From positions 82,404 through 146,403 of the forward strand of contig CALCZR010000060.1 of assembly GCA_937903325.1 (NCBI GenBank): a stretch of DNA of 64,000 nucleotides, written 5' to 3'. Every line of letters starts with the position of its first letter. Positions within the stretch are counted from its first letter, which is position 1. The position numbers and the translations under genes are program-made. This DNA is from an uncultured Candidatus Saccharibacteria bacterium (lineage in GTDB: Bacteria; Patescibacteriota; Saccharimonadia; Saccharimonadales; AWTP1-31). Below are positions 1 through 64,000 of this stretch, piece after piece. A model generated the notes under the pieces. That model made no database searches. It worked only from the letters and a program-made list of their open reading frames with translations, and had not been told where the DNA came from.

Positions 1-1549
1 CACTCGTAAAATTGCAAGGCTTGGTAGTAAGTGCCTTATCTTCACCGTAAACCGTGTTGTCTAGAGTTTCTACATACGCGCGGTAATGGTACGTTGTGTT
101 ACACGTCAAGCCAGAGATATCCGCTCGATATTCTTCATCTTGGTACAACGGTGCGTATCTGTAGATCCCGCTGGGCGACGAGTCTTTGATAGCCAGTAGC
201 GATCCATCTGGCAGTGCCACCGTATCCTCAACATCTACCCCGATGTCCGATACCCATATACCTTGGGACAGCACCGTCCTGGCAGTTCCTAGCCACAAAT
301 TATCGTTGCTGTCGATCACAAACGAACCCCTCGCTGTGACATAGCCGGTGTCTAGGAAAGTCTCAGCTCCATCAGGCGCAATTTTTTTTACTTTTGCTTG
401 GAGGAAATACTTCACATAAATTGACTGATCGGCACCGATAGCAACACTTGTAGCATCGTCATACACATCACCAAAATGCAGAGGGAGCTCATCAATAACG
501 GCTCCTACCGGGCTATATCGTACGAGCTTGTCATGGAATACCACTAGCACATTGCCGTCAGCCTCTACCGCTATATCTTGGGCGGCCGACTCAACCGATA
601 CGCCACTAACTGACCAGTCGAGTGGCGACGAGCCATCTGTGTTAGAACGCGTAATCTTACCGGAGCTTAGACTATAGAGATGCCCAGAACCATCAGTAGC
701 CAGCTGAGTATATACTTCAGTGCAGTCAATCGGACTATCCTCGGGAGGGCCGCAGCCCCAGTGACTGTTATAGGTATAGTCTGGATTGAGCTTGACCACC
801 CTTGAGTAGCCAGCTGCCACGTAGATGTATCCGCTATTGTCTCGAGCGAGTGCAACAGGATCGAGGGCGCCATATCCATCTAACATTGTGCCAATCTTTT
901 GACCAAATACATACTTCGGTATAATGCCGGCTTGCTTTGTACTGCCATAGCCAGTAGTAGTGCCGTACTCAAAGCCTCGCTCAGTAATGTAGTCGATATT
1001 AGGTGTCCAACCACTCGTAATTTCACCACGTAGTTCAGATGTTTGCTGTGATGTGGCAACATTTGTTCGTGTCTCAACAGAGACCGGGGTAAAAGCATAG
1101 GTCTGCCGTAATTGCAGTACAACTGCCGTCACGAGTAACGTGAGTAGTATCGTTGTATAACCCGACCACAGCAGTACTCTCTTCTTGTAATAAAGTGCCT
1201 TGGGGACAAAAACGGCTTTGGCATGGTGAAGTAACCCATAACGAACATTGGGATCTTCCAACGCAAGCGGTTTTCTGTGTCTTTTGTAGTCAAGCTGATA
1301 ATAGATAGTCAGCACAACTAACAGTACTAGACCCGCGCAACCTATTACAGAAAATATGACAGGATAATCTGGCCTATTACCTGTAAAGAGGACTCTCCAG
1401 GCGTTTCGACTAAGTGAGCTAGTGGGCTTTAGCAACAATGTCACCAAGATCATTAATAGCAAAGACCCAGCTATGATCATAAAATTTTTGCTATGACCGG
1501 TTTTACGGCTGTAAAATCTCGTCCTACTGTTTTTCTTTATCCTACGCAT
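1..1549 (-). CDS. Giant membrane-anchored surface protein, N-terminal ~516 aa only (gene continues past the left window edge); paralog of the 1700-aa protein at 10652..15754
   Basis: Hand translation of the minus strand from ATG 1549..1547 gives MRRIKKNSRTRFYSRKTGHSKNFMIIAGSLLLMILV...TIYYQLDYKRHRKPLA. At the window edge it gives DISGLTCNTTYHYRAYVETLDNTVYGEDKALTTKPCNFTS. Both stretches are colinear with the N-terminal third of 10652..15754. The intervening part of the frame (about 121..1260) was not translated codon by codon. It is absent from the ORF track because no stop codon lies inside the window. Confidence 0.8.
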   Translation of the reverse strand, partial: MRRIKKNSRTRFYSRKTGHSKNFMIIAGSLLLMILVTLLLKPTSSLSRNAWRVLFTGNRPDYPVIFSVIGCAGLVLLVVLTIYYQLDYKRHRKPLALEDPNVRYGLLHHAKAVFVPKALYYKKRVLLWSGYTTILLTLLVTAVVLQLRQTYAFTPVSVETRTNVATSQQTSELRGEITSGWTPNIDYITERGFEYGTTTGYGSTKQAGIIPKYVFGQKIGTMLDGYGALDPVALARDNSGYIYVAAGYSRVVKLNPDYTYNSHWGCGPPEDSPIDCTEVYTQLATDGSGHLYSLSSGKITRSNTDGSSPLDWSVSGVSVESAAQDIAVEADGNVLVVFHDKLVRYSPVGAVIDELPLHFGDVYDDATSVAIGADQSIYVKYFLQAKVKKIAPDGAETFLDTGYVTARGSFVIDSNDNLWLGTARTVLSQGIWVSDIGVDVEDTVALPDGSLLAIKDSSPSGIYRYAPLYQDEEYRADISGLTCNTTYHYRAYVETLDNTVYGEDKALTTKPCNFTS

Positions 1550-1646
1550 AATTAATTAAACTTGGGAAGGTATCTACATACAATCCAATGTTCCAGTACC
1601 CGAGCCGTGTTGGACGGCGTTTCCTCTTGAGCTTTTTCACTGCTTT

Positions 1647-1666
1647 AAGTATAACCGTCTTGACCC
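1647..1666 (-). promoter_or_regulatory. Conserved upstream block of the giant-protein genes (copy 1)
   Basis: AAGTATAACCGTCTTGACCC is identical at 1647..1666 and 15777..15796. Both copies lie upstream (minus strand) of the paralogous giant genes. Read on the minus strand the block contains a -10-like TATACT. Confidence 0.35.
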
Positions 1667-1773
1667 CTATGAACCAGTAGCAATCCACGTTTCGAACTTA
1701 AGCAGCGATACTGCATCACATAACGTTAGCATCGTACCACTATTGCTGTCTTTACAACAATTGCTAATGAAGC

Positions 1774-3267
1774 CTACGCCCTGTAAGATGGCTTGTGCTT
1801 CAGCACGAGCAATAGTGTGACCGTGGCCAGTAAGATTACGCTGAGAATATATACTGACGGAGAGTTTGCACCCGTACCGCCAAGTGGAGATCCGCCATTA
1901 CTAGTGCCTGGTGAAGAGCTGCCTGCTAAGACGTATTCCACAGTGTTGTCACCCAACACGGTTTCGCCGTTGGTTTGCGCATTAGTATCCGTAACCGAGC
2001 CTTCTAGTAGGTTTAGACTGGTGATGCCTGGGTTCATGTTTTGCACACGAGCTTCCCAGGTACCATCGCCCATATCGGTTAAGGCATATACTTCTCCACT
2101 ACTAGCAACGAGGTCGTCAATAGTAAAGCTAGCACCGATAATAGCTTTATTAAAAGATATGGTAAAGCAGGCGTCGTTAGTAGTAGTTGGACTGGCTTGA
2201 CCCAAGCAGCGAGTAACGCTAGCCACTAGTTCCTCGTCGTTGTATAGAACATGCGCCACATTGTTGACGTCGAGCTCAACAACTGCAGCAACTCCGTCGC
2301 CACTACCGAAAACAGTAAAGATTGCCGGATAATCAGGATCGTTGGCGTTGCTGTTAACAAAATCTACGATAACGCCATGTAAAATAGTGTCACCACTCAC
2401 AAAGTCGGCCGTAGCGTTCACATTGAGTTGTACTTCGAAGCTATCACCACTATTAATACGGTTATTGGTTGCCTGGACACCACACCCGATAATTTGTGCT
2501 GAGTAGCCAAAGCCTTCATTTATGGCATCGCCCACCACAGAGCAACCGATCAGGTTGTAGCCATCGCCACCATTTAGGTCAGTGATACTATCGAATGTTG
2601 CCTGTTCTGGCAAGACAAGTAGTACCATCAAGCTCGAGGTATCTGCCCCGCCAGCCCCAACATCTGAGACAGTTATCTTGTAGGCAACCGGGTCTCCCGT
2701 AACAAATGGGCCGGGAGCGGTCTGCTGTAGATCAAGGGTTAGATCTTGAACATCCTGAATCAGCGCACTATCAATAGCCTGGTTATCAGATGTGTCGGGG
2801 TCTTGGTTTGGGAATCCTGGAGCGATATCCCCATCATCGGTTGTGGCAGTGATATCAATATCATCACCATCCTGACCGCTAATCGTACAGACGACATGCA
2901 GGGTTAGGTACTGCCCGGAACCTAGAACCCCGACCCATTCCCCTGTCTGGTCGTCGTAAGTACCAACATTGGTAGCAGTACTAGAACCATTAACAATCAC
3001 GATAGAATCTACATCGCAATTCTGCACCAATACATCGATAATAGTTGCCGTAATAGCCGACGGACCATCGTTATTCACCCGCACATCAAAGCCAATGGTT
3101 CCGCTTGAGGAAGTAGAGTTTGGTACGTTTAGAAGGGATGTCCGCAGGTCGGCTTCGGCAGCAAGGTAGTTACCAAGCTCACTGGTGCTGCCATACCCAT
3201 CGGCTGAGTTATATCCGCGACAGAGACGATTTAAGTCGCGTATTGTCCAAGAAGGGCGGTAAGCCAT
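1774..3267 (-). pseudogene. C-terminal fragment of a beta-helix/DUF11-type wall-anchored surface protein (signal peptide and beta-helix part missing)
   Basis: There is no N-terminal signal peptide. Near the N-terminus, ..GYGSTSELG.. matches the mid-protein GFGATSEFG / GFGSTSEF of the 1162-aa and 665-aa paralogs. DUF11-like repeats follow. The C-terminus is LGGTG plus a hydrophobic stretch plus a basic tail, i.e. an LPXTG-like sorting signal. The 5' end abuts a truncated recombinase. Confidence 0.65.
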
Positions 3268-4265
3268 TGACCGTCAAACGAATGCAATGCATCCTGACAA
3301 ACACTATTTATGCTGGCATTAATGTAGAGAAGTGGACGGGATACAAAGCCGTTAAATGTAAGTTCGATGGATTAATTAGTATCGACTTATTTAACAGAGC
3401 AAATCAGGGCAAGAAGTATATCGCCTTCAATGCAGAGGATGGTGAGTACGAGATTCAGCGGCAAGCACCAAAGAAACATCTAGTCGATAAAGTGATAAAG
3501 AATGCAGATTTTCCTTACAAGAAGCTTGTCTTATGCCCCGAATGCAGCAGTTCGCTGCTTGGTAGCGCAAGTAGGGGCAAGAACGGCAAGTACTACCCCG
3601 CTTATCACTGTAGCAATCGTGGACACTACTTTAGAGTTAGAAAGGATGACATGGATAAAAAGATTACAGAGTTTATCGGCCGCATTAAGGTAAATGATAA
3701 GCAGATCGAAACGCTTATCAGCACTATACGACAAGAGTTCGAACGACGTCAGAGCTTGTCTGGCCAAGACAGTGTGACACTTGATAAACATATTAAATCG
3801 CTCCAAATGGAGGCAGAGGCTACCATAGGTAAGATAATGCTCCTCACTAACCCAACGGCTATCACCTACCTAGAAGCCGAGATAGAAAAGATCCACCAGC
3901 AGATAACTAAACTAGAGAAGGAGAAGAAACAAATGAAGCAGCAAAAACCTATTAATATAGAGCGTATACTAGCGCGTGTACGCTTCTTTATGGAAAATTT
4001 TGATGCACTACTGATAAGGCAGCAAGATCCGCACAAAAAAGCCCAGTTATTCGGTGTATTGTTCAACCAGCTGCCGACCTATGAAGATTTAAATTATGGA
4101 ACACAAAAAACACCCCTTTTTACTGGGGTGAATCCTGTTTTTGCTCTCGCTGGAGCCGGAAAATCCGATATGGTGAACCTCAAGGGGGCTAATTCCGAAA
4201 CCTTGTTAAGTAGCCTCTTTGATCTGGCAACCAAGCTTGCAGCACAGGAGGAGAAAAATGTTTAA
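3256..4265 (+). pseudogene. Large serine recombinase, 5'-truncated (catalytic resolvase domain missing)
   Basis: Homology to the full-length copies (23611..25416, 39234..40946) starts only at ..GKPLTVKRMQCILTNTIYAGINVEKW.. The recombinase domain and zinc ribbon (CPECSSSLLGSASRGKNGKYYPAYHCSNRGH) are retained. The N-terminal ..IRVSTTKQ.. catalytic region is absent. The first ~45 codons of track ORF 3120..4265 are antisense to the neighbouring adhesin fragment. Confidence 0.8.
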
Positions 4266-4737
4266 GCTCTTCCACTGCACCCCTAAAGGCAATCTCACAA
4301 ATACTTCGTTATACAATGAGCAGTCATTCTACGATGCCTTTGTAAAAGACATTAAACGAGCAAAGACAAGCGTGGTTATCGAAAGCCCGTACTTAACCGA
4401 ACGGCGTACTATGCAATTCCTTAGAACATTCTGGAAACTACGAAGGAAAGGGGTTGCGGTTCGTATCAATACACGCAATCCACGACACCACGACAAGCTG
4501 TTAGAGATTCAGGCCTGGAAGTCCATCCGACTTCTTAGAGATAATGGCATCAAGATCTACTTTTACAGTGATATGCGCCACCGCAAGCTGGCGATCATTG
4601 ACAATACAATTCTCTGGGAAGGGTCACTCAACATATTGTCACAGGTGTTCAGCAAAGAAATCATGCGCCGGACAGTATCGGAGCAATTAGCCCGCCAAAT
4701 GGCTAGCTTCACTAAGATCAATAGCCGCTTCTGGTGA
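4258..4737 (+). CDS. PLD/HKD-family (Nuc-like) nuclease/phosphodiesterase
   Basis: It carries a canonical HxK(x)4D(x)6GSxN motif (HRKLAIIDNTILWEGSLN). It is a paralog of 25409..25894. The likely start is ATG 4258, preceded by AGGAGGAG. That start overlaps the recombinase stop in the string AATGTTTAA. Confidence 0.75.
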   Translation: MFKLFHCTPKGNLTNTSLYNEQSFYDAFVKDIKRAKTSVVIESPYLTERRTMQFLRTFWKLRRKGVAVRINTRNPRHHDKLLEIQAWKSIRLLRDNGIKIYFYSDMRHRKLAIIDNTILWEGSLNILSQVFSKEIMRRTVSEQLARQMASFTKINSRFW

Positions 4738-4752
4738 TATACTAAACCCACT

Positions 4753-4962
4753 ATGGCAGATCAAGAACCATACCAGATCACCGAAGAGGATGTTCAAAAG
4801 GTTATTACTTACCTTAAGTTTCACGAGCCTCAAAACGCTAATCGTGAATATGCTATTGAGTTTATAGAGAGTATGCAGGTCAAAGGCAACGAAATTGCCC
4901 GCTCAGATGAAGCCCTCGCTCAAGCCATCGAAGAGTTCACCAAAAAGAAGCATCAAGACTAG
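4753..4962 (+). CDS. Small conserved protein of the recombinase module (69 aa), function unknown
   Basis: It is a paralog of 25910..26110 (YLKFHEPQNANREYAIEFIESMQ versus YLELHDPKNADRDYAIQLLEMMQ). It holds the same position and has the same 4-nt convergent overlap with the XRE gene. Confidence 0.55.
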   Translation: MADQEPYQITEEDVQKVITYLKFHEPQNANREYAIEFIESMQVKGNEIARSDEALAQAIEEFTKKKHQD

Positions 4963-5180
4963 TAGCTATCAGGGAAAACGTCTGAGGCTTTCACGCCCAG
5001 AGCAGCAATAATCTCATACAGCGTTTCAACAGATGCGATAGCAGCACCTTGCTCAAGTGTGGCGTAATAGTTTGCGGTCACTCCTACAACTTCAGCGACC
5101 TCACGCTGCGTGAGCCGCTTGGCTTTACGAGCTTTACGCAGGTTTGATCCGATAGTTTTCTTGAGTTTACGTTCGTTCAT
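4959..5180 (-). CDS. XRE-family helix-turn-helix transcriptional regulator
   Basis: The HTH signature is ..LTQREVAEVVGVTANYYATLEQG.. It is a paralog of 26107..26328. Confidence 0.8.
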   Translation of the reverse strand: MNERKLKKTIGSNLRKARKAKRLTQREVAEVVGVTANYYATLEQGAAIASVETLYEIIAALGVKASDVFPDSY

Positions 5181-5191
5181 GGGTCTTTATG

Positions 5192-5485
5192 CTAGCGCAG
5201 AACCTTGAGTTCGCTACGCTTGGAATATCGCTTCAAATCTTTGAGGAGCATAGAAAACAGGTTGGTATTTTCGTATTCTTCTTTTTCTTGTTGACTGGCA
5301 AACTGAAGGTTCAGGACAAAACGAGTTTGTACTCCAACATTCGGGTGCACACCTCCAAGGGCATAGCCTTTGTGTTCGAATTCGCTTAGGCGGTTCATAG
5401 CCATAAGTGTTCTGTAAGTTTTGCGCACTCGCCAGCGTTTTGGCGTGGCAGCAATGTATATGTACGTTTTCCCAGTACTCTCCAT
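5192..5485 (-). CDS. Hypothetical 97-aa protein (possibly a remnant; starts ..TGKTY.. like the tail of a P-loop)
   Basis: This is an ORF only. It sits between TyrRS and the XRE gene on the same strand, and no recognisable family motif was seen. Confidence 0.35.
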   Translation of the reverse strand: MESTGKTYIYIAATPKRWRVRKTYRTLMAMNRLSEFEHKGYALGGVHPNVGVQTRFVLNLQFASQQEKEEYENTNLFSMLLKDLKRYSKRSELKVLR

Positions 5486-5527
5486 ACCAATAGTATGGTG
5501 TGGTATGGAAAAGTTTGCAACTGCTAA

Positions 5528-6664
5528 CTAGTTCGAACCACCCATCACTCTATCAAGTTCAGCAAGCATGTTCTTAGGCTCGCCCGAAGCAAATACGGTT
5601 CTGGCTGGTTTAAGCTTTCTAACAATACCCTCGGCGACAAAATTCTTTAGATCCTGGGGATGAAGATCACCATTAGCAAATGTGGTTTTCAACTCTGTTA
5701 TATTTTTGCAGTGTAGGTCACCGCCGTGATTTTCCGCACGTCGGACAGTAAAACCATCAGGACTATTTAGTAGATGTTCTACCCAGTCGATGATCGGGTT
5801 AAACTCGACTTCTCGTTCAGGACAAAATGCTTTAGCGATCTTGCGGCGAATGTCATCTTCTGAGTCATGAATGAAGATAGCGCTATCGGGCTTGGACTTA
5901 CTCATCTTCATACTTGTCCAAATATCTTGTTTTGACTCTTGGTCAACAATTGGCCAAACGGACGGCTTTTGAAGACCAAGAATAAGGTGATGGTGGATGG
6001 CTACTGGCTTAACTTTCTTACCATCAATAACGAGTGGTGAAATATTGAGCTTCAAAGCCACATCACGAGCAATAACTTGTGCCTTTCTCTGATCAAGCCC
6101 TGCATGCGGAAAATGTACTTGTTGCGTAAATATATCGGCAACTTGCATCATTGGGTATAGCAGCTTAGAAAAGTCTACACTGTCACCCTCCTGCCGCCCC
6201 ATAATAGTGATGCTACGCTTGGCTCGGCTTAATGAGGTGTGCTTGCTAACCTCTACGACTGTATCCCAAAAGTGGGGGTGCGTACTGTAGAGCTCGCTGC
6301 CCAGAGTAAACTTCAGGTCGTCTGGGTTTCCGCCGACACATGCAAACGCTGCACGCAGGCCTTCCTTAAAGTATCCAACGGCAACTCTCTTAATCGTATC
6401 GTGTGATCCGTCTAGCTTATCGTTAATCCATGTATGCCAGTCTGCCAGAAAGACATTGCACTCAATACCAGCATCATGCAGGTCTTTAACTTTTTGCATA
6501 CACATTAGTCCGGTGCCCAAGTGAATCTTGCCCGAAATTTCAAAACCAATGTAATGACGTAACTTTTGACCACTAGCAAGAAGAGCGTTTAGGTCGTCGC
6601 TGGTCATTACTTCTTCGGTTTGTCTGGATATGAGCTGTGCTCGTTCTTCAAGTGTCATGGTCAA
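5528..6664 (-). CDS. tyrS: Tyrosyl-tRNA synthetase, archaeal/eukaryotic type
   Basis: It is a class I aaRS with a HIGH-like motif (GKIHLGT) and KMSKS. Recalled from memory, it aligns along its length with the M. jannaschii-type TyrRS: YIGFEISGKIHLG, YPMMQVADI, DQRKAQVIARD, KMSKSKP..IRRKIAKAFCP, NPIIDW, HGGDL, LHPQDLKN. Confidence 0.85.
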   Translation of the reverse strand: MTMTLEERAQLISRQTEEVMTSDDLNALLASGQKLRHYIGFEISGKIHLGTGLMCMQKVKDLHDAGIECNVFLADWHTWINDKLDGSHDTIKRVAVGYFKEGLRAAFACVGGNPDDLKFTLGSELYSTHPHFWDTVVEVSKHTSLSRAKRSITIMGRQEGDSVDFSKLLYPMMQVADIFTQQVHFPHAGLDQRKAQVIARDVALKLNISPLVIDGKKVKPVAIHHHLILGLQKPSVWPIVDQESKQDIWTSMKMSKSKPDSAIFIHDSEDDIRRKIAKAFCPEREVEFNPIIDWVEHLLNSPDGFTVRRAENHGGDLHCKNITELKTTFANGDLHPQDLKNFVAEGIVRKLKPARTVFASGEPKNMLAELDRVMGGSN

Positions 6665-6679
6665 TACCTCGTATTATAT

Positions 6680-6755
6680 TGGTCCGGAGGGTAGGAGTCG
6701 AACCTACCTAAACTGGTTTTACAGACCAGCGCATCTGCCGCTTTGCTACCTCCGG
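6680..6755 (-). tRNA. tRNA-Tyr(GTA): tRNA-Tyr (anticodon GTA), archaeal-like: C1:G72, A73, 5-nt variable loop, encoded CCA
   Basis: Minus-strand sequence: CCGGAGG TA GCA AAGCGGCAGA TGC G CTGGT CTGTAAA ACCAG TTTAG GTAGG TTCGACT CCTAC CCTCCGG A CCA. This folds into a 76-nt cloverleaf by hand. It lies 15 nt upstream of the TyrRS start. Confidence 0.9.
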
Positions 6756-6768
6756 ATATTTGCCAAAC

Positions 6769-6804
6769 AAAAAAGCCGTTCCGTGCATATTGCACAAGAA
6801 CGAC
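6769..6804 (-). terminator. Intrinsic terminator of the T-box leader
   Basis: GUCGUUCUUGUGCA-AUA-UGCACGGAACGGC forms about 13 bp with one bulge and is followed by UUUUUU (6774..6769). The 5' arm is shared with the antiterminator 3' strand. Confidence 0.8.
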
Positions 6805-7040
6805 TTAGAAATCGTGGTACCATCTTGCTTCGCTTCATCCTCACGGAAGAAGCCTTACTAACTGAACCGAATCAGTTGTAGCTATAACGGGCTTACCCGT
6901 CGAGTCTTACTGGCATTACTGCTTTCTGGCTCGCTGCTCCGAGGGAGTAATTCAGTTACTGTAATCTACGACAGGCTCGCAACACCGCCTGCTTCAATTG
7001 TCACGATTACGAACCTACTTGGTCCTCTTCAACGCGTTTG
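6769..7040 (-). promoter_or_regulatory. T-box riboswitch leader (tyrosine-specific candidate)
   Basis: Elements seen on the minus strand:
- Stem I base GCGUUGAAGAGGACCAAGUAGG
- distal hairpin CAGGC-GGUGUUGCGA-GCCUG
- UAC triplets at 6963..6961 and 6949..6947
- F-box CCGUUA at 6890..6885
- Stem III GCUUCUUCC-GUGA-GGAUGAAGC at 6853..6832
- antiterminator CAAGA/UCUUG plus ACGA/UCGU around the 7-nt bulge UGGUACC (6822..6816)
- a competing terminator. Confidence 0.8.
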
Positions 7041-7061
7041 GCTAAATTGTTAAGCCTTCAT

Positions 7062-7090
7062 ACTCTAGCAGATTTATTTGAATATGTAAA
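7062..7090 (-). promoter_or_regulatory. Candidate sigma70-type promoter for the T-box/tRNA-Tyr/tyrS transcript
   Basis: On the minus strand, TTTACA (7090..7085), a 17-nt spacer and TAGAGT (7067..7062) lie just upstream of the leader. Confidence 0.45.
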
Positions 7091-7105
7091 GCTAAAGCTT
7101 CTGAT

Positions 7106-7795
7106 CTAGGCTAAAATCTCTCGAACCGTAGCCTCGGCTAAGAGCTTCATGGTGTCAAAAATAGGAACAGCTCCACCACTCGGCAATAAGAGCTGCAGGT
7201 CAGTACAAGCTAGTGCAACACACTCCACATTTTGACCGGAAAGCTCGTTAACAACTTCTAGTATCAGTTCTCTATCGGAGTTTAAATGTTGACCCTCGAT
7301 CAGGCGTTGAATAATTTTGTCCATCTTTGCTCGTTGCAAATCATTAGGTGTAACAAACTTGATATCATTTTCCTTGAACTTCGATTCGTAAACATTGTTT
7401 GCGACTGTTGCAGAAGTAGATATAAGCCCCACAATGCTAAATCCTTTTTGCTTAACATATATGGCCGTTTCTTCAACGATGCTAAGCACCGGAATAGATA
7501 CAGCCTTACGTATATCTTCAATGAATACATGAAGCGAGTTGCATGGCATAACAATGAAATCAACTCCAGATTTCTCTAGGCGCTTAGCTTCGTTGACTAG
7601 AAAAGGAATGTAGCGTTCTTTCCCAGTATTAGAAGCAATGAGATCTCTCTCTATCTCAAACAAGAGCGGTACACTGGCAATAACTATTGAGGGGCGCTCT
7701 ATATGATTAAGTTTTTGGCACTGGAATATAACCTCTAAGTAAAACTCAGCGGTTGTTTCTGGACCAAGTCCACCAATAACTCCAACAGATTTCAT
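7106..7795 (-). CDS. Aspartate/glutamate-type amino-acid racemase family protein
   Basis: GGLGPETT is present near the N-terminus. The two catalytic-Cys motifs MPCNSLH and LACTDL are present. The length is 229 aa. Confidence 0.8.
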   Translation of the reverse strand: MKSVGVIGGLGPETTAEFYLEVIFQCQKLNHIERPSIVIASVPLLFEIERDLIASNTGKERYIPFLVNEAKRLEKSGVDFIVMPCNSLHVFIEDIRKAVSIPVLSIVEETAIYVKQKGFSIVGLISTSATVANNVYESKFKENDIKFVTPNDLQRAKMDKIIQRLIEGQHLNSDRELILEVVNELSGQNVECVALACTDLQLLLPSGGAVPIFDTMKLLAEATVREILA

Positions 7796-7930
7796 AAGCT
7801 CATGATATCAGATAAAAAATTCGTTACTTAAAAGTAATGCATCGTCTGTAACATTTTTGCCATAATGGTGTTATCATGTTATCAGATACAAGAACAGAGG
7901 TAGGCGGGGTGAGGCTACCCGAGGACACCC

Positions 7931-10627
7931 ATGCAGCAGTTATTGGATACACTCATCAATGGCCCCGCTCGCTACACCCAAGAACACCACTTGAGTCCGG
8001 CACTAACTCTAGTGGTCATAATTGTTGCCTTGTTAGCAGAGTTTGTAGGCTTCTATGCTATCTGCTTGGCAATAGTTAGATTCGTCCAGAGTATCCCGAC
8101 AATGCTTGGATATCTGCTTCGGAAGTGTGGTGTAGGCGGCAAAGAATCACCCAAAGTCTTCCTAGAGCTTACGTTTCCAGCGCAAACCGGAAAATCTGCG
8201 CCAGCAACCGAACAGTTACACACCTTACTCCGCAACCAGACGGCCAGTCGGAGCTTTTGGCAACGTTTAGCTGCACCCAAAACGACACGCTCCATGGAGA
8301 TTGTCTCTACAAGGCGTGCTGGCATCCGCTATGTCATGGCTGTACCTGCTCGAGAAGTTGAGTATATACAGAACAGCCTCCGGTCTTACCAGCCTGGCCT
8401 CAAGATTCGGGTAATAGAAGAATATCTTGGTGCAATACATGAGATATCTGCCGGAGTCGCGGAACTCAACTTAGCAGGTGATTTTGTACTCCCGCTGCAA
8501 GATCAGAAAGCTCTGAAAGACCACGACCCGATTGGCTACCTCACCGGTCAAATGACCAAGCTTGATCCTAAAGAATTAGTGGCTTTTCAGGTTGTGGTAA
8601 GCCCAGTACTTAACACTACTCACAGACGATCGTTGCGACATATTCAGTCTATGCGGGGGCGCATAAAGATGAGCAAAACGTTGTCTAACAAGTTAGTCGT
8701 CCAACGTACGCCTGTTGCCAGAATCTTGTGGCTACTCTGGTATCCGCCACTATGGTTTTTGGGAGCAATGGGTAAGATCCTAGCATTTATGGTTAGCGTA
8801 GTTACTAGCATGTTTTCTAGAGATCATGCGCTTCCCGACATGCTCATGGGCGGAAGCGACAAGAAGCGAGCAAACGACCCGTACGAGACGGAGCTAGGTA
8901 AAAACATAAAAGCCAAGCTCGACCAGCAATTATTTGAAGTCTCTCTACGCGTATTGGTGGCGTCGCCAGATAACAAACGCATTGTGCAACGCTTGAATGG
9001 TTTAGTGGACACCTTTGAGCCGTATGCCACGAGTAGTCAAGGAATTCGTGCCTATCGAAGCCTTCGCTTGCTATTCATTAAAACAGACAACAACCTATCT
9101 CGTTTTATAAGCCGTAACCTAACGCCTCATGTAGTAAGCCAACAGGTTATCTTATCTAATTCCGAACTAGCCAGCTTATACCATTTTCCTAACCCTGATT
9201 CAGTACGCACCGAAAATATAGTGCAGTCACTTAGTAAAACACTACCCGCTACCGTTGCCCTCAAAGGAGATACCCAGCTTGATGTAGTTTTAGGCGTCAA
9301 CAAACATCAGGGTAGTAGCACACCTATTGGCTTAACGGCCGATGAGCGAGAACGACACATCTATATAGTTGGCGGTACTGGCAATGGTAAAACAACCATG
9401 CTGGAGTACGGCATCGTGCAAGATATCTGTGCCGGTAAGGGTGTAGCCATTATTGATCCGCACGGTGATTCTTGCAAGAAACTCCTTGGCTATATTCCTA
9501 AAGAACGTATCAAAGACGTTATTTACCTGAACCCTAGTGACTTGGATTATCCTATTGGACTGAATCTACTGGAACTACCAAAAGGTTTGTCTGGTAGTGA
9601 GCTGGCGCATGCCAAGGATATGGTGACTGAGGCAGTTATTTCAGTACTACAAAAGATATTCGACAGTGGCAGCGAAGCTAATGCCTACCGCATTGAACGA
9701 GTGCTACGCAATGCTGTACACACCGCTTTTACCGTACCTGACGCTACACTCTTTACAGTTCTAAGACTCCTGACCGACACAACCTACCGAAACAAAGTAT
9801 CCAACAAACTGGAAGATGCTAGTCTCAAACGCTTCTGGAAAGAAGAAATGGGCAAAGCTGGTGATATGCAACGGGTTAAGATTAGTGGTGGCCCGATTGC
9901 TCGAATAGAGCGCTTTGAACGATCTGAGTCTGCCAAGCGCATGCTCGGCCAGGCTACTTCAACTATTGATTTTGACGACATCCTTGCTACTAGTAAAATC
10001 CTTATCTGCAATTTCAGCAAAGGACGACTCGGAGAAAGCACTTCCACACTCTTTGGTACAACTGTCCTGGCTAAGTTACAGCTCGCTGCTTGGCGACGAG
10101 ATGAAATAGCCAGTAAAGACCGTGTACCGTTTTATGTATATGTCGATGAATTTCAGAACTTTGCCAGCGAGTCGTTTTTAAGTCTGTTCTCGGAGGCTAG
10201 GAAATACAAGCTATTCTTAACCATGGCTCAACAATCCGTTTCACAGCTGCAAGCTAAAACCATGGTCAACACCATACTCGATAACGTTGGTACGGTTATT
10301 GGCTTTAGATCTAAAAGCCCTGATACCGAGAAGCTACTACTTCACCAGTTCAGCCCGTACATCGAGCCAGGGGAAATCATGAACCTACCAACCTACAACT
10401 TTTACATAAAGGTCGCCGCACTAGAATCGCACGAACCAATGTCGGGCGAGACACTACTGATTGAGGGTGAAGGCAGCGACAGGACGGCAGATAAAGTCAA
10501 AGCCAACTCACGGAAACAATATGCCAAAGAATATGTTGAGACAAAGCTAGAAAAGAAGCCTGAACCTGCAAAAAACTCTGTTACCGAGAAAGCTGCAGAC
10601 AGTTCACTGGCATCAATTGAAGCTTGA
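7931..10627 (+). CDS. Type IV secretion coupling protein (VirD4/TraG/TraD-like ATPase), full length
   Basis: There are N-terminal TM segments. Walker A is GGTGNGKTT and Walker B is FYVYVDEFQNF. The C-terminal ~135 aa are paralogous to the stub at 32647..33053. Confidence 0.85.
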   Translation: MQQLLDTLINGPARYTQEHHLSPALTLVVIIVALLAEFVGFYAICLAIVRFVQSIPTMLGYLLRKCGVGGKESPKVFLELTFPAQTGKSAPATEQLHTLLRNQTASRSFWQRLAAPKTTRSMEIVSTRRAGIRYVMAVPAREVEYIQNSLRSYQPGLKIRVIEEYLGAIHEISAGVAELNLAGDFVLPLQDQKALKDHDPIGYLTGQMTKLDPKELVAFQVVVSPVLNTTHRRSLRHIQSMRGRIKMSKTLSNKLVVQRTPVARILWLLWYPPLWFLGAMGKILAFMVSVVTSMFSRDHALPDMLMGGSDKKRANDPYETELGKNIKAKLDQQLFEVSLRVLVASPDNKRIVQRLNGLVDTFEPYATSSQGIRAYRSLRLLFIKTDNNLSRFISRNLTPHVVSQQVILSNSELASLYHFPNPDSVRTENIVQSLSKTLPATVALKGDTQLDVVLGVNKHQGSSTPIGLTADERERHIYIVGGTGNGKTTMLEYGIVQDICAGKGVAIIDPHGDSCKKLLGYIPKERIKDVIYLNPSDLDYPIGLNLLELPKGLSGSELAHAKDMVTEAVISVLQKIFDSGSEANAYRIERVLRNAVHTAFTVPDATLFTVLRLLTDTTYRNKVSNKLEDASLKRFWKEEMGKAGDMQRVKISGGPIARIERFERSESAKRMLGQATSTIDFDDILATSKILICNFSKGRLGESTSTLFGTTVLAKLQLAAWRRDEIASKDRVPFYVYVDEFQNFASESFLSLFSEARKYKLFLTMAQQSVSQLQAKTMVNTILDNVGTVIGFRSKSPDTEKLLLHQFSPYIEPGEIMNLPTYNFYIKVAALESHEPMSGETLLIEGEGSDRTADKVKANSRKQYAKEYVETKLEKKPEPAKNSVTEKAADSSLASIEA

Positions 10628-10651
10628 ATAATAACGCAGACAACCATCTAT

Positions 10652-13600
10652 CTATGCCATTGGTTTGATAATATTGCTGTCTTGGCCCTGTACCTCACCC
10701 TTTACAACTGGAAGTGTGATGTCAATGGCCGTTCCGGACTTCTGCGTGCTTGTAACCTTTATGCTACCTCCACTTTGCTCAACGATTGCTTTGCTGACGA
10801 ATAGACTGAGGCCAAGCCCCTCGTGATCAAAGGTCGTAACATCCGTACCTCGTTGGAGCGGTTCAAATAATGTTTTTTGCGCCTCAGGGGTCAGACCAGG
10901 TCCGTTATCAGCCACTCGAATTCCTACCTTACCTCCAACCGTTCGTATAAGCACCGTTACGGCACTGTTGGCTGGGCTGTATTCCACTGCGTTGCCGACT
11001 ACTGCACTCAGAATGTAATCAAGCTGCTCGGATCGGAGCGGCACCAAGAGACCGTCCGTCACCGTAGTCTTTACGGTGGTGCTCTTTGTCTGAGCTTGTT
11101 GCTGGATGGCTGGATCGATCGACTGCTTGTAGTACGCACCAACATCGACACTACCTACAGGCTCGAGCTGTGTTAGCCGTTCGTAGCTAGTAAGTTTAGT
11201 AGCTAGTTTCTGCAGCATACCGAGACCATTCATTAAGAGGTGAGCATCAGGCAACTTATCCATACCCTCAGTACCTTGCCTTAACTGACCAGCATGGTGC
11301 TCTAGCGTAGGAGCGACTGACTGCAGGAGTTCTTCTTTTTGGCGAACCAAACCACGTGTGTTCACCAGATCCTGATCAATGCCAGCGTGCAAGACTTTGG
11401 CTCGGCTGTGGTAGAAATAGAGCAACCAGATAAGTAATCCGCTAAACAACGTCAGAATTATGTTGTTAGTCAGCTGTGCTCCCCGTTTTTCGTAGGCCCC
11501 CGTCAGCAACAGGGAAAGGTCAACAGCCGCTATACCTAAACCAATGGCCAGCTGGCCAGCCCAGAGATTACGGGCCTTCGTCAGCAGTGCTTGGTCTGCC
11601 TTACTAAAGCTCGACTGCGCTGCTGGTGCCAGCGCGATCTGTACCGAACCCTCAAAGCCCTGGACTGAAAGTTTTAGGGCTGCAAGCTTCTGACCAAAAC
11701 TTGCCAGAAACGCACCATCCAAAGCATGCTTACTAGTCATGAGTTCGTGTGCTCCCTGCATGACGGCTAGTGGGGTATTGAGGTAGTGCGTAACGATCTC
11801 TAGGAACTGCTGGACAGTGGCAACCCTGCGTTTTGCCGCCACTAGTGCCAGGCGAACACCACGCACAAAGCGATATTCACGCCACGCCTGTGCCGCATAG
11901 GCTACAGCAAGGAGTAGGAGTAGCGACAAGAAGAATACAGAGAACAAGCGAGCTGAGCCTCGTCGGGTGTTTGCCGAAGCCGTCTTGCTTGGTAACTCGG
12001 TAATACCCCCAGCCTGTAGTTTCTGGATCGCTTGCGGCGAGAATGGATTCTCTTCTCCTATGATTGGCGGCGTGGTGGTGGTCGTTGGAGTGCTAGCTGG
12101 CTTCTTGGGCGGCTGAATAGGTGGAGTTGGTGGCTCAACCGGCGGCGTGGTGCCAGGGGTATAGTTGTAGGTCCACCGCGAAATGTTGTTAGTATCTACT
12201 GTCCAAAAATCCCCATCGGCTTGGAATACACTTTGGAAATCGATCTCGGGTCGTTCAACACTGCTCGTATCAACAACCAGTACTCTGTTGAGCGAACTGC
12301 CACTCACAAAATTTTGCGTTGCCGTACCAGTGATATCAACTTCGAAGACACCCTGGGCTGCAACTTCGTACTGACTGGTCGAACCGACACAAATAACAGT
12401 AGTATGTCCTGGATAGTGTCTGCCATAATAGGAGTCTTCGTAATCCTCACCATCCTGCATCATTGTGCGCGTATCAACACATTGATATGGGTCAGAAATT
12501 GATTGGAAGGTAAATCCAACTGGCAAGGTCATAATCAGATTAGTGTCTGAACTCCAAACACTTGGACCAAGGTTCGTAATTGCTATGCGGAATGTTGCTT
12601 GTTTGCCTTGTGTAATCGGAAGTTCGGTAAGTAGTCGCTGTGACACACTCAAGTCATACACAGGGCAGGCCGCAGTGGAAAACTGATGGTCAGCCCCCGT
12701 ACTATACCCCTCTCCGTTATATGCCCACGCCTGGTAATGAAATGTTTTACCACATTCAAGCCCCGTAAGATCCAGGCTAAACTGCTGCGCGTTATAAGGG
12801 CCTTGGTTTTGATTCACCGAGTAGCCGTAACTGGTGGTTTCCCCGTAATTAAAGCCAACTCCCGTAATATTGCCTTGGCCAGTGTTTGTTATTTCGCCAA
12901 ACAATTTTGCGCTGTTAGTTGTGACGTTACTCGATGACCCCGTCTCTACCGCGAGCTCTGTGGGCGGAGGGCAGCTCGCAGTGGTAAACGTTTTATCTTC
13001 ACCATAGGTACCGAAGTTATCATAGGGATTTTCGGTCAAGGGCGCATAATGTTGTCGAGCCAACGCCTGGTAATGGTAGGTTGTACCACAGGTAAGATTC
13101 TGAACTGTCATAGAGAAAGGCCCCGTATTGTGACTGAGGCTAAACTTTTGAATACGATTAAGAGTCGAGTCGGCCACATAAATATTGCCGTTTTTATCGG
13201 TAACCACATCACTAATCTGCCCAAATTGGCTAGGGCCACTCCCTGCAGATCCCCAGGTAGCACGATGGCCAGCTACCGTCCCATCATAGAGGCGCTGCAT
13301 CCGTTGGTTCGCAGCATCGCCGATGTAGAAGGCCTGGTCAGCCCCCGTGCTTAGTCCAGTAGCTTGCACAAACTGTCCGTTACCCGTACCGGCACTACCG
13401 AAGCTCGATTCAAAGGTGGATGCGTTAAACCTTTGAACTCTATTATTGCCGGAGTCCAAAATAGAAAGTGATTCCACCTCACCCGTAATCCCGGATGGGC
13501 AATTAAACTGGCCTTCACCTGTTCCTGCAGCACCAAAAGCACCCATATACTGTCGTTTTATGTAACTGGAATCCGAGGCGTGTACAGCAAAATAATTACC

Positions 13601-15754
13601 CATGCGTAAATAGCTCTGCACGCGATTATTACCGCAGTCAGCTATATAGGCCTGCTCATACGTTCCTTGTGAGGCAAAATGAATGGCTCTAATATTGTTA
13701 AACTGTTGTGGTTCGCTACCACTACCGCCCAACTTGCTCAAGTAGTTACCTTCTTGGTCAAACTGCTGGATATAGTCACTACTATCGGCCACAAATACAT
13801 TGTCGGACTTATCAACTCCAATGGCGCTAATGGCGTTAAATTGTCCGTTGCCAGATCCGCTACTACCCCAATTTAGGATAAAATCACCATCCGGACTGAA
13901 TTTCTGCACACGATTACCGCCCACGTCCGCCACGTAGATATCACCATTGGACGCCACTGCCATAGGCCCTGCTCCATCAAATTGTCCGTTGCCAGATCCG
14001 CTACTACCAAAGGTGTCTACATGCACAGGTACTTGGCTCAAACTGTTCGAGCTAACATGACTGCCGTAACTAGTATCAAGCCCGTATGCAAAATATGTTT
14101 GGCCAATTGCGCCGGCAATGTTTCCAGATACCGTTCCATTAAGCGTTGCACTGGTGTCGCCTACAGCAGTGGCGGACTGTGTAGACACCGTTTCGTTTAC
14201 GAAGTTACACGGCGCGGTAGTAAAGGACTTATCTTCGCCGTACACTCGTTCGTCCAGGCTATCAATATATGCACGGTAATGATAGGTTGTTGCACAGGCT
14301 AGGCCAGAAATTTCTCGCCGAAACTCGATGTCACGATACTGGGGAACGCTCAGTTGGACTCTGTCGTAATCGGAGCTAGTTGTCAGGATTGAACCATCGG
14401 GAAGAGCTAGCGTGTCCAGAACATGCGAATTACTATTGATCGTATTAGTCCCGTTAGAATCTGCCGTCCAGGCTATGGTGAGTCGATCTCCCAGAATAAA
14501 ATTATCCTGCTCATCAATGTCAAAAGCAGGACTACCTTGTGCAATTTGTATATCAATAAAGCTTTCTGTCCCGTTGGTGGCAATTTTCTTAATCAGCCGC
14601 TGGGCTTGATACTTAATGTAAATTGATTGATCCGAACCCACTGCGACGCTCTGTGCCTGATTGTACGGCGAAGGACTGTTGATGTAGGTAGACAGCTCAT
14701 CGAGCAGTGACCCTGTCGGACCGTATCGGACTAGCTTATCTTGGAATAACACCAGTACATTGCCGGTATTCTCAACTGCAATGTCAGTCGCAGTACCGCC
14801 ACCCAGAGACCAGTCTAGAAGTTGCGTACCGTCAGTATTCACTCGGGTAATTTTGTTGTTACTAATCAGGTAAATATGTCCATTGGTATCTGCCACCATC
14901 CGGCCAAAATTATCCAAACATTCCCCTTCTTCGAGGTATATACAGTTCCACTGACTATTAAGGGTGTAGTCTGGGTTAAACTTAATAACCGTCGATTTGC
15001 CTCCACTCTGGTTATTCACATAGACATAGCCAGCACTGTCGCGAGCAAAAGTCTTTGGATAGAAGAATTGAGCACCTGAATCTTGCTGTGATATAGCGTA
15101 ACCTGTTACATAAGGAGGAAGAACTCCTGCAGGTATGGTTTCGCCATAACTGGTAGTAGTGCCGTATTGGAAGCCTCTATTGATTATGTAGTCAAGATTT
15201 GGGGTCATACCATTGGTTACTTCACCCCGTAGCTCAGTAGTCTGTTGGGTGGTTTTGGCATTGGTTAATGTCCTTGCCACCGCCGGTCCGCCAGGATTAG
15301 CAAACGTTCGGCTAAGCTGTACGCAAACTGCGGCTGCAAGCAGAATAAGTAACACCGAGGTATACGTCGACCGGAACAGAATTACTTTTTTCTTGTATAG
15401 AACCCTCGGGATAAACACCGTCTTGGCGTGGTGGAGTAAGCCATACCTAACACCTGGATCTTCCAAGGCAAGTGGTTTCTTGTGTCGCCGGTAATCAAGC
15501 TGATAGTAGACCGTCAGTACAAACAGTAGTAGGAGGCCCACAAAACCCAATGCCGTAAGCACTGCCAGGTAATCGAGCCTATTATTGGTAGATAGTAATC
15601 TCCAGGTAATCCGACTAATAGAGGGGCTGAACTGCAATAGTAATGATACACCGATCATCGCGAGCAAAGACGCAGCCATAATTATAAAATTCGTGTTGCG
15701 TTCTATTCGCCGGCTATAAAACCTTGTCTCGGTGTTTGACTTTTTTCTACGCAT
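10652..15754 (-). CDS. Giant (1700 aa) membrane protein: ~1250-aa extracytoplasmic region with NHL-type beta-propeller repeats and Ig/FN3-like and DUF11-like modules, Pro-rich linker, TM segments, C-terminal histidine-kinase core
   Basis: Features along the protein, N- to C-terminus:
- N-terminal TM helices
- recurring ..C.TTYHY(R/Q)A.. module ends
- NHL-like ..GNNRVQ(K/S/R)F.. repeats with GSGNGQF
- a PPVEPPTPPIQPPKKP linker
- an H-box-like THYLNTPL
- an HATPase_c region (DNGPGLTPE...GLGLSL). Confidence 0.8.
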   Translation of the reverse strand: MRRKKSNTETRFYSRRIERNTNFIIMAASLLAMIGVSLLLQFSPSISRITWRLLSTNNRLDYLAVLTALGFVGLLLLFVLTVYYQLDYRRHKKPLALEDPGVRYGLLHHAKTVFIPRVLYKKKVILFRSTYTSVLLILLAAAVCVQLSRTFANPGGPAVARTLTNAKTTQQTTELRGEVTNGMTPNLDYIINRGFQYGTTTSYGETIPAGVLPPYVTGYAISQQDSGAQFFYPKTFARDSAGYVYVNNQSGGKSTVIKFNPDYTLNSQWNCIYLEEGECLDNFGRMVADTNGHIYLISNNKITRVNTDGTQLLDWSLGGGTATDIAVENTGNVLVLFQDKLVRYGPTGSLLDELSTYINSPSPYNQAQSVAVGSDQSIYIKYQAQRLIKKIATNGTESFIDIQIAQGSPAFDIDEQDNFILGDRLTIAWTADSNGTNTINSNSHVLDTLALPDGSILTTSSDYDRVQLSVPQYRDIEFRREISGLACATTYHYRAYIDSLDERVYGEDKSFTTAPCNFVNETVSTQSATAVGDTSATLNGTVSGNIAGAIGQTYFAYGLDTSYGSHVSSNSLSQVPVHVDTFGSSGSGNGQFDGAGPMAVASNGDIYVADVGGNRVQKFSPDGDFILNWGSSGSGNGQFNAISAIGVDKSDNVFVADSSDYIQQFDQEGNYLSKLGGSGSEPQQFNNIRAIHFASQGTYEQAYIADCGNNRVQSYLRMGNYFAVHASDSSYIKRQYMGAFGAAGTGEGQFNCPSGITGEVESLSILDSGNNRVQRFNASTFESSFGSAGTGNGQFVQATGLSTGADQAFYIGDAANQRMQRLYDGTVAGHRATWGSAGSGPSQFGQISDVVTDKNGNIYVADSTLNRIQKFSLSHNTGPFSMTVQNLTCGTTYHYQALARQHYAPLTENPYDNFGTYGEDKTFTTASCPPPTELAVETGSSSNVTTNSAKLFGEITNTGQGNITGVGFNYGETTSYGYSVNQNQGPYNAQQFSLDLTGLECGKTFHYQAWAYNGEGYSTGADHQFSTAACPVYDLSVSQRLLTELPITQGKQATFRIAITNLGPSVWSSDTNLIMTLPVGFTFQSISDPYQCVDTRTMMQDGEDYEDSYYGRHYPGHTTVICVGSTSQYEVAAQGVFEVDITGTATQNFVSGSSLNRVLVVDTSSVERPEIDFQSVFQADGDFWTVDTNNISRWTYNYTPGTTPPVEPPTPPIQPPKKPASTPTTTTTPPIIGEENPFSPQAIQKLQAGGITELPSKTASANTRRGSARLFSVFFLSLLLLLAVAYAAQAWREYRFVRGVRLALVAAKRRVATVQQFLEIVTHYLNTPLAVMQGAHELMTSKHALDGAFLASFGQKLAALKLSVQGFEGSVQIALAPAAQSSFSKADQALLTKARNLWAGQLAIGLGIAAVDLSLLLTGAYEKRGAQLTNNIILTLFSGLLIWLLYFYHSRAKVLHAGIDQDLVNTRGLVRQKEELLQSVAPTLEHHAGQLRQGTEGMDKLPDAHLLMNGLGMLQKLATKLTSYERLTQLEPVGSVDVGAYYKQSIDPAIQQQAQTKSTTVKTTVTDGLLVPLRSEQLDYILSAVVGNAVEYSPANSAVTVLIRTVGGKVGIRVADNGPGLTPEAQKTLFEPLQRGTDVTTFDHEGLGLSLFVSKAIVEQSGGSIKVTSTQKSGTAIDITLPVVKGEVQGQDSNIIKPMA

Positions 15755-15776
15755 TGCTCTCTGGTCTATCTACTAT

Positions 15777-15796
15777 AAGTATAACCGTCTTGACCC
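15777..15796 (-). promoter_or_regulatory. Conserved upstream block of the giant-protein genes (copy 2)
   Basis: The 20-mer is identical to 1647..1666. The minus-strand TATACT at 15783..15778 lies ~24 nt upstream of the ATG at 15754. Confidence 0.35.
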
Positions 15797-15869
15797 TTGT
15801 AGACCAGCTACATCTGATTCTTGATCGTCAAACAGACCACCAGTAACGCGTCCCACTTGTCTATTATGG

Positions 15870-16487
15870 TTACAGAAGGGTCTGGAATTTTTGGTACATG
15901 GCTTTGTCGAGCGGCTTACTACTTCCAAGGGATAACGTTACGTTATGCAACTTATCGCCTTTAAGCTCAACTAGCTGATTGGCAGTAGGGCTATAAAAAG
16001 CATCCGATCCAAGCTGTATTCGGTTTTTGTCGGGTAACTTAGTAAGTACATCATACGCTTTTTTGGCGGCTTGGGTATCTTTGAATATTCTTGTAGAAAT
16101 AATGACTGAGCGAATTTCTTGGGCCTGATCGCCATTAACAATATATGCGCAGCCAGACACTGAACCCTCTGTGTTTTTCGTATTAGGGATACTGACTCGA
16201 GCTCCGTTAGTCTTCTGACCCAGGATACTCTCGAGTTTAGATAGGGACACCGTGTCACAGACGGCACTTTTAGCGTTCTTTGGAATAGTCACCAGTTGGT
16301 CTTCGACCGACTGGTTCTCTTCGCCGTCATATATGACATTCCTGGTCGGCTCCATGCGATCGTTACGGCCACGGACAACAAGAACTCCGGTTGTCACCCC
16401 AAGTACGAGCACCGCCACCAAACCCATTATGAGGCGTTTATTGAGGCGACTGCCGTGGCTATGGGTGTATTTCTTTAGGTTAGTCAA
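15870..16487 (-). CDS. Membrane-anchored hypothetical protein (205 aa)
   Basis: It has a single N-terminal TM helix (LIMGLVAVLVLGVTTGVLVV) and no recognisable motif. It is present only in element E1. Confidence 0.45.
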   Translation of the reverse strand: MTNLKKYTHSHGSRLNKRLIMGLVAVLVLGVTTGVLVVRGRNDRMEPTRNVIYDGEENQSVEDQLVTIPKNAKSAVCDTVSLSKLESILGQKTNGARVSIPNTKNTEGSVSGCAYIVNGDQAQEIRSVIISTRIFKDTQAAKKAYDVLTKLPDKNRIQLGSDAFYSPTANQLVELKGDKLHNVTLSLGSSKPLDKAMYQKFQTLL

Positions 16488-16492
16488 AGATA

Positions 16493-19400
16493 TTACCTTC
16501 TATTACTTTTTCGTTTGTGCAGCACAAGCAGCCCTGTTGATGTCAGTAGCAGCACCAGTGGGACGGTGACCATAATCTGCTGCCCGGTCTGACCCAACCC
16601 ACCATCCGATTGGGAATCACCTCCACTATTTGACCCATCACCATTATTGCTACCATTATCTGTCGGAGGATCAACACCTGGTGCAGTATAGGTGGCAAGA
16701 GCTAGCCCATTGTCATTATTGGACTGTAATGTGTCGATCATATCGTTGTTATAGCTATTGAATATGCGGTATAGGTTGGCATTGGTCGGATCGGCTGGCA
16801 CACCAAAGGTAAAGAAAGCACTTGTGAAGCTATCGGGCGCAGTTGCCGTAGTAACGTTAATGTCGACTGTTATGCTCTCGCCACTCGGCAAGCTCGACAT
16901 CGAACCAACATACGTACACAGGAGCATACTGTATCCTGGGTGATCCTCTAGCAAAGGCCCCATAAGTGCAGCGGAGTTAGGCCCACCCCACTGGCAATTC
17001 ACATCGGAATTTACACTGCCCACTAACGTTAAGTTGGGCGCTAGAATACCCACGAACAGAGCATTGGAAAGCGGGTTGAAAACAGCTTGTCCGTCGAGGT
17101 AGCGGGGGTCCATTGGGAAGGGACCATTATTAATAAATTCCACTCGATACGTTAGATTGGCGCCAGGCGCCACATCTTCGGGATTTACGAGTACAGCCTC
17201 TAGACTAGCGTCCGCCGGCTGGCTGTAGGCACGAGTGTAGTTATTGACCCCTTGCGATAGGAGAACATCGAAAAGGTCATTACCCGACCCTGCAGCTTCG
17301 CCAACTGCAGGTCCATCTGGATCGTTTACATCGGTATTAGCAAACTGCGCCAGTACATGAACAAAGAATTCTGGCTGCGAAGCATCAGTGACTTCGGCCG
17401 ATACTGTATAGGAGATGCTTTGTCCGCTCGCGAATATTGTACTGCCTCCGGTATGTGCACAAACTACTATGGAGTGGTCAGGATGGTTGGGGAGCACTCC
17501 ATCGGCGAGCGCCCCATACGCAGAACACGCCACATTACTACCAGCGACACCCGTATAGGTGAGTGATGGTGGCAGGAAGGCCATAAATAAGTCGGTACCC
17601 GCAAAGGGTAAAGGATCGTTTAACATGTTTAGGTCGAAGTCGTCTGGGCCATTATTGGTAAGTGTAATCTGGTAATTTAGTACCCCACCAACCTCAAAAT
17701 CTTCTGGATTCAGCAGCACTGCACTAGATGAAAAGTCCGATACCTCTTCGTAAGTGTATTTCGTTTCGTCGAAGTTATTGAATGAATTAGTCAACATCTC
17801 GGCGATGATATCGTTACCGCTCGTGATCGCGTCTTGGTACAGGTTCCGGTTCGGATCAAAAGTTGGAGTATTTGCGATGGTGTAGACGAGTAGATCCTGT
17901 TTACCTTCTTGGACCTCCGCCGAGATGGTATATGTCCGAGACTGGCCAGAATTGAGCATGCTAGTACCACTCGTATGGGCGCATACTACAATGCTATAAT
18001 CCGCGTGATCGGCAAACAAACCACCTTGTGAGCCCGCCGAACCAGGCCCACCATCAACACAACTCAGTCCAGAACCGCTCGCTTGACTAAACACCAGGTC
18101 ACTCGGCAAGATTAGGGCGAACAAGTAGTCTGAACTAAAGTTGGACTGGTCGAGCTCATCTAAGTTAAGATTGTCTGGTCCGTTATTCTTTAGCGTGACT
18201 TCGTAATTAAGGATATTCCCGGCAGCCACGTCCTCAGGATTTTGTAATGCAGTAGTAGCCTCTAGGTCAATGTCCCTTATGAGTAGAGAACCCTCCGTAC
18301 CAAATTCACTGGTCGCACCAAAGCCACTAGGCGAAGCAACGTTCTCTTCTGTGGCAGTCAGCGATAGGTTATCGTGCCCCACTCCAGGAATAAGGAAATC
18401 GAATTCCTCCAGCCCTATCCCGCTCGAAGTAACACTAATACTATCGATATAAGTCTGCCCCTCTCCGGGATAGTCAGGGTCGGCAGTGTCGTTACTAAAG
18501 AACTCGATCCGGTAATCACCGGCAGGTACATCCATAGTAAATTTACCCTCTGTATTGCCGCCATCCTCGATAATTTCAGTGTAACCAGGGGCATTCAGGC
18601 CACCGTTCGGTCCCGTATCATTATCCCCGCCATCACCAGTGTTCGTGCCAGATAGTAAAATACCTTTACCATTATTATCATCAATACTATTACCTAGGAT
18701 TGATATGCGCTGCGCGTTATCCCTTAAATCTATTCCCGGTCCGTTCGTAGTGTGTACGATAGTATTTTCTAAAATCAACACATCCTCGGTGTTTTCGGCG
18801 ATTATGATTCCCCAGTAGTTGGGGAACGCCGTGGTGCCATTGCCCATAACGCCAATTTTATTGCCTTCGATAACAATGTTATCTGACGCCGCAGCGGTTA
18901 GGGCCGAGTCACGGATATCTATAGCCTCCCGCTGACTGCCGGAAATTATATTGGCAGCCGCGCCAGCACCACCAATTGTAGAGTTAGTGACCCCTTGGAA
19001 TGAAATACCGGTTTTCTGAGGTCCGTTGTTTGCGAGGTTATAGAGTATTCGGTTTCCAAGAATTGATATGTTACTGGAGTCTTGCCCAAAAATAGCTCCT
19101 TCGGCGTTATGCTCAAACGAGTTACCTGCCCCACTTGCGCTACCGCCAATGGTTACGTCCGAAGCATCGCCAAGAATGACCACGGCCGCCTGACGGTTAG
19201 CTCCATAACTAGAGAAATAGGTTGTATCCAAACTAGTTACCCCGTCGGAAGCAAGCCCAACATAATTACCCAAAATTTCAGTTCCGGTATTAGCGCTGCC
19301 TCGTACCTCAATACAGTTGAGCGCACAGAAGCCAAATATGTTTCGGGCCGAACCTGTCGTGCCCCCAACTACGGCGTTACTCGTATCGTCCAAGATGAGC

Positions 19401-19981
19401 GACCGGGTAGGCACAATATCATCCCTGCCACGTTCCATGCCGTTCGGCGTAGTGCCAGTGTAATTACCGTAAAAGTGGAAATTGGCGGCTCCAGTAACTG
19501 TCACATCCGCATCGGTTGAGTTGGCAAAGTTAATACCCTGTATAGTAACGTTATTACCGGTCACCTCCATGGATCCCGCTGTTGAACCATCAATAGTAAC
19601 CCGGAGCAGTCCATTGAACGGATTAGGCCAAACTGCCGTGTTAGCCTGAGCATCGCCCTGGCTATAGCCATTAATAAGCACACGCTGCGTAACGGTCAGT
19701 GGCGTTAGTGGCTCAATAACTACATCTCCGGGGGCGTCGGCATTGATGTCGAAGGTAATAGTGTCGGTATCGGCAGGGTTACCATTACCATTTGCCGTGG
19801 CAAGTGCCGCTCGCAGCGATCCAGCACCCGAATCGTTAGTGTTGGTTACTATAATGTTTACGGGCGCCGCGTTAACTATAGGCACACCATTTGGAGCCAA
19901 TTGACTATACGCCGCTACCGCTAAGGTTGCCACAAACGATACGGCTAGAAGTCGTGAAGTTTTAATACGCATAGTTATCAA
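16493..19981 (-). CDS. Wall-anchored surface protein: signal peptide, right-handed parallel beta-helix region, three DUF11-like repeats, LGQTG sorting signal
   Basis: An N-terminal signal peptide is present. Many short G/N/I-rich beta-helix turns follow (..NIISGS.., ..ILGN..). There are three repeats: LNYEVTLKNNGPD, LNYQITLTNNGPD and LTYRVEFINNGP. The C-terminus is LGQTG plus a hydrophobic stretch plus KRKSNRR. Confidence 0.75.
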   Translation of the reverse strand: MITMRIKTSRLLAVSFVATLAVAAYSQLAPNGVPIVNAAPVNIIVTNTNDSGAGSLRAALATANGNGNPADTDTITFDINADAPGDVVIEPLTPLTVTQRVLINGYSQGDAQANTAVWPNPFNGLLRVTIDGSTAGSMEVTGNNVTIQGINFANSTDADVTVTGAANFHFYGNYTGTTPNGMERGRDDIVPTRSLILDDTSNAVVGGTTGSARNIFGFCALNCIEVRGSANTGTEILGNYVGLASDGVTSLDTTYFSSYGANRQAAVVILGDASDVTIGGSASGAGNSFEHNAEGAIFGQDSSNISILGNRILYNLANNGPQKTGISFQGVTNSTIGGAGAAANIISGSQREAIDIRDSALTAAASDNIVIEGNKIGVMGNGTTAFPNYWGIIIAENTEDVLILENTIVHTTNGPGIDLRDNAQRISILGNSIDDNNGKGILLSGTNTGDGGDNDTGPNGGLNAPGYTEIIEDGGNTEGKFTMDVPAGDYRIEFFSNDTADPDYPGEGQTYIDSISVTSSGIGLEEFDFLIPGVGHDNLSLTATEENVASPSGFGATSEFGTEGSLLIRDIDLEATTALQNPEDVAAGNILNYEVTLKNNGPDNLNLDELDQSNFSSDYLFALILPSDLVFSQASGSGLSCVDGGPGSAGSQGGLFADHADYSIVVCAHTSGTSMLNSGQSRTYTISAEVQEGKQDLLVYTIANTPTFDPNRNLYQDAITSGNDIIAEMLTNSFNNFDETKYTYEEVSDFSSSAVLLNPEDFEVGGVLNYQITLTNNGPDDFDLNMLNDPLPFAGTDLFMAFLPPSLTYTGVAGSNVACSAYGALADGVLPNHPDHSIVVCAHTGGSTIFASGQSISYTVSAEVTDASQPEFFVHVLAQFANTDVNDPDGPAVGEAAGSGNDLFDVLLSQGVNNYTRAYSQPADASLEAVLVNPEDVAPGANLTYRVEFINNGPFPMDPRYLDGQAVFNPLSNALFVGILAPNLTLVGSVNSDVNCQWGGPNSAALMGPLLEDHPGYSMLLCTYVGSMSSLPSGESITVDINVTTATAPDSFTSAFFTFGVPADPTNANLYRIFNSYNNDMIDTLQSNNDNGLALATYTAPGVDPPTDNGSNNGDGSNSGGDSQSDGGLGQTGQQIMVTVPLVLLLTSTGLLVLHKRKSNRR

Positions 19982-22298
19982 TCGTTACATTAGCATCAGT
20001 CTTAAGGATTAGATTTCCGGATGACCCCAAGTCGGTACCATACTGTCCAGCCACCAATACAGCAGCGTGGCTAGCTCGATAGCCCTTGTCGTCACGCAAC
20101 AGATATATGGAACCATTGGCAGGAATGACCGAACCGGCGGGGATTGTGTAATTGATACCTTCGACGACCCAATCAGAAATATCAACAGGCGTATTGGCGC
20201 CGTTAGTGAGCTTAATGTACTCGTCACTGTTGGTACCGCTAGCCACCACCTCGTCAATACTAACCGATTGCTTCTGGCCAAGGGTTTGCGAACTTGGTAT
20301 AGCCCAAGAATCACGGTAGTAAGCGCCGTACAACAACTTGAGCTCTGCAAGTACGGCCAGGTCTTTCTCTTTTGTTTCTCGCACATAGCCTACCCACTTC
20401 GCTTGGTCGGCGGCATTCAGATCTGCATAATCGTCTGCGAATTCTTCGTACTTATTAAGAAGTCCGTCATTGGTGTAGAATCTGTCGACAAGCGTACTTA
20501 AGCGCCGGTAGTACGCTGCACGCAGGTCGGGCTCATCGTAGATAGCCTGTAAGAAGAATCGGGAATTGGTAGGCAGTACACCCGTATTGTCATAGACGTT
20601 AATGTTAGTTTTAGGCTTAATGGAGATCAGGTCGCCATCATGGTCCCACGGCAAAGCCTCCCAGCGATCTGTAGTATTTGAGCGATAATAGAAGATATTC
20701 TGAGTTCGAGTGAAGTCATAGTGTTGGGTTATGGCCGCCATAGCCATGTAGTTAATAAGTGCCGGGATATTATTTTCGTCTAATACATAGTCACGCTTGG
20801 CGGCATCTTTGCGGTCCACTGTCATGTGGTCTTTCCAAGTCTCAAGATCATTGATGTTAGCCGCACCATTTTCGATGGTGAAGTAATCTTCGAATAGCTG
20901 CCCGCCGTTAAAGCCGTTGGCTTGCCGCCACTGCGACTGGTACTTATCGACCATAATGTATGCGCCTTCAAACTGTCCATTACGCCGGAGCTCAGTTATC
21001 TGGTTGTTCGTAGTTGTTAGTCCACCCTGCTCCATAGCCCAATAGACCGTAGGTAACTTGCCTGCTTCGTTGGCTTTGTAGTTGGCGTTTAAATGAAACT
21101 CTTTAATGTTTGGCGTCATACCTGGATAGGTCAGTGTGTGTCCAGCAGGCAGATCAACCTTCAGGCTCTTCTTTGGGAATCCCAGCGTATTACTGCCCTT
21201 GGCTCGTACGCTTGCGTTATCATACACCTCGTTACCATACACTATAACTGCCGGGTACTGATTTACTATCTGCAGGTCAGCCTGGGCGTACATGTCGTCA
21301 TAGTCGGCATCGGTAATAAACCATTGTAAAAGGGGAGCCTCATTATACGTGGCGCTCGGATCTTTGACGTAATAACCGTTATACGTCATCGAGTCATCTA
21401 CACTTGGTGAGCTCTGAGTACCGCTGCTGTTGGTTGCTTCAATCCTAAACCTCACCAGCGTATTAACAGATTGTGCGGGAATAGCATTAGCACCATACAC
21501 GTTATCTCCCGCTCCACCATCGTTATGAGCCCCATCATCAAACATAGTAACGGTTGCGTCGCTCGTAAAACCGATCTTATATTTTAATATGACACTCGTA
21601 ATGCCAGTTCCGGTAATAGTGGCTGTTATATTAACTGCTTGACCAGCGGTAATATTGTTAGGATCAGTCACGTTTGTAATGCTTGGCAGGCTCAGCCCGA
21701 ATACACTATTCTGCGCCAAAGGCGTACCGCCATTACTAACACTGCCCGCCCAGCTTGCTGCCAAAGAGTTATCGAGGTTTGGCGCTTTGAGCTCCAGCGA
21801 CTTACCTGTCCCTGCCGGCGTTAATGGCCATGGAGTATTTCGGGAATACGTAACAGTGTCCATAATGGCTGAGGTATTATCTACTAAAGTGACGGTTTCG
21901 CCACTATTACTAAGGTTGCCAGTATACGTCCCACTTGTTGTCTTGCCATAAGTATTCATCGTATTGGTAGCGTTGGGCGAAATAAGAAGATACCCACCAG
22001 CGGTAATGGTTGTGCCAGGGGTGAACGTCAGGGTTATTCCTTGATTAAAACTCCAGCCAGTCAAATCAATGCTTGAGCCGGTGGTATTGTACAGTTCCAG
22101 AAATTCATCATCCTGAGTACCAGTGTTTGGGTTATACATCATCTCATTGATGACCACATCCCCGGGCACAGCGGCACTTACTAGAGCGGGCTTACCAACC
22201 AGACACGCCCCAACTGATAGCATTACGGCTAGAACCAAAAGCAATGCTCCGGAATCCAAAGTCAAAAATCTGTGCATGATTGTTTTGGGCACCCTCAT
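19962..22298 (-). CDS. CotH-family (atypical kinase-like) protein flanked by lamin-tail (LTD) domains
   Basis: The N-terminal LTD signature is VVINEMMYNP...DEFLELYNTTGSSIDLTGWSF. The C-terminal LTD signature is DEYIKLTNGANTPVDISDW. The central region is of CotH type. It overlaps the downstream adhesin gene by 20 nt. Confidence 0.7.
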   Translation of the reverse strand: MRVPKTIMHRFLTLDSGALLLVLAVMLSVGACLVGKPALVSAAVPGDVVINEMMYNPNTGTQDDEFLELYNTTGSSIDLTGWSFNQGITLTFTPGTTITAGGYLLISPNATNTMNTYGKTTSGTYTGNLSNSGETVTLVDNTSAIMDTVTYSRNTPWPLTPAGTGKSLELKAPNLDNSLAASWAGSVSNGGTPLAQNSVFGLSLPSITNVTDPNNITAGQAVNITATITGTGITSVILKYKIGFTSDATVTMFDDGAHNDGGAGDNVYGANAIPAQSVNTLVRFRIEATNSSGTQSSPSVDDSMTYNGYYVKDPSATYNEAPLLQWFITDADYDDMYAQADLQIVNQYPAVIVYGNEVYDNASVRAKGSNTLGFPKKSLKVDLPAGHTLTYPGMTPNIKEFHLNANYKANEAGKLPTVYWAMEQGGLTTTNNQITELRRNGQFEGAYIMVDKYQSQWRQANGFNGGQLFEDYFTIENGAANINDLETWKDHMTVDRKDAAKRDYVLDENNIPALINYMAMAAITQHYDFTRTQNIFYYRSNTTDRWEALPWDHDGDLISIKPKTNINVYDNTGVLPTNSRFFLQAIYDEPDLRAAYYRRLSTLVDRFYTNDGLLNKYEEFADDYADLNAADQAKWVGYVRETKEKDLAVLAELKLLYGAYYRDSWAIPSSQTLGQKQSVSIDEVVASGTNSDEYIKLTNGANTPVDISDWVVEGINYTIPAGSVIPANGSIYLLRDDKGYRASHAAVLVAGQYGTDLGSSGNLILKTDANVTIDNYAY

Positions 22299-22391
22299 AG
22301 ATTACCTACATTTTACCATAAGTGTCTTATTAATTGTTGGTTGTAGGCTTACTAGCATATAACCTTATCTTGCAAAGCCTTAGGACAACAA

Positions 22392-22419
22392 ACCTCGTCG
22401 CAAGCGACAAGGTGACTTG
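22392..22419 (-). terminator. Conserved hairpin immediately after the replication-relaxation-like gene (terminator or oriT-type structure), copy 1
   Basis: The minus strand after the stop reads CAAGTC ACCTTGTCGC-TT-GCGACGAGGT, a 10-bp stem with one G.U pair. The same structure and flank occur at 37946..37975. Confidence 0.45.
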
Positions 22420-23250
22420 TCATTTTGTCAAAATGCCAAGTGTAGTTGGCTCGTCTTCTCCCACTAGACGCCATATTACGTCAGAACTGGGCTTTGCTTC
22501 AGCTAAGGCTTGTCTGGTTGTCGTATAAAACTGCATGTCTACTCCAGAATAACTTAGCTTCTTCTCGATGTACTTGTGGAGCGTTTTTTCGCTACTCTTG
22601 CGTTCAACTACTAGCAGTACGTCTGGATATTCTTTGCCTATCTCCTGCCACTCAACCGAATCACAGTGCTTTATGTAGCTCGTTATCTTCCGTTTAACGA
22701 ACAGTAGTCCAGCAAGATCGTCTACGGAGTCAACATAGAAGCGTCTCTCTGTTGCTGCATCTTTGGTTTTCAAGTGCGCATCTGGTAGCTGTGGTGGTGT
22801 GTCGTCACGCCCTGCAAGCTCTGTTTTAGTGTAAAAGCTAAAAGTATCCGGATATAGCCTACGAAACAGGTTGTAGAGATCGAAAATACCTAGAGAGTGA
22901 GCAATAAACTGCGGACTGGCCGTTTTATCGCCATAAAGATTCTTGAGATCGGCAGTGTTTAGGCTGCCCAAGTCCTTTAGTACTCGGATGCCTTTTGGAA
23001 GAATGAAGTATTCAGCATAGCGACGATCTATGCGGTAGGTATCGTTATAGTGTCGTCCGATGTATTCCTGATCGTACAGTACTTTTAATCTATCGTTGTG
23101 GGTTGCTTGGTATTTGTGACCCTGTGCAGTTTGAAGTAGTCCTACGGTTATGAATCTAAATTTGTAGAGTAACTTGAGTAGTAGGATTTGTTTGTCGTTG
23201 AGTGGGCGACGGTATTTTGGTTGTTTGGATGGAGGTATAGGCTTAGTCAT
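22420..23250 (-). CDS. Replication-relaxation (Replic_Relax)-like protein, candidate relaxase/initiator of the element
   Basis: It has an N-terminal winged-helix-like region ..LLLKLLYKFRFITVGLL....RLKVLYDQEYI.. It is a paralog of 37976..38803. No canonical MOB relaxase is present in the elements. The family call is made from memory of the domain pattern. Confidence 0.5.
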   Translation of the reverse strand: MTKPIPPSKQPKYRRPLNDKQILLLKLLYKFRFITVGLLQTAQGHKYQATHNDRLKVLYDQEYIGRHYNDTYRIDRRYAEYFILPKGIRVLKDLGSLNTADLKNLYGDKTASPQFIAHSLGIFDLYNLFRRLYPDTFSFYTKTELAGRDDTPPQLPDAHLKTKDAATERRFYVDSVDDLAGLLFVKRKITSYIKHCDSVEWQEIGKEYPDVLLVVERKSSEKTLHKYIEKKLSYSGVDMQFYTTTRQALAEAKPSSDVIWRLVGEDEPTTLGILTK

Positions 23251-23486
23251 GATGTTGTGCGTTGGTTATTGTAGCGCGCGTTACATGGTCCATTCGCTTT
23301 ATAGAATATATAAAAGGAAAGAGAATATTTAATGCTATTAACAGTTTAAACATCCATAGATAGACACTATATGCTAAAAATACCTACTTATCTACAGGAA
23401 TTACGGGAAAATACCATAAAAAGGTATTGAACTACCACTATTTTCTATAGTAAACTATAACTATAATCAATAGTTTTAGGGTAGAT

Positions 23487-23627
23487 ATGATTGATTCTAG
23501 AGGGTTAGAGAAACAGTCAAAGATCGAGGAAAGTACCGATACGAGCGAAACGGAACGTATAGACTTGCTGGCCGATTTACTACTTGAACTAGCATTAGAG
23601 GAAGAAAGCAATGCAGCCTCCTCGTAA
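23487..23627 (+). CDS. Conserved 46-aa acidic sORF overlapping the recombinase start (candidate directionality factor/regulator)
   Basis: It was hand-translated as MIDSRGLEKQSKIEESTDTSETERIDLLADLLLELALEEESNAASS. It has the same length, position and ..LLAD(L/I)L.. core as the sORF at 39109..39249. It falls below the ORF-track size cut-off. Confidence 0.5.
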   Translation: MIDSRGLEKQSKIEESTDTSETERIDLLADLLLELALEEESNAASS

Positions 23628-25416
23628 TCGCAATGCCGTTGCCGCGATTCGCGTATCCACCACCAAACAAGGCCGTGATGGTGACTCCCCCGAAGCCCAG
23701 AAAGAGCAGATTGAGCGCTTTGCCACAAATAAAGGCATTGTTATCAAGAAAATCTTTGTCTTTATGGAATCGGCTAGTAAAGAACAACAGCCGATGCAGG
23801 AAGCCATAAACTACTGCAAGAATCCAAAGAACAAAGTAGACCTGTTCATTATTAAATCCATCGACCGTTTTACGCGTGGTGGCTCACTATCTTACGATCT
23901 GCTCAAAACCCAGCTAGACGGCTACGGCATTACGCTCACCGATACTTACGGCGTCATTAGCCAGGAACAGGTGAACACCCTGGAACATCTCGGTCATGAA
24001 TATAAATGGAGCACCTATTCACCGAGCCGTAAGTCCGAGATGCTTGAAGCCGAGCGCTCTAAAGACGAAGTTCGCGATATTTTGAGTCGTGTCATTGGTG
24101 CCGAGATACGTTACACCCAAATGGGCTATTGGATGCGTCAGCCACCATACGGCTTTGTAAGCGAGAAAACCGAAACCCAGCATGGCAAGCGAACCATACT
24201 CAAACCTCATCCAGTAGAGGCGAAGTTCATCATTAAGATGTTTGAGCTGCGAGCCAGTAGACAGTTTAGTGACAAAGAAATAGCCGCCAAACTTAACGAC
24301 ATGGGCTACCGTGGCCGACCACAATATCGGCGCTCCAAGACCGACCATAGCCGCGTTATCGGAAAAACCGAGGGCGTGCCACTCGACGACCGTAAGCTCT
24401 GGAAGATGGTCAGAAATCCCATCTACGCAGGCGTAAACGTCGAGAAATGGACAAAGTACCAGCCGGTAAAGTGCATGTTCGACGGTTTAATTTCAGTTGA
24501 TCTATTTAACCGAGCCAACAAAGGCAAACGGACGATCGTCGAAATGCCTGGCAACAAGATCGCTATTAGTGACAGCGTCGCTCAACGGAACGCCACCCCA
24601 CAAGGAACACGCAACAACGACTTCGCTTTCAAGCACTATGTCATGTGTCCGCAGTGCAATAAGCCACTGTCTGGTAGCACCTCACGCGGTAAGACTGGCA
24701 AATACTATTCGTACTACCACTGCGATAAAAGAGGCCACAAGTTTAGGGTCAGCAAAGAAGACCTTGAAACCCACGTTTACAGCTTTATAGACGGCATGGA
24801 GTTCTCGCAGGAACGCATAGGCAAGGTATTTACGGCCGTGCGTAAGAAATACGAGCAGCATGTGGCCACATACGAGGCTCAGACTGTAGCTCTAAACAGT
24901 CAGATAACCACCCTTGAAGCTAAAGCCCGTGAACTCACCAAAAGCTTCGCTACTATTGCTCCTTCGGCTCAGAAGTACGTTAACGAAGAGCTAGAGGATA
25001 TTGATAACCAAATTAAACACGTAAGTCTAGAAAGGACACGTATGGAAGGTAAAAAACCACTCGATATAGACAAGATTCTAAGCAGGGTCAGAAAGTTTTC
25101 CGAAAACATTGGTCAGGTGATCGCTCAACAGAGTAATGACATCAAGAAAGCCCAGCTTTTTGGGCTTATATTCAACACATTACCGACTTACAATGATTTA
25201 GCTTTCCGAAACCAAAAAACACCCCTTTTTACAGGGGTGAATCCGATCTTTAGCCTGCTGGCTGATGATAATTTTCCTCTGGTGAGCTTATCGAGATCAA
25301 GGTCAAACACCCTAACAGATGATATATTACTCACAGATATAAAACTCCAGAAACTAGGCATCATAGAATCTAAAGGTAGTTTTATATTTATACCAGAGGG
25401 AGTAGATAATGTTTAA
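23611..25416 (+). CDS. Large serine recombinase (integrase), full length
   Basis: The resolvase catalytic region is AVAAIRVSTTKQGRDGDSPEAQ. A recombinase domain is present. The zinc ribbon is CPQCNKPLSGSTSRGKTGKYYSYYHCDKRGH, followed by a coiled-coil. Confidence 0.9.
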   Translation: MQPPRNRNAVAAIRVSTTKQGRDGDSPEAQKEQIERFATNKGIVIKKIFVFMESASKEQQPMQEAINYCKNPKNKVDLFIIKSIDRFTRGGSLSYDLLKTQLDGYGITLTDTYGVISQEQVNTLEHLGHEYKWSTYSPSRKSEMLEAERSKDEVRDILSRVIGAEIRYTQMGYWMRQPPYGFVSEKTETQHGKRTILKPHPVEAKFIIKMFELRASRQFSDKEIAAKLNDMGYRGRPQYRRSKTDHSRVIGKTEGVPLDDRKLWKMVRNPIYAGVNVEKWTKYQPVKCMFDGLISVDLFNRANKGKRTIVEMPGNKIAISDSVAQRNATPQGTRNNDFAFKHYVMCPQCNKPLSGSTSRGKTGKYYSYYHCDKRGHKFRVSKEDLETHVYSFIDGMEFSQERIGKVFTAVRKKYEQHVATYEAQTVALNSQITTLEAKARELTKSFATIAPSAQKYVNEELEDIDNQIKHVSLERTRMEGKKPLDIDKILSRVRKFSENIGQVIAQQSNDIKKAQLFGLIFNTLPTYNDLAFRNQKTPLFTGVNPIFSLLADDNFPLVSLSRSRSNTLTDDILLTDIKLQKLGIIESKGSFIFIPEGVDNV

Positions 25417-25894
25417 TTTCAGACAAGTTAGTAGAAAATCCGGCACCGATCTACTCAATTCTGAGCTATACGATGAGAAGAGTTTTTACGGATCATTCGT
25501 AAAGGACTTAAAGTCTGCTGAGAAATCGATAGTTATAGAAAGTCCATTTTTGACAGAAAAACGAGCAGTTCAATTTTCAAAGCTATTCAAAAGACTGTAT
25601 AAGAGAGGTATTTATCTTAGGGTTAATACACGGGACCCAAAACACCACGATAAACTTCTTGAAATCCAAGCATGGAAAGCAATTAAGGTACTTCGCAAAG
25701 CCAGGGTTAAAGTATATATTTGCAGCGATATGCGACACAGAAAACTAGCTATCATCGATAATACAATACTCTGGGATGGGAGCTTGAATATAATGTCTCA
25801 ATCTAACAGCAAGGAAATAATGAGGCGGACTCGCTCTGAAGCACTTTGCAAACAGATGATACAGTTCACGAAGTTAAATAATAGATTTTGGTGA
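25409..25894 (+). CDS. PLD/HKD-family (Nuc-like) nuclease/phosphodiesterase
   Basis: The HKD motif is HRKLAIIDNTILWDGSLN. The start overlaps the recombinase stop (AATGTTTAA), exactly as at 4258. Confidence 0.8.
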   Translation: MFNFRQVSRKSGTDLLNSELYDEKSFYGSFVKDLKSAEKSIVIESPFLTEKRAVQFSKLFKRLYKRGIYLRVNTRDPKHHDKLLEIQAWKAIKVLRKARVKVYICSDMRHRKLAIIDNTILWDGSLNIMSQSNSKEIMRRTRSEALCKQMIQFTKLNNRFW

Positions 25895-25909
25895 TATAAT
25901 GGGCAGATT

Positions 25910-26110
25910 ATGAGTGAATCAATGCTTAATGAAGAATATATATCCGCAGCTTTGCGTTATTTGGAATTGCACGATCCTAAAAATGCAGACAGAGATTATG
26001 CTATCCAGTTGTTAGAAATGATGCAAGGTATGGCTCATGACCTAGCTAAATCAGATAATTTAAATTCTGAGACTTTTGAAAAAGCACTCAAAAAAATGAA
26101 TCAAGCTTAA
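25910..26110 (+). CDS. Small conserved protein of the recombinase module (66 aa), function unknown
   Basis: It is a paralog of 4753..4962. Confidence 0.55.
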   Translation: MSESMLNEEYISAALRYLELHDPKNADRDYAIQLLEMMQGMAHDLAKSDNLNSETFEKALKKMNQA

Positions 26111-26328
26111 AAGGGCAGGATATCCCTGGAGCTGGCACCAATAGCTTTCAGTATCCCCTCTAAGGTTAATATTGTAGGCTGAACTTCACCTCTTTCGATT
26201 TTTGCATAGTGATTAACACTAATATCTGCCTTACTGGCAACTTCTAATTGAGTAAGGTTTTTAGAAAGGCGTGCTTTCTTGATATTTTTAGATATAACGG
26301 TGATAAGTTGACTCATTAGCCTAATCAT
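26107..26328 (-). CDS. XRE-family helix-turn-helix transcriptional regulator, divergent from the T4SS operon
   Basis: The HTH signature is ..LTQLEVASKADISVNHYAKIERG.. It is a paralog of 4959..5180. Confidence 0.8.
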   Translation of the reverse strand: MIRLMSQLITVISKNIKKARLSKNLTQLEVASKADISVNHYAKIERGEVQPTILTLEGILKAIGASSRDILPF

Positions 26329-26502
26329 AGCAGATTTTTAATTGTAATTTAAACTACATTTTTTTACATAATGCTTACCAGTAGGTGCATGTTTACTTTC
26401 AAAATGACTATGGTGCTCTCTATTAACATAAGTACTACACAATATACTTGCATAAATACAAGTACTTATGCTACTTTCAACTTGTAAACAGGAGTAAGGT
26501 GT

Positions 26503-26847
26503 ATGAGAAATCGTAGAACTCTAATATTCATAGCAATGTTTGTTGCTATTGGGTTACCAATACTCCTCCCAAGCATTGCTTTTGCCCAGGGCGCAGGTGA
26601 CATCGGACAAGTTGAAAGCTTTATCCGAAATGTCATCAAGGCAATAGCAGGATTAGCCGGTCTCATAGCGACCGGCTTTTTTGTTGCAGGGGGTTTTGGG
26701 TATATAACAAGTTCCGGTAATCCAGATACCCTAGAGCGAAGTAAGAGAACATTAATTTATTCTGGGATAGGTTTATCCATAACAGTTGGGGCATTTGTCT
26801 TAAGCAATATTGTCGGTAGTATTGCGTCAAGTGCCTTTGGAGGGTAA
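26503..26847 (+). CDS. T4SS pilin-like protein (TrbC/VirB2-like small two-TM protein)
   Basis: A signal peptide ends ..SIAFAQG. Two hydrophobic helices flank ..GYITSSGNPDTLERSKR.. The gene is first in the T4SS gene row, with an AGGAG RBS. Confidence 0.6.
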   Translation: MRNRRTLIFIAMFVAIGLPILLPSIAFAQGAGDIGQVESFIRNVIKAIAGLAGLIATGFFVAGGFGYITSSGNPDTLERSKRTLIYSGIGLSITVGAFVLSNIVGSIASSAFGG

Positions 26848-26853
26848 CTCCTG

Positions 26854-28128
26854 ATGAATGAATTCGTCACTCAATTACAAGGAGCGGCGAATTCATTGGT
26901 TAGTTTTGCAGTTGTTAATTCCAATATTCAAGACTACTTGAAGCCAATAATGGTGTCCCTTATTGGGCTAGCTGGAGTAGTCTCAACTTTCTTTATTATT
27001 CTTGGCGGCATAGGGTATATGACAAGCTCAGGTAAACCTGAGAAACTAGAACACTCAAAGGTAGTCCTCAAGAACGCCATCATTGGACTTATCATAGTAA
27101 TTGCAGCTGGGACTCTGACAGCTATACTGACCAATGCTTACTCCTCAACTGCAACCACTAGTCTTGAGAACGTACCAGCACTAACACCTATTGAATCCGA
27201 AACTGGTGGCGGAGGGATTACAGAAATACTCATTAATGCCATCATCGGACTCTTTAAGCATATTATTGAAACTGCTTCAAAGCCATTTATCAGTGCGTTG
27301 GACTTTTTTACACATAGTACGCCACTCATGGTAGATAATCCGAGCGTATTTAAACTGTGGCTGACGGTTCTAGGGATAGCTAATGCCTTATTTGTACTAA
27401 CAGTAGCACTGCTTGGCTTTCACGTTATGGGAGCATCTAGTCTAGGGCTTGATGAAATAGAGTTCAAGCATATGCTGCCCAGACTAGGTGCAACTTTCTT
27501 GCTGATGAATATGTCGATCTTCCTAATAGATATGATCATCAGTCTGTCCAATGCCATGATCAATGCCGTCGAATCAGCTTACGGCACGTTATCTGTTTGG
27601 AGTGCACTTACTGGAGTTGTTGAAACGGCTGGTAGCCAGGGACTAGTAGCTCTGCTCATTATGGTTGTATTCCTAATTCTTTCAACTATCCTACTCATCT
27701 ACTACGTTATGCGTATCGTAACGCTGTATGTGGGGGCGGTTCTGGCACCGCTGGTTGCAATGCTCCAAATCCTACCTGGCTTTAAAGATTTTACGCTGAC
27801 GGCTACTAAAACCTATGTCGTGAATATCTTCGTGCTATTTGTGCATGTCATTATTCTTACTTTGTCTGCAACGCTCTTCGATAGCTTAAACAAAACAGGA
27901 TCCGAGCCTCCCTTGGACCCTGTCATGGCTATGGTTGTTGGTGTTGCAGCTTTACTAGCTCTTCTTAAAACTCAGGGACTCATGATGCAAATGAGTTATG
28001 TCAGTGTCGGGCCGAGGGCTATGCGTAAGCTTGGTGGCCAGTTCATAAACGGCGTTAGTTATACCTCGGGCAGGGTTCGTTCGGTTAAGAATATTCGTAA
28101 CGTAAAACCAGTGAAAGGCTATAAATGA
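26854..28128 (+). CDS. Polytopic T4SS channel protein (VirB6/TrbL-like) with an N-terminal pilin-like module
   Basis: Residues ~30-90 (LIGLAGVVSTFFIILGGIGYMTSSGKPEKLEHSK..) repeat the pilin of 26503..26847. Roughly six more TM helices follow. Confidence 0.6.
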   Translation: MNEFVTQLQGAANSLVSFAVVNSNIQDYLKPIMVSLIGLAGVVSTFFIILGGIGYMTSSGKPEKLEHSKVVLKNAIIGLIIVIAAGTLTAILTNAYSSTATTSLENVPALTPIESETGGGGITEILINAIIGLFKHIIETASKPFISALDFFTHSTPLMVDNPSVFKLWLTVLGIANALFVLTVALLGFHVMGASSLGLDEIEFKHMLPRLGATFLLMNMSIFLIDMIISLSNAMINAVESAYGTLSVWSALTGVVETAGSQGLVALLIMVVFLILSTILLIYYVMRIVTLYVGAVLAPLVAMLQILPGFKDFTLTATKTYVVNIFVLFVHVIILTLSATLFDSLNKTGSEPPLDPVMAMVVGVAALLALLKTQGLMMQMSYVSVGPRAMRKLGGQFINGVSYTSGRVRSVKNIRNVKPVKGYK

Positions 28129-28628
28129 AAACCACAATAGTTCCAGCTCAGATCACTAGTGTTGAGGATAAGATTGCCGGTAACTTATCCTTCACTCAAT
28201 TACTTTTACTCATATCTCCTGTGTTCTTAGGAGGGGCTAGCTTTGTGTTTTTGCCCTCGTTTTTGAAGTTCGAAAACTACAAAGTAGCTATAGCAGGAAT
28301 AATAGCGGTTATATGTTTGGTTTTAGCTGTACGGATAAAGACCAAGCTGGTCTTAGAATGGCTGGTTATTGCTAGTCGTTACAACTCGAGGCCAAGATAT
28401 TATGTCTTTAATAAGAATAGTACTGTTGGAAGGTCGGAGTACAGGGTTCGGAAAGATGCACCAGAGACTGAAGTTAAAAAGATTAAGGAAGATGAAGTTA
28501 TAACCTATGCTTTTAAACATAGTGAGGTGCTTAGCTTTGAAAGTGTCATAAATAATCCCCAGGCTGACTTTCATTTTCTAACAGATAAGAAAGGAGCTTT
28601 ACGTGTCCATTTTAAAGAAGTCGAATAA
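28125..28628 (+). CDS. PrgI/VirB3-like small membrane protein
   Basis: The N-terminus is ..VPAQITSVEDKIAGNLSFTQLLLL.. followed by two TM helices. It sits directly upstream of VirB4 and overlaps both neighbouring genes. Confidence 0.5.
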   Translation: MKTTIVPAQITSVEDKIAGNLSFTQLLLLISPVFLGGASFVFLPSFLKFENYKVAIAGIIAVICLVLAVRIKTKLVLEWLVIASRYNSRPRYYVFNKNSTVGRSEYRVRKDAPETEVKKIKEDEVITYAFKHSEVLSFESVINNPQADFHFLTDKKGALRVHFKEVE

Positions 28629-29214
28629 ACCAAATAGCTCTAGGACACAAATTCGTATCAAAGGTGTACGTGACGGAGTATTACTACTTCCTGGATCGAA
28701 ATACCGAACTGTACTAGAAAGTTCATCAATAAACTTTGAGCTAATGAGCGAAGAAGAACAAGATGCCCTAATTGATGCCTATCAGAGTTTTCTAAACTCA
28801 CTTTCGAGTGATATCCAAATTATGATTAGAGTCCGAGAGCTCGATATGGATAAATATCTTGAAGGATTTAAAACTAGAGTAGAAAGCGAAGATCACGATA
28901 TCTATAAATCTCAGGCTAAAGACTATATTAAGTTTATTAATGGTCTAGTAGTGAGCAACAAGATACTAACTCGTAAGTTCTATATTGTCATTCCGTATGA
29001 CTCTAAAGATGCAGAGTTTAGTGAAGCAGTCGAACAACTCAAACAAACCAGCGATATGGTCGCCAAAGGACTAGGCAAACTCGGTATGCAGGTTAGAAAA
29101 CTGTCATCACTAGAAGTACTTGATCTTTTCTATAGCTTCTATTCACCTGGACAAGCTAAGCGACAGCCACTCAGAGAACAAACCATTAAGTTACTACAGG
29201 AGTCATATTTATGA
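28603..29214 (+). CDS. VirB4 N-terminal-domain-like protein (separate ORF)
   Basis: ..IRIKGVRDGVLLLPGSKYRTVLESSSINFELMSEEEQDALIDAYQSFLNSL.. resembles the N-terminal domain of Gram-positive VirB4/TrsE-type ATPases. It is coupled to the next ORF through an ATGA overlap. Confidence 0.5.
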   Translation: MSILKKSNKPNSSRTQIRIKGVRDGVLLLPGSKYRTVLESSSINFELMSEEEQDALIDAYQSFLNSLSSDIQIMIRVRELDMDKYLEGFKTRVESEDHDIYKSQAKDYIKFINGLVVSNKILTRKFYIVIPYDSKDAEFSEAVEQLKQTSDMVAKGLGKLGMQVRKLSSLEVLDLFYSFYSPGQAKRQPLREQTIKLLQESYL

Positions 29215-30980
29215 GATCTATAACGTTAAATTCGGTCAAAGACAAAGTAGCAAGTATTAGGAATAAAGATGAAGTTAAAAGCTACGCTCTGGATTATGGC
29301 GAACAAGATCCGATGGATATCATTAGCTACTCAGGGCTTGAAGAACAACCAAGCTACTTAGTTATTGATGGCCGTTATGTCCGTACCCTCTTTATTTCTG
29401 GCTATCCATTTGTGGCCAGTTCTGGTTGGCTTAATTCTCTAGTGAATTTTAATAGCAATATAGATATTAGTTACCATATTTCCCAAGTTGAAGCGACCAA
29501 GGCACTACCGAAACTTAACCGTAAAATAACAGAACTTGAGAGCACCAAACGGACGATGATTAAAGCCGGAAAGATTGTCGGGCCGGAAGTGACTGATCCG
29601 CTTGAGTCGGCCATGGAGCTACGAGATAAGATTCAGCGTGGGCAGGAAATGCTCTTTCAAACTTCAATCTATATCTGTCTATCCGCAGACAACCTAGTTG
29701 AATTAGACAAACTAACCAAACTGCTAGAAAATACATTATCCTCTCGGCTTTTCTTCACAAAAGTAGCTCGTTACCAACAAATTGAAGGTTTACAGTCTAC
29801 ATTGCCTCGAGCCGAAGATATTTTATCTCAGCGCCGCAACTTAGATAGTAGCTCAGCAGCCATAACCTTTCCGTTTATGAGCAGTGAGCTTGTGCACGAA
29901 CAAGGTATCCTATACGGAGTAAATAAGTCTAATAACTCACTAGTAATCCTAGATAGATTTGCGCTCAATAATGCCAACTCGATTGTCTTTGCACAAAGTG
30001 GCTCGGGCAAAAGTTATGCCACTAAAGTAGAGATTCTGCGCCAGCTTATGCAGGGAGTGAATGTCATAGTTATTGATCCTGAACGGGAATATAAGCTGTT
30101 GAGCGATTCCGTTATGGGATCGTACGTAAAACTGGCTACGAACTCTAAACAGAAGATTAATCCTTTCGATATTTCTGCAACAACTACTGGTTCAAATATG
30201 AAACTAGATTTATCTGAACATATTCAAGATTTAACCGAAATTGTTAGCTTAATGGTTGAGGGGCTCGATGCCAAAGAAAAAGCTACACTAGATAAAGCTC
30301 TACTTGGTCTTTACACAAAAGATACAAAGAAAGCTAAGCTAGCCTCACCACCCTTACTTGAGGATTTATATATAGCTGTCAGAGGTCTGGGAAGTACTGA
30401 TCTTTGTGTACGACTAGAAAAATATATCTCAGGTTCTCTAGCTAATGTCTTTAACTCGCAATCTAATATTGACCTGAATAATCGCCTAATTGTTTTCGAT
30501 ATTAAAGATATGCCCGAAAGCATGCGCCAGCTGATGATATTAATCGTCAGTAACTTTGTACAAAACGAAGTGAATTCTAACACGAAGAAACGACTACTTG
30601 TTATAGATGAGGGCTGGTTATTACTTGAACACGAGGAATCCGCTCGCTTTATTGCAGGATTGGTTCGAAGGGCTCGTAAGTATTACTTAGGGGTGTCGAT
30701 TATATCCCAACAAGCTAACGATTTTCTTAAAAATGATTATGGTCGAGCTATAGCCTCACAATCTGCCCTTCGAATACTCATGAAACAAGACACTACTACA
30801 ATTAAAAATGTAACGTCACAGTTTGGCCTAAGTGAATATGAAAATAACTTCTTACTGACTTGCGATAAAGGTGAAGCCCTGATTATTGCAGATAAAAACC
30901 ATGTAGCGGTTAAAGTAGTGGCTTCAAAGAAAGAACACCCGCTTATTACGACTAATCCGAGCGAGATATATAATTTATGA
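29211..30980 (+). CDS. virB4: VirB4-family T4SS ATPase (C-terminal ATPase part)
   Basis: Walker A is AQSGSGKSYATK and Walker B is LLVIDEGWLLL. RKYYLGVSIISQ follows. Confidence 0.85.
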   Translation: MRSITLNSVKDKVASIRNKDEVKSYALDYGEQDPMDIISYSGLEEQPSYLVIDGRYVRTLFISGYPFVASSGWLNSLVNFNSNIDISYHISQVEATKALPKLNRKITELESTKRTMIKAGKIVGPEVTDPLESAMELRDKIQRGQEMLFQTSIYICLSADNLVELDKLTKLLENTLSSRLFFTKVARYQQIEGLQSTLPRAEDILSQRRNLDSSSAAITFPFMSSELVHEQGILYGVNKSNNSLVILDRFALNNANSIVFAQSGSGKSYATKVEILRQLMQGVNVIVIDPEREYKLLSDSVMGSYVKLATNSKQKINPFDISATTTGSNMKLDLSEHIQDLTEIVSLMVEGLDAKEKATLDKALLGLYTKDTKKAKLASPPLLEDLYIAVRGLGSTDLCVRLEKYISGSLANVFNSQSNIDLNNRLIVFDIKDMPESMRQLMILIVSNFVQNEVNSNTKKRLLVIDEGWLLLEHEESARFIAGLVRRARKYYLGVSIISQQANDFLKNDYGRAIASQSALRILMKQDTTTIKNVTSQFGLSEYENNFLLTCDKGEALIIADKNHVAVKVVASKKEHPLITTNPSEIYNL

Positions 30981-31390
30981 AACTACTGTTTTGGTTATAT
31001 CGATCTAGCTCGACTGAGTTCAAGATAGTTCTAATTACTTTAGTGGTGCTTATAACCTTACCAACCTTTACGATTGTAGTTGCGGCTGCCTCTGGGGCAA
31101 GTATTGTTGGCAATGCCCTAGCTTTAGTCAACCCAGTAACTAGGCTGGTTGAACTATTTGATACGAATGGTAATAAAGTAGGAGATGTTGAGCTTTCCGT
31201 TAACTGGCCAGTGCGCGGTGTGGTAACCGATGAATTTGGCACTCATGAACAGTGGCGTACATTACTCGGACTTGGAGTACATAGTGGCATAGATATTGGA
31301 GTTAAAAAAGGTACACCAATCACTCCGTTCATGGTGGGGAATATCCTATCTGTCGATAATATAGATGATTCGTCTTGTGTCAACCTCTAA
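30977..31390 (+). pseudogene. M23 (LytM-type) peptidoglycan hydrolase, 3'-truncated by the IS element
   Basis: There is an N-terminal TM helix. The M23 start is ..WPVRGVVTDEFG...HSGIDIGVKKGTPI.. The reading frame runs into the IS terminus at 31376 and stops after 4 codons. The distal HxH region is missing. Confidence 0.7.
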
Positions 31391-32290
31391 CTTTCTGCAA
31401 CACTCTTTCTTTTCTTCGCGCCGGTAGGCGCATGAGTCTGGCTGCGTAAGCTGCCGGGCTCATCTTTAGGGCGGTGTGGATACGTTTAGTGTTGTAGTAG
31501 AAGATTTGTAGGGCAATGGCTTCATGGAGCTGGGAGATATCTTTGAGCTTAGTGTGGTCACCGACTTCTAGTTTAAAGCCACCAAACCAACGCTCCATGA
31601 AGCCGTTCTGCCACGGGCTGCCGCGCTTGCTGGCACTGAGCGTTATTTCCATCTTGGCGCACAGGTCTCGGTGTTTGTAGCTCAAGTACTCACTTCCTTG
31701 GTCACTGTGCAAGATGGTTGGAGCGTGGTGTTTACTCAGAGCGTCTAGTACTGCTTCGTACGTCAGCTCACTGCTGTGGCGGCTTCCCAGCCGCCAGCCA
31801 ACAATTTGCCTGGTTCCTAGGTCAAGTACGCCCGCCAGGTAGTAGTACGAGCCTTGGAACTTGAGGTAGGTAAAGTCCTGAGCCCAAGCACCACTTCTGG
31901 TCATGCCACTGTAGTCCATGCCAGCCTGTGGTTTAGCCTTGTCCTTGAATGTAGCGTAGCTAGCAAGCGCATTAGCTGGTGCTGGTATCTCAGGCTTACC
32001 ACCTCGGCGGTAGCGGTGCTTCTTGTTGGCAGTCGGTACGACAACCCCAGCCAGAGTGCGAATACGCCTGGTCTTGGTCTCACTCCAGCCTAGGTGAATA
32101 GCCAGCCGAGCAACCCCGTAGAAGGGATGCTCGGCATGGACAGCACGCAGTGCTGCCATGTCCCACTCGTCTTTAACCTTTTGCTTGGTAGCCCTCCGGT
32201 AGTAGTGAGTACGACTGACACCAAGACGGTCGGCAAATTGTTTACGCCATCTTGGTTCGACCTCGTCCAGGACAGCTAGCCTTTTGGGCG
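31380..32290 (-). CDS. IS3-family transposase OrfB (DDE integrase core), expressed as OrfAB by -1 frameshift
   Basis: The rve-type core is ..WAQDFTYL...LHSDQGSEYLS...PWQNGFMERWF.. The frame is -1 relative to orfA. The apparent N-terminus MAQRGCRRW.. in the ORF track is out-of-context read-through of the overlap. Confidence 0.85.
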
Positions 32291-32533
32291 CTGAGCGTCT
32301 GCTGTGAATCTGCCAATGATTCGGTAGGCAATCTCCAGTTCTTTCTTGAGCCGGTTGTTCTCGAGGATGAGGTTGCGGTTGCCATCTACGACACCCTCTT
32401 TGAGCCAAGCGTAGATAGTTTGGGAGCTAAAGCCGTATGTGGCACCTGCAACCGCAACACTCATGCCCTCGTCGCGGATCTTACCAACAATCTCACGTTT
32501 CAGTTTTGGGTCAGTGGGCTTACCTTTTGCCAT
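32276..32533 (-). CDS. IS3-family transposase OrfA (HTH)
   Basis: The 85-aa product contains an HTH plus a leucine-zipper-like LILENNRLKKELE. It ends just after the slippery site. Confidence 0.8.
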   Translation of the reverse strand: MAKGKPTDPKLKREIVGKIRDEGMSVAVAGATYGFSSQTIYAWLKEGVVDGNRNLILENNRLKKELEIAYRIIGRFTADAQRPKG

Positions 32534-32646
32534 GTCAAACAGTCCTTTCTAGAGCACAGCGGGCTACCGCCCGCAGTGCTCCTAATTTAACAGATTAAGC
32601 CGATTCTAGAATAGACTGAGTGTTGATTATATGTGGAGGGTGACAA

Positions 32647-33053
32647 ACGTTGGTACTATAGTTGGCTTTAGATCTAAAAGCCCAGCCACCGAACAACTAT
32701 TACTCCATCAATTTAGTCCACAAGTAGAACAAGGAGAAATATTAAACATACCCTCGTACAACTTCTATATTAAGATTGCCGCTTTGCAGTCCCATGAACC
32801 TATGTCAGGGGAGACGTTACTACTTGATAATGAACCCAGCCCAGAAATAGCTGAAACTGTTATTGCTATTTCAAGAGAGAAGTATGCGATTAAGTATGGG
32901 GATAAAGTTGAAGACAGGAATGATGGAACTAAGAAGGACGAACCAGGCAAAAAGAGCAAGTCGAAGAATAACGATAATAATATTAAAGCTAGTAAATCAG
33001 GAGAGGAAGATAAGTCTGTAGACGATTTCGACGTGCCCGATGTTAACGCCTAA
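32647..33053 (+). pseudogene. Coupling-protein (VirD4/TraG-like) C-terminal stub, ~135 aa
   Basis: NVGTIVGFRSKSPATEQLLLHQFSP...YNFYIKIAALQSHEPMSGETLLL aligns with the last ~135 aa of 7931..10627. Nucleotide homology starts at AACGTTGGTAC, right at the IS end. Confidence 0.8.
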
Positions 33054-33062
33054 ATCATTATT

Positions 33063-35060
33063 CTAGTTCCTAGAATTTATACCAGCTCGTTTTATTGCAT
33101 ACACCGCACCAATAATGACAAGTGTTGCAATAGCGGATACTAATCGTACACTCTGTCCTGTATTAGCTAGATTGCCGCCATTCGAATTATTGTTAGTATT
33201 AGTGTCGTCGCTAATTATGGCGGCCATTATCGTTTGGTCGCCCAATATTGCGCTGAATTCACTTGTGGAACCAAAACCATCCGTTGAAGCATCTTTTTCG
33301 GTCGTAGTAGCTGTAATGGCATAACTACCGTCTGAGAAGGTCGTAGGAATAGTAAGTGTAGCTATTTCTCCAGCTACACTAGCCGCAATGTCTTTGCTTC
33401 CAAGGTAAAATTCACCTTGGCCATATCCATTTATGTCTGCTGAGCTATTTGCATAGAACTCGATTCTGTAACCATTAGTTGCAGTATCATCTACATCTAA
33501 ATCAAAATCAATAATTAGGCTACCCTTGGTTGCGGAAGTGGAGTTTACAACAGGGAAATTCAGGTAGTCATTTGAGCCAGTGTCAATATCGTTAGCGTCA
33601 TTTAGATTTGGCCCCAAATCTGTGTCAGGAGACCGATCGCCATTTGAGTCATCTACAAGATCAATTCCCATAACCGAATTGTTATATATGCTATTGCCAA
33701 TTAGAGTATTACTGTCTGGCACTAATGAAGCTATAGAAATAGCGTTTACAGAAATTCCAGTTTGATTATAAGCAATTGTGTTGGCTTCAGTGGTATTTGT
33801 TCCCCCAATAATATTGTCAGCTGCTGAAGCTGCAATAATTATACCTGAAGGACTACCAACTACGCCATCACTACCATCCACAAGTGCACCTATCTTGTTA
33901 GATTGAACCACGTTAAAGTCTCCTAACACTGCCATGCCGGCATAGCCATTTCCAGAAATTACATTGTCTATAATTGAACTATTGTCACTTGATAAATACA
34001 CACCTAGTAATGAATTCCCAATACTAGCATCACCTGAAGCGTTTAACCCAATTATATTACCAATAATGTCGACTGAATCACCTTGAACTGCTAACCCGTT
34101 ATAATTTCCGGAGACAACATTAGTTGAACCAAATTCGGTACCGCCGATGAGAATATCTGAGGCGCCACTGCCCGAAATTCCCACACCAGAGTCTTCATTC
34201 CCAAGGCTTGATAAACCCGTTGAGTCAATTCCAATATAGTTACCTTGTACAGTCCAATTAATGCTTCCACCAGATATTGCTATGCCTTCGTTTCCATTAG
34301 AACCTCCGCTGTCGTTATTATCAGAGATAAGATTACGTTCACTCGGCAATAAGCCACCAACTCTAATATCATCACTAGTAAGTTCTGACCTACTTCCTAT
34401 CCCCCTGGAGCCATTGCCTTTGCCTATTATTCCCGTTGGATCAGTTCCGATATAATTACCTGTTATAATTATCTCGTCAGCCCCCTGCAGTGCTATACCG
34501 TCTCCCGGAAAGCTATTTATAACCAAGCCAGAAAATATAGAATCGTTCACGTTTGCCGACAAATTTAATCCATTTCCAGTTGCACCCCCGATATTGCTAC
34601 CATCAATTTCAATTAAAAGCACTCCATTCATAGGTTCTGGAGCGTTAGAAGAGTTAGGTTGAGCACCAGGCTGTGAATAACCATTGACTATAGTTGTTTC
34701 AGTAATTATAGGAAGTTGCGTACTAGGAAATATCGTGTATCCACTCTGTCCGCTGATGGTAAAGTCTGGCGCACCAGAAATGTTAAAATTAATCGTAGAA
34801 GTATCAGCATTTGAATTGGCTTCCTCGATCGCCGCTCTTAATGTACAGTTACCAACTCCATCATTGCATTGGCCATCGCCTACATTATTATCGACGCTAT
34901 CTAACGTTGAGTCGACTGTAATTCCATTTGATAGATCTATGTCTGCTGCTCGTGTAGACTCCGGGTTCAAGAGGAAGACGACAACAATAGCCAAAATAAC
35001 GACAGTGAAATATCTAAAAAAATTACGTATTATATTGGACTTTCTAAAATCTGCTATCAT
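33063..35060 (-). CDS. Wall-anchored beta-helix surface protein (665 aa), LANTG sorting signal
   Basis: An N-terminal TM/signal is present. It is colinear with the N-terminal half of 16493..19981 (..CTLRAAIEEANSN.., ..VNGYSQPGAQPN..). The C-terminus is LANTG plus a hydrophobic stretch plus a basic tail. Confidence 0.75.
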   Translation of the reverse strand: MIADFRKSNIIRNFFRYFTVVILAIVVVFLLNPESTRAADIDLSNGITVDSTLDSVDNNVGDGQCNDGVGNCTLRAAIEEANSNADTSTINFNISGAPDFTISGQSGYTIFPSTQLPIITETTIVNGYSQPGAQPNSSNAPEPMNGVLLIEIDGSNIGGATGNGLNLSANVNDSIFSGLVINSFPGDGIALQGADEIIITGNYIGTDPTGIIGKGNGSRGIGSRSELTSDDIRVGGLLPSERNLISDNNDSGGSNGNEGIAISGGSINWTVQGNYIGIDSTGLSSLGNEDSGVGISGSGASDILIGGTEFGSTNVVSGNYNGLAVQGDSVDIIGNIIGLNASGDASIGNSLLGVYLSSDNSSIIDNVISGNGYAGMAVLGDFNVVQSNKIGALVDGSDGVVGSPSGIIIAASAADNIIGGTNTTEANTIAYNQTGISVNAISIASLVPDSNTLIGNSIYNNSVMGIDLVDDSNGDRSPDTDLGPNLNDANDIDTGSNDYLNFPVVNSTSATKGSLIIDFDLDVDDTATNGYRIEFYANSSADINGYGQGEFYLGSKDIAASVAGEIATLTIPTTFSDGSYAITATTTEKDASTDGFGSTSEFSAILGDQTIMAAIISDDTNTNNNSNGGNLANTGQSVRLVSAIATLVIIGAVYAIKRAGINSRN

Positions 35061-37860
35061 GATTTCCTCTATGTTGCATATATTTTAGCATAAGTACTAA
35101 CGATAACAACCCTAATAATCCAGACAATATGACGAAAATTATTGCATTATTGTTCATGTTATCTACATTGTTAAATTTTGCTTCACTATTATCATTGAGA
35201 TCAAAATCTTTGATATCGCCAGTATCTCCTCTTTTGCTAAATTCACTAGAATTTAAATCTCTGTCTACGAAGTTATCAATATTCGTATGAGTATTTACTA
35301 TCTTATCTGCCCACGGCGTCGGATTAGAGCCGATAGCAATCAAAGGGTAAGAGTCGGATACAGAACCATTCTTTCGCTGTAAACTAATTTCACTGCTCTC
35401 TGGAGACAAAACTTGATTATATTCAAAAAATACTATTTTTCCGCTGTTACTATCATCCTTAAATCCTATGTCATTATTAACTGCATAGGCATACCCGTGA
35501 GCTGGAACTACGCTACCTCCTGGAAATTTCTTAGTAAGTCCTCTTACGGACCAACCCGTTATATCAACTGCTTCGCTCGTAGGATTGTATAGCTCTATAT
35601 ATTGATAGCTACTATTACCGTTTGACCTTGATACTATCCCATTGATTTTTACATTAGCGTTAGCGTTTTGTACATTCGGAATAAGACCCCTGTTAACATA
35701 ATCAGTTAAAAACTTATCGCCCTGTTTATTTAAAGCATATTTTAGGATAAAAAACTTATTAGCAACTGAGTAAGGTTTATATGAATCATGCATATCGGGT
35801 AAGTCGGATAAAGCAATTCCACCGCCCGTAGCGCTATCTAACGCTCCCTGCAACACAAGTGGATCATCTGGGTTTAAACCAAGAATATTGGAGATGTAAT
35901 CTCTTGTTGGTTGAATCCTTTCCTCGTATTGTTGGGTATACCATTTCTGGCCGTCAAGCTCCGCAGCTGTTAATGCAGTAGTAATCTCTTCATCAGCCCA
36001 TCTCTGAATATCACCTGATCCATAAACTTCATCTACTAGAGTTCTGACTCTTCGCTTATACATACTTTGAAGTACTGGATCATCCCAAATAGCAGTAAAG
36101 ACATAACGTTGGCTGGTAAGGATATATGGCGCCGTATCATAGGGACTAATCATATCTCCGTAGCCTTGAGGTATACCATTTGGGCTGATATTAAAATTCA
36201 TACTTAAATCTAGGTCCCATGGTAGATATGACCAGCGTTCGCGACTTGAAGAATTATAGATACTAAAGAGGTTCGATTCAGAACTCCAATCATGGCTTCT
36301 GGAAACCGCTTCAGCCGCCATAAGGTTAATTGCGCTTGCAATGTCTACTTTGTTGATCAAGAAATTGCGTTTATCCTCTCCAGTTTTTGTGTCTAGTGCA
36401 TTCCTTAATCCCTCAATCCTAGATAGATCATCGTCATCTGGCTGAACTTTTTCATATTGATCTTCATAAATTTCGGCAGTTTTATAGTCCTGGTTTCTAT
36501 CTAGCCATTCTTTTTCATATTTTTCAGCTAACGTATATGCTCCTTCGAAGCTCCCATTTCTCTGTAATTGAACTTTTACAACTTGCGGGACAGGAAATCC
36601 GGCGAGTTTAAAAATCCTCCAGGAAAGTAGTGAAACAACATATCTATCATCTGCAAATTCTGAGTTAAGATGGAATTCACCTAGAGGAAAATCCAATATA
36701 CCAGGCATTTCTAGTGAATATCCTTTTGGAAGTTTAAATTTAAGTGGTTTTTTTGAGTAACTTCGTGACGACTCACCCTTTAATCGGACCTTGGTATTAT
36801 CGATAACTTCATTACCATAGGCTATAACTGCATAGTAATATGTGTCATCTTGATTGGGATTATGAATTAACGAGTTATAGTTGTCATCCGATATATACCA
36901 TTGCAATCGCGGCGTAGAACCTCCCTCTTGAGATATATCTCTGACGACATATCCTTTATAGCCAACAGTATCATCCGTACCCGGCAGGCTAACGTAACTG
37001 CTAGTGTTGCTTGCCGTAACCTTGTAGCGTACTAAACTACCGGCTGTTTGGGTGGGTATGTTAACTGAGAATATGTTGTCTCCTGCAGTTACGTCAGCTC
37101 CAGTGCCGTTGTCATTCATAGCTACAGTTACTTCCGTCTCAAACATAACTTTGTAGACAAGGTTAACTGTGGTCACGTTGCTGGCGCTTACAGTAATGGT
37201 TGGACTGTCAGTCGGTTGTATGGTTTCCAAGCTGCTGGTGTTGCTTGGAGTACTGAGGTTGGTAAGAATTGGTAGGTCAGCTGAAGTTAGGCTATTCTCG
37301 GTTCCAGGCGTGCCGTCATTGACAAGACTAGCTCCCCAGCTGGTTGCTTGGTTGTTGTCTAGGTTCGGTCCCTTGAGTTCTAGGGATGGTCCAGTGCCAT
37401 CAGGAGAGACTGGCCAAGGATTAGAGTCAGAGTAAGTCACAGTATCTATGAGGTTAGAGTTACTGTCTTTAAGTTCAAGCTTCTCTCCGCTGTTCTTAAG
37501 ACCTCCAGAGTAGACATGGGAGACGGTAATTCCATATGTAGCTAAGGATTGAGAGGTACTGGGGGACAAGACAAGGTAGCTGTTGCCAGTTATTGTAGTG
37601 CTGTTCGGAAAGCAGTAATCGATACCGTCAGTAAAGCACCAGCCACTGATGTCTTGGGCGTCGGGCGAGTTGTTGTATAGCTCTAGGAATTCGTCATTAC
37701 CGTCATCGGACAGGGGGTTATACATTAGTTCGTTGATGGTTATGTCGGTAGAGGCTGCCTGGACTCGTTTATTCAAAGGGCTTGATTCAAATAAACCAAA
37801 AATAGCTAAGAATATAGCCATAGTATATGTCAGTTTTTTATAAAGTCTCTTTGTTTTCAA
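35044..37860 (-). CDS. LTD-CotH-LTD protein (938 aa) with C-terminal TM anchor
   Basis: ITINELMYNP..DEFLELYNNSPDAQDISGWCF marks the N-terminal LTD. A CotH-like centre follows. YQYIELYNPTSEAVDITGWSV marks the second LTD. It is a paralog of 19962..22298 and overlaps the adhesin gene by 17 nt. Confidence 0.7.
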   Translation of the reverse strand: MKTKRLYKKLTYTMAIFLAIFGLFESSPLNKRVQAASTDITINELMYNPLSDDGNDEFLELYNNSPDAQDISGWCFTDGIDYCFPNSTTITGNSYLVLSPSTSQSLATYGITVSHVYSGGLKNSGEKLELKDSNSNLIDTVTYSDSNPWPVSPDGTGPSLELKGPNLDNNQATSWGASLVNDGTPGTENSLTSADLPILTNLSTPSNTSSLETIQPTDSPTITVSASNVTTVNLVYKVMFETEVTVAMNDNGTGADVTAGDNIFSVNIPTQTAGSLVRYKVTASNTSSYVSLPGTDDTVGYKGYVVRDISQEGGSTPRLQWYISDDNYNSLIHNPNQDDTYYYAVIAYGNEVIDNTKVRLKGESSRSYSKKPLKFKLPKGYSLEMPGILDFPLGEFHLNSEFADDRYVVSLLSWRIFKLAGFPVPQVVKVQLQRNGSFEGAYTLAEKYEKEWLDRNQDYKTAEIYEDQYEKVQPDDDDLSRIEGLRNALDTKTGEDKRNFLINKVDIASAINLMAAEAVSRSHDWSSESNLFSIYNSSSRERWSYLPWDLDLSMNFNISPNGIPQGYGDMISPYDTAPYILTSQRYVFTAIWDDPVLQSMYKRRVRTLVDEVYGSGDIQRWADEEITTALTAAELDGQKWYTQQYEERIQPTRDYISNILGLNPDDPLVLQGALDSATGGGIALSDLPDMHDSYKPYSVANKFFILKYALNKQGDKFLTDYVNRGLIPNVQNANANVKINGIVSRSNGNSSYQYIELYNPTSEAVDITGWSVRGLTKKFPGGSVVPAHGYAYAVNNDIGFKDDSNSGKIVFFEYNQVLSPESSEISLQRKNGSVSDSYPLIAIGSNPTPWADKIVNTHTNIDNFVDRDLNSSEFSKRGDTGDIKDFDLNDNSEAKFNNVDNMNNNAIIFVILSGLLGLLSLVLMLKYMQHRGNHDSRF

Positions 37861-37945
37861 TTGACAGTCATCCCTCGTGATCTTACTAGTGCTTAGTATA
37901 CCTTATGTCAAGGGTTGGACAAATGGTTTTAAATCTTGCTATAGA

Positions 37946-37975
37946 ACCTTGTCGCCTTAGCGACAAGGTGACTTG
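37946..37975 (-). terminator. Conserved hairpin immediately after the replication-relaxation-like gene, copy 2
   Basis: The minus strand reads CAAGTC ACCTTGTCGC-TAAG-GCGACAAGGT, a perfect 10-bp stem. The flank and stem are identical to copy 1 at 22392..22419 apart from one compensating change. Confidence 0.45.
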
Positions 37976-38803
37976 CTATTTCGGAGAAATATCAAGTTTA
38001 ATTAGCTCATCCTCGCCTACTTCATGCCATATTTTAGCGTTATTATCTATTGAAGCATGAAACTGTTTTAAAGTAGTTGTATAGAATTTAACAACCGCCT
38101 CAGAATAGCTTAACTTCTTAGCGATGAATTTATGTAATGTTTTCTGGGTACTATCTAGTTCGGTTAAGATCAGCACGCTTGGGTAGTCTCTGTCTGTATC
38201 CTGCCATTCATCTGAAGCACAGTGCTTCAGATAGCTAGTTATCTTACGTTTAACGAGCAGTACTTGAGCTAGGTCTTTGACGCATTCAAGATAATACTCT
38301 TTTGCTTTCTCTTGACTGTTCGGTTTAAGTAAAGCGTCAGGAAGCATTTCTGACAGATCCTCTTGTCCAGATAGCTCAATAGCCGTATAGATACTAAAAG
38401 TATCGGGGTAGAGCCTCCTAAGCGTATTGTAGAGCTTAAATATGTTTAGGGAATGATTGATAAAGTGTTGACTGGCTGTTTTATCCCTATAGAGCCTTTT
38501 TAGAACGCTGGGCTTAAAGATATCTAAATTTTTAAGGATATTAATACCTTTAGGTAATATGTAGTACTCAGCGTATCTTCGATCTATACGGTAACTACTA
38601 TCGTAATGACGTCCTATATATTCTTGGTCTAGTAATACTTTTAATCTATTACTATGAGTAGCTTGATACTTATGACCTTGAGCAGTCATGAGTAAGTCTA
38701 CAGTTAGATATCTAAATTTATACAGTAGTTTAAGTATTAGTAGCTGCTTACTATTTAGCGGTCTTCTGTATGCAGGTTGTTTAGGTGATTTAGTTGTAGT
38801 CAT
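37976..38803 (-). CDS. Replication-relaxation (Replic_Relax)-like protein
   Basis: It is a paralog of 22420..23250 and is alignable end to end. Confidence 0.5.
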   Translation of the reverse strand: MTTTKSPKQPAYRRPLNSKQLLILKLLYKFRYLTVDLLMTAQGHKYQATHSNRLKVLLDQEYIGRHYDSSYRIDRRYAEYYILPKGINILKNLDIFKPSVLKRLYRDKTASQHFINHSLNIFKLYNTLRRLYPDTFSIYTAIELSGQEDLSEMLPDALLKPNSQEKAKEYYLECVKDLAQVLLVKRKITSYLKHCASDEWQDTDRDYPSVLILTELDSTQKTLHKFIAKKLSYSEAVVKFYTTTLKQFHASIDNNAKIWHEVGEDELIKLDISPK

Positions 38804-38977
38804 GATAATTGTTCTTAGTTATGGATAGATTGAGTGGTTTAATTTTAAGGTTGATGAAGATTTATAGTGGGTATTATTGTTTGGAAGTCTAGCTCGTCAG
38901 TCATTGGTTGTTATTCTCCTTATAGAATATATAAAAATAAAGAGAATACCGACATACATTTTACAGGTTAAAGAACA

Positions 38978-39013
38978 ATATATAGACACTATACGGTACT
39001 AGTGTCTATATAT
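38978..39013. repeat. Perfect 14-bp inverted repeat with 8-nt spacer in the RepRelax/recombinase divergent intergenic region
   Basis: The sequence is ATATATAGACACTA-tacggtac-TAGTGTCTATATAT. The left arm and the flanking CCACAGGAA block are conserved at ~23360..23400 in the sister element. Confidence 0.7.
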
Positions 39014-39108
39014 CCACAGGAAAGTTTAAACTTTATAGAAAATATCACTTGAACTATTCTTTAAAGCATAGTAAACTATTCATATAAGAATAGTTATATG
39101 AGGGTATC

Positions 39109-39249
39109 ATGGCTAGAACAAAAGGATCAAAAAATCATACAGAACAACCTCCAAAAGAGGTACTAAATTCTGAAGAAGATAAGCTACAAATACTTGCCGA
39201 TATACTGTTCGATATTGTGTCCGAGGAGCTATCATGCAAGACCAATTAG
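39109..39249 (+). CDS. Conserved 46-aa acidic sORF overlapping the recombinase start
   Basis: It was hand-translated as MARTKGSKNHTEQPPKEVLNSEEDKLQILADILFDIVSEELSCKTN. It has the same length and arrangement as 23487..23627. Confidence 0.5.
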   Translation: MARTKGSKNHTEQPPKEVLNSEEDKLQILADILFDIVSEELSCKTN

Positions 39250-40946
39250 CAACCAAAAATGCGGTTGTTGCCATACGTGTTTCGACTACTAAGCAAGGCA
39301 CTGACGGCGATTCTCCAGAAGCTCAAAAAGAGCAAATAGAGCGCTTTGCTGAAACTAAAGGAATAGTAATAAAGAAGTACTTTGTATTTATGGAGTCAGC
39401 CTCTAAGGCCCAACAACCCATGCAAGAGGCTGTAGATTACTGTAAGAACCCTAAGAACAAAATAAACCTCTTTATTATTAAGTCGATTGATCGTTTTACT
39501 CGTGGAGGATCATTATCCTACGATTTACTTAAAAACCAATTAGACGCATGCAGAGTGAACTTAGTAGACATCTACGGCGTTATTAGCTCTACACAGGTCA
39601 ATACAATGGAACATCTAGGACTTGAATATAAATGGAGTATTTATTCGCCCAGTAAAAAGTCAGAAATATTAGAGGCCGAACGCTCAAAGGACGAACTACG
39701 AGATATCATGAGTCGCATGATCGGAGCCGAAGTCCGATATACCCGAATGGGCTACTGGATGCGTCGTCCACCGTATGGCTTTACAAGTGAAAAGGTTGAT
39801 ACCCAACACGGCAAGCGCACAATACTTATTCCACATCCAATTGAATCAAAATTCATGATAAAGATGTTTGAGCTTCGGGCAACCAGGCTACACACCGACA
39901 GAGAAATAGTCGATAAGATTAATGCAATGGGTTATCGATCCAGAGTTAAAAAACTATATAGCAAGACTAAAGGCCAGACCACTAGTCAGTCAGACGGAAC
40001 GCTTCTAAATGAGAGGCACTTGTGGCGCTTAATGCGTAGTCCTATTTATGCAGGTGTTAATGTCGAAAAATGGACAGATAATGAGCCCGTTAAATGCATG
40101 TTCGATGGATTAGTCTCATTAGAGCTATTTAATAAAGCTAATCGGGGCAAGCGTACTATCGTAGAGCACTCAAATAGTAAGATATCTATTTATGACACCA
40201 CTCCTCCCGAACACTTAACTAATAAGGGTAAAAGAAATATAGATTTCCCATACAAGAAGTTCGTCATGTGCCCACAGTGCAATAAACCTCTTCTTGGCAG
40301 TGCTTCTAGAGGTAAGAGTGGTAAATACTATCCTGCGTACCACTGCAATAAAAGAGGTCATAACTTTAGAGTTAGTAAACAAGACTTAGAAAACACAGTT
40401 AGTGACTTCATTAGCGATCTACATATATCTCCAGAGAAACTAGAAAAAGTCTTTGAAGCTATAGATATGTCTTGGGAGCGTGTCAACGCAGAATACAAGG
40501 CCAACATTAATAGTCTTGACGGGCGCATACAAGTACTCGAGGACGAGGTTAGGCTAACAGTCGGCAAACTTAAGGTTCTAAGCAGCGATACGGCAATTAA
40601 ATACATGGAGGAGGATCTAGTGAGACTAGAGAAAGAAATAGTAACTTTAAAACAAGATAAGGAAGCCATGAAAGTTAAAAAACCACTTGATATCAGCAAA
40701 GCTAAGGCTAGGGTTAAGTACTTCGTCGAACACCTCGATGAATTACTTAAACAACAGATTGATCCTATCAAAAAAGCACAGTTTTTCGGAGTAATATTCA
40801 ATAAGGTTCCGAACTACGAAGATATAAAAAGTCGAACACAAAAAACACCCCAATTTTCAGGGGTGAATTCGTTATTTACTCTCGCAAATATCAATAATTC
40901 TCATTTGGTGACCTCACGGAGAATCGAACTCCGATTGCCGGGATGA
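39234..40946 (+). CDS. Large serine recombinase (integrase); last 13 codons and stop lie inside tRNA-Glu
   Basis: The catalytic region is AVVAIRVSTTKQGTDGDSPEAQ and the zinc ribbon is CPQCNKPLLGSASRGKSGKYYPAYHCNKRGH. The C-terminal ..HLVTSRRIELRLPG* is encoded antisense to the tRNA 3' half. Confidence 0.9.
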   Translation: MQDQLATKNAVVAIRVSTTKQGTDGDSPEAQKEQIERFAETKGIVIKKYFVFMESASKAQQPMQEAVDYCKNPKNKINLFIIKSIDRFTRGGSLSYDLLKNQLDACRVNLVDIYGVISSTQVNTMEHLGLEYKWSIYSPSKKSEILEAERSKDELRDIMSRMIGAEVRYTRMGYWMRRPPYGFTSEKVDTQHGKRTILIPHPIESKFMIKMFELRATRLHTDREIVDKINAMGYRSRVKKLYSKTKGQTTSQSDGTLLNERHLWRLMRSPIYAGVNVEKWTDNEPVKCMFDGLVSLELFNKANRGKRTIVEHSNSKISIYDTTPPEHLTNKGKRNIDFPYKKFVMCPQCNKPLLGSASRGKSGKYYPAYHCNKRGHNFRVSKQDLENTVSDFISDLHISPEKLEKVFEAIDMSWERVNAEYKANINSLDGRIQVLEDEVRLTVGKLKVLSSDTAIKYMEEDLVRLEKEIVTLKQDKEAMKVKKPLDISKAKARVKYFVEHLDELLKQQIDPIKKAQFFGVIFNKVPNYEDIKSRTQKTPQFSGVNSLFTLANINNSHLVTSRRIELRLPG

Positions 40947-40980
40947 AAACCCGATTTCCTAACCGTTAGAAGATGAGGCC
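40906..40980 (-). tRNA. tRNA-Glu(TTC): tRNA-Glu (anticodon TTC), encoded CCA
   Basis: Minus-strand sequence: GGCCTCA TC TTCT AACGGTTA GGAA A TCGGG TTTTCAT CCCGG CAAT CGGAG TTCGATT CTCCG TGAGGTC A CCA. This folds into a 75-nt cloverleaf by hand. Confidence 0.9.
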
Positions 40981-41106
40981 ATGTAACCAATGTTTATGAA
41001 CCAATATTTATGGTTATTAGGGACCTGAAGATTATACCATAACAGATACAGTTTTGGAATACTCAGTAAACTTTAAGTAAGGTGTATATTTTATCCACAA
41101 GCATGA

Positions 41107-41135
41107 TTGACTCCCGTTGTACCCCGTGAGATACT
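41107..41135 (+). promoter_or_regulatory. Candidate promoter (TTGACT-17-GATACT) inside a duplicated 47-nt block
   Basis: The block 41101..41147 recurs at 43831..43877 with a few substitutions. In both cases it precedes a paralogous secreted-protein gene. Confidence 0.5.
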
Positions 41136-41176
41136 CTACTTAACAACAAGCATAAGCTGAAAAAGGATCAAAATTC

Positions 41177-43261
41177 ATGCCCCTCAGCAACCTTCTTAAT
41201 AAAATACCCAAGCCCGGGCAACTGGGCGCAAATCAAAACGGCCCACGGTCTATACAGAAAGGCAAAAGTTTCAACAAGAAACTAGCTGTTCGCGGAAGTC
41301 TCGTTATTGCATTAGTAGCGGGCTTTTTTGTTCTAACAAGCCACGCTGATACAAATTGTCGAGAACTTACCTTTGCGCCGTATAGTAGCGGGGAATGTGT
41401 CCAGAAATTGAAAGTAATGGTCAATAAGGTTAGCGGATCAAATCTAGATGTTAACAATCCAGGCTTTGATGGTGAACTTAACAACCAACTTATTCGCATG
41501 GAAGCTCTTGGAGCTTTCTTGCCACACCACTACAACAACCAGCAATGGGTATGGATGGGCGTATGGGACGTGACCAACCAGCACTACAATGAAGCTATAG
41601 ATAAAGACAATGCCGCAGCAGCAGCTGCAGCTGCGGCTGCAGCCCAGAAGGCAGCAGAGGAAGCTGCCGCACCGCCCGCACCCGCTCCAGCCGTTGTTCC
41701 GTGTCGTGAGCAGAACCTCACACCATTCTCAAGCGGCGACTGCGTGAAAGTCTTAAAGGCAGCCGTAAACTACATTAGTGGGTCGAATCTGGATCCAGGC
41801 AATCCCGGGTTTGACGGCAACCTTCACCAGCAACTACTTAACATGGATAAGTTTAATGCCTTCACTCCTTACCACTACACCGACAAAGTTACTCCTGAAA
41901 TCTTTGATAAAATCGTTGCTCTCGGCGAGGCAAAAGCTGCCGCACCAGCACCTGCGGCTGCAGCCGTAACCCCACCGCCAGCTCCTGTCACAAAGCCTTG
42001 TCGAGAACAGGATCTCACACCATTTAGCTCCGGCCCTTGTGTCCGAATCATTAAGGCAATGGTTAACTACATTAGTGGGTCCAAGCTAGATGAGAATAAT
42101 GAAGGATTTGACGGTACTCTTCACCAGCAACTCCTCAATGTAGATAAGTATGGAACTTTTAGCCCCAATCACTATACCGACAAAGTAACCACAGCAATCT
42201 ATGACTCTCTCGTTGCAGCAGTTGATGCAAAGAAATCAGCACCATCTGCACCTCCAGCAGTTCTGCCACCTAGCCCAGCCGCCGACCAGGACTGCGACAA
42301 TGCCGGGCTACAACTTGGATCCCACGGTAACTGTGTGCGCTACCTCCACGCAATGCTCAACCAAGCAGGAGCTACTCAAGTAAATAGCGGTATGGACACC
42401 TTCAACGACACGACGAGTATCGTCATTAAATTCGTCATGAACACCGGTGGTGTCAAGGGAGTCGAAAAAGGCTCATTCACCGGCGTCGTCACTAAACCGA
42501 TTTGGGATGGACTTGCTCAGCTCGCACGAGAGAAGCAAACAAAGCAGCCAAGCCTTCTTGAGACCGGGATTAAAGCCGTCACAACCAAGATTGGGATTGG
42601 GGTTAAGGACGCGGCAAACGGCTCGATAAGCTCAGAGCCAATCGCCTGTCCACACACACTAACTGATTACCAGAAATTGACTTCTAGCCAGAAAGAACGA
42701 ATCAGTAACAAGGCCGACTGCGCAACCTTCTGGATGAAGGTAGCGCTCCAACAAATAGGGGCTGTAACAGGCGCAGGCAACCAACCGGCATCTGGTGCAG
42801 GAAAGTTAGCCGGGACTACAGCGGCAACTAATGTTAGTACACAGACGGCACAAGCGGTACAGGCAGCGCAAGTAGCGGCGCAGACAATTGCTGCGACCAC
42901 ATCTGGAGACTATAACGCACTGGTCGGTCTTAAGAAGATCACAAAAGTAGCAACCTTCTACTCCGTAGTTATAGATCCGAATAACAAGGGTATGGTAGCT
43001 CGACCGGACTTGATGAATGAAACAGATATGCGGTATTGGGCAAAATCCAAACCTGAGCGATTAGTTGGCGGGTGCAGAATAGCCCTCTACCCAGGCTCAA
43101 ATAATGCAACTTTCTGGACCTATACCAATAACGCCTGTGTGACCCGAGAGAACAAAGCAACCACAGCGAAGGAGTTACGGGTATACACATTGGACGTAAC
43201 TACACTATTCAATGCAGTCGCCTCTCCTCGAGCAACAAACCTATCATACGGCACAAATTAA
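41177..43261 (+). CDS. Secreted protein with four peptidoglycan-binding-like modules separated by Ala/Pro linkers
   Basis: An N-terminal TM/signal is present. There are four modules of type C(R/D)..L.P(F/Y)SSG.CV..LK..VN.(V/I)SGS.LD..N.GFDG.L..QL.. The PG_binding-type call is made from the pattern only. Confidence 0.55.
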   Translation: MPLSNLLNKIPKPGQLGANQNGPRSIQKGKSFNKKLAVRGSLVIALVAGFFVLTSHADTNCRELTFAPYSSGECVQKLKVMVNKVSGSNLDVNNPGFDGELNNQLIRMEALGAFLPHHYNNQQWVWMGVWDVTNQHYNEAIDKDNAAAAAAAAAAAQKAAEEAAAPPAPAPAVVPCREQNLTPFSSGDCVKVLKAAVNYISGSNLDPGNPGFDGNLHQQLLNMDKFNAFTPYHYTDKVTPEIFDKIVALGEAKAAAPAPAAAAVTPPPAPVTKPCREQDLTPFSSGPCVRIIKAMVNYISGSKLDENNEGFDGTLHQQLLNVDKYGTFSPNHYTDKVTTAIYDSLVAAVDAKKSAPSAPPAVLPPSPAADQDCDNAGLQLGSHGNCVRYLHAMLNQAGATQVNSGMDTFNDTTSIVIKFVMNTGGVKGVEKGSFTGVVTKPIWDGLAQLAREKQTKQPSLLETGIKAVTTKIGIGVKDAANGSISSEPIACPHTLTDYQKLTSSQKERISNKADCATFWMKVALQQIGAVTGAGNQPASGAGKLAGTTAATNVSTQTAQAVQAAQVAAQTIAATTSGDYNALVGLKKITKVATFYSVVIDPNNKGMVARPDLMNETDMRYWAKSKPERLVGGCRIALYPGSNNATFWTYTNNACVTRENKATTAKELRVYTLDVTTLFNAVASPRATNLSYGTN

Positions 43262-43290
43262 TCTAGCATTCAACAGGGAGCAACCAAACA

Positions 43291-43749
43291 ATGAGTATCA
43301 CTATCAGTAAAAGAACCAGATCCATACTAATCTTGGCTATTGTGGCCGCTGCCCTGGCTGTCGGTGGCCGTCAGCTCTATGTCAACACCTGGGGGCCAGA
43401 AGCGCAAGTAAAGAGCGCCGTAGCAAAATTTGCTGCCGTCTCTTACAAGAAGGGCGTAAAACAAACCGAAATAGACGCCCTTGCCTCAAAAGCATTAAAG
43501 ACATCAGACGATTACAAGTTATTTGTTGAAAATACTAAACAAAATAGTGATGAGGACAAGGTCAAAGTTAAGACAAAAGCCATCGCCATCAATGACACGA
43601 CTAAATCTGCAGGTGTTACCGGGGAGTTCTTTATTGGCGACAATAAAGAAGCGATACCCTTCATTGCAAAACTCGTGAAAGAAGATGGAAAATGGAAAAC
43701 TGAAGTGTTTAATGTACAGCTTGTAGGAGATGAGACTGAAAGTCAGTAG
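43291..43749 (+). CDS. Membrane-anchored hypothetical protein (152 aa)
   Basis: It has an N-terminal TM helix and no family motif was recognised. Confidence 0.45.
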   Translation: MSITISKRTRSILILAIVAAALAVGGRQLYVNTWGPEAQVKSAVAKFAAVSYKKGVKQTEIDALASKALKTSDDYKLFVENTKQNSDEDKVKVKTKAIAINDTTKSAGVTGEFFIGDNKEAIPFIAKLVKEDGKWKTEVFNVQLVGDETESQ

Positions 43750-43836
43750 ATCTCTGTCGCACTCCAACCTGCAGGAAACTTAAACATTACAAAAAGAGCC
43801 TTCAGTAAGTCTTAAGTTTTCTGTGCATAGGCATGA

Positions 43837-43865
43837 TTGACTCCATTTGTACCCCATGAGATACT
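43837..43865 (+). promoter_or_regulatory. Candidate promoter (TTGACT-17-GATACT), second copy of the duplicated block
   Basis: See 41107..41135. The ORF-track start at 43837 is the TTG of this -35 hexamer. Confidence 0.5.
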
Positions 43866-43887
43866 CTACTTAACAATAACCATAAGG

Positions 43888-45480
43888 ATGATGTATATGG
43901 CATTTGCATTAAGTGCTAAACCAAAAACAAAACAAGGTATTCAAAAAAAGATCTCCCTAAAGGATTTCTTTAGTTCGAAAAAACGTAAAGGAATAGCAAT
44001 TGGCGGTGCATTGGCAGTCGCACTTATTGGTGCGTACTTCATATTCTTCGTAGGCGCAGCCCCTAACAACTGTTCTGCAGTAGAGGGTGGTGGTATATGC
44101 GACGTCAACCAGGGTTCTAGCCCCGACGGAGCTGATTCAGTAGTTAGCCTGGGCGATGAAGTCCAAGTCCTGCATGGCAGAGATGGCTGGACAGACTGGG
44201 GAGTAGCATTTAGAGCACCGAACTTCCCACAGAATGGCGCCCGACCATTAGTTCGATTCTTTAACGCATCTATTACCGCTCACTTCATCGTACTAGAAGG
44301 AAGTGATGAATATAATCGTATTGCTGCAGACCCAGGCAACGGCCGTGAAGGAATCGTTGGCTATGGATGGCCTGATGGCAGTCAGCCAGGCACCGTGCCT
44401 ATCTACCGTGTAGTGCGTAAACCACTTTGGTTCATGACACTATATGTTGACAACCAAAACGCCCTGAACTATTTTGTTAACCAAACAGATGGTTCATATA
44501 CAGACGGAGGTGTTAACTTCTACGCATACCCAGGTTCATACTTCCCACCAGTACCCGTATCTGCAGCTATACCAGCTAAGGATACTGACTGTGCAAATCA
44601 GAACCTTAAGGTTGGCGACGTTGGAGCTTGTGTACAGCAACATAAGGGCGTGCTCAACAAGTTCGTAAGCGTTACTGGCGGTACTAACCTGCTCGACGCC
44701 AATAATAATACGTTCGACAACACAACAAGCGACTACACCAAGGTATTTGTTGTCTCCCTGCAACAAAAGGGCGTCAACGTACAGACCTTTAGTGGGATCG
44801 TAACTAAAGAAATATGGGACGCACTCGCAGCAGGTTATCCAGCAGCATTGCCACCAAACCGACCTGCACCAGGCGCCACAACTCCTGCGCCTCAGGCCCC
44901 ACAGACACCTGCTCCAACTGATCCAGCCAAGACAAATACGACACCACCAAAGAAAGAGGAGAAATCCCAAGGCCCTGGCCAGAAAGTTGTAACTCCCGTT
45001 GTTGAGCCTACTGCCGGAAGCAAGGGCGGTGGTGGAGGCGGCAGCCCCGTAGTTGTCGAAGCACCAAAGACCCCTAGCTGTAATAAGGCAACCGTACTCG
45101 GCGATATTAAGTCCGTTGAAGATTACACAAATAACATCGCCAATGCCCTTAACAAATTCTTCGTCATTACGGTAAAGCGCCCTGATACGAGTGGTGGTCA
45201 ATCACTCATCGAGCAATCACAAAGTATTAAGGTTCAGTACACAATCCTCCGAGCACAAATACAAGCCTCTAAGAACGCGGTCGTAAGCGACCAATGTGAA
45301 TCAGCACGGAGTGCTATCCTACAGGCTCACAAGGTCTCAACAAACCTTGCCGACAAGAGTAACACCTTCCTGAAGCAGCTTATTGCATCTAGCATACTGC
45401 CAGCAGGAGATCCAATCGTAGTGATCAACCGTCTTGTACCCGGCCTCAACTACAAACAAATTCAATTTAAGCTTCAATAA
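43888..45480 (+). CDS. Secreted protein with one peptidoglycan-binding-like module and a Pro-rich linker
   Basis: The start was moved to the ATG cluster at 43888..43899, downstream of the promoter and an AAGGA RBS. A TM/signal (IAIGGALAVALIGAYFIFFVGA) is present. The module is CANQNLKVGDVGACVQQHKGVLNKFV...FSGIVTKEIWDAL. Confidence 0.55.
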   Translation: MMYMAFALSAKPKTKQGIQKKISLKDFFSSKKRKGIAIGGALAVALIGAYFIFFVGAAPNNCSAVEGGGICDVNQGSSPDGADSVVSLGDEVQVLHGRDGWTDWGVAFRAPNFPQNGARPLVRFFNASITAHFIVLEGSDEYNRIAADPGNGREGIVGYGWPDGSQPGTVPIYRVVRKPLWFMTLYVDNQNALNYFVNQTDGSYTDGGVNFYAYPGSYFPPVPVSAAIPAKDTDCANQNLKVGDVGACVQQHKGVLNKFVSVTGGTNLLDANNNTFDNTTSDYTKVFVVSLQQKGVNVQTFSGIVTKEIWDALAAGYPAALPPNRPAPGATTPAPQAPQTPAPTDPAKTNTTPPKKEEKSQGPGQKVVTPVVEPTAGSKGGGGGGSPVVVEAPKTPSCNKATVLGDIKSVEDYTNNIANALNKFFVITVKRPDTSGGQSLIEQSQSIKVQYTILRAQIQASKNAVVSDQCESARSAILQAHKVSTNLADKSNTFLKQLIASSILPAGDPIVVINRLVPGLNYKQIQFKLQ

Positions 45481-45489
45481 GGAGTAGCA

Positions 45490-45756
45490 ATGCGTCAAAG
45501 AAAATTACTCATAATCATCGTTGTTGTAGCAGCTATTGCAGGTGCCGGCTACTTATTCACCAAGAAGGACTCCACTAGACCAGCTGTCGCTGAAGACAAA
45601 CCCATAACAAACCAACAAGAGTTTGAGAGCCTCAAGAAGGAACGAGAGGCAGGTGTTGAGGAGCCCGTAAGCGACCAAGCTACGGCAGAGAAAGCTCAGC
45701 AAGAACTACAGGCACAAGTAGATAATCCGCCAAAAATGGAGAGTGAGCAAAACTAG
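45490..45756 (+). CDS. Small membrane-anchored protein (88 aa)
   Basis: It has an N-terminal TM helix and a charged tail. Confidence 0.4.
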   Translation: MRQRKLLIIIVVVAAIAGAGYLFTKKDSTRPAVAEDKPITNQQEFESLKKEREAGVEEPVSDQATAEKAQQELQAQVDNPPKMESEQN

Positions 45757-45777
45757 CTCATACTAACATTTACTAAC

Positions 45778-45808
45778 AAAAAAGACTCCCGATTGGGAGT
45801 CTTTTCAT
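45778..45808. terminator. Bidirectional intrinsic terminator between convergent genes
   Basis: AAAAGACTCCC-GATT-GGGAGTCTTTT is an 11-bp perfect stem flanked by an A-run and a T-run. Confidence 0.7.
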
Positions 45809-45874
45809 TTGGAGCGGTCAGTCACGATCCGTCTTTTCCGCTCTAGCTTAGCACATTCTTGCTAAGCAGGCAAC

Positions 45875-48142
45875 TTAGGCTTCTTTGCGAGCAAAGTATA
45901 GCTTGTGGAGCATTGCGCCGACTAAGCTAGTTGCTGCGAAGATACCGAAGATGTTGCCTGCACCAGTGTTTGGAAGAACAGTTGGTGTAGTAGGAGGTGT
46001 TACAGGAGTGCTGGTTAGAGTCACTGGAGCTGCACACTTATCGCTATCTACCGTCTTGTTCTCACCGTCTACGGTGAAGGTGATTACTGCACGGGTTACG
46101 AATGTACCATCTTTGCTGTAAGTATGAGTAGCGGTTGTACCGTTAGTCATGAACTTAGCGCTGCCGTCACCGAAGTCGATGGTAGCGAACTTGTAGTTTG
46201 CGCCATTGTTTGCAGTGAACTTAACAGTGTAGCGGTACTGACGATCTGCAATCTTCTCTACAGTAAGTAGATCACAGTCGTACTTAGGAGTAACCTTAGG
46301 AGCAATTTCGATCTCTGTGTTACAAGCAGGAGCGGTAGCAGTCTTCTCTACGCCGTTTACTGTAAAGGTAACTGTAGCGTTGATCTTGTAAGTACCGTCC
46401 TTAGCGTAGGTGTGTTCAGCAGTTGCAGAACCAGTAGTTACGCCAGTGCCATCGCCGTATGTGTACTTCACATTCTTGAAGGTTGCACCGTTACGAGCAG
46501 TGTAAGTAGTTGTAAATCGGTACTTGTTGTCACCAATCTTAGAGGTAGTCAACAGGTCACAACGATATTCTGGAGTAGGTACGTTAACCGTAGCGTCGTC
46601 ACAGTCATCTTCGTCGTTAGGGTTGTTAGGGTTAACTTCTGGAGCGTTTACACATGCAGTGTTAACGATGTCACCAGCAACCTCAGCGATTACCTTAGCC
46701 TTGATGTTGATGCTCTCAGAGGCGCCAATAGCGAAGGCAGGAATTGTGTAGGTAAGCTTGTTGCCAGCTACAGAACCTTTGTCAGTGCTCAAGAACTGTA
46801 CGTTTGCAGGAGCGTTGTCGCTCACCTTAACGTTCTTGAGGTCTACATCACCAGTGTTCTTAACAACTAGTTGGTAAGTAAATTCTTGGTTAACGTTTAC
46901 GGTCTTTCGCTCTACACCGTCAACCTTCTTGTCGATACTGACACCAGGGTTCTTAGGTGTTGGGGGGTTACAGTTATCTTTCTTGATGATCACATCAGCG
47001 TCATCACCGATTTCACCCTGTCGCTCAGATCGAACGTATGCAAGGTTACGAACACGTACTTCACACTCGCTAAAGTCACCCTTAACTGTGCTTGCGTACA
47101 TTACGTAGAATCCACCGTTCACATCGTAGTTACCGAAGTTAATACCACCGCCAGGACCACTAAATAGTGATGTGTCATTCTGGGTAGCGTTCTGGTTAAC
47201 ATCAATCCACTTTACAGAGCCACTTACGAGCTGTGTGTTAGGAGCTGCAACGTCACGGACAGTAATGCCCTTGCTGACGCCAGTACCGCCGCTTACAGTT
47301 GTAAGAAGCCATTCAACTTTGTCACCAGGCTTAGCGGCAACTTCTTTTTTCCATTCCTTAGTACCGGCCATACGAACTTGTTTAGTGAATTTCAAGGTTG
47401 GATTTTCACGAACAAGTACTCGAAGTCGAACTTCAACAGTTGCTTCGTATTCGAAACAGCCAGGGAGGTCACCGTTCAGTGCGTTGTAGCCGATAGGAGC
47501 ACCAGTTGTAACAATACTGTCACTAAGAGTTGCGCCGTTTACCGGGCCGTTGCTAAAGATCTTAGCTGAACCGGGGATGTACTCTAGACGGAAAGCCTGA
47601 GTGTCACTGGTGTAGTCAACAGTATCTTCTACAGTACCAGCATTGCTAGCAGAGATATAGCTACGAGTTCGTAGGCTCTGAGTTTCACCAGTTGGTACAA
47701 GTACACGAACCTTAGTATCTTTAGCGATACCCTTGCCTGAAGCGTTAGTACCGGTGTTTGCATTGTTGTGAACGTACATACGTACGATTACTTCTTTACT
47801 ACCGTTAGTTACGTCGGTAACAACGTTCTGGTAAGTAGTAGTGCCGTCAGTCTTACGTGCGTCGGCAAAAGCACGTTCGTCACCAGTACCTGGGGCGTTA
47901 ACGAATGAGTTAAATACAGGACCATTCATTGAACCACATCGGTTACCTGCAGCATCGTCAGCTGGCTGACAATCTTTGCCATTTAGTGGCATACGGTTGT
48001 AGTCATACACTGGACGGTCTGGATAGAACTCAGCCTTAACAACACCAAAAGTTAGGACAGATAGGATAGCAAGAGCTAGGAATACTAGCAGCTTCTTTGG
48101 AGCTTGGCTCACGGTCTTCTTGATTTTGCTAAATAGTTTCAT
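45875..48142 (-). CDS. LPNTG-anchored surface protein with DUF11-like and repeated Ig-like modules
   Basis: A signal peptide is present. VVKNTGDVDLKNVKVSD is DUF11-like. There are two ~85-aa tandem modules (..YRCDLLT..KY(R/Q)(F/Y)T..YTARNGATFK.. and ..YDCDLLT..). The C-terminus is LPNTG plus a hydrophobic stretch plus a basic tail. Confidence 0.75.
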   Translation of the reverse strand: MKLFSKIKKTVSQAPKKLLVFLALAILSVLTFGVVKAEFYPDRPVYDYNRMPLNGKDCQPADDAAGNRCGSMNGPVFNSFVNAPGTGDERAFADARKTDGTTTYQNVVTDVTNGSKEVIVRMYVHNNANTGTNASGKGIAKDTKVRVLVPTGETQSLRTRSYISASNAGTVEDTVDYTSDTQAFRLEYIPGSAKIFSNGPVNGATLSDSIVTTGAPIGYNALNGDLPGCFEYEATVEVRLRVLVRENPTLKFTKQVRMAGTKEWKKEVAAKPGDKVEWLLTTVSGGTGVSKGITVRDVAAPNTQLVSGSVKWIDVNQNATQNDTSLFSGPGGGINFGNYDVNGGFYVMYASTVKGDFSECEVRVRNLAYVRSERQGEIGDDADVIIKKDNCNPPTPKNPGVSIDKKVDGVERKTVNVNQEFTYQLVVKNTGDVDLKNVKVSDNAPANVQFLSTDKGSVAGNKLTYTIPAFAIGASESINIKAKVIAEVAGDIVNTACVNAPEVNPNNPNDEDDCDDATVNVPTPEYRCDLLTTSKIGDNKYRFTTTYTARNGATFKNVKYTYGDGTGVTTGSATAEHTYAKDGTYKINATVTFTVNGVEKTATAPACNTEIEIAPKVTPKYDCDLLTVEKIADRQYRYTVKFTANNGANYKFATIDFGDGSAKFMTNGTTATHTYSKDGTFVTRAVITFTVDGENKTVDSDKCAAPVTLTSTPVTPPTTPTVLPNTGAGNIFGIFAATSLVGAMLHKLYFARKEA

Positions 48143-48153
48143 TGCAATTATCC

Positions 48154-49608
48154 TTATTTATTACCTTTCTTATACCCTGGAGGCGCTGGGATAGTAGCCG
48201 GAGGAACAGTAGTCTCAACGCTAGGTGCAGCCATGATAGTAGTTGCAGGCGCTTCAGTTGGTGCAGGTGCCGCTGTAGTAGCTGGACCTCGACCAATTGT
48301 TGTTGCTGGAGCAGGAATACTAGTTGTAGTCGTATTGGTCTTTACGGTTGTCTCAGTGGCGATAGTACCAGTAGTCTTATCAGGCTTCTGCTCAGCTGGG
48401 CCTTCGCCGGCAACGTCAGGGACTAAAGGAGCCTGGCCGAATGGGTCATTAGGGTTGTATGGTCGGATTCCATCGCTGTACTTTACCTTCTCACCCTTTT
48501 GAGGAGGCATTGTAATAGCTGGTGGTACTTTTGCACCAGGAACGTATTTCTTGACCTTATCAACTTCGGCGTTCCAACAGTCAGCACGTAGTGATGCGTC
48601 CCAAAGCACTTCGGTCTGCTCTTGGTCGTTTCGGGCTGGAAGTACGCAGATCCAGATAATGTCACCTGAGGCTACGAATCGGTCTTCCATGAGCTTAATA
48701 GACTTGCCGTCCTTGTAGTAGGTAGTACCGACGATGTTAGCACCATCTTTAGTGTTTGGATTGCCATCATCAGTAGTGAATGCGATAGGAATGTAGCAAG
48801 CGCCACTTAGAGCTTCGTACACACGATCCATTTTGCCGGCTTTTTCGAAAGCTGCGATAACACGTGCTCGAGCTTCGTCAGTCTTAGGTGTACCACCTTC
48901 AAGCATTTCTCGGATTTCATCAGTATTTTCTAGAACACCATCACCATCACCAACTTTCTTGTCAGTGTTAAATGCAGATGAGCCTGATTCTTGAGGGTTA
49001 GCATTAAAGTCTACGTCTGGTCCAACCTTAACGTCGTCACCATCCATTCCTTCTGTGTGCTCAATGATAGATTTTGCAATCACTTCAGTAACACCCTCAC
49101 CTAGAACAGTAGTCGTAGGCGCTTCTGTAGTCGTGGTCTTCTTTGTATTTGGATCTTGGGTACCAGCCTTCATACCAATAGCCCCGCCATTCCGTATAGG
49201 AGCGGACGTTTCGATACCAGCAGAAGTGTCTGTACAAGCTGCAAGGAGAGCGATAGGGGTAACAGCCAATGTACCGACAGCGATGCTTCTACGTACACGA
49301 GTTGTCCAAGGAATTACAACAGCTTCAACAGGTGCTGCTGGGGCCTGATCTTCAATAGCTACAGGAGCTACGGTAGGTTCAATGTGTGTTCCGTCGCTAA
49401 TCATAGCTTCAACAGATGCACCCATATAGTTCATCTTATTGTTATTGCCTTTATTGGCGTGGTCAGCAACAGCGGCTGCTTGCATTCCAAATCCAGCTAC
49501 TTCTGCTTGTTCCTTCCCGATCATTGGCTCTGCCATATCTTGAATCTCCTTGGGGATATTCCCCTGGTTACTCCAGACTACCCCTCTCAAGGTAGCCCAC
49601 CTTTTCAA
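48154..49608 (-). CDS. Putative lipoprotein with Thr/Pro/Ala-rich regions
   Basis: A lipobox-like ..IALLAAC|TD lies ~115 aa from the first ATG. The true start is uncertain: the promoter at 49616..49644 would make the first ATG nearly leaderless. Confidence 0.5.
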   Translation of the reverse strand: MKRWATLRGVVWSNQGNIPKEIQDMAEPMIGKEQAEVAGFGMQAAAVADHANKGNNNKMNYMGASVEAMISDGTHIEPTVAPVAIEDQAPAAPVEAVVIPWTTRVRRSIAVGTLAVTPIALLAACTDTSAGIETSAPIRNGGAIGMKAGTQDPNTKKTTTTEAPTTTVLGEGVTEVIAKSIIEHTEGMDGDDVKVGPDVDFNANPQESGSSAFNTDKKVGDGDGVLENTDEIREMLEGGTPKTDEARARVIAAFEKAGKMDRVYEALSGACYIPIAFTTDDGNPNTKDGANIVGTTYYKDGKSIKLMEDRFVASGDIIWICVLPARNDQEQTEVLWDASLRADCWNAEVDKVKKYVPGAKVPPAITMPPQKGEKVKYSDGIRPYNPNDPFGQAPLVPDVAGEGPAEQKPDKTTGTIATETTVKTNTTTTSIPAPATTIGRGPATTAAPAPTEAPATTIMAAPSVETTVPPATIPAPPGYKKGNK

Positions 49609-49615
49609 TGTGTTC

Positions 49616-49644
49616 TACTTTACCACAAGCATATGCTTATGTCA
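49616..49644 (-). promoter_or_regulatory. Candidate promoter TTGACA-17-TAAAGT with a 12-bp palindrome in the spacer
   Basis: On the minus strand, TTGACA is at 49644..49639 and TAAAGT at 49621..49616. The perfect palindrome AAGCATATGCTT at 49626..49637 lies between them. Confidence 0.5.
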
Positions 49645-49760
49645 ATACTTTTTGACATGTTTCTTAACTAAGCACAAGCGTAATACACCTTACCGCAATT
49701 ACAGTAGTAAATTACCATTCACTAGAAAGAGAACAATGTAAGATTTCTTATACCGGAATT

Positions 49761-51272
49761 CTACTTCTTAGGCGCCAGCATTTTAGCCTTAGGGAAGGTA
49801 AATCCGAAGGTACTACCCTTGCCTTCTTCACTCTTGAAGATAATAGCCCCACCTTGAGCGATAATAACCTTCTTAGCCATAAACAAGCCGAGGCCAGTGC
49901 CATCTGGTCGAGCCTTCTTAGCATTATCTGCTCGGAAGAACTTAGAGAACAGATGTGGCTGCTCCTCTTTAGGTACGCCTAGACCGTCATCTACTACGGT
50001 AAATTCTATGCTGTTACCGACGTCTTTTAAAGCAACCTGGATATGCCCGTCGTTCTGCGTGTAATGCAGGGCGTTATCTGTAAAGTTCATAATAACCTGT
50101 CGCACTTTGGTTTCGTCCAACAGAAGGAGTGGGAACTTCTTTGGTTTGGTATACGTAAGGGTTTGGCCCTTGGTTCTTGCCGTCTCTTTAAGCTGATCCA
50201 TCTCTGTTTGGACCACATCTGCTAGCTGAGTGGGTTTGTTTTCGATCACAAACTTACCAGTTCGGAGTCTGGATACGTTTAAGAGGTCAGCAATGAGGTA
50301 GACCATGCTCTGGGAACTGGCAAATGCCTGTCCTAACAGATCACGTTGCTGCTTATTCAGTTTGCCGGCGTCGCCTTCGATAACCATACTTACATACCCT
50401 TTAACAGAGGTCAGTGGAGTTCGGAGCTGGTGAGATGCCATGCTAATGAATTCATCTTTGGCTTCATCAAGGGCGCGGAGTTTCTCATTGGTCTTTTGGA
50501 GCTTCTTAAGTACTTGTTGGTTCTCCTCAAACAGTAGGCGGTTATCTATAGCAACACCTACAGCGTCACTTAAACGCCCTACCAGATTAGTTTCATCTTC
50601 CGTAAGAGTACTAATGGCGTTGGTGTAGCCAATGACCATAACACCTACTAGTAGCTGCCTTGCATGGAGTTTTACGATATATAAGCCCTTGAGCGGTGCT
50701 TCAAAGAGCTCTTTCAGATCTGTTGCAGTCATGCCGATCTGGTGTAAATCAGGCTGGTCAGATAGCAGGCTCAGCTTTAGTTCACGTTGAGAGCCCTTAA
50801 GCCAAGCACTGTCTACATCTAGGATAAGTGACGGTATTGGAGGTAAAACCGGCTCTGGGGGCTCTACGGGGGCCACAGAAGGGACATTTTTAGCAATATC
50901 GAGATCCTTAGGTTCCTCTGCTTCCACAGTTTCGGCAGGAATTTCAGTGCTTTCCTGTCCTCCACTACTGCGGCCTACTAACGACAGATCGAATCTGTTT
51001 ACCTGCTTAGAGAATATAGCTACGTGGGGGAAGTTACTGTTTGCGGTGACAGCGTCGGCAATCTGTTGGCTCAGCTGTTTTAGAGAAGCCTGGCTCTCCA
51101 GCACAATGGTATCTATGGCACGCAACAGAGACAATGTACGGTTTGTACTAACCAACTCCAGGTTTTTACGGTACATCTCTTGAGTAACGTGCTCAAGATC
51201 TTGTTCTAGCCGCTTTCGTTTGGTTGTAAATGCCCTGTTTTTTAAGCTTTTCTTTGTTTGTTCTTCCGCCAC
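49761..51272 (-). CDS. Cytoplasmic sensor histidine kinase
   Basis: The H-box is SHQLRTPLTSVKGY. The N/G boxes are ..NALHYT.., DDGLGVP and GTGLGLFMAKK. No TM helix was seen. Confidence 0.85.
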   Translation of the reverse strand: MAEEQTKKSLKNRAFTTKRKRLEQDLEHVTQEMYRKNLELVSTNRTLSLLRAIDTIVLESQASLKQLSQQIADAVTANSNFPHVAIFSKQVNRFDLSLVGRSSGGQESTEIPAETVEAEEPKDLDIAKNVPSVAPVEPPEPVLPPIPSLILDVDSAWLKGSQRELKLSLLSDQPDLHQIGMTATDLKELFEAPLKGLYIVKLHARQLLVGVMVIGYTNAISTLTEDETNLVGRLSDAVGVAIDNRLLFEENQQVLKKLQKTNEKLRALDEAKDEFISMASHQLRTPLTSVKGYVSMVIEGDAGKLNKQQRDLLGQAFASSQSMVYLIADLLNVSRLRTGKFVIENKPTQLADVVQTEMDQLKETARTKGQTLTYTKPKKFPLLLLDETKVRQVIMNFTDNALHYTQNDGHIQVALKDVGNSIEFTVVDDGLGVPKEEQPHLFSKFFRADNAKKARPDGTGLGLFMAKKVIIAQGGAIIFKSEEGKGSTFGFTFPKAKMLAPKK

Positions 51273-51357
51273 CCAAATCGCCCTTTGCTAGTTCTGCTTA
51301 CGTTTATAGATACTACTGTAGCGATTTTGACTGTTTTTCGCCAGTTAAACACTGGGA

Positions 51358-51705
51358 CTAGATCGTAACTTCCTTCCACACGATTTCTACAGCATCAAAG
51401 AACTTCTTAGTAAACTCACCTGCTTCACTAACAGAAAAGGGCTTACAGGTATAGCAGTCCACCGTAAAAAGCGGCAAGTCAGTCGGGTATGAATAAAAAG
51501 CCGCCCCCGAGCTCTTCCAGTGTATCCAGCCCCCAAAACCCATGTCATGCGCCGAATAAGCATAGGGGCCTGAGAGTTTCTCCATACCAGTTACTTCAGC
51601 AAGTGCATCTAGATACTCCTTAATCTGTTCTGGCTGGACAATCTCTTTGGTTGTTCCTTCAATAATAACTCGCTGTCGTACTAGGTCGGGTGCAAGATTT
51701 TTCAT
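51358..51705 (-). CDS. S-adenosylmethionine-decarboxylase-related (SpeH-like) small protein
   Basis: Its size and ..GGWIHWKSSGAAFYSYPTD..FTVDCYTCKPF.. resemble the ..ESHISIHTWPE...D.FTCG.. pattern. This is a weak call. Confidence 0.4.
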   Translation of the reverse strand: MKNLAPDLVRQRVIIEGTTKEIVQPEQIKEYLDALAEVTGMEKLSGPYAYSAHDMGFGGWIHWKSSGAAFYSYPTDLPLFTVDCYTCKPFSVSEAGEFTKKFFDAVEIVWKEVTI

Positions 51706-52118
51706 CGTCTCTCCTTATTAGCTTTTAGTAACAAATCACCTGTTTTTGGTGTCAATTGCAGGCTTAATGCTTCATCAATATCCTTCCAAGCAACTAGCGC
51801 CGTGCCATCCTTAGCCATAGGCTCCCCCCTGTAAAGCTTCGCGGTGTAAACGACATAAAGTACGCATTTCTCTCCTCTTACTACAATATCATTCGTCAGG
51901 GGCTTGAGGTCGGTAATTTCTATGCCAACCTCTTCCATACACTCACGCTCCAAGGCAGCCTCTAGTCTCTCATCATCTTTCTCAACAGTACCACCAGGGA
52001 TACCCCAATACCCAGGAAAAACCTCTTCATCAGCTGCGCGCTTAATTAGCAAGAAAGTATTATCGTTGCCCAGTATTATCACACTGACATTCACGCCCAT
52101 CATATTATCACGCATCAA
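51702..52118 (-). CDS. NUDIX hydrolase
   Basis: The Nudix box is GGTVEKDDERLEAALERECMEEVGIE. Confidence 0.8.
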   Translation of the reverse strand: MMRDNMMGVNVSVIILGNDNTFLLIKRAADEEVFPGYWGIPGGTVEKDDERLEAALERECMEEVGIEITDLKPLTNDIVVRGEKCVLYVVYTAKLYRGEPMAKDGTALVAWKDIDEALSLQLTPKTGDLLLKANKERR

Positions 52119-53592
52119 TCTTTAACCCTTTTCTTAGCTGACTCATAGTGTACTTACTGTAGGGTACTAATCCCTGTTGCTGTAAGCCCTGATTGTAACA
52201 AATAGCAGCCGTCAGAGATACACTTACTAAATGAGAGCTTAATTCTGACTCCGACACACTATTGCCGAGCAATTCTCTTAGCGTGCGTAGGCGTGCGTGT
52301 TCGTTATGCCCGAGGTAACCTTTGCTCTTCCTATGGTTAGCTGCGTGTCTATCGCCAAATTTAATGAGCTCGAAGGGCTTCCCCCCTAACAGATTCGAGT
52401 TTCTAAAAATATAGATATCAAAATGATCTTTCCCGCCGACTGACTGCTTATCTTGAGTATACTCGTGTTCTTGTGATTCTTGATATGAGTGCACTTGAAG
52501 ATTCAGCAAGGGACCAACATGAATATTGACTGATTCGTGGCGTACCCTGCCGTTACTTTTGTACGTATCTTTAGGCAGTTCTGTCCAAGAACGCTGTGAA
52601 AAGCCTGATTGCATAAGAGACATCTGGGCAGTAGTAACAACTTTATCTCCTTTAGAGAACTGTATCTGACTGTAGTTGTCTAGCTCTCCGAATGTCGACA
52701 TAACGTCCAATGACTTTTTTTGAGAATACTGAGCAAAGCCCTTTTCACTAAACAACGTCTCGTAATCTTTTGGCTGTACAAGCGAAATATGGTCAATTGG
52801 TCTCAGGAATTGATTAAAAACGGAAACACTGTCCGGACGCTTCGTTGTTAGTTGCCGATTGATTCCCTCTATCCTCGTTAGTAAATCTACAAAATGGTAT
52901 CCGGAATGCATGAGTTTCCCATAGCCGTACTTATACGGATGGTTCTCTCTACTAAAGTACTCGTCGGGCATATTCCACATACCATCCGAATGATGAATAT
53001 TGATGTAGGTTATCGGCACACCGTACTCAGCAACAACGTCGTTCAGGCACTTAAGCACCTGGCTGTAACCTTCGTGGTTACGTCGCTGGGCCTGAACTAG
53101 AACGCGTGATGCAGGATACTGTTTGCTTAAATTTATCAGTTCAGTTACATCACTAACTATTTGATTCGAAGCCTTACGTACTTGATCTATGCTAGAAGAC
53201 ATAAGTCCCGCAGGAGAAGTAATGGGTTTATCGACCAGGACCGCCAGACTCTTTTTAATGCAGGTTGTCAGGTATGCTTTATGGGATTTCGGTTCGCTGG
53301 AAATAATAACGTGCGTTATGTTTAGCTCGTCAAGCAGTCGGTCAAATTCTGGATCAGTCTTGAGGGGATGAATCTGCTCCTTTGTGTTAAGCAAAAGTAT
53401 CTTATCAGGCTGAGCCGGCTGTCCATGTAAGTATTCACGTATGGTGTCCTTCTTGTTTTCTAGGTCCACCACCAATTTAATAGACAGCTTTCCTTCTTCA
53501 TGTAATGAGGCGAGGAATGGGTAGTAGATACGCCTTGCATGTGGACCAAGTCCGACAAGGGCTACATTAATCTGTTGTGGCTTGCTTGTCAT
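52108..53592 (-). CDS. Rossmann-fold (Gfo/Idh/MocA-like N-terminus) protein, function unknown
   Basis: The N-terminus ..INVALVGLGPHARRIYYPFL.. is a dinucleotide-binding-type motif. The rest is unassigned. Confidence 0.35.
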   Translation of the reverse strand: MTSKPQQINVALVGLGPHARRIYYPFLASLHEEGKLSIKLVVDLENKKDTIREYLHGQPAQPDKILLLNTKEQIHPLKTDPEFDRLLDELNITHVIISSEPKSHKAYLTTCIKKSLAVLVDKPITSPAGLMSSSIDQVRKASNQIVSDVTELINLSKQYPASRVLVQAQRRNHEGYSQVLKCLNDVVAEYGVPITYINIHHSDGMWNMPDEYFSRENHPYKYGYGKLMHSGYHFVDLLTRIEGINRQLTTKRPDSVSVFNQFLRPIDHISLVQPKDYETLFSEKGFAQYSQKKSLDVMSTFGELDNYSQIQFSKGDKVVTTAQMSLMQSGFSQRSWTELPKDTYKSNGRVRHESVNIHVGPLLNLQVHSYQESQEHEYTQDKQSVGGKDHFDIYIFRNSNLLGGKPFELIKFGDRHAANHRKSKGYLGHNEHARLRTLRELLGNSVSESELSSHLVSVSLTAAICYNQGLQQQGLVPYSKYTMSQLRKGLKIDA

Positions 53593-53600
53593 ATAGTTTT

Positions 53601-54509
53601 CTACTTCTCATGTGGTTCGTTAGAAGTGTATTGTGTGTACATTGGCTGAACTTCCCGCAACTGGACCATTTCGGGGTATTGAGCCTCAAGCTCAGCAACA
53701 ACAATCTCTGACAACTCATCCAATGGCATTAAGCCATCCAGCTCAACGATTTTTGTAGCAGTACCTTCGGGTAAGACATCTTTTGCCCGCATAAAGTACT
53801 TATAGTAATCTTTGACGGCACGTACACGAAATGCCCTGTCGTAGTCGCTGGGGCTTATACGTTCCAGTAAGGCTTCTTGTGGCGCCGATAGGTTAAAAAG
53901 AATATCTGGAGTAGTATCCCAATAACTCACGGGGGCTTCAAACTGTATACTCGGTGGATACATCTGGTCTGCTGTCAGTGTCTGCCCTTCTGCTAACTGT
54001 TCGCGCTCCAATGCAAGCGTTGCCCTTGAAATTATCGATCTATCGAATATGGCAGCAGAAAATCGACTCCTGGACACTACCGCTATGCGACCAAGTGCAG
54101 TAAGCCAAGCTTGATTCTCACGTGCTAAATCATATGCCGCACGATCCCACTCCACAAGAGGCGGGTGTAGCCCTGCAAAATAGTCATGAACCTGAGTCCA
54201 GGATCGAGAGCCAAGATCATGCCAAGCCTCTCCCGCACCCAAACGGGTACCATCTCCTTTTAATACCATCGTAGGCACGCCTCTTGACGTCAAATAGGCA
54301 TCTAAGCGCTGTAGCTGCTCACCCTTACCAACTCGACAGCACCCGTCGAATGCGATTTTCGCCATAACAAACTCGTTATTGATCTGCTCTAACTGAGCGT
54401 GTGCCTCAAAACGTGAGTCGAGAGGCAATTGAGGATCAGGCCCTTCTACAGGTGAAGCCATGTTAGGTATTCCGATTAATCTAGTATTACTTTGAGTGTA
54501 TGCGTACAA
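53601..54509 (-). CDS. Thymidylate-kinase-like P-loop protein with atypical Walker A
   Basis: ..IAFDGCCRVGKGEQLQRLDAYLTSRG.. compares with the TMK pattern ..EG.DG.GK.TQ.. A later ..FDRSIISRA.. compares with the DR..S..AY pattern. This is a weak call. Confidence 0.35.
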   Translation of the reverse strand: MYAYTQSNTRLIGIPNMASPVEGPDPQLPLDSRFEAHAQLEQINNEFVMAKIAFDGCCRVGKGEQLQRLDAYLTSRGVPTMVLKGDGTRLGAGEAWHDLGSRSWTQVHDYFAGLHPPLVEWDRAAYDLARENQAWLTALGRIAVVSRSRFSAAIFDRSIISRATLALEREQLAEGQTLTADQMYPPSIQFEAPVSYWDTTPDILFNLSAPQEALLERISPSDYDRAFRVRAVKDYYKYFMRAKDVLPEGTATKIVELDGLMPLDELSEIVVAELEAQYPEMVQLREVQPMYTQYTSNEPHEK

Positions 54510-54560
54510 TGTATGTATGTCAATTATTATTCATCTCAATGGGGAGCCTTGTCAACGATA

Positions 54561-55139
54561 ATGAAAGCTCACTTTATTGCCTCCACAACTAATCTCAAAA
54601 ATGACCTCGAATCCTACCGACTTATATTGTCGTGTCTTAAGAAACATAAAGTTACACTTACAAGCGACTGGCTCGACGAAGCCCAGCAACGAACAGAAGG
54701 AAAGCTCAAAAATGAACTTGATGACACGCCGTGGAAACGTATAATCCGAGATAACTTAGATGCAATCTCAAAGGCTGATATTGTTGTGGCTGAAGTAGGA
54801 CAGAAGTCGTTTCTTGTTGGATTCCAAGTCGCAAGTGCCCTACAGATGAAAAAGCCCATCTTACTACTATCAAGGCATACGGAAGTAGATAGTGCTCTTG
54901 GAATAAGCAACAGCGAAGAAAGTATACAGTTTGCAAAGTATGACAAGAGATCTATCAACACAATCCTTGCAGATTTCTTAATAGATAACAGAAGAGGAGG
55001 TAAAGACATACGCTTTAACTTCTTCATCACTAGGAAGATGTTAAATTATCTAAATTGGGCATCATTTCAAACCGGTGAAACAAAATCGGAAATTATACGT
55101 AAGTTACTTCAACGAGAGATAGATATATCAGACTACTAG
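54561..55139 (+). CDS. Nucleoside 2-deoxyribosyltransferase-like domain fused to a C-terminal ribbon-helix-helix
   Basis: The start was moved to ATG 54561 (MKAHFIAS..) to avoid overlap with the divergent gene. ..ADIVVAEVGQKSFLVGFQVASALQMKKPILLL.. is NDT/SLOG-like. The C-terminal ..FFITRKMLNYLNWASFQTGETKSEIIRKLLQREI is CopG/RHH-like. Confidence 0.4.
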   Translation: MKAHFIASTTNLKNDLESYRLILSCLKKHKVTLTSDWLDEAQQRTEGKLKNELDDTPWKRIIRDNLDAISKADIVVAEVGQKSFLVGFQVASALQMKKPILLLSRHTEVDSALGISNSEESIQFAKYDKRSINTILADFLIDNRRGGKDIRFNFFITRKMLNYLNWASFQTGETKSEIIRKLLQREIDISDY

Positions 55140-55162
55140 GCTAACTAGCAACAAAGTACTTC

Positions 55163-55441
55163 CTACTGTAGCGATTTTGGCAGTTTTTCGCCAGTTAATT
55201 GGCTTGCAAACTTACTTGCAGCTTCTTTACATACTTCCACAGAGATCTGCCCAAAGAGTTCTTTATACTTAGAGACTAGTTTGTCTATAACGGCAGCTTC
55301 ATCTCCAGTAATAGAGACTTCTTTCTTGGCCCAGTCTATCTTAAGCCCAGCAACTGTTTTTGCCTGTTCAATAGCTACCGGACCGATAATTGATTCTTGC
55401 TGTTCGATAATCTTAGCAGCGATTTGTCCGTATACGTCCAT
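55163..55441 (-). CDS. Hypothetical 92-aa protein
   Basis: This is an ORF only. It is contiguous with the upstream membrane-protein gene, whose stop ends at 55441, the first base of this gene's start codon. Confidence 0.4.
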   Translation of the reverse strand: MDVYGQIAAKIIEQQESIIGPVAIEQAKTVAGLKIDWAKKEVSITGDEAAVIDKLVSKYKELFGQISVEVCKEAASKFASQLTGEKLPKSLQ

Positions 55442-56286
55442 TACTCCGCCTCCTTTTCCACAACCTCTGGGCTCGCCAACTGCCGCCTCACCCTATCAAC
55501 CATGATTATAGATATACCCATAAGACCGTAGGCTATGAGATAGATTAGATCACTGATACCTGCAGGTATCCATGTCTCATGGTATGACTTATACAGGAAG
55601 GTAAAATCAGCTGCGAACTGCGTTAGCAGAGCAACTGTCATAAGAGCAATTGCATAGAACATTCTGGCCCCTGCCAGTATCTTTGATTGAAAGAGTGCAA
55701 TAAGTCCAAGGAAAAAGTATATTGACTGAACTAAAGGATACGCGGCGTTGAGGAGTTGGTAGATCAGACCTCTTTCATCTGTAATGCCGATATTAAGGAA
55801 TCCTTTGTACATACCCAGCAACACCAGGCCAGTAATAGCTAGTGCAGCAGCGACCACGTAAAGTGGTCTATAGAATTTTCTTGGATAACATATAACTCTG
55901 AGTAGCTGGGCAACGGCAATAATGTAGAAAATATTACTTGCCATGTATGCAACATCACCCCATGAAGGAAATGCCGCCTCAACACCCGCTAATCGGAAAT
56001 ACAAAGTATATATTAACTGACCGAAGAATTGAAAAGCCATGCCAAGCGAGAAGAAAGAAATCGATCGGCCGAAGGTACTCTTAAAGCCGCCCCATCTGTG
56101 TGCAGCAGTCAGTCCAAGTACTGAACCAACCAATGCAACAATTCCATATGAATCAGTGAAATCGTCTGCAGACGGTCCTCGGCCAAATACATTAAGAGCT
56201 ATCCACCATATAACCCAAACAGCTGCCACAGAAAGAAACAGAAGGGTAGTTACTTGACTATTCTTTGATTTTATGTTACTATTCAC
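55441..56286 (-). CDS. Polytopic membrane protein (about 8 TM)
   Basis: The call rests on the hydrophobicity pattern only. Confidence 0.5.
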   Translation of the reverse strand: MNSNIKSKNSQVTTLLFLSVAAVWVIWWIALNVFGRGPSADDFTDSYGIVALVGSVLGLTAAHRWGGFKSTFGRSISFFSLGMAFQFFGQLIYTLYFRLAGVEAAFPSWGDVAYMASNIFYIIAVAQLLRVICYPRKFYRPLYVVAAALAITGLVLLGMYKGFLNIGITDERGLIYQLLNAAYPLVQSIYFFLGLIALFQSKILAGARMFYAIALMTVALLTQFAADFTFLYKSYHETWIPAGISDLIYLIAYGLMGISIIMVDRVRRQLASPEVVEKEAE

Positions 56287-56351
56287 TTACTGAATCCTGA
56301 ATTACCTGTTATGTTAATAATAGCTTATTCGTTTCGTTCGTCAACATTATC

Positions 56352-57254
56352 ATGAACAGATTAAAGACTATCCGAAAACAAGACCTTGACTACTTAAGTC
56401 GTCATTACTTAAAGTACGAACCCTACTCCGATTTCAACGTTGTTAGCATGTGGGGATACATGATACCTGGGGCGAGATACGCAACAACTGGCGATACGGT
56501 TCTCTACGAGATGACCGACTACACGAAGCACACGACTTACCTCACTATATTTGGCGACAAGGACACGCGAGATACCATCAAACAATTAGCTACTCGTACC
56601 AAATCGTCCCAAATAATTTTTGAGGGCGTACCAGAGTCTACATGCAAGCATTTATTGAACTGGGACGCTCTAGTAAATATAGAGGCAGATACTGATAACC
56701 ATGACTACATATTCGCAGTTGATGACATAGCAAACATGCGTAGTGTAGGCTTACATTCAAAGAAGAAAAGCATAAACAAGCTCCTGCGAAAACACCCGAA
56801 GCTACACATCGAGACTATTGATTTAAATGACCCCAAAAAGCGTCGACAAATATATGAGCTATTTCGACGCTGGATACAGCAGAGCGGATCGACCGATTGG
56901 TCAACTGAGTTCCGTGCACTCAAGAGAGAAATTAAATTATATGATTACGAAATAACGGCAATTGGTGCTTATGATGACAACAGATTGGTTGGATTTACGA
57001 TAAATGAGATTGAACCAAACGGTTATTACCAAGGGCACTTTGGCAAAGCAGACTACCGCTATCCAGGACTAGGAGTTCTTTTAGAGGTTGAGACTGCGCG
57101 CATCGTCCAAAAAATCTATGGAAGTAAGTTTATGAATCTACAACAAGATCTTGGTATTGAAGGAATCCGTTATTATAAACAAACTCTCGGACCTTGTGGT
57201 CAATTAAAAAAATATCGAGTCGTAATAGACCGTGAGCAAGCACTAACAGCTTAG
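56352..57254 (+). CDS. DUF2156/LPG-synthase-C-like (GNAT-fold) protein
   Basis: The N-terminal ..YEPYSDFNVVSMWGY.. and the overall length resemble the aminoacyl-lipid-synthase C-terminal domain family. This is a weak call. Confidence 0.4.
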   Translation: MNRLKTIRKQDLDYLSRHYLKYEPYSDFNVVSMWGYMIPGARYATTGDTVLYEMTDYTKHTTYLTIFGDKDTRDTIKQLATRTKSSQIIFEGVPESTCKHLLNWDALVNIEADTDNHDYIFAVDDIANMRSVGLHSKKKSINKLLRKHPKLHIETIDLNDPKKRRQIYELFRRWIQQSGSTDWSTEFRALKREIKLYDYEITAIGAYDDNRLVGFTINEIEPNGYYQGHFGKADYRYPGLGVLLEVETARIVQKIYGSKFMNLQQDLGIEGIRYYKQTLGPCGQLKKYRVVIDREQALTA

Positions 57255-58186
57255 ACCCCAGTGACTAGGTACAGACCAACAATAATCACCAACATCAGAC
57301 TAATCTTTACCTTCAACCCACCTTCAGATGCTTCACGAAACAGATGAGCATGAAAAGGGAACAAAGCTAATGAGATAAGTAGCACATAAATTGGCTGAAT
57401 TCCTTCCAATGCACTTATTATCGTGACTGAACCCTTACTAATTGCAAGATTAGTGGTGAACTCTGCAGCTATACCTAAAAGTTCAGTGACGAGGAATAAT
57501 AGGAAGAACTTACGGAAACTCTTTCTGAGTTCAGTTAGTCGGTAACGAGAGGGTGAATGGAATAGGACCAGCAAGAAGTACAGACCGCCGATCATCATGC
57601 CGGCAGAAACCCACATGTATGCCGTGTAGAACGGTACGTGGTCATATACATCCTTAGCAATTAAAGAATAGGCGCAGATACTGAGTGCCCCAAATAGAAT
57701 AGGGGTCAGGGACTTTGAAAAATGTGTCTTCTCTTTGCCGCCACCAAGCGCAAGTCCCGTTGAAGCTGCCAGTACTAAGCCAAGCCCAACAATCTCAGAG
57801 GCCTGGAGTCTTTCGCCTTGAACTAGAAAGGCAAAGGCCCCAATAATAACCGGTGAAACACCTAGCAGTGCTACCACAATCGATGGTGATTCCCTATCCA
57901 GTGCCAGGAAGTAGAAGTACAGATAGGCAGTTATAAGTACGCCTACGATGAGTGAAAGTATCTGGTAGCGGAGAGAAATAGGTTCCGCATCCAGAAAGAA
58001 CAGTGAAAGCAGTGGCAGCCCACCAAATAGCCCGGAGATAATAGTCCCTACATGTGGGCTTCGGTATACGTTACGTAGTAGGTTGTCGTCAATCAGATTC
58101 ACAATGGCATACAAGAATGGGGCGAGGAGTGCAAGATAGAACCATGTCATACTGCTCAGTCTATCTAAGGCTCTCCATATTAACAA
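57251..58186 (-). CDS. EamA/DMT-family transporter
   Basis: It has ten predicted TM helices in two similar halves. Confidence 0.65.
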   Translation of the reverse strand: MLIWRALDRLSSMTWFYLALLAPFLYAIVNLIDDNLLRNVYRSPHVGTIISGLFGGLPLLSLFFLDAEPISLRYQILSLIVGVLITAYLYFYFLALDRESPSIVVALLGVSPVIIGAFAFLVQGERLQASEIVGLGLVLAASTGLALGGGKEKTHFSKSLTPILFGALSICAYSLIAKDVYDHVPFYTAYMWVSAGMMIGGLYFLLVLFHSPSRYRLTELRKSFRKFFLLFLVTELLGIAAEFTTNLAISKGSVTIISALEGIQPIYVLLISLALFPFHAHLFREASEGGLKVKISLMLVIIVGLYLVTGV

Positions 58187-58256
58187 TACAAATTTGACGA
58201 ATCGTGCTTTTGGTTGGTAGACTTAACGCGATAAGCTAAAATAAAGATTAATTCAT

Positions 58257-58805
58257 ATGTATATAAGCGTACGCAAAGGGATTGGTACCGGTCCCACAGA
58301 ACTATCAGCCTTCGACCAAGCACTCGTAGATGCCGGAGTCGCCAACTTTAACTTGCTATATCTTAGCTCCGTTCTGCCACCTAACAGTGATGTCGTAGTT
58401 GAGAAGAACAATACTCAACCAATCGAAGGTGACTGGGGCGACAAGCTCTACGTCGTCATGGCACAGATGCGTACTATGCAGCGTAACCAAGAAGCGTGGG
58501 CTGGTATCGGCTGGATCCAGGATCCCAAGACCAAGAAAGGCCTCCTCGTAGAACACGAAGGTCATAGTGAAGCAGAAGTCCGTGCAGACATTGAAAACAG
58601 CCTGAAGGGTCTCCAAGAGAATCGACATATGAAGTTTGGGCCTATTAATATGCAGGTTGTGGGCATGAAGTGTGAAGACCTCCCTGTCTGCGCACTTGTC
58701 GTAGCCGTCTTTGAATCAAACGAGTGGATTAACCGCCAAAAAGAAAAAAGCGACAAGAACGTTAATATTCTCCGTCGCCTTACCCGCAAAACGCACAAAT
58801 CGTAA
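58257..58805 (+). CDS. pdaD: Pyruvoyl-dependent arginine decarboxylase
   Basis: ..GIGTGPTELSAFDQALVDAGVANFNLLYLSSVLPP.. contains the family signature, including the self-cleaving SS site. Confidence 0.85.
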   Translation: MYISVRKGIGTGPTELSAFDQALVDAGVANFNLLYLSSVLPPNSDVVVEKNNTQPIEGDWGDKLYVVMAQMRTMQRNQEAWAGIGWIQDPKTKKGLLVEHEGHSEAEVRADIENSLKGLQENRHMKFGPINMQVVGMKCEDLPVCALVVAVFESNEWINRQKEKSDKNVNILRRLTRKTHKS

Positions 58806-58847
58806 CATTCCGTTGCGTATTACTTAAACTTTGCTACCATAAGTTAC

Positions 58848-59222
58848 ATGGCCGCAGTCAAAGTCGCTATCGTCGAAGATGACCAAGCAATCAGCCAAAT
58901 GTACCGTATCAAGTTTCAGTCCGAAGGATTTGACGTAGATACGGCAGAAAATGGCAAGCTAGGCCTTGAGCTGTGCGAAAAAATGCACCCCGACATTATC
59001 CTCCTCGACCTTATGATGCCCGAGATGACCGGCGACCAAATGCTTACTGAACTGCGTAAAACTACTTGGGGCAAAGACGTTAAAGTCGTTATCCTCACCA
59101 ACATGGGCGAACAAGAAATCCCTGAATCCGTTAAGAAACAAGGCGTCAGTGCCGTTATCCTTAAAGCGGACATGACTCCACGACAAGTCGCTGAACTCGT
59201 TAAGAAAACCATAGACACCTAG
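58848..59222 (+). CDS. Single-domain response regulator (CheY-like receiver)
   Basis: It has the DD acidic pocket, the phospho-acceptor D in ILLDLMMPEMTG, and ..VVILTN...K. Confidence 0.85.
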   Translation: MAAVKVAIVEDDQAISQMYRIKFQSEGFDVDTAENGKLGLELCEKMHPDIILLDLMMPEMTGDQMLTELRKTTWGKDVKVVILTNMGEQEIPESVKKQGVSAVILKADMTPRQVAELVKKTIDT

Positions 59223-59299
59223 TCTTCAGAGGACTAGGAACTTCTCACCTTACAATACATGTAACAGTGTATAGTTAGTATTGAAAAAGGAAAGTAAAG

Positions 59300-59737
59300 A
59301 TGTATAACATTGTAGTTAATGGAGTAATCTTCAACAATGAGGGCAAGATACTAATTGCCCAACGCGCATCTAAGGACGACCATGAACCGGGCATGTGGAC
59401 AACCCCAGGAGGAACGGTCGAGGATGGCGATGAGGAGTTCAATATAGTAGAGGCTACTCTGCAGCGTGAAATAATGGAAGAAGTAGGAGTAACCATCAAG
59501 CCTTCAATACTTCCAATCACAAATAATACATTTACCAAGAATGATGGTACAAAAGTTTTGGCGCTTGTGTATCTCTGTGAATATAAGTCCGGTGAGGCAA
59601 GACCGCTGGACGAAATGGATTCCATTGCGTGGGTAGATATCTCTAAACTAGATCAATACGCCTTCCCTCCTAATGTTCGAGATTACATAGAAATAGGACA
59701 TAAAGCTTATTTATCTATTAAAGCAGCGAACGTCTAA
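59300..59737 (+). CDS. NUDIX hydrolase
   Basis: The Nudix box is GGTVEDGDEEFNIVEATLQREIMEEVGVT. Confidence 0.8.
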   Translation: MYNIVVNGVIFNNEGKILIAQRASKDDHEPGMWTTPGGTVEDGDEEFNIVEATLQREIMEEVGVTIKPSILPITNNTFTKNDGTKVLALVYLCEYKSGEARPLDEMDSIAWVDISKLDQYAFPPNVRDYIEIGHKAYLSIKAANV

Positions 59738-59800
59738 CATAAACTATTTAATCAGATCTCCGCATACTGCTCAGAACTCAGAGTAAGGTATACTTATGTC

Positions 59801-61132
59801 ATGAGAATTGCAGTTATTGGCTACGGCAAACAAGGCCAAGCCGCCGTAGAATATTGGGGCAAAGATAACGATGTCACTGTATGTGACCAGAACGAGAACC
59901 TCCAGCTCCCTGACGGAGTCGAAGCACAGCTCGGCCCAGGCTACCTGGATAACCTCGACCGCTTTCACCTCATCGTGCGCGGACCTGTTATCCACCCACG
60001 AGACATCGTAGAGGCCAATGGAGAGCGAATCCTCAAGAAAGTGACTACCGTTACCGAAGAGTTTATTCGTGTCTGCCCTGCCCCTATCATTGGTGTAACG
60101 GGAACTAAAGGGAAAGGCACTACCTGTTCGCTTATTACCAAGATTCTGGAGACTGCCGGCCGCAAAGTACACCTCGGAGGCAACATCGGGATTCCCCCAC
60201 TGGAAATGCTTAACTGGAACATTCAGCCAAGTGATTGGGTAGTTCTGGAGCTTGCCAACTTCCAACTCATTGACCTAGGCCTGTCCCCTAAAATCGCCGT
60301 CTGTCTCATGGTCGCCCCAGAGCACCTGGACTGGCACAAAGATATGGCCGAATATGTTGGTGCTAAACAGAACCTATTCCGACACCAGAGCCCTAAAGAT
60401 TTAACTATCTTTAACCGGCTCAGTGATTTCTCGGCTGAAGTTGCCGAAGTTTCACCGGCACTTAAGATGTCGTACGAAGTACCCGCAGAGAATAGTGAGC
60501 CATCTGAAAAGAACGGCGCATACGTACTCGGTGAAGATATCTACATGGACGACGAAAAAGTCTGTAACGTCCACGAAGTGCAGCTGCTCGGCAGACACAA
60601 TCTGGAGAACGTCTGTGCAGCCATAGCGGCAACCTGGGACCTCATCGACCATAATCCCGCAATCGTATCTACCGCACTCAAGACGTTTGTAGGCCTTCCT
60701 CACCGCCTTGAATTTGTCCGTGACTTTAATGGGCATAAGTTCTATAACGATTCATTTGCGGCAACGCCTGAAGCAAGTGTCGCTGCTATGCACGCTGTTC
60801 CCGGCCCTAAGGTAGTAATTGCCGGCGGTTTCGACCGTGGACTAGACCTGTCAGTGTTCGCCGACGGCGCAACAAGTCCAGACAGTGAAGTTCACCACAT
60901 GGTGTTAATCGGACAAACAGCACCAAAGATAGCTGATGCGCTCAAGAGCGCCGGTTTTACTAACTACAGTGTCTCGGACGCTAAGGATATGCACATTGTC
61001 CTCGCGACAGCCATTGAGAAGGCTACAAACGGTGAGTCAATCATGTTGTCACCTGGCTGCGCAAGCTTTGACATGTTCAAGAACTTCGAGGACCGCGGAC
61101 TCCAGTACAAAGCTGAGGTTGACGCCCTATGA
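59801..61132 (+). CDS. murD: MurD-type Mur ligase (UDP-MurNAc-L-Ala : glutamate ligase)
   Basis: It has the N-terminal Rossmann IAVIGYGKQG, the Mur P-loop GVTGTKGKGTT, and a length of 443 aa. Confidence 0.7.
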   Translation: MRIAVIGYGKQGQAAVEYWGKDNDVTVCDQNENLQLPDGVEAQLGPGYLDNLDRFHLIVRGPVIHPRDIVEANGERILKKVTTVTEEFIRVCPAPIIGVTGTKGKGTTCSLITKILETAGRKVHLGGNIGIPPLEMLNWNIQPSDWVVLELANFQLIDLGLSPKIAVCLMVAPEHLDWHKDMAEYVGAKQNLFRHQSPKDLTIFNRLSDFSAEVAEVSPALKMSYEVPAENSEPSEKNGAYVLGEDIYMDDEKVCNVHEVQLLGRHNLENVCAAIAATWDLIDHNPAIVSTALKTFVGLPHRLEFVRDFNGHKFYNDSFAATPEASVAAMHAVPGPKVVIAGGFDRGLDLSVFADGATSPDSEVHHMVLIGQTAPKIADALKSAGFTNYSVSDAKDMHIVLATAIEKATNGESIMLSPGCASFDMFKNFEDRGLQYKAEVDAL

Positions 61133-62406
61133 GTCTTGGTCCATACATGACCTTCGTTTTCAAAAGCTACCACTTCGATAGCTCAAACAAAATCCTCAAG
61201 CTCAACTACAGTTTCGACGACAGTCTCAATTTTACCGAGGAATATCGTTTCGACTTTGACTTTACTAACTTCGACCCTAAGGTTCTAGACCGAGCCATCC
61301 AAGGACTCTTCTTTATGGCAGGCGTTTCGTACTACAAAGCATTCCATACGGAGCATATTCGCATTGACCAAGGGCAGCTGGACAAGAAATCTGCTGAATT
61401 CTTTGCGCATACCTACCAGAAAGGACTGGGTGAGTATTTCTACATTAACAAGCTCAATCCCCGTACCGAGATTCCGTTCATTGCGAATGCTCCTGACCAA
61501 CCCCAGCTTAGTCACCGCTCTAACAACGGTCTCCTCGTCGGTATTGGTGGTGGTAAAGACTCGTTAGTTAGTGCAGAACTGCTCCGAGGGCAAACTGGTA
61601 TAGCTACCTGGTCATCCGACCACCGTTCGCAAATGGAGCCGCTTATTAATACCATCGGGTTGCCGCATATGTGGGTGCAACGAAAAATAGATCCCCAGAT
61701 TATTGGTCTCAAAGACCAAGGTGCCCTCAATGGTCATATCCCTATCTCGGCAGTCTGGAGCTGTATTGGAACGATTGTTTGTGTTCTTTCGGGACGACGT
61801 GACGGTGTGGTTTCTAACGAGAATTCTGCCAATGAACCATCCCTCTACTACGACGGCGTTGCCATAAATCATCAGTATTCTAAGTCACTCGAGTACGAGA
61901 AGAGTTATCAGGAATATCTGCAGCATAACTTTGGTGATTCACTCCGCTACTATTCAGCACTCCGACCGTTTAGCGAAGTTAAAATTGCCGAAATCTTTTC
62001 ACAAATAGCCTTTGATAAATACAAGAACGTCTTTAGCTCCTGTAACCGCGCATTCGTACAAGCAAGCGACCATATGAGTTGGTGCGGTGAATGCCCGAAG
62101 TGTGCGTTTACTTTCTTAGCACTTTCGCCATTCTTGGATCGCCTTGAGCTCGAGAAATTGTGGCACAAGAACTTACTACTCGACCCAACGCTGGTTATAA
62201 CCTACCAAAACCTACTGGGAATCAGTGGCAACAAGCCTCTCGATTGTGTCGGCGAAGTCAAAGAATCTCGTGAAGCCATGCGCCTGACACAAGCCAACTA
62301 TCCTGGCTTGTCATACGAGTTCGATATTCCTGCAGATTACAGCTACAAGAATCTAGCCGAACACAGCATGCCCGATGAGATAGCCAACGTTATACAGAAC
62401 ATTTGA
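61129..62406 (+). CDS. PP-loop (adenine-nucleotide alpha-hydrolase-like) protein translationally coupled to MurD; MurL-like epimerase candidate
   Basis: A GGGKDS PP-loop is present (..LLVGIGGGKDSLVSAELL..). A CxxC motif is present (WCGECPKCAF). The start overlaps the murD stop in ATGA. Confidence 0.45.
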   Translation: MSLGPYMTFVFKSYHFDSSNKILKLNYSFDDSLNFTEEYRFDFDFTNFDPKVLDRAIQGLFFMAGVSYYKAFHTEHIRIDQGQLDKKSAEFFAHTYQKGLGEYFYINKLNPRTEIPFIANAPDQPQLSHRSNNGLLVGIGGGKDSLVSAELLRGQTGIATWSSDHRSQMEPLINTIGLPHMWVQRKIDPQIIGLKDQGALNGHIPISAVWSCIGTIVCVLSGRRDGVVSNENSANEPSLYYDGVAINHQYSKSLEYEKSYQEYLQHNFGDSLRYYSALRPFSEVKIAEIFSQIAFDKYKNVFSSCNRAFVQASDHMSWCGECPKCAFTFLALSPFLDRLELEKLWHKNLLLDPTLVITYQNLLGISGNKPLDCVGEVKESREAMRLTQANYPGLSYEFDIPADYSYKNLAEHSMPDEIANVIQNI

Positions 62407-62478
62407 GAATAGCAACAACCCGGTTCGTGTATCCTAGCTTATAGCTAATTCTCTGTAATTGTGGTATAGTTATTCCTT

Positions 62479-63213
62479 ATGCACACAGTAGTAGCGGTTG
62501 GTGGTGGAGCCTTAAGCGAGAATATCGAACTAGATCGTCGCGCCTTAGCACTTGCCCAAAATCCAGAGAGGCCAGACACTAAACCACGAGTCCTTATCTT
62601 ATCCGCTTCTGACGCATCCCCAGAACCGGGACATTCAGTAGTTACTGGCTATTACAAGGGTCCAGAGGCGCAAGCGCATGTTTCTATTCTAGATCTCGCA
62701 CAAGATCCATCCCAACGTGAAATTCGCGACGCTGTACTTGGCTCAAACTTTATCTACCCATACGTAGAAAATCCCGTTGAAGCAGTTAGAGAAATACGCG
62801 CACGCAAAATAGATCACTTCCTTGAAAAAACACGAGCAAGAGCCGCTACTCAAGTACTCTATGGACGCGGTAAAGCAGCAGGGATTTGGTTTGAGTACTT
62901 TGCAAATACATCTGAAGAAACTGGCGAGATGACACTTGAACGTGGACTCGATATTGTCCATAACATGATCGCCGTTCCATATTATGCAAGTCAACGAGAA
63001 AGACAAGAAGCATTTCTTGAAATTACACTTCCATTGCCGAATAACCATGAATCTGCAACAAAAGCTTATGGGATCGAGGATACTGCAGCAGTCGTAGTAG
63101 GTAACGCTCCAGAAGCACATCCCCATGCAATGACTACTGCCGACAGTATTGTCTGGGTTGTGAGCCCCAGTGCAACAGGCCCAAACAAGCATGCTATGCT
63201 TCTAGCATGCTAA
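62479..63213 (+). CDS. Hypothetical protein, possibly peptidase S51/class-I amidotransferase-like
   Basis: ..VVAVGGGAL...PRVLILSASDAS.. is only a weak resemblance. Confidence 0.3.
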   Translation: MHTVVAVGGGALSENIELDRRALALAQNPERPDTKPRVLILSASDASPEPGHSVVTGYYKGPEAQAHVSILDLAQDPSQREIRDAVLGSNFIYPYVENPVEAVREIRARKIDHFLEKTRARAATQVLYGRGKAAGIWFEYFANTSEETGEMTLERGLDIVHNMIAVPYYASQRERQEAFLEITLPLPNNHESATKAYGIEDTAAVVVGNAPEAHPHAMTTADSIVWVVSPSATGPNKHAMLLAC

Positions 63214-63533
63214 AATCTACCTTGCTGCTTACTGACTCGGTATACAGCAATCAGAAGTCCTGCGCATAGCGAAAGACCCATATAGCTTAGGATACCCCTT
63301 TGCATGAAGCTGAATCCTCCGCTGAATCCTCCGCCAGGCAATGCATGCTTAGTGACTTCAAAGAGCCGCAGAGGACCTATTGCTCCAATGGTCGAACCAG
63401 TATTATTCGCCCCTCCCAACTTAACTGAACTAGCGACTAGTATTAAAGACAGTAATCCAATTGCGACAAGAAGCACACTGAGTAATGTTGAAGTTACTAT
63501 TTTTTGTTTTTCTGAGTGGTCAAGTACGGCCAT
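63210..63533 (-). CDS. Small membrane protein (107 aa)
   Basis: It has two hydrophobic helices. It overlaps the upstream gene by 14 nt. Confidence 0.4.
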   Translation of the reverse strand: MAVLDHSEKQKIVTSTLLSVLLVAIGLLSLILVASSVKLGGANNTGSTIGAIGPLRLFEVTKHALPGGGFSGGFSFMQRGILSYMGLSLCAGLLIAVYRVSKQQGRF

Positions 63534-63999
63534 AATTCCTCCTTCTTAATGATTCCGTTATAAATATTCCCCATCCCAAAATCACCCCAGCCACCAGCCA
63601 GTATAGAGACTGGTTAGCATAGGCAACATTAGAAAGATGGGCAAACTTAGGAAAGACGACTAGCGCAGATGTAGCTAGTACGCCAGTAAAAAACTGTGTA
63701 CCTGATTCCCCTGCACCTGGGACAAGTAGTGTACTCGCCAGCAGACCGGCCATAGCACAGAACAATTGCAAACTAGAGTAAAAGAATACGAAGCGAAGCG
63801 AAGCGTCTACCTGTCCGTTCAATGCAAACAGCATTGGTAACCCAATAAGAAACCCACAGATAATCACTGCACGTACCTCAGACCAGGCGATTCCCTTCGC
63901 ACCGCTGACCAATACTATCTCTGGTGGCACGTGACGGCGCATAACCCCTCGCACATCGCCAGCAAAAGTTGCAGCTAGAATACCTCCAATAATAAGCAT
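63520..63999 (-). CDS. Polytopic membrane protein (possibly N-terminally incomplete at the window edge)
   Basis: The sequence is hydrophobic throughout. The first in-window ATG is at 63999, one base from the edge. Confidence 0.4.
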   Translation of the reverse strand: MLIIGGILAATFAGDVRGVMRRHVPPEIVLVSGAKGIAWSEVRAVIICGFLIGLPMLFALNGQVDASLRFVFFYSSLQLFCAMAGLLASTLLVPGAGESGTQFFTGVLATSALVVFPKFAHLSNVAYANQSLYWLVAGVILGWGIFITESLRRRNYGRT

Positions 64000-64000
64000 G

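Follow-up and report, generated by a model that had tools for sequence, protein, structure and literature searches.

The open reading frame at 10652..15754 encodes a 1700-aa membrane protein that is best read, at a probability of roughly 60%, as an active orphan sensor histidine kinase whose surface-binding ectodomain is swappable. Profile comparison makes it a member of a large unnamed family in Saccharibacteria. This membership, and the presence in its kinase module of a second DHp hairpin devoid of the histidine, are new with respect to the initial annotation of the 64-kb stretch of DNA analysed here (the window). DHp denotes the helical hairpin that usually bears the phosphorylated histidine, and CA the catalytic domain that binds ATP. 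We observed directly the domain content and topology logic of the protein, the conservation of its motifs, the homology between its two DHp hairpins (DHp1 and DHp2), the size of the family, its synteny and the lack of nearby receiver domains.

The reading frame starts with ATG, and its product is identical to P0001, a protein called on four contigs. Hydropathy analysis revealed six transmembrane (TM) helices (22-40, 64-82, ~124-150, 1270-1288, 1402-1420 and ~1428-1450). From the N- to the C-terminus, the protein consists of three TM helices, an ectodomain of ~1100 aa and a kinase module with the order TM4-DHp1-TM5-TM6-DHp2-CA (Table 1). The initial annotation had described TM helices, a large extracytoplasmic NHL/FN3/DUF11 region, a stalk, further TM helices and a complete kinase core, and this architecture was confirmed by Pfam, motif and hydropathy analyses. 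The extracytoplasmic region is indeed large, but it comprises about 1117 residues (151-1267) and not the ~1250 given before. As three TM helices separate the repeats from the ATP-binding domain, the two parts face opposite sides of the membrane, which places the repeats outside the cell. The short loop between TM5 and TM6 contains K and R, a slight departure from the positive-inside rule. Misassembly or a gene fusion artefact was ruled out by the occurrence of the identical architecture in more than 140 clusters and on the four contigs.

Table 1. Features of the kinase gene and its paralog in the window (residue numbers refer to the 1700-aa protein).
Feature	Residues	Coordinates	Strand	Basis
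Whole gene, membrane sensor histidine kinase	1700 aa	10652..15754	(-)	ORF list; stop codon included
N-terminal module	1-150	15305..15754	(-)	hydropathy and flanking charges
Composite ectodomain unit A	~165-515	14210..15262	(-)	motifs; Mala_s_1-like match 254-337
Composite ectodomain unit B	~525-925	12980..14182	(-)	Pfam NHL and DUF5128; AF2; Foldseek
FN3-like module C	~935-1025	12680..12952	(-)	motif positions
DUF11-like module (CLIPPER / TIGR01451-type)	~1034-1190	12185..12655	(-)	weak Pfam DUF11
Pro/Thr-rich stalk	~1195-1232	12059..12172	(-)	composition scan
TM-DHp unit 1	1268-1378	11621..11953	(-)	weak HisKA; profile alignment; AF2
TM hairpin: TM5, short outside loop, TM6	1402-1420 (TM5); ~1428-1450 (TM6)	11405..11551	(-)	hydropathy; AF2 helical
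DHp2, degenerate DHp hairpin	1451-1527	11174..11404	(-)	profile alignment, hhalign, Foldseek
CA (HATPase_c) domain	1538-1683	10706..11143	(-)	Pfam HATPase_c and motif positions
Paralog P0002, N-terminal 516 codons (remainder beyond the window)		2..1549	(-)	translation

The N-terminal module is composed of a basic cytoplasmic tail followed by TM1 (22-40), TM2 (64-82) and TM3 (~124-150), with a conserved cytoplasmic loop (DY..HKKPL..ED..V.Y.L.HH.K) at residues 83-123 between TM2 and TM3. The Pfam search gave no match in residues 1-150. The same three-TM module is kept in the relatives P0003 and P0008. Of the 90 family members with 1000 aa or more, 25 have it, and all 54 small members lack it.

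The ectodomain contains two units in which an NHL propeller sits within an FN3-like domain, a third FN3-like module, a DUF11-like module and a Pro/Thr stalk. Pfam matches on the protein were NHL (E 1.4e-16), the six-bladed propeller DUF5128 (E 1.5e-9), a Mala_s_1-like match at threshold (residues 254-337) and a weak DUF11 match (1034-1087, E 0.0045). The motif and composition scan located all motifs quoted previously, namely GSGNGQF (residues 586 and 633), NNRVQ (709 and 770), C.TTYHY(R/Q)A (487 and 889) and the Pro-rich stalk; the motif GTG(E/N)GQF was found at 744 and 789. In unit A, the FN3-like domain (GFQYGTTTSYG ... CATTYHYRA) is split by a propeller-like insert (~215-480), and an iterated profile search revealed that units A and B are homologous (E 2.9e-85). 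In unit B, a six-bladed NHL beta-propeller (~575-870) is inserted between strands of the FN3-like domain. The AF2 model of residues 520-930 was all-beta, with a pLDDT of 89.2 and a pTM of 0.84, and Foldseek matched it with the NHL domains of Thin, TRIM71 and TRIM2 (TM 0.88-0.91, rmsd 1.7-2.9 Å), as well as with the PknD ectodomain (1rwl). The repeats and the model together predict that six NHL blades of unit B close into a propeller. The FN3-like module C (GFNYGETTSYG ... CGKTFHYQAWA) has no insert, and the DUF11-like module is present at the equivalent position in P0003, P0008 and P0054.

In the kinase module, TM4 (1268-1288) is continuous with helix 1 of DHp1, which carries the H-box THYLNTPL with His1323 (codon 11786-11788), and helix 2 spans residues 1347-1378. 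The Pfam HisKA match at 1315-1341 was weak (18.9 bits, under the 26.9 cut-off). A profile-to-PDB search aligned the H-box of DHp1 with those of HK853 and SrrB, and the AF2 model of the module has helices at 3-77 and 82-113 (module numbering) in this region. Alignment and model thus assign His1323 to helix 1 of a DHp hairpin, as expected for a class I kinase. The CA domain (HATPase_c at 1576-1683, E 3.7e-21) contains the N (N1588), G1 (D1616-x-G-x-G1620), F (F1630..P1632) and G2 (G1646-x-G1648) boxes of class I enzymes and is predicted to adopt the GHKL fold; profile alignment recovered every kinase residue looked for (H, N, G1, F and G2). Neither of the two results that would have overturned the initial annotation, missing kinase residues or a cytoplasmic repeat region, was thus obtained. 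In class I kinases the His-bearing DHp directly precedes CA. Here, the predicted DHp1 helix 2 is separated from CA by about 160 residues, which comprise two TM helices and a second DHp.

This second hairpin, DHp2, is continuous with TM6, and the TM5-TM6 region preceding it is hydrophobic in all aligned homologs. Pro1482 (codon 11309-11311) occupies its His-equivalent position. The DHp and CA domains of HK853 aligned over the full DHp2 and CA in the profile-to-PDB search, with His260 falling on Pro1482. Comparison of unit 1 with unit 2 by hhalign gave a probability of 90% (E 1.5e-6) and put His1323 opposite Pro1482. Foldseek matched DHp2 and CA with the DHp and CA domains of HK853, CpxA, ZraS, KinB and DivL (TM 0.6-0.74 to class I kinases). 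The AF2 model of the module was of moderate confidence (pLDDT 76, pTM 0.64); in it, TM4 and DHp1 helix 1 are continuous, as are TM6 and DHp2 helix 1. The full-length profile alignment to HK853, the fold matches and the in-register homology with DHp1 indicate that DHp2 is a true DHp in the CA-docking position. The helix TLEHHAGQL, initially annotated as a second HisKA-like helix, is homologous to a DHp helix but has no acceptor His, the aligned residue being proline. The adjacent HH varies across the family, and a second phospho-acceptor site at TLEHHAGQL was dropped for these reasons.

An exhaustive profile search against cluster representatives yielded 953 matches at E <= 1e-30. We inspected 153 sequences, i.e. 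the best matches and the seed proteins, and 144 of them span TM-DHp1-TM-TM-DHp2-CA in one stretch. The kinase module is common to at least 144 cluster representatives, which are 419-4413 aa long. Among these 144, the His of the H-box is kept in 141, and the HYLNTP sequence is strongly conserved; the N box is kept in 143, the G1 residues D, G and G in 138, 144 and 139, the F-box P in 142, and the two G2 glycines in 139 and 144. The His-equivalent column of DHp2 is variable (E/Q/S/K/A), and no conserved His was found in DHp2 across the 144-representative alignment. We considered whether the protein is an ordinary homodimeric class I kinase, with DHp1 as the sole working DHp and DHp2 serving as a linker or signalling helix, no pseudo-dimer being formed. 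Most histidine kinases are homodimeric, and DHp1 has both hairpin helices and a canonical H-box. Yet DHp2 with CA aligns full length to the HK853 core, matches the fold of many solved kinase cores and is homologous in register to DHp1, and a mere linker is not expected to retain the DHp fold across 144 representatives. We regard this arrangement as quite unlikely.

Ectodomain length in the family ranges from ~170 to ~3900 aa. In 24 giant members, the ectodomain is a mosaic of NHL, fn3, GLUG, DUF285, PKD and DUF11, and small members combine just ~170 aa of ectodomain with a full kinase module. All named members, which are few, belong to Candidatus Saccharibacteria/Saccharimonadales; a contig scan with a narrow peptide pattern gave two true members and under-samples taxonomic breadth. 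Searching for homologs by word index, we retrieved about five true relatives with the full protein, the C-terminal-module version being swamped by generic kinases, and a search with a CA-less alignment returned one protein; it took the exhaustive profile search to bring the family to light. No description of the family or of tandem DHp kinases was found in a literature search, and histidine kinases are not mentioned in the Southlakia Tn-seq paper.

In one relative, P0005, the H-box His is lost and the G1 and G2 boxes are degenerate; judged by these motifs, some family members are pseudokinases. The whole protein might accordingly be seen primarily as a giant adhesin or as a surface protein anchored in the wall, with a kinase-like module that acts as a membrane anchor or pseudokinase and performs no phosphotransfer. 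Its ectodomain is made up of adhesin-type modules, databases label members as '6-bladed beta-propeller' or 'repeat protein', and a partner regulator was not found nearby. We consider this unlikely, as the catalytic motifs and the H-box His are kept in about 98% of the 144 divergent representatives, a degree of conservation that would hardly be expected if catalysis were not under selection. Moreover, the small members keep the full kinase module next to their ~170-aa ectodomain, so that the conserved part of the protein is the kinase.

The stand-alone receiver domain at 58848..59222 is real (Response_reg, E 1.8e-21), and the six-frame scan showed it to be the sole one in the window, 43 kb from the kinase gene. 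At nine family loci no receiver domain was found within 8-10 kb, and the positive control was detected. The kinase had been reported to lack a partner response regulator nearby, and both results agree with this; we conclude that the kinase is a genuine orphan, as are its relatives across the family. Nothing speaks in favour of the receiver at 58848 as a dedicated partner, and a canonical soluble kinase (49761-51272) is closer to it.

The kinase gene is adjoined on one flank by a VirD4-like coupling-protein gene (7931-10627) and on the other by surface-protein, LTD-CotH, Replic_Relax, serine recombinase, PLD and T4SS genes. Three related cassettes with a beta-helix surface protein, LTD-CotH, Replic_Relax, serine recombinase and PLD are present in the window, and a decayed recombinase and PLD pair adjoins the paralog P0002. 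This paralog is the second copy, noted earlier as starting at 1549 and running off the window; its translation and its identity to P0001 (51% over the 516 aa in the window, 57% over the full paralog) bear this out. Such surroundings could suggest that a conjugative or integrative element carries the kinase as cargo, and that the kinase senses contact with a host or recipient cell to control transfer or T4SS activity, and the initial annotation had indeed placed both copies on mobile elements and linked them to element or T4SS activity. This interpretation is, however, weakened by synteny. The third copy of the cassette has no kinase, its VirD4 fragment being followed directly by the beta-helix surface-protein gene. 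The locus of P0002 ([kinase]-pyk-pgk-tpi-uvrD-NUDIX-G5) is common to P0202 and P0186 in other Saccharimonadales genomes, with no element there. P0003/P0198 and P0008/P0054 represent two more housekeeping loci that are conserved and have no T4SS over 8-10 kb, and for the seven relatives at these three loci neither T4SS nor recombinase genes were found among the called genes within 8-10 kb. In addition, the T4SS of Patescibacteria are reported to be mostly chromosomal and relaxase-less rather than conjugative elements (PMC12102498).

The gene does not behave as cargo of an integrative or conjugative element, and the conserved genomic context gives no support to a link with T4SS activity; we find this origin and role very improbable. 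The kinase family is chromosomal, and a mobile-element/T4SS neighbourhood is limited to the 10652..15754 copy, which is a lineage-specific duplicate surrounded by many T4SS and recombinase genes. Orthologs at the same locus differ in their ectodomain, as seen for P0198 vs. P0003 (~170 aa or ~1100 aa), and sequence comparison indicates that ectodomains are swapped between orthologous loci.

The family shares with class I kinases (Thermotoga HK853, E. coli CpxA/EnvZ, WalK) the CA domain with N, G1, F and G2 boxes, the DHp hairpin fold with an H-box of the SH(E/Y)L(R/N)TPL type, a TM helix that feeds the His-bearing helix and an extracytoplasmic sensor between two TM helices. Unlike these enzymes, it has tandem DHp hairpins split by a TM hairpin, with the His on the distal hairpin and Pro/Glu/Ala at this position in the CA-proximal one. 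It has neither a HAMP nor a PAS domain and no adjacent response regulator, its ectodomain reaches ~3900 aa, and many of its giants add the three-TM N-terminal module. In CheA (class II), the phosphorylatable His is located on an element separate from the His-less dimerisation bundle (P3) that bears CA (P4). A similar separation is seen here, and CheA P4 also matched the CA profile in the profile-to-PDB search. Here, however, the His is carried by a hairpin of the DHp type bearing a class I H-box and not by HPt, both elements are membrane-tethered, and there is no CheW or receptor coupling. The Pfam search of the 1700-aa protein gave no Hpt, H-kinase_dim or CheW match; its domain content does not place it in class II, and it resembles CheA in logic only.

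With respect to the ectodomain, Mycobacterium tuberculosis PknD also couples a six-bladed NHL beta-propeller across the membrane to a cytoplasmic kinase. PknD, however, belongs to the Ser/Thr (Hanks-type) kinases and has a single TM helix and a single propeller, whereas the protein described here is a His kinase that has six TM helices and carries its propellers inside FN3-like domains. The hybrid two-component sensors of Bacteroides carry Reg_prop / Y_Y_Y propeller and Ig-like periplasmic domains, thought to bind polymers, on a histidine kinase core. The similarity lies in the fusion of large beta-propeller and Ig-like extracytoplasmic domains to such a core, and two sensors of this type (P0044 and P0048) were weak matches in the homolog search. 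They differ in having their own receiver and AraC output domains and a single canonical DHp, while in our family the DHp is in tandem, a receiver is absent and the blades are of the NHL and not the Reg_prop type. The layout of TM5, short loop, TM6, DHp and CA is like that of intramembrane-sensing kinases of the BceS/LiaS type, and Foldseek matched BceS (8g3a) over 331 columns. In BceS/LiaS the corresponding DHp retains its His and the kinase relies on a partner transporter or accessory protein, whereas here that DHp is His-less and a His-bearing unit lies before it.

From these results we infer how the protein may work, including its kinase activity, the nature of its ligand, its signalling geometry and the identity of its partner regulator. 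The region between TM3 and TM4 (~1100 aa), with its binding-type modules, lies outside the cell and would most likely bind a surface or polymer ligand belonging to the host bacterium or to the cell's own envelope, the Pro/Thr stalk probably crossing the wall. The ligand may shift TM4-DHp1 relative to TM6-DHp2-CA and in this way control the phosphorylation of His1323 by CA. The kinase is an orphan, and its phosphoryl group would go to a response regulator at an unlinked locus. Within one chain, the tandem TM-DHp units may pack so as to imitate the four-helix bundle that usually requires a homodimer; unit 1 would keep the His, unit 2 would keep CA, and TM5 would merely return the chain across the membrane. 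In such a chain, the His-keeping unit would also be the one to receive the ectodomain signal, through TM4, with the catalytic domain kept by the other unit. Contact-dependent sensing of the host surface is plausible, given that the ectodomains are mosaic, adhesin-like and swapped between orthologous loci. A broader proposal, that a single-chain pseudo-dimeric kinase arose by tandem TM and DHp duplication and, with hypervariable ectodomains of ~170 to ~3900 aa, provides the main host-surface sensing of Saccharibacteria, is put forward as tentative and rather less probable than not.

Current annotation pipelines name the members of the family 'ATP-binding protein', '6-bladed beta-propeller' or 'repeat protein', so that surveys of genomes for two-component systems miss them. 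Its kinase core, with the His on one TM-anchored DHp and CA on a second, His-less DHp, separates functions that are intertwined in symmetric dimers, and such a split core could clarify cis vs. trans phosphorylation and asymmetric signalling. Saccharibacteria have very small genomes and live as obligate epibionts attached to other bacteria. Orphan kinases with swappable giant surface-binding ectodomains, encoded at defined chromosomal loci, are concrete and testable candidates for host sensing, and a genetic system is available for one Saccharibacteria species (PMC10633639).

The gene of the giant kinase was translated as an ATG-initiated open reading frame, with the coordinates and length given by the initial annotation, and the motifs quoted there were found at the kinds of position stated. 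Four public contigs, of which the longest measures 283 kb (ENA ERZ650265 NODE_7), carry an identical called protein (P0001). The second copy, described as leaving the window, also proved real by translation; this paralog (P0002) shows 51% identity to the giant kinase over its visible part and 57% over its full length.

Features of the giant kinase (residues) and of the window (nucleotides, strand)
Feature	Position	Description
TM1-TM3	22-40, 64-82, ~124-150	hydropathy
TM4-TM6	1270-1288, 1402-1420, ~1428-1450	hydropathy
Mala_s_1-like	254-337	Pfam, borderline
NHL	repeats	Pfam E 1.4e-16
DUF5128 (six-bladed propeller)		Pfam E 1.5e-9
DUF11	1034-1087	Pfam, weak
Pro/Thr stalk	~1195-1232	
HisKA	1315-1341	Pfam 18.9 bits, under 26.9 cut-off
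HATPase_c	1576-1683	Pfam E 3.7e-21
CA motifs	N1588; D1616-x-G-x-G1620; F1630..P1632; G1646-x-G1648	
Paralog	from 1549 (-)	leaves window
Cassette copy 1	3120-4737	decayed, adjoins paralog: truncated recombinase 3120-4265, PLD 4219-4737
Cassette copy 2	7931-25894	full copy, holds giant kinase
VirD4-like coupling ATPase	7931-10627	one flank of giant kinase
Giant kinase	10652..15754 (-)	1700 aa
Composite unit, residues 520-930	12980-14182	
Composite unit, residues 155-530	14210-15262	
N-terminal 3-TM module, residues 1-150	15305-15754	
Lamin-tail/CotH proteins	19962-22298 (-), 35044-37860 (-)	two lamin-tail domains and a CotH kinase domain each
IS-type DDE transposase (rve)	31380-32408 (-)	
Cassette copy 3	32631-40946	VirD4 C-terminal fragment 32631-33053, then directly beta-helix homolog, CotH, Replic_Relax, recombinase
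Soluble kinase	49761-51272 (-)	HisKA E 3.6e-16, HATPase_c, no TM helices
Receiver	58848-59222 (+)	124 aa, stand-alone, E 1.8e-21

The five closest relatives were aligned over their C-terminal modules, and the resulting profile was searched against PDB sequences. In HK853 and SrrB, the H-box region (FIANISHELRTPL) matched FLEIVTHYLNTPL of the giant kinase, which places the phospho-acceptor at His1323. The whole HK853 DHp (the helical hairpin normally bearing the phosphorylated His) and CA (the ATP-binding catalytic domain) aligned instead to the second helical region and CA, with HK853 His260 opposite Pro1482 in SVAPTLEHH. From these separate alignments we conclude that there are two DHp-homologous hairpins, DHp1 and DHp2. 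When 'TM4+DHp1' was compared with 'TM6+DHp2' by hhalign in 144 family sequences, the two matched in register over 48 columns (probability 90%, E 1.5e-6), the His column of DHp1 pairing with a variable column of DHp2. AF2 modelling of residues 1266-1700 (24-sequence alignment, pLDDT 76, pTM 0.64) has TM4 running unbroken into DHp1 helix 1, followed by DHp1 helix 2 and TM5, and then TM6 running unbroken into DHp2 helix 1, followed by DHp2 helix 2 and finally a CA domain of alpha/beta type; the last ~220-245 residues of the model resemble the DHp+CA of HK853, CpxA, ZraS, KinB, WalK and DivL (Foldseek TM 0.6-0.74). The H, N, G1 and G2 residues, whose absence would have counted against the initial annotation, are all present. 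Since the His-bearing DHp is not the one directly followed by CA, the giant kinase is a variant rather than an ordinary class I member.

A word-index homolog search gave the picture of a rare protein; an exhaustive profile search of 1.84 billion representatives gave 953 matches at E <= 1e-30. The best of these, together with the seed proteins, made up 153 examined sequences, and the TM-DHp1-TM-TM-DHp2-CA module was complete in a single stretch in 144 of them, with lengths from 419 to 4413 aa. Among these 144 the H-box His is kept in 141 and its Y, L, T and P in 128, 124, 135 and 137, the N-box Asn in 143, the G1 positions (D-x-G-x-G) in 138, 144 and 139, the F-box Pro in 142 and the G2 positions (G-x-G) in 139 and 144; the His-equivalent column of DHp2 holds E/Q/S/K/A and no conserved His. 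This conservation pattern argues for predicted catalytically active kinases with the acceptor His on the distal hairpin. In one member, P0005, the H-box His is gone and the G1 and G2 boxes are degenerate; this protein is likely a pseudokinase derivative, and some family members would therefore be pseudokinases. The TM/DHp/CA layout of P0005 (441-5228 of its locus) is complete, and the protein has two blocks of NHL propellers. Named members appear in databases as 'ATP-binding protein [Candidatus Saccharimonadales]', '6-bladed beta-propeller [Candidatus Saccharibacteria]', 'uncharacterized repeat protein' or 'signal transduction histidine kinase' (JGI), and both relatives detected among GTDB genomes come from Candidatus Saccharimonadota MAGs.

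The ATP-binding domain must be cytoplasmic. Because three TM helices (TM4-6) part it from region 151-1267, that region lies outside the cell, and because two part it from segment 1289-1401, that segment lies inside. This logic puts the repeat region outside, as the initial annotation had proposed; a cytoplasmic position would have refuted that reading. Lys and Arg abound in the N-terminal tail and in the loop between TM2 and TM3, which fits cytoplasmic placement of both; K/R in the short TM5-TM6 loop are the sole mild inconsistency.

Iterated searching showed residues 155-530 and 520-930 of the ectodomain to be homologous composite units of ~380-410 aa, in which FN3-like strands (…GFxYGxTTSYG) are followed by an inserted propeller of ~300 aa and then by closing FN3-like strands (…CxTTYHY(R/Q)A…YGEDKxFTT). 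The AF2 model of residues 520-930 (16 homologous units) is all-beta, with pLDDT 89.2 and pTM 0.84; its centre resembles the six-bladed NHL propellers of Thin, TRIM71 and TRIM2 (Foldseek TM 0.88-0.91), and a further match is the extracellular sensor domain of PknD, an M. tuberculosis receptor kinase. Other family members carry the unit in two or more copies, for example P0256 (three) and P0108 (two). The ectodomains of 24 giant members are mosaics of modules, namely NHL (13/24), fn3 (12/24), GLUG (6/24), DUF285 and Peptidase_M26_N (4/24 each), and DUF11 and PKD (2/24 each), while small members (~620 aa) join a signal peptide or TM helix and a ~170-aa Ig-like ectodomain to the same kinase module. 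The conserved N-terminal 3-TM module, with the cytoplasmic loop DY..HKKPL..ED..V.Y.L.HH.K and no Pfam match, was seen in 25 or more of the 90 giant members, against none of the 54 small ones; it might aid insertion of the giant ectodomain or contact the kinase module. P0004 (1670 aa) has a signal peptide and consists almost wholly of ~16 tandem FN3-like 'GFNYGTTTSYG…CxTxYHYRAY…TFTT' modules, with no kinase and no Pfam match, so this module type also builds kinase-less surface proteins.

The giant kinase thus unites an outside ectodomain of binding-type modules, a conserved canonical H-box on DHp1, a complete CA, and a homologous DHp2 without His in the CA-docking position, the first helices of both hairpins being continuous with TM helices. 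Ligand binding outside could displace TM4 with the His-bearing helix against the TM6-DHp2-CA unit, a movement that would gate phosphorylation of His1323. The chain order [TM-in, hairpin], TM-out, [TM-in, hairpin, CA] would mirror, within one polypeptide, the paired subunits of a canonical dimer, TM5 merely returning the chain across the membrane; this topology suggests a single-chain pseudo-dimer with a division of labour, CheA-like in logic, to which we give a probability of about 0.3. Among the closest known systems, class I HisKA kinases have the same parts but different wiring. In CheA the His domain is likewise apart from a His-less dimerisation bundle, although the domains differ. PknD shares the propeller ectodomain but belongs to another kinase type, and the layout of BceS-type kinases is like the second half of the module. 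Bacteroides hybrid sensors, the last of these systems, also have propeller ectodomains. The literature of the one library searched yielded no published description of the family or of a tandem-DHp kinase.

A six-frame scan with a small HMM, built in part on CheY and Spo0F sequences, recovered a single receiver domain in the window and none in any family locus examined; as a positive control, the scan picked up the receivers in a hybrid kinase locus unrelated to the family, and precomputed Pfam annotations of the family loci agreed. The reported lack of a nearby partner regulator therefore holds, and it extends to the family as a whole, whose kinases are orphans. The soluble kinase, of canonical type, lies nearer to the window's receiver than the giant kinase does; soluble kinase and receiver are 7.5 kb apart and do not share an operon. 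Two-component genes generally seem unlinked in the source genome.

The giant kinase had also been linked to mobile elements and T4SS. Its flank opposite the coupling ATPase carries a 205-aa protein, a beta-helix/DUF11 surface protein, LTD-CotH and Replic_Relax, beyond which lie, divergently, a serine recombinase, a PLD nuclease and T4SS genes (pilin/VirB6-like, PrgI, VirB4). Self-comparison of the window revealed three related cassettes, which look like one element type inserted or duplicated successively and decayed to differing degrees; copy 3 has no kinase. Their serine recombinases (601, 570 and a truncated 381 aa) are 41-60% identical, and two copies each were seen of the PLD-like nuclease (64%), Replic_Relax (60%), the LTD+CotH protein (37-38%) and the beta-helix surface protein (1162 and 665 aa, 33%); the VirD4 fragment is 58% identical to the complete ATPase. 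The lamin-tail/CotH proteins, an unusual cargo of the cassettes, both adjoin Replic_Relax. The rve transposase, which directly follows the VirB4-like gene plus a 137-aa ORF and just precedes the VirD4 fragment of the next cassette, may mark a rearrangement junction. The paralog is flanked on both sides (6274-7196 and 15015-15981 of its locus) by the same small triplet of an HTH_3 regulator (73-74 aa), a convergent 68-69-aa ORF and a PLD-like or Mrr_cat nuclease, possibly a toxin/antitoxin-like or restriction-related module; the first triplet maps near window 4219-5200.

Three conserved chromosomal loci beyond the window harbour family members: [kinase]-pyk-pgk-tpi-x-uvrD-NUDIX-G5 (the paralog and P0202, with P0186 near pyk/tpi), uvrC-M24 peptidase-holin-secG-SBP_bac_5-…-FAD oxidase-[kinase] (P0003, 1682 aa; P0198, 617 aa) and priA-def-fmt-…-infB-S1-ROK-x-[kinase] (P0008, P0054). 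Ectodomain size changes at orthologous loci. No T4SS or recombinase genes were found among the genes called in these neighbourhoods, which span 8-10 kb, and the family is therefore chromosomal; the giant kinase copy is best seen as a lineage-specific duplicate within a cassette-rich region. The T4SS of Patescibacteria is described as a widespread chromosomal system, mostly without a relaxase (PMC12102498), and one Saccharibacterium cannot grow epibiotically without it (PMC10633639, from the summary in PMC12857230), a picture that further weakens the 'conjugative element' framing. The mobile-element link thus applies to this copy, flanked by VirD4-like, recombinase and T4SS genes, but not to relatives at element-free chromosomal loci.

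The observation of the initial annotation is confirmed and its interpretation partly upheld: architecture, topology and orphan status stand, but the mobile-element/T4SS link does not extend to the family at large. Of greater interest is a family-wide tandem TM-DHp core with swappable giant ectodomains in the host-dependent Saccharibacteria.
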